Part shown: piece after piece, positions 1-36,809 of the stretch
How positions within the stretch are numbered: the stretch's first letter is position 1
How the letters are laid out: every line of letters begins with the position of its first letter
Assembly: GCA_002633005.1 (NCBI GenBank)
Contig: NMRA01001199.1
Location: forward strand, 1 to 36,809
Reading direction: 5' to 3'
DNA from: Phoronis australis
Lineage: Eukaryota > Animalia > Phoronida
DNA: 36,809 nucleotides
Notes under the pieces: generated by a model
What the model saw: only the letters and a program-made list of their open reading frames with translations
Told to the model about the DNA's origin: nothing
Databases searched by the model: none
Translations under genes and position numbers: made by a program

Positions 1-76
1 ACTGGCCTACATCATTGGGCCAATACAGAAGACATTTCAGGGCCAGTATTGGCCCAGTACCTGCATGTTTACTGGG
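1..76. mobile_element. Right end of a non-autonomous DNA transposon (CCCAGTAAACA-type terminus, EnSpm/CMC-like)
   Basis: Ends in TGTTTACTGGG, with internal palindromic GGGCCAGTATTGGCCC and related GGCC(C)A units; the other end lies outside the window. Confidence 0.4.
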
Positions 77-133
77 AAAGTAGTAGCGAGGTTTGAAGTC
101 TCCGATAAATCTTTGTAACATTAGTCAGCTATT

Positions 134-845
134 AGCGGATTTGCAGCGCAAACGAACTACGCACTGCGCATGTGCGAGTTACTTCCTGCGCGAAGGCTCA
201 TGGGATAGCTTGTGGTCAGGCATGTCTTGAGCAGGCTGGATAGTGTGTGCATTTGGAGTGATTTGCAAACTAAAAACCATGTTTCATTTTTTGCTTTATG
301 ATACCAAGCAAGCCCTCTCTCTCTCGTTTGTAAACACAGCGTAGCTATGATCAGTAACCGTGTGACCGAGGGCACGACTGTCGTCATGTTCAGTATTGGC
401 CGGGCTATCGGCGTTGATTTCGAAATCTCCTCCGGTTTCAGACAAGTTTATAGTTCTTGGGTTGCTTAAATTTTGTAGCTTTCGCCGTGGATATGCTAGA
501 GACGTTAATTTTAAGAGGAAACTCCGTCGGAATGTTGTTCTCATACGTCTTTTTTCCACTTTTCCACCAGGAAAATGCTCGCTGCACACACGATGGCCCC
601 TAGGCAATTACATCGCACTGGATGCCGCAGGCATTCAGGGGCGATAGTACATCCTCACAAAAAGTTGCTCGTTTCAAAATACAGCAAATAAAATCAAATG
701 AACCATACATATAGGAACACGGAGTTATAATTAACACATACCACGACTCTGGATACAATTTATTCAGCAAAACTTGAACAAATGAAATCGATGGAAATCT
801 GTCGCGGTTTGCTCGAGTCAAGTTCTCTCAGTTACCGGGTGCCAT
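134..845 (-). pseudogene. Degenerate THAP-domain coding remnant of a DNA transposon (possibly ISL2EU-like)
   Basis: ORF 296-607 contains HRVCSEHFPGGK (THAP C-x2-H-F core) and a downstream DHSY (HCF-1-binding motif type). The possible N-terminus (MAPGN*...FPSISF, from 845) is broken. AGCGGATTTGCAGC at 134-147 matches the MITE TIR at 6882 at 12/14 positions. Confidence 0.6.
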
Positions 846-1471
846 TTTGAGGAAGTTACGTGAAATTACGCATGTTGACGAATAAAAAGTCTAAGGGACA
901 CACATCTTACAAGTTTCACCCGATACCTTCTCATGCTATTTTACAAGTGTCACGCGCTAGCGTCACGCGCTTCGCTGAGTCTCGCGCTANTCTTTCATAG
1001 ACGCCTCGTTTCCAGAAGACTGGATTGAAAAGTTTCCTTTGAGCACAGTAAGGTGTGTGTTTGCATATAAGTCCGTTGAAACATTCCAAATTTCTTACAA
1101 GACTAGCTTATATCATTGGCAAACATTTCGCCTATTTAATCAGTCGGTTTTTGAATGCTTGCAAGTCCGTAATTCCATAGATTGCCAAGACAATTTTCGG
1201 AGGCATGCGCTCACATACAGTACTTGACGGGTGACAGATTTTGAGCCCTCCGGCATAACTAGGACTCCTACCCGCCACCCAACGCTAGTAGCCACATGCA
1301 GCCGCTGGCGCCTGTGCATTTTGGGAGTACACGTGCTTCCCCGGGTGTCCGGCAGCTTTCTGTGGCCTTGAATGTGTAATGTGAATGATCTACTGAATGC
1401 TGACGTGAATGAGGCTACTGTACGTGTTGATATTGGTGCGTGTGTGAATCTTCATCAACACGTCACTGCAG

Positions 1472-1574
1472 CTGCACAAGTACTTGATATCGAGTTGGCT
1501 AGAACACCAAAAGAGCGAAAAAGTGAAAAAACTCTTTGCGATTGCGGTTTGCCCAGGAATTTTGACCCTCTCGA
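1472..1574 (+). CDS. Candidate upstream exon of the alpha2-delta/CACHD1-like gene (5' boundary uncertain)
   Basis: Perfect GA|GTAAGT donor at 1575 in phase 2 fits the phase-2 acceptor at 2506. The join reads ...KTLCDCGLPRNFDPLEEFADQPCNLS, resembling the Cys-containing segment before VWA_N in CACHD1-like proteins. The acceptor cactgcag ending at 1471 is a guess. Confidence 0.4.
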
Positions 1575-2505
1575 GTAAGTGACAGTCCATCGTAGGTACA
1601 TGTATATCGAGTTTCACCACGTTTCACCGTAACCTTGAAATCACTTTCAGTGGTGGACATTTGCTAGCGCACGCTTACTCGTAAAAGATATCAATGTGCT
1701 ATGTTAGCGCCAAGCTTCCAAGATCTTATAGCTGAACTGAATGCACGAAGGATGAGCTTGCATTGATGAGTATTTCACTGTGTCTTTCTGGAGCGACAAA
1801 TAATGGCTACATTCATCGCTGAGTAGAGTGTGGACGGTTGTGTCTGAAATTCAACTGTACCTCAGTGTTTTTGTATATGCATATGTTATGAACTTTATAT
1901 ATGTCTGCATCTCAACACTGAGTACGATTTTGTTTTATGGGCAACAAGCCTCAAACAATACTCGACTCGTAACGTTTAAGTAACAAGAGTGATTCTTGGT
2001 CCTTCAATTTTCCATATTTCTTATTTTTTGAAAGTGTTCCTTTTTTCTTCGTGAATTCCGTGTTAATTTCTTCGCGAAAACTTCAGCCAGTCTATAAGAG
2101 GGCAGGTACAACTGAGGTGGTAGAGCAACAAACCTTTACTGGTACAGGCATCTTGTTCACATGTCAAAAGGCGTCCTGTCAAACGTCTTATGAGTAATTA
2201 GGGATATATCAATGAGTAAAAAGCTGATACCATGGCAAATCACGCACGAATAGAATTCAACCAAAATATATGTTATTAGATGATAACTTTCTCAAGGTAA
2301 GGTAGCCGACATGCCTTCTAGTCTGTGGCGAACAAAAAGGCTGAGCATGCGTCTGACAAGCGTTCACGGGTGTCACCAGACGCCTGAACAGCTTTCTGGT
2401 CGGACGACATGTGAACTCTGTGTTCGCACGAGACATGTTTCCATATCTTACAAAGCTTGGCAGGGGAATGAATCAAGCAGTGTATTGTAATCATGTCCTT
2501 TACAG

Positions 2506-2658
2506 AGAATTCGCCGATCAGCCGTGCAATCTCAGTATCGGTGCCATACAAGTGAAGAGCGAGGACAGGCAAAGTGCCGAGATTCGCAACTCCCTCCAGT
2601 GGCAGTCCAGGATCCATCGTATATTTACGCAGAATTTCCAAAAGGACGACAGCGTCAG
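2506..2658 (+). CDS. Exon encoding VWA_N region of an alpha2-delta (CACNA2D)/CACHD1-like protein
   Basis: Acceptor tcctttacag; 153 nt, phase 2-2. Encodes EFADQPCNLSIGAIQVKSEDRQSAEIRNSLQWQSRIHRIFTQNFQKDDSVR, matching the alpha2-delta pattern N..SAVHVP...NxLxW...xxF..N...D. Donor AG|GTCGCC is weak but joins in frame to WQYF at 13279. Confidence 0.75.
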
Positions 2659-4516
2659 GTCGCCGGAGATTTTTAGGCCTATGGGGGGAACTCGAAATTC
2701 ACTAGGTTTCGCAACTGAAGCAAAGAACATGGCATAAAAATACCTGCATTCAGGTAAATCACGTGGGACCCATATCACACGAATTGTATTCTGTTCTTAA
2801 TCTGTTCAGATGTCAAAAAGATAGACTTTTATTTATTAGCACCACCTAGTGAATATCGAGTCGTCCATGGCAACCATGTCATTTAGATTTTATTTGACGT
2901 CACAAATAATGTACAACTGAGGCCGGCCATGATAAGTCAGTGATAATGAATGGAATTTTGTTGATTCTGCCTGGTGTCTTCTATAATATGAGTCCACACT
3001 TTCGAGTTTATCCCCTGACACAGCACCACCTATACTGAAAAGTGGCCCTGTGGAAACATGATGAACGACTCACGGAATTCCGTGAGTGTAGACATTATGC
3101 GCATGCCTTGGTCGGAAGTATACCGATCACGTCGCCATGACTTGCACACGCCTTTTGTACATGTACACTGTACTTGTTTGGGCTTAAGCCACTTTATCGG
3201 GGCTCCCTTGATTTTTACTTCGATCACTGCCCGTTTCAAGTCAAAGCTAGGTGGTCGTAACATTAAGCTGAAGGGGGTTTCCCAGATTTCAACCAGTGGG
3301 AGTGACTGAACGTTATGACGTCGTTTTCATTACTTTATGCAATGTTAAACAACATTTAAAGCATTACTTCACCGGAATTTTGTTATTTTAGATGTATTGG
3401 ACTAACTAGGTACTCCTAGAAAAACCTTAGCAAAATAAGCAAATGCGAGTTTAATCACGCAAATGTAGGCCCGTCAAATGATAGGTGAAGCTGCCATTCG
3501 CGCCGTATTGCGTCACCGCGAGATCCCTGCACAAGCAACAAGAGGCCGATAAAAGTTGTATTGAATAGGGGTGTGAATTGAACACCATTGTGTGGGGTGT
3601 TATTCGCAGCTGTTTGAATTGAAATGTGAATTCTCGCGGAGACGTAGACAGAAGCAAGCCAGTTTGCCTAACAGTTCGTTACATTTGACAATTAATGGAA
3701 CTAGTGGGCTCAGAGGCAGTCCATCATTCGCGTACGAGGACAAGGTGATCCAAGCAAGTGGCACCAGTTTTGTGCAAAAAAGAATCTTACGCTGACACCT
3801 TCACCAATGGAGTTTCAGGAGCTCGACCCGGGATCTAGCATTAAAATCCGCCGCGATCTCCAAATAAACTGTACATGTACACGGCTTCAGCTGATGTTCT
3901 CATTCTCCGGATATTTAGTGAGGCGCGAAATTGACCATCACAAGCATGGCCGTAAACACTTGGGGTGAACTTTGAACTTTCATTTTAATGGTTGTAAATA
4001 GCATATTTCGATTGTTCCTGAAATGTACGCGTGGTATTTTGAAAAACGGACAAGACACGTGACTTTCATAGCCTAAAACTAGAAAGCAGTCCACAGCCAA
4101 TATTCTGCTCCCTTAATTCTATTGAGCGCGCAACATAATGGGCCAATTACGAAGAGTCATAAACCATCAATTGGAAATTGAGGAACGCCAATTGCAATTG
4201 TACAATTCTGGGCGTCATGTGCAATGCCAGAACATCTTTTTTACATCGGAACAGATTAAGGAGAATGTCACCCAAAAACAACCTAGTTTATAGATCGAGT
4301 AGTTCTACTCGATAACGGCACGTTCGGTTTCGTTACATGACACCTGACGGCAGACGGAGGTGTTGAAATTATCCAATGACGTCATTGGTTTCACACGCAG
4401 TCATCAGCAGTTCACAAAACGGGTTACTTTTTATGTTTATTACGAAATCTTCGATACAATGAATATACATAACCCAGAAAGCGCCAAGAGGCATTATATC
4501 TTGGTTAAAAGAGTAC

Positions 4517-4597
4517 CAAGAAATCTATATACAATTATTTTACACAAATACATAAAAAGAAATCTGTATACAATTATTTTACATAAATACATAAATT
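4517..4597. repeat. Two-copy tandem duplication (about 39 bp) in LINE 3' UTR
   Basis: AAGAAATCT(A/G)TATACAATTATTTTACA(C/T)AAATACATAAA occurs twice. Confidence 0.8.
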
Positions 4598-5153
4598 AAA
4601 AAAAACTGTTGTGAAGATAACAATGACATATGATTACGAAAGTAAATAAATCATTTTCATACACATGTATACAATTCTATCCACTCACACAAAGAGATTT
4701 AATATTATAAAAAAATTTTGATACTATTTCGAATAAAACCTTATTTTCATTTGGGTTGAGTTCTTGACTTCCATATAGAAAAAAATTAATTTTGTTGTAC
4801 ACTTGCGTAATTTCAAAATATTTTTATAAATATTGGGGTATTGTTCGAGTGTCTGGAAAAGCTGTACCCTCTGCTCCTTGCATACCTAACAAGCTAAGAG
4901 AACATGAGCATTTGTCTGTGCGTCTCCACAGCAACACAGAGGCGAAAAATTATTAAAATTATGTCTAAATTTCTCGTTGTTTAGGAATAGACCGCATTTT
5001 GATCTGTATAGCATTATTTCGTGGTTTGCGGGGAAGTAGGAACGATGTCAATGGGACTGGTAACTCTTGAGTAGCAGTATGCATTTTAAAGTTATTTTTA
5101 GAGTGACTATTGGAGTGCTTTCTTTAATTTTGGATTACTTTGCCGCAGTCCTG

Positions 5154-6536
5154 GGCCCGGTCTCCAATCTCCGTACTCAGACTCATACTCATACTCGAGA
5201 TTTCATACTCAAAATCGTGCTCAATGAAGTCGTACTCAAAAAAGCGTATCTAATGTCGGATTTCGAGTAGACTCCAAACGTACTCAAATCTGACACTCAT
5301 ACTCGAGTTGCTATGGAACTCTTTATGACGTGAAATGCAAAATCACGCAAAGCCGCGCTGATTCATCGCTTCCTATTGGAATAGACCACCCCAAGAACTA
5401 GGCCTACATTATCGTCTGCTGTCGCTACAACTACAAGAGTATGTCTATAACGTGGAATTTTGAGTGTTCTGTAACTGTTATTCATTTTTTAGTTTCAATA
5501 AATATTCTTATGTCATTTCTTTGATACATTTGGCAATTATTAAGCTTTACTTCTTGAGTTCCTCACCCAGTCCCGAAAATGTCTTAAGAAATATGTAACA
5601 GCTTATCACATCACATCTCTGTTGCTAATTTAGTCTTGACATAAAACCCATTGCTGTGTAGGCCTACGCTGATGTCAAACTTTGATACTATATCTTTGTA
5701 TTTTACCGGGATGTATCAAGTGAGTTGACATTTGGCACGTGAGTTAAAAAACAATACTTGTGCAGACATTCAGAGTTCACCAGTGGCAGTGAACGGGACG
5801 AGACGTCTACTTAGAAATCGGCAAAATCTGGAATTCCATTTGGGGATTGAGGAATTATAGATGACTAAGTTATGATGAGAAATGTACCTGACAGGAAAGC
5901 GAACTTTTTTAACTTCCCTCCCCTCCTCGTCTTTTGGAAACCCTACAAAACGTAGGCACACATACCGAAATAAGGGCAGCACAAACTTCTCACACGACTT
6001 TTCCCACAACTGCTTTCGACGCTTGTTACGACTCGCCGACAAGGGATTACAATGAGGCCTGTTGCCAGGAATTGTAGAAGTAGAATGGCTGCCGTAACAT
6101 ACAGTGATACGGCGGGTTAATAAGGTGAAGAATAAGAAGATTTAAGATGAAAACTATTATCTCTGAACTGAAATTGAAGTGCTGAGATACGGTAAGAGGA
6201 CTTATTTTTTTAGATTTGCTGTGTTTCTTGGTTCCCTTTCGATATTTTGTTCTCTGGCTCGTATTTATTTTCGAGTACGATTTCAAGCACACTGCCATAC
6301 CAAACTTGAAATTTGAGCATAGACTCCAAATTTTTACTCAAAATCGTACTCGAAATATAGATGAGATACACTTCAGTTCGAGTACACTCGAAAACTGAGT
6401 ACGTGCTCGAAATTTCGAGTACAGATTTTTCGAGTATGATATTGAATACACCAAAGCTGAGTCTGTACTCGAGTTGAGTATGAAGTGTGAGTTTGAGCAT
6501 GATTCGAGTCTGAGTACGGAGATTGGAGACCGGGCC
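5154..6536. mobile_element. Non-autonomous PIF/Harbinger-group element with CWG TSD, inserted in LINE copy 1
   Basis: Perfect 31-bp TIR GGCCCGGTCTCCAATCTCCGTACTCAGACTC (5154-5184, 6506-6536); CTG TSD at 5151-5153 and 6537-6539; subterminal TACTC/GAGTA repeats; the empty site is visible in LINE copy 2 near 34610. Confidence 0.93.
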
Positions 6537-6881
6537 CTGGTCTCGTGTTAGGTCTTTTGTAGGAGTCAAAGAGGATTTTGTTTGAGTTATTGTTAATGTT
6601 GGTTAAGACTTTGAATGTATACAGTACATGGACAAGTGGAGTTTACGACGGGTTGCTAGTTTGCTCCAGTTGAGACTGTTTAGGACCTTGATTGTGTTGG
6701 ATCCTTTGTATGCTCCTGTTATGGCTAAAGCTGCTTGGTATTGTAGTCTTTCTAATTGAAGAAGTATGCCAGCGTTTACTGATTGGTAGATTATGTCACA
6801 GTAATCTATATGTGGGAGAACAAAAGAGTTGAACAGAGTTTCAAGATGCTTGGAGTTGAGATAACGAGAGACAATTCTAAT

Positions 6882-7189
6882 AGCGGAGTTGCAACCGAAT
6901 CGATTCAACGATTGCGCATGTCCGGAAATTAGGGTGCGCAAAGGCTATTGGGATTGATTAGAGTATATGGAATGGCCGATTGGTTTGCACAACGTGTGAT
7001 TTGTGTGCATTAAAGGTATTAACAAAATTCTTTATCTCGCTAACTGGTATTATAGCAGCCAGGCACACAACACGTATAACCTCCCTGTTGCCGGTCCGCC
7101 CCCCACGCTTGTCGACGTACTTGTTTACCGGCTTAACCACAATGCAACATTCTGACCCATTTCCAATATGGCGGCGTTGCAACTCCGCT
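6882..7189. mobile_element. MITE with 2-bp AT TSD (ISL2EU-like), inserted in LINE copy 1 RT
   Basis: 14-bp TIR AGCGGAGTTGCAAC / GTTGCAACTCCGCT; AT at 6880-6881 and 7190-7191; empty site AATCCAATTAGAATT in copy 2 near 34280. Confidence 0.88.
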
Positions 7190-9531
7190 ATTGGATTGAT
7201 TAATTTTTGTACTTTGTGAACGAGTTCGCGACAGTGAGGAGTAAAGGTAAATTTGTGGTCTAATAGCAATCCAAGGTGTATGTGTGTGAACTTATTGGGA
7301 ATAACTACCCCATTGAGTGATAATTCCAGCATTGGATTTGTTTGGAATTGAGTATTATTAGACTTAAAAAATATAAGATCAACACTTTTTTCAGGTTTAA
7401 ATTTCATCTTCCATTTGCAAGACCAGTCATATAGTTTTATTAGATCAGTTTGCAATTGTAAGGAGTCATGGGGATTCTCTTTTGAGAATGGGTAAAAAAT
7501 TGCAATGTCATCATCATATAGGAATGTTTTAAAGTTTATTGTGTCTGGAAGACCATTGATGTGCAATAAAAAGAGTAAGGGGCCTAGTACGCTACCCTGT
7601 GGTACTCCAGCTTTTACGAAACCTGGCGTTGATGAGCGTGATAAAACACCCTCTATTCGGACTTTGTAAGTTCGACATTCCAGATATGATTTTAAAAGTG
7701 AGAAGAGAGTTCCGGAAAAACTGTAAGATTGTAATTTATGTAGAAGCAAATCATGGGGAACGACATCAAAAGCTGACGCAATGTCTAAGAATATGGATCT
7801 TACGTTGTATCCTTGCTCAAACTGGAGGTGGATTTCGTGTACAATTTCTGTAAGTTGGGACACAGTGCTCTTACCAGGCATGAATCCGAATTGGCGACGA
7901 TATATGAGGTTTTGTGAACTTAGAGAGGTGGTCAAACTTGTGTTGAGAAATTATTTTTTCTAAAATTTTGGATAGGGTGTTAAGTAGAGTTATGGGGCGA
8001 TAGTTGGCAATGTCTGTTTTGGAGTTCTTTTCGTGTATTGATATCATAACACCAAGTTTCCAGTTCAAAGGAAATTTTCTAGATTGTAGTATTTTGTTAT
8101 ATAATGTCAAGGGAGCTGTAAGCTCTCTTGCTATTATCTAAATCATTTTATTGGTTATGAGATTAGTGCCGTCTTTTTTGTTTTCTTCAATATTTTCTAG
8201 TAGTTTTCGCACTTCAGATGGTTGGGCTTGTATGTCAGAGAGGTGTTCTAATGTTCTGTGTGGGAATTCGGGAAAGCTTGTTGGTGCAACGTGACTCTTG
8301 GCGGTGAAGTATTCTAAAAACAACTTACTTTTTTCAGCTTTGGATGACGCCTGAGAGTTTGATTCCTTTGAGTGGATGGTGGGGTATGGAGATTGCTTTA
8401 CCTGTCCTAGAATTTTGTTTATTATATCCCAATATTCCTTTGAATTTTTGGAGACATTGTTTCATCTTATAGTCTTGTTTCGTCTTCTTAATTAGTTCTT
8501 CCAGACTTTTGTACTGTTCTTTGTAGCACTTGAACGTGCACGGGTTATTTGATTTTCTGAACGATCTGTACAGTTTGTTTCTTTTATTTATTTCAGTCTT
8601 AATGTTATTGTTAAACCACGGTTTGTTCTTGTTTTGTATTGTTTTCATGGTTGATGGGATATTATTATTATTTAGTATGTTGCAGAGTGATTGTGTGATT
8701 TCTGAGACTGTGTCATCTATGTCAGTTTTGCTCTGTATTTCAGTCCAGTTAAATGTGGTTATGTCAGTGCGCAGTTTGTCCATGTTAATGAGGTTGTAAT
8801 TCCAGATCTGTTTGATAACGCTGGTTCTTTAGGTAAGCAGTTGAGTGTGAATGTTGTTTCTATAACGTGGTGGTCCGAGTTACCAATGGGAGGCCTTACA
8901 GAAGTGGATCCGTAAGTAATACATAAATCAAGGCAAGAATGTGAATAATCTGTTAAACGTGTCGGTTCGTCTACTTAGTTGTACATAGTCATTTGAGAGG
9001 AGAATATCGAATAATTCGAGACCAGCTTGGTTGTCATTTTCTTCTGAGTACCAAGTACTATTTCTTGCGTTGAAATCCCCGTTGAGAACAATTGTTTTAT
9101 TAGTTCGTGAGAGTTCTGGTTGTTCTGCAAAGGTCTTGAAATATGCTTTCGTGTCATGGGACGTCTGGGAGGGTGAGCGATTGAAAAACCATAATATACC
9201 TTCTTGTGGTTGACATCAAGTTCAATCCAACTGTTATTCATTGATTGTATAATTTTAGTATCAATTGTTTTGTAATTTACTGAGTTGTGGACAAACAAGA
9301 TCAACCCCCTCCCGACGTTAGTGTGGTAGGCGATGCTGTATTCTGGAATAACAAGTGCCTTGAGGTTGTCTTCGGACAGCGTTCCGGATTCACATATGGC
9401 TATGACCATGTAATTGTTGTCTGTAATAAATTGCTTGAGAAGATCAAATCTTGAAAGATTGTCCGCCTTGATACTATTGATGTTAGTGAATAAGACCTTG
9501 AAGCCGGCTGAACCCTGAGTGTCTAGTCCTG

Positions 9532-9694
9532 GCGTGCGTTCAGTAGACGCTAGGACCTACGCTAGGACCTACGCTAGGATCTAGCTAAAACGTAGTCAAA
9601 GCCACGTGTTCTTATTTAAAATGCTCGGTCATATCTCACGTAGTCTCGCGAAGTCTTGCTTTTTAGTGAGGTCCTAGCGTTACTGAACGGGAGG
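9532..9694. mobile_element. 163-bp MITE with CTG TSD, inserted in the 2A motif of LINE copy 1
   Basis: Imperfect TIR (CGTTCAGTA-GACGCTAGGACCT versus AGGTCCTAGCGT-TACTGAACG); CTG at 9529-9531 and 9695-9697; three tandem ACGCTAGGA(C/T)CT units; absent from copy 2 at about 28131. Confidence 0.85.
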
Positions 9695-10230
9695 CTGGAT
9701 TGACCTCTATATCACCAGCAGTCAAAAGGGTTTGCTCAATATTATAACTCCGACATCACAACGTGAGTTCTTCATTGTGTATTAAACATCACGTAAGTGC
9801 GCATTTCGGGGTCGTTTTCCTCGTAGAAAAGTGAGGTCGAGTCTGATAGGCGAAAAGCAATGGGTTAATTTTGTATTCCAGACACCCGGACAATTGTAAT
9901 TATTGTGTGTGTAGTTAAAACCTAATAAATTCATACAGTTCATACTTAGCATGCTTATCTAACAACAGAAGAAAGAAATATATACAGGCGTGTGAATAGA
10001 CTAAAAGTAATCAAGTAAGGATAAAAGCAATGAACACTACGGTGTAAACACTAGAGTAGGCATGAACATTCCCACCACTACTGGTTTAATTACATTAACT
10101 TAGGCTAAATTTTGTAAATAGAAAACTGATGATTGAATAACATTAAAAAGTGAAGTTGATAGGCGTACTGCAGATGTGACATTAATAGAAATAGGTAAGA
10201 GCCAACGTGGTAGACAATTTGTACATATGT

Positions 10231-10333
10231 AGAGGGAGAGGGAGAGCGGGAGGGGGAGGGGGAGGGGGAGAGAGNGGCAAAAAAGACCAATTAAATCGGG
10301 TGGCATTCGCCTTTAGAGAGAGAGAGAGAGAGA
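10231..10333. repeat. Purine-rich simple repeats (GGGAGA/GGGGGA)n and (AG)n
   Basis: Directly visible; contains an N at 10275. Confidence 0.9.
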
Positions 10334-10830
10334 AAACGCTTTTATTTACATTACATTATAATAATACATTGATTAAAATTTGATTTCAATTAGGAGGCCT
10401 TCTAAAGGTTATTGACCGCTAATAAGAAGGTCCCCTGTACAACATAAAACAAATGGAAATGCAAAAATCAGTAGGAATACTTAAGAAAACAGTGAATTAG
10501 TGCTGAAAACGACCGACACGCCAGGAACCAAGAAGTAAAATGGCACAGATCAGGAGATTTTGAGAATACAATTAGATACTGTTACATATGAAGCAATTGG
10601 AAATATGAACTGGATCGTAATTGCTAATAATAAAATTGGTTAAGAACCTGGAGAATGCTTGCAAAGAATGCGTTTTTATTATATTTAGAGCAGAGACTGG
10701 TATTTCGTTGTTGTTCATAAGTCGAGGAATCTGAAATCTAATACAGGCTCTTGATGACAATTTGTTGGACCTAGGAATTAAAATTTTGGGTTGTCGGTAT
10801 AGCAGAACATGAATACTGTACTTTGGGATG
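10334..10830 (-). mobile_element. 3' fragment of a second LINE family (CR1/L2/Crack-like)
   Basis: ORF 10572-10760 ends IKTHSLQAFSRFL...Y...ISNCFIC, a C-terminus typical of invertebrate CR1-group ORF2; followed on the minus strand by AATAAA (10340-10345) and a (TC)n tail. Confidence 0.65.
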
Positions 10831-11854
10831 AAAGAAGATTGCCAATTACATTGGTATTATTGCACATGACGCCGCCCAAATCAAATAGGGCTCTAAGTCA
10901 ATACTACATGTATACTCGATTGGCCATTTTTAGCTTGAACGTCAATGGTAATTAAAGTTGAAACAACTTAAAAAGCGGGTTACTGGTGTCAGCTTATAGC
11001 TTGAATTCATCGTTCAACACCAATAAATCATTAAACTTCGATGTAAAACACTTAAAAATACACCGAGTTCTTATACAAACGTGTTGTTTTATTTTGCTGT
11101 TACTAATTTATTGGTATTTGGACACACCGTATTCTACAAAGTTCTGCAGGCCAATTTACCAAGGTCCGTAGCAGGAGTTTGGGGTCTGTTCGGAGATAAA
11201 TTCGAAGTATTCTTCTGTGAAACACAGACAGGAGAACCTAGATCTGAGAACATAGCTGTATATTGTCAATTTATACTTGTGATTTTTTGAGTTCTAAAGA
11301 CACAAAACGCTTGTTATCCCGGCCAGTTGCTCGGAAGCCGATCAGGCCTGTCGCGGCCGTCGGGTACGAACATAAAGCAGCTTGAGTTGGAAACTAAACC
11401 TTTGTTACGAAAAGACTATAATAGTGTGCCAAAGGAATAATGTTCGAGTAATTATTTATGTGAATTAGCCACGAAACTGAAAATCTACTTACTTGTCGGG
11501 GGCCGCGAAGTCGGGTTCCCCTTCCACACACCGTGAGGGCAAAGCTGTACAGTAACAATGATTTGAATAATGTATTTGTATATCCAAATAAAGATTCCCT
11601 AATATGTGACCATAGCATATAAAGTCGACTAATTGTTCCACAACGTCTTTCTGACGGCAAGCACTGATTTAGCATGCGCTCGCACGGCCTCGGTGCACGG
11701 TCAATTATCTTTACTGCCGGCATCAAAAGCCCGCCGGTAACGCAGTGGTTTATTCATTGCTGGCTTCTCAACATTTGCACTCACGAATACTGAAAAGGCA
11801 TTACAAATTGTATCTAATGAGGCAGACTTTGTTTCAGTTTTATATAACTTAGTG

Positions 11855-12116
11855 AACATGCACAGACAACGGAACGTATGGATATTTCTTTGGAAAGCCG
11901 GAATTTGTCAGAGAAATCACTGTCGACAAAATGCCGGCCACAGACACGGAGATGTTTCACGGCCTCATAGTTGCTATTAAGAGTGTGCCTTTCATTCTTC
12001 ACTACCGTGAGCCACTTCCTAAGAATTTCTGTCTCTCAAGGGAGTCAAAAAAACGATATACCCGCTTTCTTCGCTGCTTCATAGTTCAGACAAGCGGGAA
12101 AGATGCACTGCAATAT
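11855..12116 (-). pseudogene. THAP domain within Kolobok-like copy A
   Basis: One frame reads QCIFPACLNYEAAKKAGISFF*LP*ETEILRKWLTVVKNERHTLNSNYEAVKHLRVCGRHFVDSDF, giving C-x4-C, P, W and C-x2-H-F. The two TGA stops fit CGA decay; copy B has CGA at the second position. Confidence 0.88.
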
Positions 12117-13278
12117 AGCGGCTTTCACTCTGGAGACGAACCACTGACGTCGCTGCGTCGTTTCTCACCTTCCTCACAGGTTAACGCGACACCTCTCGGC
12201 AAGGTGAGGTCGACCGTGTAAGAGGGGATGTGGACATAGACCGATTAAAACGGTAAAAAGACTAATTAAAACGTTTGGCATTCTCCTTTAAAAGCAGTAT
12301 ACAGTTCGTGTGATAACGATCTCACGTTATTTACCCGGATGTTTGCTGTCTGTTGCTGTGAGATGAGATTTGAAGCAGGGTTCATCCCGTCTACCTTTAA
12401 CTGATTCTTAAGTGCATTGTTTGAGCAAGCAGCAAGCACAAAGGCCTTCGTTATTCCTCGCAATTTCTGCAAAGACGAATTTTCAATGAGTTCTTCATGG
12501 AGTGTACAAGACCGAGCACGGTCAATTTTTGTTGTCCCATCGGGTGAAGGCGTTCTCCGTTTGTTAGAGGACACACGTTTCCAGTGGTTGTAATTGGGCC
12601 AGGTTTTATCTCCAGCAAAATTAGCGTGTGACTTTTTAACGCGAGTCGATGGTGGGGCTGTGCTATACATACATGCAGAAAGTGGCTGTTGCCCGTCTGA
12701 AACATTGCCTTCCATTGGTCACGATGATGAAGTTTGTCGCTTGCTAGAACCATTTCAATGCATGAATTTTTGTCTTAGGGTGTTTTCGCTTTTCCAGTAG
12801 GTTTTCCAAGCTTATCAATATGCACCGAACTTACATAATATTTGAGTGGACAAGCTTGAATGATGATAAACAAGCTTGAACAAGAGGGCGCTTTTCATTG
12901 AAGTAGTATCTATGGGTGTGGGAGAGGTCGCATGCGGCTTTCGTTTTGAGTGTCCAAGTGGTGTTTCTGTATATTGTTTCTTATCTTCCTCTTTTCTATT
13001 GTTATGTGATTTAAGTTTACCAATACACTGTACATGTACATATTTCCTGTGCGTTTTCTCTTCCATTTCATGCCATTTACCTTAAATTGCTTAAAAATGT
13101 CTCACCGCTGGGGTTACCCCCATTACAATATGGTTGCATAGTCTACATTAGTTATCAGAATTTATTTTTCTTGCATCTTGCTGTGTTCTAATTTATCAAT
13201 TACTGAAGCTACGTTTGATGTATGATTTCGAGAGCTTTCCCGGAATGGATAAAGTTACCATACACTTTCATTCTGCAG

Positions 13279-13473
13279 GTGGCAATATTTCGCAGACAAA
13301 GAATCAACTGTTTTTACGCTGTGGCCCGCAACACCGCCTGATCGAAATCATATGGGTTTCCCCATTCACGACACTGATAAGCGCGAAAGACCCTGGTTCA
13401 TCAATTCTGTGAAGAAAGCGAAGGACATTGTCATTGTTCTGGACACAAGTACTTCAATGGGAAATTTTGGCAG
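13279..13473 (+). CDS. Exon encoding end of VWA_N and start of VWA domain of an alpha2-delta/CACHD1-like protein
   Basis: Acceptor tttcattctgcag, donor AG|GTAAGT; 195 nt, open, phase 2-2. Encodes WQYFADKESTVFTLWPAT...DKRERPWFINSVKKAKDIVIVLDTSTSMG, with family motifs WQYF, D.R.RPW, KD.VI..D and MIDAS DxSxS. Confidence 0.9.
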
Positions 13474-13521
13474 GTAAGTTAAAAATGAACAGCATGTTAT
13501 ACACATCGCATGAATAATGTT

Positions 13522-14378
13522 TATGCGGCCACATATTTATATGTGGTCGCATATTGCCGTCATCTCTGTCTGGGCGTCCGGCGTCCGCGGCTGTATCTCC
13601 TAAAGCCCTTGCAGGATCTTATTGAAATTTGGCAAGTGTGTTCCCATGGGGTTGACGACATAGGGCAACGAGTTTCGGACCGACCCGAATACCACTGTGC
13701 CCCCTAGTGGCAATTTATTTTTTTTACGTTTGCCTCTGTATCGTCAAAAGGACCTCAACCGGTTTTTCGTGAAATTTAGTACATAAGCATCTATTAATGA
13801 GTTGACGCTATCCTCTCGTTTTCGGATGGATTCGAGGCATTTTTCGCCATCTAGTGGCCATTTGTACTGTTTTTGAGTCGTTTTTGGCGTCCTCCCCTCC
13901 AGCAACCAAACCCGCTTTAAGGATGATTGTGAAAATTTGCACATAGGCCTATGTTCTTACTAGTATGAGGAAGACTGTTGACGATGATTTCCCGACGACT
14001 TCGACTACTGTGGCGCCTCCTCTAGTGGCAGTTTTGTTTGTTTTTGCGCCCATGATTGTATCTCCTAAACATTCTACAGGACCTTTATTATTAAATTTAG
14101 CAAATATATTTATATGAAGGTGAAAACGGACGGTGACGACTCTCGGACAGCTCGGTGTACCGGTGTGCACCCTAGTGGTAGTTTTAGCTTTTACGTTTAC
14201 CTCTGTATCTTCAAAGGTCCTCAACGGATTTCCATAAAATTTGGCACATAGACATTTATTTGTGAGATGACGCTATCTTCCGGTTTTTGGATGGATTCGT
14301 AGTTTGGGCCACCTAGTGGCCATTTTTGTTATTTTCGAGTCCGTTTTTGGCGTCCGCCCCTCTGTCATCCAAACCACC
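13522..14378 (+). mobile_element. DINE-1/HINE-like or CryptonV-like non-autonomous repeat, copy 1
   Basis: 5' hairpin TATGCGGCCACATAT-TT-ATATGTGGTCGCATA, GTCY-type repeats, internal unit of about 465 bp duplicated, repeated CTAGTGGC; inverted homolog at 21870-22408. Superfamily uncertain. Confidence 0.7.
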
Positions 14379-14381
14379 CTN

Positions 14382-14778
14382 AACTTAAGTTTTTAAAATT
14401 ACAAAAACTTAAGTTTTGTGATAAACTTAAGTTATCAGAAAAACTTAAGTTTTGTTAGTACAAAAAACTTAAGTTTTCACGAAAACTTAAGTTATTACTT
14501 GAAACTTAAGTTTATTTGTGAAAACTTAAGTTATACACTTGAAAAAACTTAAGTTTTCTGAAAAACTTAAGTTTTCTGAAAAACTTAACATTGTGCTGAA
14601 AAACTTAAGTTTTTGGCGAAAAACTTAAGTTTTAAAAACTTAAGTTTTGAAAACTTAAGTTTTAAAAACTTAAGTTTCTTTTAAAAACTTAAGTTTTTCG
14701 GAAGAACTGAAGTTTTTCCTCTAAAACTTAGGTTATTTTCCAAAAACTTAAGTTTTTTCGCCAAAAACTTAAGTTTTC
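14382..14778. repeat. Array of about 18-20 palindromic AACTTAAGTT units, probably a MITE arm
   Basis: Directly visible with spacing of about 15-24 bp; starts at the N at 14381 and abuts the THAP region of copy B. Confidence 0.9.
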
Positions 14779-14779
14779 A

Positions 14780-16257
14780 GCGAGAGCCCGAAATGCTTAG
14801 GAAGATGCTCGCGGTAGTGAAGAATGAAAGGTAGGCTGTTAATAGCAAGTATGATGCCGTGAAACATCTCCGTGTCTGTGGCCGGCATTTCGTCGACAGT
14901 GATTTCTCTGACGAATTCCGGCTCACCAAAGAACTAGCCATACGTTTCGTTGCCTGTGCGTGTTCACGTCACTTCTCAAGTATTCTTTGATCAGTGTAGT
15001 GCGGTTCGAACTGATAGCCTGTGAACAATAACGATCCGACCCGTGAAGTCTTCGTCGCTGAGCTCTTGACTAAGTTGGGAATCGCGCGGGGCGAGTTGCC
15101 ATGTAGACGTTTATTATTCTGCGTTCTGTTTCAAAATGAATTATTCTCATCATAGCCAATGCTTATATGAAATGGAAACAAAGTCTGCCTCATTAGATAC
15201 AGTTTGTGATGCCTTGGAGTGCTCGTGAGTGCAAATGTTTTGAGAAGCCAGCAATGAATAAACCACTGCGTTACCGGCTTTTGATGCCGGCAACAAAGGT
15301 AATTGACCGGGCACCGAGGCCGTGTAAGCTCATACTAATTCAGTGTTTGCCGACAAAAAGCTGTTGTGAAACAATTACTCGATTTTATATGCTATGGTCA
15401 CATGCTAGGGGAATTTTTATTTAAAAATACAAATACATTATTCAAATCATTGTTACTGTACAACCTTTGCCCTGACTGTCTGTGGAAGGGAAACCCGACA
15501 TCGCGGCCCCAACAAGTAAGTACATTTTCAGTTTCGTGGCTAATTCACATAAATAATTACGTACACAATTATTTCTTTGGCTCAATATTATAATGTTTTC
15601 GTCACTGGAGGTTTAGTTTCCTACTCAAGCTGGTTTATGTTCTTATGTTCGTGCCACTCCCCGGTGGCCGCGACGCCGGGCCTGATCGGGTTACGAGCCA
15701 CTGCCATCTGGGATAACGAGTACAGTCCGGCCGCGACGGGCCTGATCGGGTTCCGAGCCACTGGCCGAGATAACAAGCGTTTTGTGTGTTTAGAACTCTA
15801 AAAATCACAAGTAGAACAACACAGATCTAGGTTCTCATGTCTGTATTTCGCGGAAGAATATTTCGAATTTATCTCCGAACAGACCCCGAACTCCCCAGTT
15901 CTACGGACCTTGGTAAATTGGCTTGCCAAACTTTGCAGGCTACGGTGTGTCCAAATACCAGTAAATCCGTAACAGCGAAATAAAACAACACGTTTTTATA
16001 AGAGTTCGGTGTATTTTTAAGGGGGGTACATCGAAGTTTGATGATTTATTGGAGTTAAACGATGAACTCAAGCGATAAGCTGTAACCCGTGTTGTGAACT
16101 GCTGAACATACTGCGTGTGAAACCAATTATGTCATTGGGAAATTTCAACACCGTCTGCCGTGAGGCGTCAGGTAACGCAACGGAACGTGCCGTTGTCGAG
16201 TAGAACTACTCGATCTAAATTGATACAAAATAGGTTGTTTTTGGGTGGCATTCTCCT
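14780..16257 (+). mobile_element. Kolobok-like element copy B (one end missing), with partial THAP
   Basis: Encodes EMLRKMLAVVKNER...KHLRVCGRHFVDSDF; ends TGGCATTCTCCT at 16246-16257; inverted homolog of 4259-4428 and 10985-12030. Confidence 0.85.
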
Positions 16258-17066
16258 TTTATAAGGCCAGTTTTCAAAAGCTTGGCTCCCCCATTCCCCG
16301 TACTAGCTGATTTTGGGAGAAAAACAACATTTTCACTTGTAGATTATTTTTTCTTAGTATGATGGTTCCGTCTACTTATTTTTCTAACAATCCCTATTTT
16401 ACGTGTTCAACTTCATAGACCAATTGGCGCAAATCAAATCAAACTCTAAAAATCGAGCCATTGGTGAGTTAATGACATGAAACAATCACTGCTTTGTTGC
16501 TGTGTTTAAGATGAATCTCAAGAGAACTGTCTTTTACACTCGCGACTCGCAGCGCCGTATGATTAAAGCGACACTTGCTGCCTCGCGAATTAGCATTGTA
16601 CCGATCGAGAGGCAGGCTTTTTCTCAACTCTGACAGATTTAGGCACAACTTTAGAAATGTCTCATTGCAAATACTGTGACCAAATGATTTCTTCAAGTGT
16701 GTCCTCGACGAATGCAAGAGGAACTCGCTCTTTCGACCACTCAATGAAAACCAGCTAGTTGTGAATACTCTCAATTCCTGCAATAATACCTCTACTAAAG
16801 TTACATTGTTCTTAACACCTTGGACATATGCCTATATGATGCAGAAACGTTTTCACTCATTCTACACATCGCTGGCCGCTTGGGGGGACTCTGCGTTGCA
16901 TTTAAGTGCATGCCTTAGGCTGTTTTCGTCCACTAGGTATGCTTTTTATACGTAAAGCGTTATCAATCAATTGACAGCTTTCAATTAGCAAGTTCCCACT
17001 CACACTCATAGGGGATTTTGCCCTGCTGGGTCACATATTTACTATACATTTACTTATATTTATTAG

Positions 17067-17189
17067 ACCCACAATCATCTGACAAGGAAGGAAGGCTATT
17101 TTACAGCTATCAACCCAGATATATCTTTCCTGAGCCAATTAAAGTGGTCCAGTGTCCAATACAACAACCAGCCCTCATTCTGCCCGTCG
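17067..17189 (+). CDS. Candidate linker exon upstream of the DED
   Basis: Acceptor ttatatttattag; 123 nt open, phase 1-1 (PQSSDKEGRLFYSYQPRYIFPEPIKVVQCPIQQPALILPV); weak G|GTGTGC donor is phase-compatible with 17360. No recognised homology. Confidence 0.5.
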
Positions 17190-17359
17190 GTGTGCGCTTT
17201 GATGCTTCGTCCGTACTTCTGACTCTAAATCGGATTAGCTGGTCCCAAAGCTGTAGTGCGAAATTGCTACATTTATGTCTTCTAGCTTGAGACCATGTGC
17301 AAACTAGCATAAAATATTTATCATTACTGTTAACTATAAGTATGTCAATTTATTCTCAG

Positions 17360-17471
17360 GAAACAGGTATTCGGTGGCCGAACTTCATTACGAGCTGTTA
17401 ATGAAGGTTTCTGATAGTATCACTGACAGGGATTTTTCCATACTAAAGATAATGTGCAAACAATGGATAAG
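17360..17471 (+). CDS. Exon encoding N-terminal half of a death effector domain
   Basis: Acceptor tttattctcag, donor AG|GTAAGA; encodes NRYSVAELHYELLMKVSDSITDRDFSILKIMCKQWIR (DED helices 1-2 pattern LL..I...L...D...LK..C). Confidence 0.85.
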
Positions 17472-18292
17472 GTAAGAAAATCAACATCGCATGTTTATGA
17501 ATGCATGCACTGCTACGACGTCACTTTAAACGGTTACTGTATGCTGAGTGCTATTTTAGTCAGTCAAGAACAGCACATTTTAGTAAAATGTGTATGTAGC
17601 GGTTGATTAACTCAAACGCCCAAGAGCTCCATAATTTCATCACAGAATGAACACCGGAAAACAAGAAGTGTCAATTTGACTTTTTTCACGCTTCGTTGTT
17701 GTCAGAGACGTAAAAATATATCAGTCTCCGTTCGGTGAAACATGTCTTAAACAAGTAGTCTAATTAACATCAGAGTTTCCAATACAGCTTCATGTTTCAA
17801 CGAGGAGATCTTTTCGAGATTAATAATTGCGAAAATCAAACGCACATGCTACTTTTGGCGCTACCTATTGTCGAATGTGTACATATGTAAGTTGTGTGTT
17901 GGCTGACTGGGTTAAGCAAAGCAACGAGCATTGAAGACAGCCATCAGGATATCTTACATTTTTGTGCCTGTTGTTGTCGTGTCTTTTTTAATTAAATCCG
18001 TTATTTTTCCTCTAATATTCCAATTTTTAAGTAATTTTGATTGGGGCATCAAGTGTAGCTCAAATATTTTCCAGCTGTCGATGATGAAACAGTTCTATTA
18101 TACAAGTCAGTTATCTATTGGTAAGTACTTATCTGTGAAGGTGAATAATTAAGGTTTACGGCTGAATATGGCGGGCGAGTAGAATATGAGCTTTTGAGGG
18201 GTGATTTGATAATCATGCGGCCTGGCTATGTATGCATGTGCTCACGGATTCTTCAACAGTAAATGGACTGATTGTAAATGTCTTGTTTTCAG

Positions 18293-18563
18293 GCCAGCAA
18301 TACTAGAAGGTATAAGAGACACTCGTGAACTTCTTCAAAAACTCGAGGAGCAAGGGATTATTAGATTTGGGGAGTACAGCAATCTAATAGACGTGCTGGA
18401 CCAGCTCAAACTGGGGGCTCTTAAGAATGAAGTGGAAAGACGGTCACGTGAAATAAATGCACTAGGAATAGGAGCTGGTAATGTTGACCTTTCACCTTTA
18501 AAAAGTCCTTCAACATTGCATGAACTTCTGAACTCTCCATTTTCAAATCAAACTGGAGACTAG
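18293..18563 (+). CDS. Exon encoding C-terminal half of a death effector domain (terminal, or ending at a GTAATG donor near 18478)
   Basis: Acceptor cttgttttcag is phase-compatible with 17471; encodes PAILEGIRDTRELLQKLEEQGIIRFGEYSNLIDVLDQLKLGALKNEV (LE.I....ELF..LE.QG.I.....L..L pattern); stop at 18561-18563. Confidence 0.85.
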
Positions 18564-18710
18564 GGAAAATTTTAACAGTCATTTATGGGTCCTGATTAAC
18601 TGCAATTGTTGTAAAAAATCATCTTTATTTCGGACGAAAATGTCTACAATGATTTCTGACAGTGTATATTGTATTTTTGAAAGTTCACAATTCGGCCACA
18701 TTAGCCATAA

Positions 18711-19756
18711 CAGCCGATTTCAAAAAGGTGGTTTAAAGTAAACCTGGTTGAAACTAGACTTAGACCAGCTTTAAAGATAATCTACTTTTCATAAAGGTGA
18801 TTTTACGTTTGGACTAATGGTCTCGTAAAACCTGGTAACATTAGTTTTGGTCAGACCCATCTTTAGAACGGTTAAATAGGTAAGACTTGAATTATATAGG
18901 TGCAACTGAATACTGCAGCAATATGCATTCACGACGCAGTTTTAGAGCGAAAATGGACTATTTTCAATATTCAGTTTTCATCGACACAAGATCAAACGTA
19001 GCAGGGGCAGATCCATGATTTTTTTACGGGGGAGGATCGGTCAAGGTTTTTTTAAAAGAGGGGACCAAGCCAACAATTTGAAAATTATGCATTTGGTATC
19101 ACTAATCTCAAGGGGAAAAGGGTGGTCCGACCTCCTTGATCTATCCCCTTGGATTCGACTGTGTGTAAACCACCAAGTGGTTCCTTGAATTCCTCATAAT
19201 ACGATTAGTCGATTAGGGCGTCATGGTCGTAAGCGCTATGGGTTTTCACTGAAGACATCATCTTCCGATTTTTCTGACTGAGTTCCACCTCCACTGGTCC
19301 CCGATTTAATGTTGCCAGGAAGGGGTCTTGCCCCCCTTTGGCCGCTAATAATTATACTCTAATATGCCACGGAAATAAATTTGGCCATTTATCATGTTGC
19401 GGCTTATCGTGAGAAAGTACTTTGATGTGTCTACATGTATTAGTCACAAACATCACATTTGTTCGCCTGAGAAAAGCTTTTAGACCTTTGTCCCAAATGT
19501 CTGCATTCATTCTATTAGTGTGTCATTTTATACCCATGTGATCAATGTTCGTCAACAGTTTCTTTGTTGGGTTAAACTGGATCAACACAGTGGCACTGTT
19601 TTACTAAACCAGCTCCCTGGTCAAACAAAACCAGGCTTTCAGACTTTTAAACCAACTTGAGGAAAAGCAAGTTAGGTCTAAAATTAGACTAGGTTTAGGA
19701 AGACCAAATTTAAGTCTTAAACCTGTTTTTTTAAACCGCGTTCATGAAATCGACTG
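18711..19756. mobile_element. PIF/Harbinger-like MITE with TAA TSD
   Basis: Imperfect TIR CAGCCGATTTCAAAAAGGTGGTTTAAA versus TTTAAACCGCGTTCATGAAATCGACTG; TAA at 18708-18710 and 19757-19759. Confidence 0.8.
19002..19163. mobile_element. Small decayed hAT-like MITE nested in the Harbinger MITE
   Basis: CAGGGGCAGATCCA ... TGGATTCGACTGTG resembles CAGGGGCGGATCC-type TIRs; no clear TSD. Confidence 0.45.
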
Positions 19757-19949
19757 TAAGGATTCAATTTCTGCATAATTTAGACGAACTTGGACAGCTA
19801 GAAAAAGGCAGGATACCTTTTGCCTAGCCTACCATGAGCCAGAAGGCAGACACCATATTCTCTAGCTTTAATAATTCTGATCTGTCATTCTTTTCCTCTG
19901 TTCGTCAGTTTTGCTATGTTTTCTATTCACATTATGTATTTACATTCTC

Positions 19950-20255
19950 CCCTTGCGAAACGTACCTCTGTTAACCATGCTTAACCATGGCTGTACAACC
20001 ATGATTACCATGGCTGAAGAATTTCGTGATAAGTTGAAACCATGGTTGACTATGCTTCACAATCACGGTTATCAACCGTGGTTAACCGTGGCTAAAAACC
20101 ATGGTTGACCATGGTTACCAACCATTGTGTGGAACCATGATTGACTACGGTCAAGACGGTTGACCAGTTAATAATCATGATTGCCCATGGCTAAAAATCA
20201 TGGTTGGGACCATGGTTACTAATCATGGTTGATCATGGTTACTAACCATGGTAAA
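19950..20255. repeat. AACCATGGTT palindromic repeat array, probable EnSpm/CMC-like MITE arm
   Basis: Many (A)ACCATGG(TT) variants following CCCTTGCGAAA; matching terminus not found. Confidence 0.7.
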
Positions 20256-21869
20256 CAATTGTTTGGCATCGAATTTGTTCAGCAATGTTTAGTAAGTATG
20301 GTCAACAACGGTGACGAAGTCATGCTCATGAACTGACAATTACATGGATATGGCTAATAGTCCACTATAAATTGAAATACACCACGTAAGCAAATTACCA
20401 GCTCAGTTTCAAGTGAAATGTCTCAAGCTCATCAATTCAGCAAGGTCTAACTCACTAAAGGGTCCTAATTCGCTACTTAACTTAAAACGTCGAAAACAAG
20501 TGTTTTGTACTCTACATAATACTTCTATTTCTTCATTTACAACTGGACAATAGAAACTACAAGAACAATTGACTCTTTGAATGTTAAATAGCACATTAAA
20601 ATGTATTAGAACAAATCTAAACTTGAAAAATGCAAGATTTTGTAAAATACATGGCACCAACAGTTTTCTGCTTTCACACTGAGCATCATCACCAAGAACC
20701 AAAACTTACAATGTGTAAAACAATTCAATATTTGAATTGACATTTCCCAAAATATTTCTCATCTATATTACTTTATCTTGAAGTATGTTTTACCTAGCGT
20801 GTAAAGTACTCTATAAATACGACGAAGTGTTCCTATTCACATGTACAAAACTATAAGTGGTCCGTCTTATCTATGCTTGAAGGGTATTCATATTTTAACT
20901 TTTGCTCGAGCCTTAGCAGTTATGTCTTTTGGTCCAGGCGAAAATCGTCTTTCATCTCAGAGCAAAAAGTCCATACAATACATCCGCACACTTGGCTTTT
21001 GATGAGATGTGTTAAGAGGCATTGGGGTATAAAGAGCTGCAGCAGCAAAATATTGGCTGCCAGAAAAGCAGAATTCACATGTGACTCCAAAACCTTAAAT
21101 GCAGGCCATTCACGGTCTAATCAGCACTCGAGGTCCACCGAATTTTTAGAATACACACTTGTCACTCCTCATTATCTTTTGGCCACCACAGGAATTGAGG
21201 ACTGCCACATTGGTGTTGGTGGTTGTCTGTCAAGTACTTTCACTCGCCATCTGAGTTTCATTTCATCATGCATGTTTTCGAAGTCTTCCGTATTAAAGAA
21301 AAGTTGAAATTTTTCCAGTTAGAAGAGATCAAGTAAATCAATAGGATTTTTCATCCATTTTTGTTCAGAAAATACAGAAAATTAATGCTTTGATTTCTTA
21401 GTTAATCAACCATAACATAAATGTAGAACCGCGCTTTGGACAAAATAAAGACGTGATCTCACGGCTTGGAAAGTATTGAGAATTTGTAAAATAGTTGTTT
21501 CAGACTTGGCTCGCAAAATAGATTTCTAGACATATCATTTTAATCACAGAGCGACTAGTCGTGAGTTAGCAGATTTGTGCAAGACCAAAAATCACTTCTA
21601 TTCTCATCCAAGTTGATTAAATAAATTGAGACCAATTTTAAGGTGGAACTTTTTGAAAATACAATATTCTTTCTTCAAGGGAACACAAGTTCTTTAATGC
21701 GTTAAAGAAATATGACCCCCACATCAAGTTTTTGCAAAGACTAAACATCTATTTTTCAAAACCCATTAGAAACACCGGACAATTTGGTTGATAAAAAAAG
21801 GTTTTGAAATCAAAATAATTTAGGCCTCTGTTTAAATCACAGAATTACACAAACTCTAGCACTGCAAAC

Positions 21870-22408
21870 AGTTTATGAGATATAGTCATGGGCGAAAAAA
21901 TTGCCACTAGGAGGCGCCACAGTAGTCAAAGTCGTCGGAAAATCATCGTCAGCCATCCTCTTTATAGTAAGAGCATACATGCCAATTTTCATAATCATCC
22001 TTAGAGCGGTTTGGTTGTTAGAGGGGTGGACGCCAAAAAACAGACTCGAAAACAGTAAAAATGGCCACTAGGAGGCGCAAACTACGTCGAATCCATCCGA
22101 AAACGAAAGGATAGTTTCATCTCACCAATAGATGACTATATTCCAAATTTTATGAAAATATGTTGAGGACTTCCGAAGATACAGAGGTAAGCGTAAAAAT
22201 TGAATTGCCACTAGGGGGCACACCGGCAATAGAAGAGATCCGAAATTCGTGGTCATCCGTCGTCCGTCGTCGGCTTTATAGGAACACAATTGCTAAATCT
22301 CATCAAGATCCTGTGAAGGGTTTAGGAGATACAGCTGCGGACGCCGGACGCCCGGACAGACAGACATGACGGCAATATATGCGACCACATACATGAGTGG
22401 GCGCACAA
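21870..22408 (-). mobile_element. DINE-1/HINE-like or CryptonV-like repeat, copy 2
   Basis: Reverse complement aligns with 13522-14070, including the hairpin and the GTCTGTCTGTCC/GGCGTCC repeats. Confidence 0.75.
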
Positions 22409-25019
22409 AAAGCAACTCACAGACTCATAAAATTGGAAGAGCAGCCAAGAGTCCAATGTTTATATGTGCTGGTACTGAGTTTGCAGTGTATCTGTAGGGC
22501 TGCTCAGTAAGACAGAAATGCAATTTTGTACTAATGCCACTTGACTCTTGACAATAAGATTTTTTCAGTTTCATGGATCTATGAATCTAAAACTGTCTCC
22601 ACAAACGCTTTTACCCTGCTATGCCAAGTGAATATTGGAACTTGTCTGTCTGTCTCCTCATACTTTTTACTTGAAAATCATCAATTTTTTTAGATGTGTT
22701 AACACGAGTTTAGCTCTAATTATCATTCTAATATGACTGTAAAACATGTGCTTGTAATCAAGTTGCCCTTGACTTGAATAATGGCATTGTGTACATATTG
22801 CACTCTGTACAATAGCATCATGGGCTTGTTTTGTTTTGGGATATGTTTAGGTATTTTCCAAGTGAATTTGTGGTGAGTTTTGATTTCTTTTGAAATATGT
22901 CAAAATTTGTAGGTCAAACAATACCTCCCAGTTTTAATGCTTTACTTCTTACAAGAACGACCACCCATAATTTGAGTTTTCTTCTGAAGACAACCACCCA
23001 TAATTTTTTATTTCAACTACTTTCCCCCCTCATCATATTCGGATTTTGCTGGAACAGCCCTAACGAATATGGTCATAAAATATATTTTTGAAGTAGATAT
23101 ATGTATGAATAGCAAGCTGAAATATGAGATGTTATTGTACTAATGTCAAATTTTGGCATAAGGTGTTGTTTTCGTTTTCACAGAATTTTTGACATAAACT
23201 CTACGTTGTCGGCATTATTATTGCCCGCAAATGCGTTGTCATGTTCTCCATAACTTTGACAAATGTTTACTGAGAATTGTTTCCTTTTTTCTGCCAATGT
23301 TTTTCTTCTACTAGATGTTTTTAGATAAAAAAGCTGAATCACAATTACCAAATGTCTTTGAAGAGGTGCTGGTAGAGGGCACTGTCGTATGAACACCACA
23401 TCATTGACAGCACATGTTAGTGAACATGTTTATCGCTTACAAAGAATATGTGATAACCATTCGTGCTACTGTGCACTGTCTGTAGGTCAACAGATTAGCC
23501 AAAGTTGGAGGACTCCATTTCATAGCTGTTACAGCATTTGAAACTGCTTGCCATTGAATCACCTTAACTGACACTAGCCGATAAATTCTTGACTGTTGCC
23601 TAATCAGTCTGAGAGTGAATGGTGTAGGAAGTGTCTTAAGCCGACATTTTACTGATCCCGAGTGTAATATGGGCCAAGGAGGAGCAGTGTTGCCCGAGGC
23701 CAAAGGCAGCATATGTCCTTCTCAGGTCTATATAACCTAATCTGCCCGATAGATCAATTTATATATTTTTTTTATTAAATGGCTACTGGTGCTTCGTTAA
23801 TACTTTGATGTACTGACATTGTCTGCTTGCTTTGTTGTCGGGGTTTATTTTTTTATGGTATCTGATTGGTCACATTGCTAGTTGCGTGACATCCTGGTGG
23901 CATAAATGAAAAGTGTTATTCCACAGGGAGGTGGGTCAAAATTATCAAATTGTGTTCCAGACAATCATAGGACAGAAGTGTCATTAGTCATGTAATGAAA
24001 CAACATGAGTAACCCAAAATGTAATGTCAGAACTTAAAGTTATGTGGCACCTTACTGACAGATATGTACAAACTTTGGAATACAACCTTCTATAACACTA
24101 CTTTTGTTCGTGAAATTAGAGAGTCCGTATATATTGACTTTATATATCAGTCTGTCATTAATTGGGTCCCTTGACCATATTTTAAGAAGATTCCAAAAAA
24201 AGGGAATACATTCATGTCAAAACAGCGGAGTCGATAAAATGACCAATTTTCTTTTTATAAATGTTCAAGATGAAATCTGAAAAATGCCGATTCTGTTTTC
24301 TTAGTAACCCTTTTCGTTTTATTCAATGTTTGAGTTCTTCATGAAATTACTGAAAGTCCCTGTTTTAGCTAGCCCTCCCATGCCAAAGTAGATCAGTCAA
24401 AAGACAATCTCTAAAAGCCTGATGGGAAACAGTGCATAAAGTACAAGATCTGAAAGTTTTTATTGGAATCCTATCAGAAATTTTCAAGATATGTTTTCAG
24501 CTTTACCAAGTTTGGACATTTGTCTAGGATCTCCCATAACCATTACCTGTTACTTGAACAATGTTCGTTTACTGCGCAGTGAATGATATCGTATAACTGT
24601 TGGTCTTCACATACGCCATACGTTGATCACATCAGGTGTTGGCTAACAGGTTAGCTGAAAGTCCTGGGTTCAAACCTTGGTTGGGGACAGAGAGCATTTT
24701 AGATGTAACTATGCACAGTATCACCTGATGCCAACAAAATATGGGTGTTAAAAGATTTATAATTCATGCTTATTATTCTTAAAGTTTTAGCATTTTTTCT
24801 TTTGAATTAAAGTTAGGGCAGACTCTAGTCAAAAATGGAATCTGTTACTGTGAAAAAATCAACTTTCTTCAGTTTGCCTCTGTACCTTCGAACTTCAGTT
24901 GTGTATTTTCATGAAATACAGCAAATAGGTTTCTATTAAGGAGACGACAACGCCTTCCCATTTTTGGACAAAATTAATCTGCGTCAGCTGGTGGCACTTT
25001 TAAAATTTTCTTGTATGTG

Positions 25020-25400
25020 TTTGACGCCTGCGTCTCTGTCTGCCAAACCATTCAAAAGACGATGGAAATTGAAGCTTTTGTTCCTGATGCTAAAACCCTG
25101 ACTCATGTCAATTTTCGGATGTGTTTGACTTCTGGCGCCCTTTTGGGGCAATTTTGCTTTTTTTACATCTAGAGCTGTATCTCCTTAATCTTTTTAGAAT
25201 CTTGGCGGAATTTGTCAGATGGGCTTCTATACAGATGGCAACATATGACGATGAGTTAAAGACAAACCACACTGAAGCTGTGCCCCCTAATGTCAATTTT
25301 TTACGTTTGCCTCTGTGTGTTAGGAGTTCGTTGGCATACTTTCTTGAAATTTGGCAAATAGTTGCGCTTTACAGAGATGACGCCACCTCAGTTCGAAAAA
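25020..25400 (+). mobile_element. Diverged third copy of the same repeat family
   Basis: CTGTGCCCCCTAATGTCAATTTTTTACGTTTGCCTCTGT and GCTGTATCTCCT match 13590-13740. Confidence 0.55.
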
Positions 25401-25729
25401 ATACACTACTGGAATTGCGTTTCAGTCGTAGGTGCATTTCAACACTCCATGTAGTTCTTGTATACAGAAGCCAAGCATCAAAAATTTTACACCATTTGAG
25501 CATTTATTGCAGTATTGCATTTGTCAAAGGTTATAATAAGTGTGTAGGGGTTAGATTGTTTTTCAAATGACAGCCCTTAATTACACAACACACATACCAA
25601 GGAGTCCGCTCAGTGTTGTCATCGAAAAAATATTATTGATTACTGCAGCAGAATATCTGTGCAAGTCGGGATGTTGTAATGTTGCATTTTAAAGGTACAT
25701 GTACCAAAATATTTAAAAATAAACTAGAC

Positions 25730-26517
25730 AGACTTCAACAAAAGTCTCCAAGACAGACAAATTTGGATAAACTTCTTACCAGTCAGTTTACGTAGTCGAA
25801 CCGTGAGGCAGATCGCAGTACCTGTGAAAGTGATCCTGAAATCCTGAGGTTTCAATAGGCACTTACATCGCCCGAAGTGATCAAAACTTTGAAAGAGGAA
25901 CTGATAGATCTTGCCCTAAGCGAGATTAAGAGCTTGTTTGAATCCAAATTAAGGAAAAGGACGACCAGATTCATGACCTTAAAGTGCAAGTGAGTGACCT
26001 TCAAAATAGTGTGGACAGTCTCGAGCAATATTCTCGTCGAAATAACATAGTAATCCACGGAATCAACGAGCCAGAATACGAACGCAAAGGGGACACCGAT
26101 AAAGCTGTTATTGATCGCAGCAAGATGCGTAATATCCACATTAGTTACGAAGATATATGTAGATCTCATAGACTGGGACCCAAGAAACCCATTCAGTCAA
26201 GGCCAATCATATGCAAATTCATAGCATACAACACCTGTGCGATGTTTCTCCACCATAAACGTTAACTCAGATCCCAAGACAGACCACTGTACATTAACGA
26301 AAATTTGACCAAAAGGAGATCCAGTCTATTTGCTCGATGTCGGCGCCTAGTGAAGTCACACACCTTAAACAGAAACTGGACCCATGATGGAAACATTTTG
26401 ATTCAACTGAAAGATAACAAGATCAAGCAAATCTCTTCCGAGACAGACTTACTTGTGCTCGAAAACTGTGAACTCGGTAGCCTGTACTCCACATCAATTG
26501 GCAAGTATGATTTGTAG
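25730..26517 (+). pseudogene. LINE ORF1 (coiled coil plus RRM/CTD, L1-ORF1/Transposase_22-like)
   Basis: LEQYSRRNNIVIHGI, RSHRLG, RPIICKF, LYINENLTKRR, WTHDGNI; stops and a frameshift present. Confidence 0.88.
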
Positions 26518-27255
26518 AACGCAACACATATTATTCAATGTAAAATATGGCGTTTTCCCTAAGCCAACAGTCTCGCCATGTTTGTTTACTCTGTTCTGGC
26601 GCAGCCCGAGTCTTTTTCACTCCGAGTCTAATCCAGCAGGCCACCCATTAATAAACAAATTCTCGTCTTTAACCCACTCATCCGTTTACAGGTGCAGTGT
26701 TTATAATGAAAGGGTTACATAACTATAAGACGCACCGTCACAGTGACTATTACCTTGCAAGCACACTAATTTTTTTACTCCTAATTTACCCCAAATTCAA
26801 GTTTACAGAAATTGCTTCATTGTGGTTACTGCATACTCTCTTAACATAAATTAAGAGCTTAGTAGAAGTGACAACGTGCCGACGTCTGCTTACAAGTCGT
26901 TCTGTGAAAAAACCTATGACCCTATAACATAATTATGCGCTCACACAAAGCAAGTGTTCTTTGCTTTTGTCCTTACTTCATTACTTTTAGTCTATTCACA
27001 CACCTGTACATACTTCTTTTTCTCTTGTTGGATAAGCATGTTAAGTATGAACTGAATTTATCAGTTTTTAACTACAGACATAATAATTATAATTGTCCGG
27101 GTGTCTGGAAAACAAAAATACCTCACTGCGTTTCGCCTATTACGCTCGACCTCACTTTTCTACTACAAAAACGACCCCGAGCTGAGTACTTACGTAATGT
27201 TTACTACACAATGAGGAACTCATGTTGTGATATCAGAGTTATCATTGAGCAAAGC

Positions 27256-28140
27256 CTTTTGACTGCTGGTGACATTGTTGTGTTTATGTTTATGTTAGAA
27301 TCGGGCATGTGACTACAGCTGATGGGATGAGTGCAGTGTGTGGGTTGATGACTCTAGGAAACATGGCTTATTATGTAATAGTGTTACTCATATAGTTCCG
27401 TTCAGCAGTTGTAGTGAGTTCTATGTATAATTGGGTATATTCCAAGAAATAACTTTTAATATGGCCATGTTCGTAGTTCAGCTATTCATTGACAAGAGAA
27501 TTCGGTGACAAATTTGGTAAGAGCAAGTAAATTCATGAAAAGTGACTAGATTGAGTCATAGGGTTAGAATCATATAAATTCTGAATGAGAAGGCACTTTA
27601 CAGCAGTTCAGAACAGAGATGTAAACGGGTTAAGACGTAGTGAAGCAGTTTATGAAGTTAAAACCGATGTAACAAGACTTTGATTCCTCCACAGAAGTAA
27701 GTAGTTATTTACTATTATTCCTATTGTAATTTTTAAGTAAAATAAGGTTTATTTAGAATTATTGTCAAATAGAAAGCTCAGAAATATGTTTGACTATTAT
27801 GAGAATAGCGTGAATAAGAAATAACGAAAGTTTAAATAGTTTAATACAAGTATGTTTGAATATGATGCAGCTATCATGGAAATTAGATCAGTAATGTGTT
27901 TAGATTTACCAAAATAATAAGCTAGGAATCTTATTACGGTAACTATTGTTATATCGGAATTATAAATAGCGTTGGACAAGTAATTGTTATTTAGATTAGT
28001 TTCTAATGTTTTGTAATTTGTTGTTTACAGATCGAATAAATATACTATCACTTATATGATTTAAAGAGGAATCCTAGTTCTCATTGGTTTCGGCCTTGAG
28101 CCTGTCAGCGGTACAGACATAGAGGTCAATCCAGGACCAG
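27256..28140 (+). other. 2A-like (StopGo) motif LLTAGDIEVNPGP upstream of APE, split by a solo LTR
   Basis: Removing 27276-28115 and one TSD gives SLLTAGDIEVNPGPGTQG...VLFTNINS; copy 1 reads TLLTAGDIEVNPGL. Confidence 0.88.
27276..28115 (+). mobile_element. Solo LTR, 840 bp (BEL/Pao-like by appearance)
   Basis: TGT...ACA ends; 5-bp TSD GACAT at 27271-27275 and 28116-28120; AATAAA near 28036; absent from LINE copy 1. Confidence 0.88.
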
Positions 28141-29626
28141 GCACTCAGGGCTTCGCCAGCTTCAAGGTCTTATTCACTAATATCAACAGTATCAAGGCGA
28201 ACAATCTTTCAAGATTTGAACTTCTCAAGCAATTTATTACAGACAACAATAACATGGTCATTGCCAAATGTGAATCCAGGACACTGTCCGAAGACAACCT
28301 CAGTGCACTTATTATTCCAGAATACAACATTGCCTACCGCAATAACGCCGGAAGGGGGTTGATCTTGTTTGTCCACAACTCCGTAAATTACAAAAGAATT
28401 GATGATAAAATTATACAATCAATGAATAACTGTTGGATTGAACTTTATGTCAACCACAAAATGGTATATTATGTTTTTTTCTATCGCTCACCCTCACAGA
28501 CGTCCCATGAAAGGAAAGCGTATTTCAAAACCTTTTCAGAACAATTGCAAGAACTCTTACAAACTAATAAAACAATTGTTATCAACGGGGATTTCAACGC
28601 AAGAAATAGTACTTGGTACTCAGAAGACAATGACAACCAAGTCGGTCTCGAATTATTCGATATTCTCCTAACAAACGACTGTGTACAACTAATGAACGAG
28701 CCGACTCGTTTAACAGAGTATTCATATTCTTGCCTTGATTTATGTATTACGAACAATCTCGGATAAATGGAATGCACTACTGTAAGGCATCCCATTGGTA
28801 CCTCAGACCACCACGTTATAAAAACAACATTCACACTCAACTGCGCACCTATACAACCGGACATTATTAAAAAGATCTGGAATTACAACCTCATTAACAT
28901 GGACAAACTGCACTCTGACATAACCACATTTAACTGGACTGAAATACTTAACAAAATTGACATAAATGACGCAGTCTCAATATTCACACAGTCACTGTAC
29001 AACATACTAGATAATAATATCCCATCAACCATGAAAACAATAAAAAACAAGAACAAACCGTGGTTCAAAATAACATTAAGTCTGAAATAAATAAAAGAAA
29101 GCTTGGCGTTATGATACCAGTACGCAACAAGAACTCCAAAACAGACATTTCCAACTATCGCCCCATACCTCTACTTAACACCTTATCCAAAATTTTAGAA
29201 AAAAATCATTTGTCAACACGTTTGACCACCTTTCTTCACAAAACCTCCTATATCTTCGCCTAATTGGATTCATGCCTGGTAACAGCCCTGTGTCCCAACT
29301 TACAGAAATTGTACACGACATCCACCTCCAGTTTGAGCAAGGGTACAACGTGAGATCCGTATTTTAGACATCGCGTCAGCTTTTGATGACTTGCTTCAAC
29401 AAAAATTACAATCTTACGGTTTCTCAGGCACTCTCCCCTTACTTTTAAAATCATATCTGGAAAATAGAACTTACAAAGTCCGAATTGAGGGTGTCTTATC
29501 ACCTTCATCAACGCCACGTTTCGTAAATGCTGGAGTACCACAGGGTAGCGTACTAGGCCCCTTACTCTTTTTACCATACATCAATGATCTTCCAGACATA
29601 ATAAACTCTAAAACATTCTTATATGC

Positions 29627-29770
29627 TGTTTATGGTACTAGATCAGCTGTTCCTTTGCGCATGCACAGTCGTCTTGTAATACCCATCTTAGTTAATAAAC
29701 AGTGATCTTACTCACTCTCTGAAAGTCCCTGTTATACCCAACAATCGGCCGTGCGAAACCGATTGTTTTA
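29627..29770 (+). repeat. 5' LTR
   Basis: Direct repeat of 33829-33972; ends TTTA rather than TACA. Confidence 0.95.
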
Positions 29771-29789
29771 TGGTGGCAGCGGTGGAATT
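29771..29789 (+). promoter_or_regulatory. Primer binding site, tRNA-Leu
   Basis: TGGTGGCAGCGGTGG(A)AT is complementary to the 3' end of tRNA-Leu (…CCACCGCTGCCACCA). Confidence 0.88.
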
Positions 29790-29961
29790 GGCCCAGGACC
29801 GGTTTGATGCAACTTGTTGGTGAGTTTTGAACTGAAACCTACCCAACCTAAGCGATTCCTATCTCATCTAGTTCGGGCTCCGTCACTGTGACTGTGCCTC
29901 GCATATTGTCCGATAGAGCTCGCTACCGGACACTATCGTTTACACAGCGCATTTGACAATC

Positions 29962-32900
29962 ATGTCGGACTCTGAAGAAAGCACACATTCACACGAACGG
30001 GCAATACATATTAAGCCTCCCAGCCCTGTTAAGCTGGCCACTGACCCTCAAGGGCAGTGGAAATTGTGGAAGCAAATATATACAAACTACTGCATAGTAA
30101 CTGAACTTGACGACTCTCGTACGGTAGCGTAAAAACGTGCATTTTTAATCTCAGTGATGGGCACAGTAGCACTCGAACTGTACACCACGTGTGACCCTAA
30201 AGACACGGACACCGCCACTGACATTCTAAGAACGCTTGATAACCGCATTCTCGGCAAGACCAATGAAACTTTTGAGCGGTATTGTTTTAATGCGAGAAGT
30301 CAAAAATCGGGAGAGTCGGTAGATACTTACCTCGCTGAGCTAAAAAAACTCGCAAAAACTTGCAACTTCTGTGATTTTCTATAGGATACTCTACTGCGCG
30401 ACCGATTAGTCATTGGTGTGCTTGACTCGAAAACCAGAAAACGCTTGTTACAGGAAGCGAATCTAACACTCGAGCTCTGTGTTGACATTTGAAAATCTTA
30501 TGAAACTACGGACACTCAACTACGACAGATTTCTGGAACCACTGAGGTGAATAAAGTGTCCCGAAAGAATGACAAACGGCCTCAACGACGTCAACACGCA
30601 GAAAAGAAGTGGAAATTCTGCACAAAGACTCATGTACTCAAAAAAGAGCTGTGTCCTGCATACGACAAATCATGTAAAATTTGCCATCAGAAAAACCATT
30701 TTGCAGGCTCAGAGATGTGCAACAGTACCCAGACTGACCTCTCTCCCAAAAAGGGGCGCGTACACACTGTTCATGATGGAAGTGATAGTTCAGATGGTGA
30801 ACTAATAAATGTTGTTAATACGTACAACCGAACTGATAAACCACTCTACTGTGAGATGTTGGTAGAAGGGCAACCAGTTACATTCCAAGTGGATGATGGG
30901 GCAACTGTATGCACTATACCCCACAAACTAGTCCCCCAGGCCCTACAAAGCCATATTAAACCTCCGTCAACGTCACTTCTCATGTGGGACAAGTCGAAGT
31001 TCCGACCAATAGGGGAGGTGATACTGAAAGTGAGAAATCCTAAAAACAACAACAAGTACAGAGTAAATTTCGTCAATTTCAACAACAACCTCACACCACT
31101 TCTTGGACGACCTGTGGTTGAGAAGATGGGATTGGTAACAGTCAACTATGACAACTTCAAACAAGTGAACATTGTACAAGATGAGTTGAATGTTTTCCAA
31201 CATGAAGCATTCTCTGACGAACTCGGAAGGTTACCTGGCAAAGTCCACTTCGAGGCGCGACCCGATGTAAAGCCAGTAATCTGTCCACCACGCAAGTTAC
31301 CTGTTTCACTAAAAGAAAAGGTACGTGCCGAACTAAACAGATTGATGCAACTTGGAGTCATCACTAAGGTAGACGAACCATCTGACTGGGTCAGTCAGAT
31401 GGCTGTCAGTGTCAAACGCTCGGGTGAACTACGCATATGCATCGATCCACGACCACTCAATGCTGCCCTCAAGCGGGAGCATTTCCAGTTACCAGTCATG
31501 GATGATCTTTTAACAAATCTTGTGAAGGCCAAAGTTTTCTCAAAACTGGACCTCACAAGTGGGTACTGGCATTGCGTTCTTGACGAGGCATTAAGCAAAT
31601 TAACTATATTTGTCATCCCCTACGGTCGTTATCGATGGCTGAGACTACCCTTTGGCACTTCGGTCAGTTCTGAAATCTTCCAAAAGCGCCTGCTGTTAGC
31701 TGTGAACGGTCTGGACGGTGTTTTTTGCGTGGCCGACGACGTTGGCGTCTATGGCGTGGGTGACGATCTACAACAGGCTCATGTCGACCATGACTCAAAG
31801 TTAGAGTCCTTTCTCAAACATTGCAGCGACCAGGGCATCCGCCTAAACAAGAAGAAATGTGAGATTCGTAAAGCAGAGATAGCTTTTCTGGGTCATCGCC
31901 TCACATCAGAAGGATTACAGATTGACCCTGACAAGTGTGCTGCAATTCTTGATCTACAGTTTCTGCCACGATTATCTGATATATTGGAACCTATTCGTCA
32001 ACTCACACGACAAGATGTCCCATGGCACTGGTCACACGTTCAAGATGAAGCTCTACAAGAAGTGAAGCACCTGAATACAACCGCACCCATCCTCAGCTAC
32101 TACAACCCCCAAGAAGAACTGGTCATCCAGTGTGATGCTTCGGACAAAGGTCTTGGTGTTACCCTACTTCAGAAAGGCAAGCCTATCGCTTTTGCCAGTC
32201 GTGCATTGACTGATACAGAAACCAGATATGCACAAATAGAGAAAGAAACCCTAAGTGTTGTGTTCGCGCTGAACAAGTTTCGTGAGTACACGTTCGGACG
32301 ACACACAATAGTACACTCTGATCACAAGCCTCTTGAGGCTATTGTCAGAAAACCTTTACACAAAGCACCTCGCCGCTTGCAAGGGATGTTGCTGAGCATT
32401 CTAGAATATGACATAGACATTGTGTGGAAACCCGGTAAGGAAATGCTCATCGCTGATATGTTGTCACGGGCATACCTCCCTTACCACTCCAGCAATGGTG
32501 TCCAATTCAGTCACATCAACATGGTTGGATGCTTATCCATCACCACCAAACGTCTAGAAACCATAAAAATCGAAACGGACCGTGACGACGTACTCCAGAA
32601 ACTCAAAGAAGTCATGCTTCGAGGTTGGCCTGATGACAATAAGTCCCTACCGATTATACTTTACCCCTACTAACACTTCCGAGATGAACTAAGTGTTCAG
32701 AATGGTATGCTTTTCAAGGGTGAGCGAGTCACCATCCCAGCCGCCCTTCGTCAAACGATGAAGGAGTCAATACACAAACCTCACTTGGGTGTTGAAAGCT
32801 GTCTGCGACGTGCTCGAGAGTGTTTGTACTGGCCCGGAATGACCGCAGAAATCAAGGCACACATATCCACCAGTGAGGCCTGTCGAACATTTGAGAATAA

Positions 32901-33788
32901 ACAGCAAAAGGAGACTTTGATGTCGCATGAGCTGCCAGACAGGCCGTGGAGCAAGGTTGGCTGCGATTTATTCACTTTTAGCAACAACGAATACGTCATT
33001 ATCGTCGACTACTTCAGCAACTACTGGGAGGTTGACAAGTTAGGTAAACAAGTGACATCACAGCAGGTGATTGGCAAACTAAAAGCATAATTTGCTCGAC
33101 ACGGCATACCCGAAACAGTTATTACTGGTGGTGGTCCTCAGTTTGTCTTCAACGATTTCCATGATTTCTCTACCACTTGGGATTTCGAGCACATTGTTAC
33201 GAGTCCTCATCACAGTCAGTCCAATGGGAAGGCAAAGTCAGCTGTCAAGTCAGCCAAATCAGTCCTCAAGAAGTGCAGTAGCGATGGCAGCGATCCCTTG
33301 CTTGCCATACTTGAGCTCCGTAACACCCCAAATCAGGGTATGAATTCGAGCCCTGCGCAACGCATGTTTAACCGACGCACACGATCGACCATACCCATGC
33401 ACACGACACTCTTACAACCAAGATCCATTGCTCCTTATCACGACATGAAGAACTTAAAAGCTGCCCAAGAGCGACAGGCGAAATTCTACAACCGCCATGC
33501 GAAAGATCTTCCGCCCTTGGACGAAGGAGACATAGTACGACTGCAACCATTCAAGCTTGGCGACAAAAATGAAAGGAAGCCACCGTGGAAAAGCGCCTTG
33601 ATGAACGATCTTATAGAGTATCTACGCCAGATGGTCATGTGTACCGTAGGAATCGTGTCTACTTGCGCAAAACCCCAGAAAGCACCAATCCTAACGATAA
33701 GGACATTTCAACAAGAAAACCGATTACAAACGAAGCTGATTACTCAATATGCAGTGAAACCAATCATGATACCAAGTTTGCCTCTTAG
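29962..33788 (+). pseudogene. gag-pol polyprotein, single frame with in-frame stops and a late frameshift
   Basis: Gag WKLWKQ, FERYCF and zinc knuckles (CPAY..CKIC...NHF); PR FQVDDGA; RT RICIDPR, LPFG, VADD; RH CDAS, YAQIEKE, SDHKPL, ADMLSR; IN with altered acidic residues (TGGGPQF, GKAKSAV). Short deletion after the RT. Confidence 0.93.
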
Positions 33789-33815
33789 TTTTAATTTAGT
33801 TTATATCAAGCTCTC

Positions 33816-33828
33816 AAAAGACGGGGGA
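33816..33828 (+). promoter_or_regulatory. Polypurine tract
   Basis: AAAAGACGGGGGA immediately before the 3' LTR. Confidence 0.85.
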
Positions 33829-33972
33829 TGTTTATGGTACTACATCAGCTGTTCCTTTGCGCATGCGCAGTCGTCTTGTAATAGCCATCTTAGTTAATAA
33901 ACAGTGATCTTACTCCCTCTCTGAAAGTCCATGTTATACCCAACAATCGGCCGTGCGAAACCGATTGTTACA
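33829..33972 (+). repeat. 3' LTR
   Basis: TGT...ACA, direct repeat of the 5' LTR. Confidence 0.95.
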
Positions 33973-34800
33973 TATGCTGATGACACTACAATTTTCCACC
34001 CATTCTCAAAAGAGCATCCCCATGATTCCTTACAATTGTAAACTGAACTTAACAAACTCTATGACTGGTCTTACAAATGGAAGATGAAGTTTAAACCTGA
34101 AAAAATATTGATCTTATATTTTCTAAGTCTAATAATACACATTTCCAAACAAATCCAACGCTGGAATTATCACTCAATGGGGAAGTTATTCCCAATAAAT
34201 TCACGCACAAACATCTTGGCTTGCTACTAGACCATACCCTTACATTTACTCCTCGTTCATAAAGTACAAAAATTAATTAATCCAATTAGAATTATCTCTC
34301 GTCATCTCAACTCCATGCATCTTGAAACTCTGTTCAAGTTCTTCCACATCTAGATTACTGTGACATAATTTACCAATCGGCAAACGCTGGCATACTTCTT
34401 CAATTAGAAAGACTACAATACCAAGCAGCTTTAGCCATAACTGGGGCATACAAAGGGTCCATCAAAGTTCTAAATCATCTCAACTGGAGCAAACTAGCAA
34501 CCCGTCGTAAACTCCACCTGTCCATGTACATGTATACATTCAAAGTCTTAACCAACATAAACAATTACTCTAACAAAATCTTCTTTGACTCCTACAAAAG
34601 ACCAAGCACGAAACCAGCACTGCGGCAAAGTAATACACACACTTTTCCGTCTTCCATCAGCCAAGCCTTCAGGAAATCAACGATATTAACTTGTATTGAC
34701 AACTGGAATTCCTTACCAATCAAAATAAAAGAAAGAACTTCCATCGTCACTCTCAAAAATAACTTTAATATGCATACCACTACTCAAGACTTGCCAGTCC

Positions 34801-35451
34801 CATTTTCACAAAAGACGTCGTTCTAGTCGGTTGGAGACTGGTCTTTCACAAATGGCACTTCACATTTACAAAATACCGCGAAAAACGGGTGATGAGACTG
34901 GATCACGCGAGATCATATCGGTTCGTATCCGCGCCAAACAAACCGCAGAAAAACGAATCGTCATTGTTGTAATTTGAATGAGTTTTGTATAAGTTAGAAC
35001 TAAGTTCTCAAAAATAGGAATTACATGTACATGTATAATCTTTGTAGTGGAGAAAATCCGAATGTGTAGACTCTTTTATGCATCAAAATAAAGACTTGTC
35101 TCCCATGTCATGCATACTTGGGGAATGCCCTACCGATGGAATCCCCGAGTAGAACCGCGACGTATGCTCACTTTTTATACAAGTACAACCGTACAGCAGT
35201 ACTTGGCTGGTCCAGGTTAGATTCCCGTTTCGGGGATTATCTGAGTCAGCATTTACAACAGTTGTTCAGTAACACTTTGATTGATTCAGAAACGTGATAG
35301 GCCTACTTCCTAAACCAGAAATCGCGAGCCACTATGTTAATAAAAAGCGCCGTCTACTGAGCAAAATGACAAAAGTGAACTACTTTCACGCAGGCTAATA
35401 TACTCCATATGAGTAAGATAATACACGCAGTGTTGGCTTACGTAGTAAATG
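34801..35451. mobile_element. 651-bp insertion with 9-bp (up to 11-bp) TSD, Mutator-like
   Basis: TGCCAGTCC at 34792-34800 and 35452-35460; ends CATTT...AAATG; absent from LINE copy 1 near 5055. Confidence 0.75.
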
Positions 35452-36699
35452 TGCCAGTCCCACTGACATCATTCAAACTTCCTCGCAACCATGAAATAAC
35501 CCTATACAGATCAAGATGCGGTCTATTCCTAAACAACAAGAAATTTAGACAAAATTTCAATAATATTTCGCCCCTGTGTTCCTGTGGAGACACCCAGACG
35601 TATCCTCATGTTTTCTTTGCTTGTGAGATATGCAAGGAGCAGAGGTAACAGCTTTTCCAGACACTCGAACAATACCCCGACGTTTACAAAAAATATTTTG
35701 AAATTCCGCAATTGTACAACAAAATTATTTTTTTTTCTATATGGATGTCAAAAACTCAACACAAATGAAAATAAGGTTTTATTTGAAATTGTATCAGAAT
35801 TTTTATAACATTGAATCTTTTGGTGTGAGTGGAAAGAATTGTATACATGTGTATGAAAATGAATTATTTACATTCATAATCATATATCATTGTAATCTTA
35901 ACATCAGTTTTTTTTATTTCTGTTTCCGTGTGTAATAATTGTATATAGACTTCTTTGTATTTTTTACTCAGATCTAATGCCTCGTGATAACCTTTTCTTT
36001 ATCTTGAAATATTAATAAAAAAATCCATTACTCGGTGAGCATACACAATGCGCTATATATATATATAGATACTATATGCATCTCATCGCGCCTGGTGGTC
36101 GTGTGCGCCGATATGTTGTAGCGCATTGATGCCATAAGTTATCGTATCGAGACTATGCCCCACTATACGTAAACGCCACGTTAACTTGTAAAAAAGTGGT
36201 TGCTACGATAAAATGTAAAAGTGTGCTCGGCTGCAACTACGTGCGCTTACGGCGCACTATACCGTAACTTACGGTGGATAGGCGTTACGTTAACGGCAAA
36301 AAAGGTGGTTGGCTGCGCCTTCGTGCGCCTACGCATTGGGTTTGATAGCGCGATAACTCGTCAAGCACCCTTGAAACTGGACCTTATTGTGAAAACTGTT
36401 AATAAAGCAAGGAACATATATTAAAATTCCTTTAATTGTCAACTCTATTGTCACACTAGGTGGTGCTAGCGAATGAAGATACTTTAAAAGCCTCAATAGT
36501 GAATTTAAATTGAGAGCAGACAGCCGTTCATCGGAATGGGAGCGTCTGTTGGTTAAAGTCACTATTTCCTTTACTTTCGCCTGCTTAGATCACAAATTGA
36601 GCTTTGCCAATCGAAAGATATCACTAAAATTAACTCTTTTTGTAAATTACAGCCATGTACATACTCTCGTTATTTTACTATTAATTTTTTTAAATTTAT

Positions 36700-36809
36700 A
36701 AAAAGTGGGCGGACCTTCAGCCAAACCTCATTATTTATGCGGGGTTGCCAGTGGAGAGATTACCCATAATGCACACGAATCAGCTGACGGAAGAGAAACA
36801 TGTCAAGCA
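36700..36809 (+). promoter_or_regulatory. Possible promoter of a downstream gene
   Basis: GC box GGGCGG at 36707, ZNF143/Staf-like TTACCCATAATGCA at 36760-36773, E-box CAGCTG, ETS CGGAAG at 36788, then AAACATG with ATG at 36800. Confidence 0.4.

Follow-up and report, generated by a model that had tools for sequence, protein, structure and literature searches.

A Cache-VWA gene piece and a death effector domain-like piece facing one assembly gap in Phoronis australis: a possible single receptor gene

Death effector domains (DEDs) usually lie N-terminally in FADD, caspase-8 and DED-NACHT proteins, and receptors of the Fas type signal through a death domain and depend on FADD, so that their pathway includes a death-domain adaptor step. 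A Cache domain with an inserted VWA domain forms the N-terminal module of alpha2-delta-1 to -4 and CACHD1. In the 'double AA-motif' dCache_1-VWA proteins, for example Salpingoeca PTSG_05636 (Gumerov et al. 2022, PMC8915833), VWA_N is followed by a VWA domain with DxSxS, and the motif YxxxxRxWY, followed after VWA by Y...D, marks dCache_1AA amino-acid sensors (PMC8915833). Literature searches for DED with VWA and CACHD1, for a dCache receptor with DED, or for invertebrate Cache with VWA and a death domain returned no paper, and no paper among those listed contained both PF08399 and PF01335. The supplements of PMC8915833 contain no DED or Death term, but this blank is uninformative, as domain architectures are not given in the inspected rows of the eukaryote table.

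We analysed a window of 36,809 nucleotides of Phoronis australis (contig NMRA01001199.1, positions 1 to 36,809), in which a first-pass annotation had proposed one gene joining an alpha2-delta/CACHD1-like VWA protein to a DED. Both exon sets, the VWA piece and the DED piece, are real.

The Cache-VWA exons and their relatives

VWA_N and the start of VWA are coded by three exons (ending at 1574, 2506-2658 and 13279-13473), which join in frame without stops:

1409 to 1574, + strand: probable first coding exon, with a signal-peptide-like ATG, a frame break, then the VWA_N frame; donor GTAAGT, phase 2
2506 to 2658, + strand: exon for the central part of VWA_N (the first distal module of dCache_1), phase 2/2; from Pfam VWA_N and the family HMM
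13279 to 13473, + strand: exon for the end of VWA_N and the first VWA strand with DxSxS, phase 2/2; from homology and splice sites

The placement of VWA_N and the VWA start on same-strand, open exons held, with in-frame splicing, Pfam, PDB and library matches, and an intact DxSxS (DTSTS, in exon 13279-13473; the remaining MIDAS residues lie outside the window). Exon 2506-2658 matched Pfam VWA_N over profile positions 58-107 of 128 (E 7.3e-4, under the curated cut-off) and the family HMM at E 0.008; its donor at 2658 is weak (5 of 9 consensus letters), and it had no match in the PDB sequence search. Exon 13279-13473 has strong splice sites and matched the family HMM at E 2e-16 and, in the PDB, alpha2-delta-1 (E 0.013); 19 of its 20 library matches were Cache-VWA-type proteins or exon fragments (best E 4.5e-6), the odd one being an unrelated DUF11 protein. 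An ESM Atlas search with this exon gave VWA_N/VWA clusters only (scores of 0.81 or less), a word-based protein search gave eight candidates, none at E 0.001, and metagenome scans with each exon singly gave no relative. The first-pass annotation was also right that the rest of VWA and a membrane segment are not visible. Neither tblastn of 97 relatives nor a 50-sequence HMM found further family exons in the window, so the VWA piece runs into the gap at 14381, and the visible 3' piece contains no hydrophobic helix (best 19-residue hydropathy 0.88).

The 5' end was read differently. A signal-like rule, set after the sequence had been inspected, picked out a single ATG among 1,383 on both strands, at 1409, which is 63 nt upstream of 1472, the position previously taken as the acceptor of an internal exon 1472-1574; this suggests a first coding exon instead. 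The frame of ATG 1409 meets a stop at 1445-1447, and we place the break in a GT-rich run near 1435-1446. The family HMM gave no match on exon 1409-1574, and its final residues align with relatives (MAFFT). Because ATG 1409 is out of frame with VWA_N, 1472 is probably no acceptor and the copy is probably broken, its frame lost near 1437, just after the signal-like start. This break is new relative to the first reading, which missed it.

The best matches of the VWA piece are invertebrate and protist double-Cache 'double AA-motif' relatives of alpha2-delta and CACHD1, and on sequence similarity it is a fast-evolving paralogue of these proteins. Its identity to relatives (median 43%, maximum 48%) compares with 81% among 46 relatives themselves, and the strong cross-phylum conservation typical of the group is absent from it. 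In a tree of 42 rows (five chosen rows were excluded by a motif filter), its branch length was 4.01 against a median of 0.66, it fell within no starred group, and it showed no sequence affinity to the single-Cache rows. The earlier description as alpha2-delta/CACHD1-like stands for the VWA_N-VWA module with its DxSxS, but judged by similarity the piece is not an orthologue of either, and the tree leaves its long branch unplaced.

The N-terminus also appears remodelled. If ATG 1409 is the start, VWA begins near residue 155, compared with a median of 251 in 60 relatives, that is, with about 95 fewer residues ahead of it than in double AA-motif relatives; this estimate hangs on ATG 1409 and reopens if 1472 is a true acceptor. 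The two N-terminal stalk helices of alpha2-delta and CACHD1 (~250 residues before VWA) are not matched by these ~155 residues. Within the dCache_1AA motif YxxxxRxWY, R and W are kept, the last Y is F, and the first is T, where 46 of 46 relatives have Y or F; the conserved P of the amino-acid motif is also lost, and the later half of the motif falls outside the window. An N-(F/H)-x-G-F signature ahead of the R-x-W motif, which is our own alignment reading and not a published definition, is shared with the double AA-motif relatives.

The DED-like exons and the gap

Exons between 17067 and 18563 code a linker and a C-terminal DED-like domain, and one candidate exon lies upstream of them:

16419 to 16463, + strand: candidate additional exon of 45 nt (phase 1/1) that keeps the frame of 17067; good acceptor, GTGAGT donor, open frame
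17067 to 17189, + strand: probable linker exon, rich in proline, phase 1/1; open frame behind a T-rich acceptor, with a phase that suits 17360
17360 to 17471, + strand: exon that opens the DED-like domain, phase 1/2; strong splice sites
18293 to 18563, + strand: last coding exon, with the rest of the DED-like domain, a tail of ~35 residues and the stop, phase 2/stop

Exons 17360-17471 and 18293-18563 splice in frame and together give the full DED length of ~80 residues, the first supplying profile positions 1-32 by length and phase and the second matching Pfam DED (PF01335) over positions 33-81 of 82 (E 0.0074; 16.9 bits for the last exon alone, below the curated cut-off of 35.9). Exon 17360-17471 alone had no Pfam or PDB match, and PDB sequence searches with either DED exon gave no death-fold match; a word-based protein search gave 253 candidates, none at E 0.001. 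In the ESM Atlas the last exon fell near DED/Death clusters (0.82-0.86), which we treat as a lead only, and a single-sequence fold model of that exon gave no information (pTM 0.48, with no Foldseek match at E 0.001). The RxDL motif sits in DED helix 6, where many DEDs vary; it is absent at that site from the translation here. The linker exon has a weak donor (5 of 9 consensus letters) and no family match or other homology support, and exon 16419-16463 had neither homology nor reads. An AATAAA lies downstream of the last coding exon, at 19374. The proposal of a DED on internal-type exons was upheld for an in-frame, C-terminal, DED-like domain on 17360 and 18293, and weakened by the sub-threshold Pfam score and by 17067 lacking homology.

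RNA evidence comprised about 18-19% of three runs and one contig set, the runs being chosen by species label. Depth was zero over 16888-18279 and 1137-2272, though low depth is no finding; a few reads fell in bin 2415-2556 in two of three runs, and the last DED exon carried about one read per run, with the first mate on the minus strand in three of three. Two read mappings, neither of which spanned both pieces or covered 13279-13473, gave no joints between gene exons. That reads from the 3' piece, few as they are, were confined to the last exon would suit a direct splice from 13473 to 18293. Both ends are in phase 2, no other join of the two pieces inside the window stays in frame, and the product would be a short chimera of a VWA stub and two-thirds of a DED. 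We consider this splice highly improbable: neither domain could fold, and exon 17360, with strong splice sites, completes the DED.

Between the two pieces lie the following features:

13520 to 14380, no strand: interspersed repeat ending at the N; a further copy at ~21871-22409, inverted (self-BLAST)
14381, no strand: assembly gap, single N of size unknown, with a cut repeat to the left and satellite to the right
14382 to 14780, no strand: AT-rich satellite with an 18-20-nt unit (TRF)
14782 to 16258, + strand: THAP-type transposon copy, its 5' part replaced by satellite (self-BLAST)

Position 14381 marks a true gap, with a truncated repeat on either side: other units of the 13520-14380 repeat run on beyond this point, and at a similar N, at 990, reads of the interrupted repeat continue into sequence absent from the window. 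The THAP copy is 83-89% identical to 4258-4427 plus 10982-12037 inverted and carries many divergent RNA reads on both strands; its THAP-like motif was recognised by eye. An assembly artefact, in which the N joins unrelated contigs, draws some support from the repeats flanking it on both sides, since mis-joins are common in repeats. However, the scaffold join at N10275 is right, with exons 2 and 3 in order and a single THAP copy continuing from one side to the other, which lends credence to the local scaffolding, and both pieces lie on the same strand with open ends towards the gap; an artefact is therefore improbable. A promoter-like motif pair near 166-190 was dismissed, since it lies in a genomic repeat (1-989). 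The candidates in 13474-17066 for an exon leading from phase 2 to phase 1 sit in repeats, and none was convincing.

One receptor gene or two genes

We put at about even the chance that the VWA and DED pieces belong to a single type-I receptor gene whose middle lies in the gap at 14381, slightly the better of two near-equal readings. In its favour, the open ends are complementary, on the same strand and facing one gap: the 5' piece begins much as a secreted protein would and lacks a 3' end, and the 3' piece closes with a DED-like domain and lacks a beginning. The stretch 16260-17066, in which reads are repeat-like, has only weak candidates for an ATG exon, so the DED piece probably extends upstream as far as the gap. 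A single gene also requires less missing DNA than two. The drift of the remodelled VWA piece, with its short N-terminus, low identity and long branch, fits a recruited receptor. There is precedent in single-Cache-VWA proteins that have both a membrane helix and a tail (rows P0011 and P0140), in the coupling of Cache-VWA to kinases in streptophytes (PMC8915833), and in the shortcut death receptors expressed by amphioxus (PMC2575513).

Counting against one gene, at least ~150 VWA residues and a membrane helix, on several exons, would have to be hidden in a single gap; no read or relative joins the pieces, the DED is below the Pfam cut-off, and 13473 ends in phase 2 where 17067 and 17360 begin in phase 1, a mismatch the first-pass annotation had reported correctly. 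The relatives are ~1,180 residues long, with a median of 926 residues beyond the VWA start, and in 52 of 60 long relatives the most hydrophobic stretch lies no more than 13 residues from the C-terminus, giving a GPI-like end with no tail. No death-fold family was found in 20 scanned matches or 110 listed relatives, overlapping sets that make a weak test because these relatives are conserved and distant; the spliced DED likewise matched none of 151 proteins from the relative search (best E 1.1).

These relatives, the phase mismatch, the frame break, the lost Y and P and a locus heavily loaded with transposons all suit a second reading, to which we give a little less than an even chance: a truncated or decaying double-Cache-VWA duplicate (or a full-length GPI-anchored paralogue in a large gap) beside an unrelated C-terminal-DED gene with its 5' exons in the gap. 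Frame break, lost motif residues and repeats fit a decaying fragment equally well. But one gap must then hold, all in one orientation, a 3' end (or a deletion) plus a 5' end and promoter; the three VWA exons retain splice sites and DxSxS with no internal stops, and the N-terminus is remodelled, not merely cut.

In the one-gene reading, the product would be a receptor that crosses the membrane once, made with a signal peptide, carrying a shortened Cache-VWA sensor outside the cell and ending its inner tail in a probable DED; the middle exons in the gap would supply the VWA remainder and the membrane helix. A ligand or surface may bind the VWA site, which depends on metal, or the altered pocket of the Cache domain, bound receptors would cluster, and the receptor DED could recruit a DED-bearing partner of the caspase-8/FADD type directly, bypassing the Fas-style adaptor step. 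That the lineage turned a Cache-VWA duplicate into such a ligand-sensing death receptor, recruiting caspase-8-type partners by its own DED, with intact alleles or paralogues present in the species and the assembly copy broken or mis-read, is a speculative extension that we think rather unlikely.

Comparison with known systems

Were the join real, a cell-death or immune receptor would have adopted as its sensor a module that animals otherwise use as calcium-channel partner and amino-acid/gabapentinoid binder, in parallel with the streptophyte Cache-VWA kinases, and a DED would signal without the usual death-domain adaptor. If it is false, the locus holds an ordinary invertebrate death-fold gene and, next to it, a Cache-VWA paralogue that evolves fast and is probably broken.

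The VWA piece shares VWA_N, then VWA with DxSxS, with the double AA-motif group, of which the 'alpha-2/delta-2-like' proteins of Ptychodera, Lingula and Branchiostoma are examples, and several single-exon matches from these relatives begin and end where exon 13279-13473 does; our library matches were assigned to the group of PMC8915833 by inference from their two motif copies. It differs from them in identity and in the loss of the first motif Y, and in that the relatives mostly have a GPI-like tail and no listed death fold, whereas the VWA piece is proposed to join a DED. With alpha2-delta-1 to -4 and CACHD1, which comprise two nested dCache_1 domains over ~1,100 residues, it has the N-terminal module in common, but neither their second Cache nor a VGCC_alpha2 region is visible at this locus, and there is no evidence in the VWA piece for their channel association. 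Single dCache_1-VWA membrane proteins have a short Cache-VWA ectodomain like that of the predicted receptor. The streptophyte dCache-VWA Ser/Thr kinases (PMC8915833) couple Cache-VWA to a signalling domain, as proposed here, with a Ser/Thr kinase as output where the predicted receptor would have a DED. Fas/TNFR and the amphioxus TNFR-caspase (PMC2575513) have the topology predicted here, of ectodomain, membrane helix and C-terminal death-fold module, of which the membrane helix is unseen in the present locus; the DED-like domain is C-terminal here, unlike the usually N-terminal DEDs of FADD, caspase-8 and DED-NACHT proteins.

Family identity and start of the 5' piece

In-frame splicing of the exon whose donor follows 1574 to 2506–2658 (exon 2) and 13279–13473 (exon 3) yielded 149 stop-free residues, covering VWA_N and the start of a VWA domain. 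Exon 3 by itself gave no Pfam match, and matched alpha2-delta-1 in a PDB sequence search (E 0.013).

Candidate exons in the two pieces, besides the first exon and exon 3
2506–2658, + strand: exon 2, Pfam VWA_N positions 58–107 (E 7.3e-4, under the curated cut-off)
16419–16463, + strand: possible extra exon, 45 nt, phase 1/1
17067–17189, + strand: exon, phase 1/1, weak donor
17360–17471, + strand: exon, phase 1/2, supplying DED positions 1–32 by length and phase
18293–18563, + strand: last exon, phase 2/stop, Pfam DED positions 33–81 of 82

Twenty proteins in a library of 1.84 billion representatives matched exon 3 at E ≤0.001; 19 were Cache-VWA-type proteins or single-exon fragments, and the other was an unrelated DUF11 protein. 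A profile built from exon 3 and ten short relatives listed 110 proteins, headed by conserved proteins of ~1,180 residues from many invertebrate phyla and protists. Because the amino-acid motif is present twice in the examples inspected, we took these top-ranked relatives to be the 'double AA-motif' group of dCache_1-VWA proteins described by Gumerov et al. (PMC8915833). A folate-receptor domain (PF03024) occurs in one double-motif branch, whose members range from a choanoflagellate through sponge and nemerteans to Lingula and Owenia (library relatives P0006, where it is N-terminal, P0055, P0085, P0095, P0102 and P0121). The double-motif Owenia protein P0071 has ~350 extra C-terminal residues with no Pfam match, and may be a mis-joined gene model.

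The window copy kept DxSxS intact, whereas T replaces the first Y of the amino-acid motif (Y or F in 46/46 relatives) and K replaces the proline of D-P-R (44/46). With the motif changed, classic amino-acid binding is doubtful. Exon 3 identity to relatives was 43% at the median and 48% at most, compared with 81% among the 46 relatives, and the window copy's branch (4.0 changes per column, median 0.66) fell in no supported group of a 42-row tree, from which the motif filter had dropped five chosen rows and in which bootstrap was unsettled. The VWA_N match, DxSxS and Cache-VWA matches uphold the alpha2-delta/CACHD1-like VWA proposed in the first-pass annotation, but the long, unplaced branch argues against orthology; judged by sequence, the 5' piece is probably a fast-evolving paralogue rather than an alpha2-delta or CACHD1 orthologue. 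Further family exons were found nowhere in the window (tblastn, 97 queries; HMM, 1,645 six-frame segments).

Translation from the ATG at 1409 starts with M-R followed by a hydrophobic run, and this ATG was the sole one of 1383 (both strands) to pass a simple signal-peptide rule, a rarity overstated by the rule having been chosen after sequence inspection. Its frame hits a stop at 1445–1447, opposite which the VWA_N frame encodes a polar stretch ending V-T-A, like a signal peptide's cleavage region; the frames cross near 1435–1446, in a GT-rich run. The simplest reading takes 1409–1574 as the first coding exon, carrying a small indel (null allele, pseudogene or assembly slip), in which case the acceptor earlier placed at 1472 is probably not one. 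Alternatively, 1440–1471 could be a 32-nt GT-AG intron, the start could be an in-frame ATG at 1372 without signal peptide, or 1472 could be a true acceptor with upstream exons elsewhere. The family HMM gave no match on this first exon. A start at 1409 would put the beginning of the VWA near residue 155, where 60 long relatives have a median of 251, so that the stalk helices would be lost.

The DED-like domain and the relatives

The exons at 17067, 17360 and 18293 encode 168 residues, in which a proline-rich linker precedes a C-terminal DED-like domain. The last exon matched Pfam DED at E 0.0074 and 16.9 bits (cut-off 35.9). An Atlas search with it placed DED and Death clusters (0.82–0.86) below two unnamed bacterial clusters, which is a lead only, the recognition value being under the Atlas threshold; neither a single-sequence fold of that exon nor searches of PDB sequences added support for a DED. 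RxDL, a motif expected of DEDs, was not found in the domain. The DED recognized at first pass is likely but not proven: it has a Pfam match, with the 17360 exon completing the domain in length and phase, but the score is below cut-off and RxDL is missing. The 3' piece has no membrane helix (best hydropathy 0.88), and start-exon candidates within 16260–17066 were weak ones only.

Death-fold families were absent from the 20 scanned exon 3 matches and from the precomputed domains of the 110 listed proteins (three rows list no domains), two sets that partly overlap, and from eight unusual relatives on rescanning; the spliced DED found nothing among 151 fetched proteins. Since protein searches and metagenome scans returned no close relative of either piece, these negatives cover conserved parents only. 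In the 60 long relatives, a median of 926 residues follow the VWA start, and the most hydrophobic stretch lies ≤13 residues from the C-terminus in 52 (36 by a stricter rule), a predicted GPI-like end. A membrane helix with a short tail occurs in some more distant relatives (P0011, P0126, P0135, P0140).

Gaps, repeats and RNA

The window is repeat-crowded animal DNA with three single Ns (990, 10275 and 14381). Left of 14381 an interspersed repeat breaks off at the N, although other units of this repeat run further; to the right, a satellite leads into a THAP-type transposon whose 5' part is missing. At 990, 121 and 116 RNA reads of a repeat there extend into sequence not in the window. Given the cut repeats and read-through, the single Ns mark missing DNA of undefined length. 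The join at 10275 is correct in order and strand, as it lies between consecutive exons and between the two halves of a single THAP copy.

Repeats in the window
1–989 and about 2680–3830: abundant repeats with numerous divergent RNA reads from both strands; 1–989 cut at N 990
4258–4427 with 10982–12330 (−), and 14782–16258 (+): two THAP-type DNA transposon copies, assigned by motif (no Pfam match on the piece scanned); the left interrupted by a nested 6.5-kb insertion spanning N 10275
4552–10038 (−) and 26953–35960 (+): decayed, inverted copies of one LINE-type element, 85–89% alike; RT match at 6961–7950
19970–20270: degenerate tandem array, ~23-nt units, CCATGG-rich
20900–21350 (−): one frame resembling decayed coding sequence, scattered stops; two segments without Pfam match
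25942–26514: ORF1-like coiled-coil relic, read by eye
29627–33969: LTR retrotransposon inserted into a LINE copy, Ty3/Gypsy-like by domain order; direct repeats of 141 nt, 96% alike; several in-frame stops; protease, RT and RNase H matches within 30493–32670

RNA of the same species label (18–19% of each of three raw runs, and one contig set) was mapped to 14800–20000 and 1–4250 as separate stretches. In these data the first exon and those at 16419, 17067 and 17360 had no reads, the last exon about one per run and the vicinity of exon 2 a few, with no joint between exons over the two stretches. Each stretch takes in exons of one piece only, so RNA speaks neither for nor against their join.

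One gene or two

The two pieces are real and their join is unproven. Complementary ends on one strand speak for the single VWA-DED gene originally proposed; against it, no junction was seen in the RNA covered and the phases are mismatched. That the pieces are instead two genes or fragments is a substantial possibility, in line with these two points, with the several exons that one gene would have to place in the gap at 14381, with an architecture seen in none of the relatives and with signs of decay at the locus. Adjacency through an assembly mis-join is improbable, and direct splicing of 13473 to 18293 more improbable still. All these weightings, including that for one gene, are judgements and were not computed.

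We consider the case for one gene evenly poised. In its favour, the 5' piece has a secretion-like start but no end, whereas the 3' piece has a C-terminal death-fold domain but no start; the two share a strand and are both open towards one gap; two genes would need a greater amount of missing DNA; and the ectodomain is remodelled and fast-evolving. If joined, the product would be a type I receptor binding ligand through a metal-dependent VWA site or an altered Cache pocket, and its clustering might let the DED directly recruit caspase-8 or FADD-like DED proteins; that an intact, working receptor exists in the species is rather unlikely. No description of a Cache-VWA and DED architecture was found in searches of open-access papers. 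Precedents that also favour one gene are the streptophyte coupling of Cache-VWA to a kinase (PMC8915833) and the expressed shortcut death receptors of amphioxus (PMC2575513).
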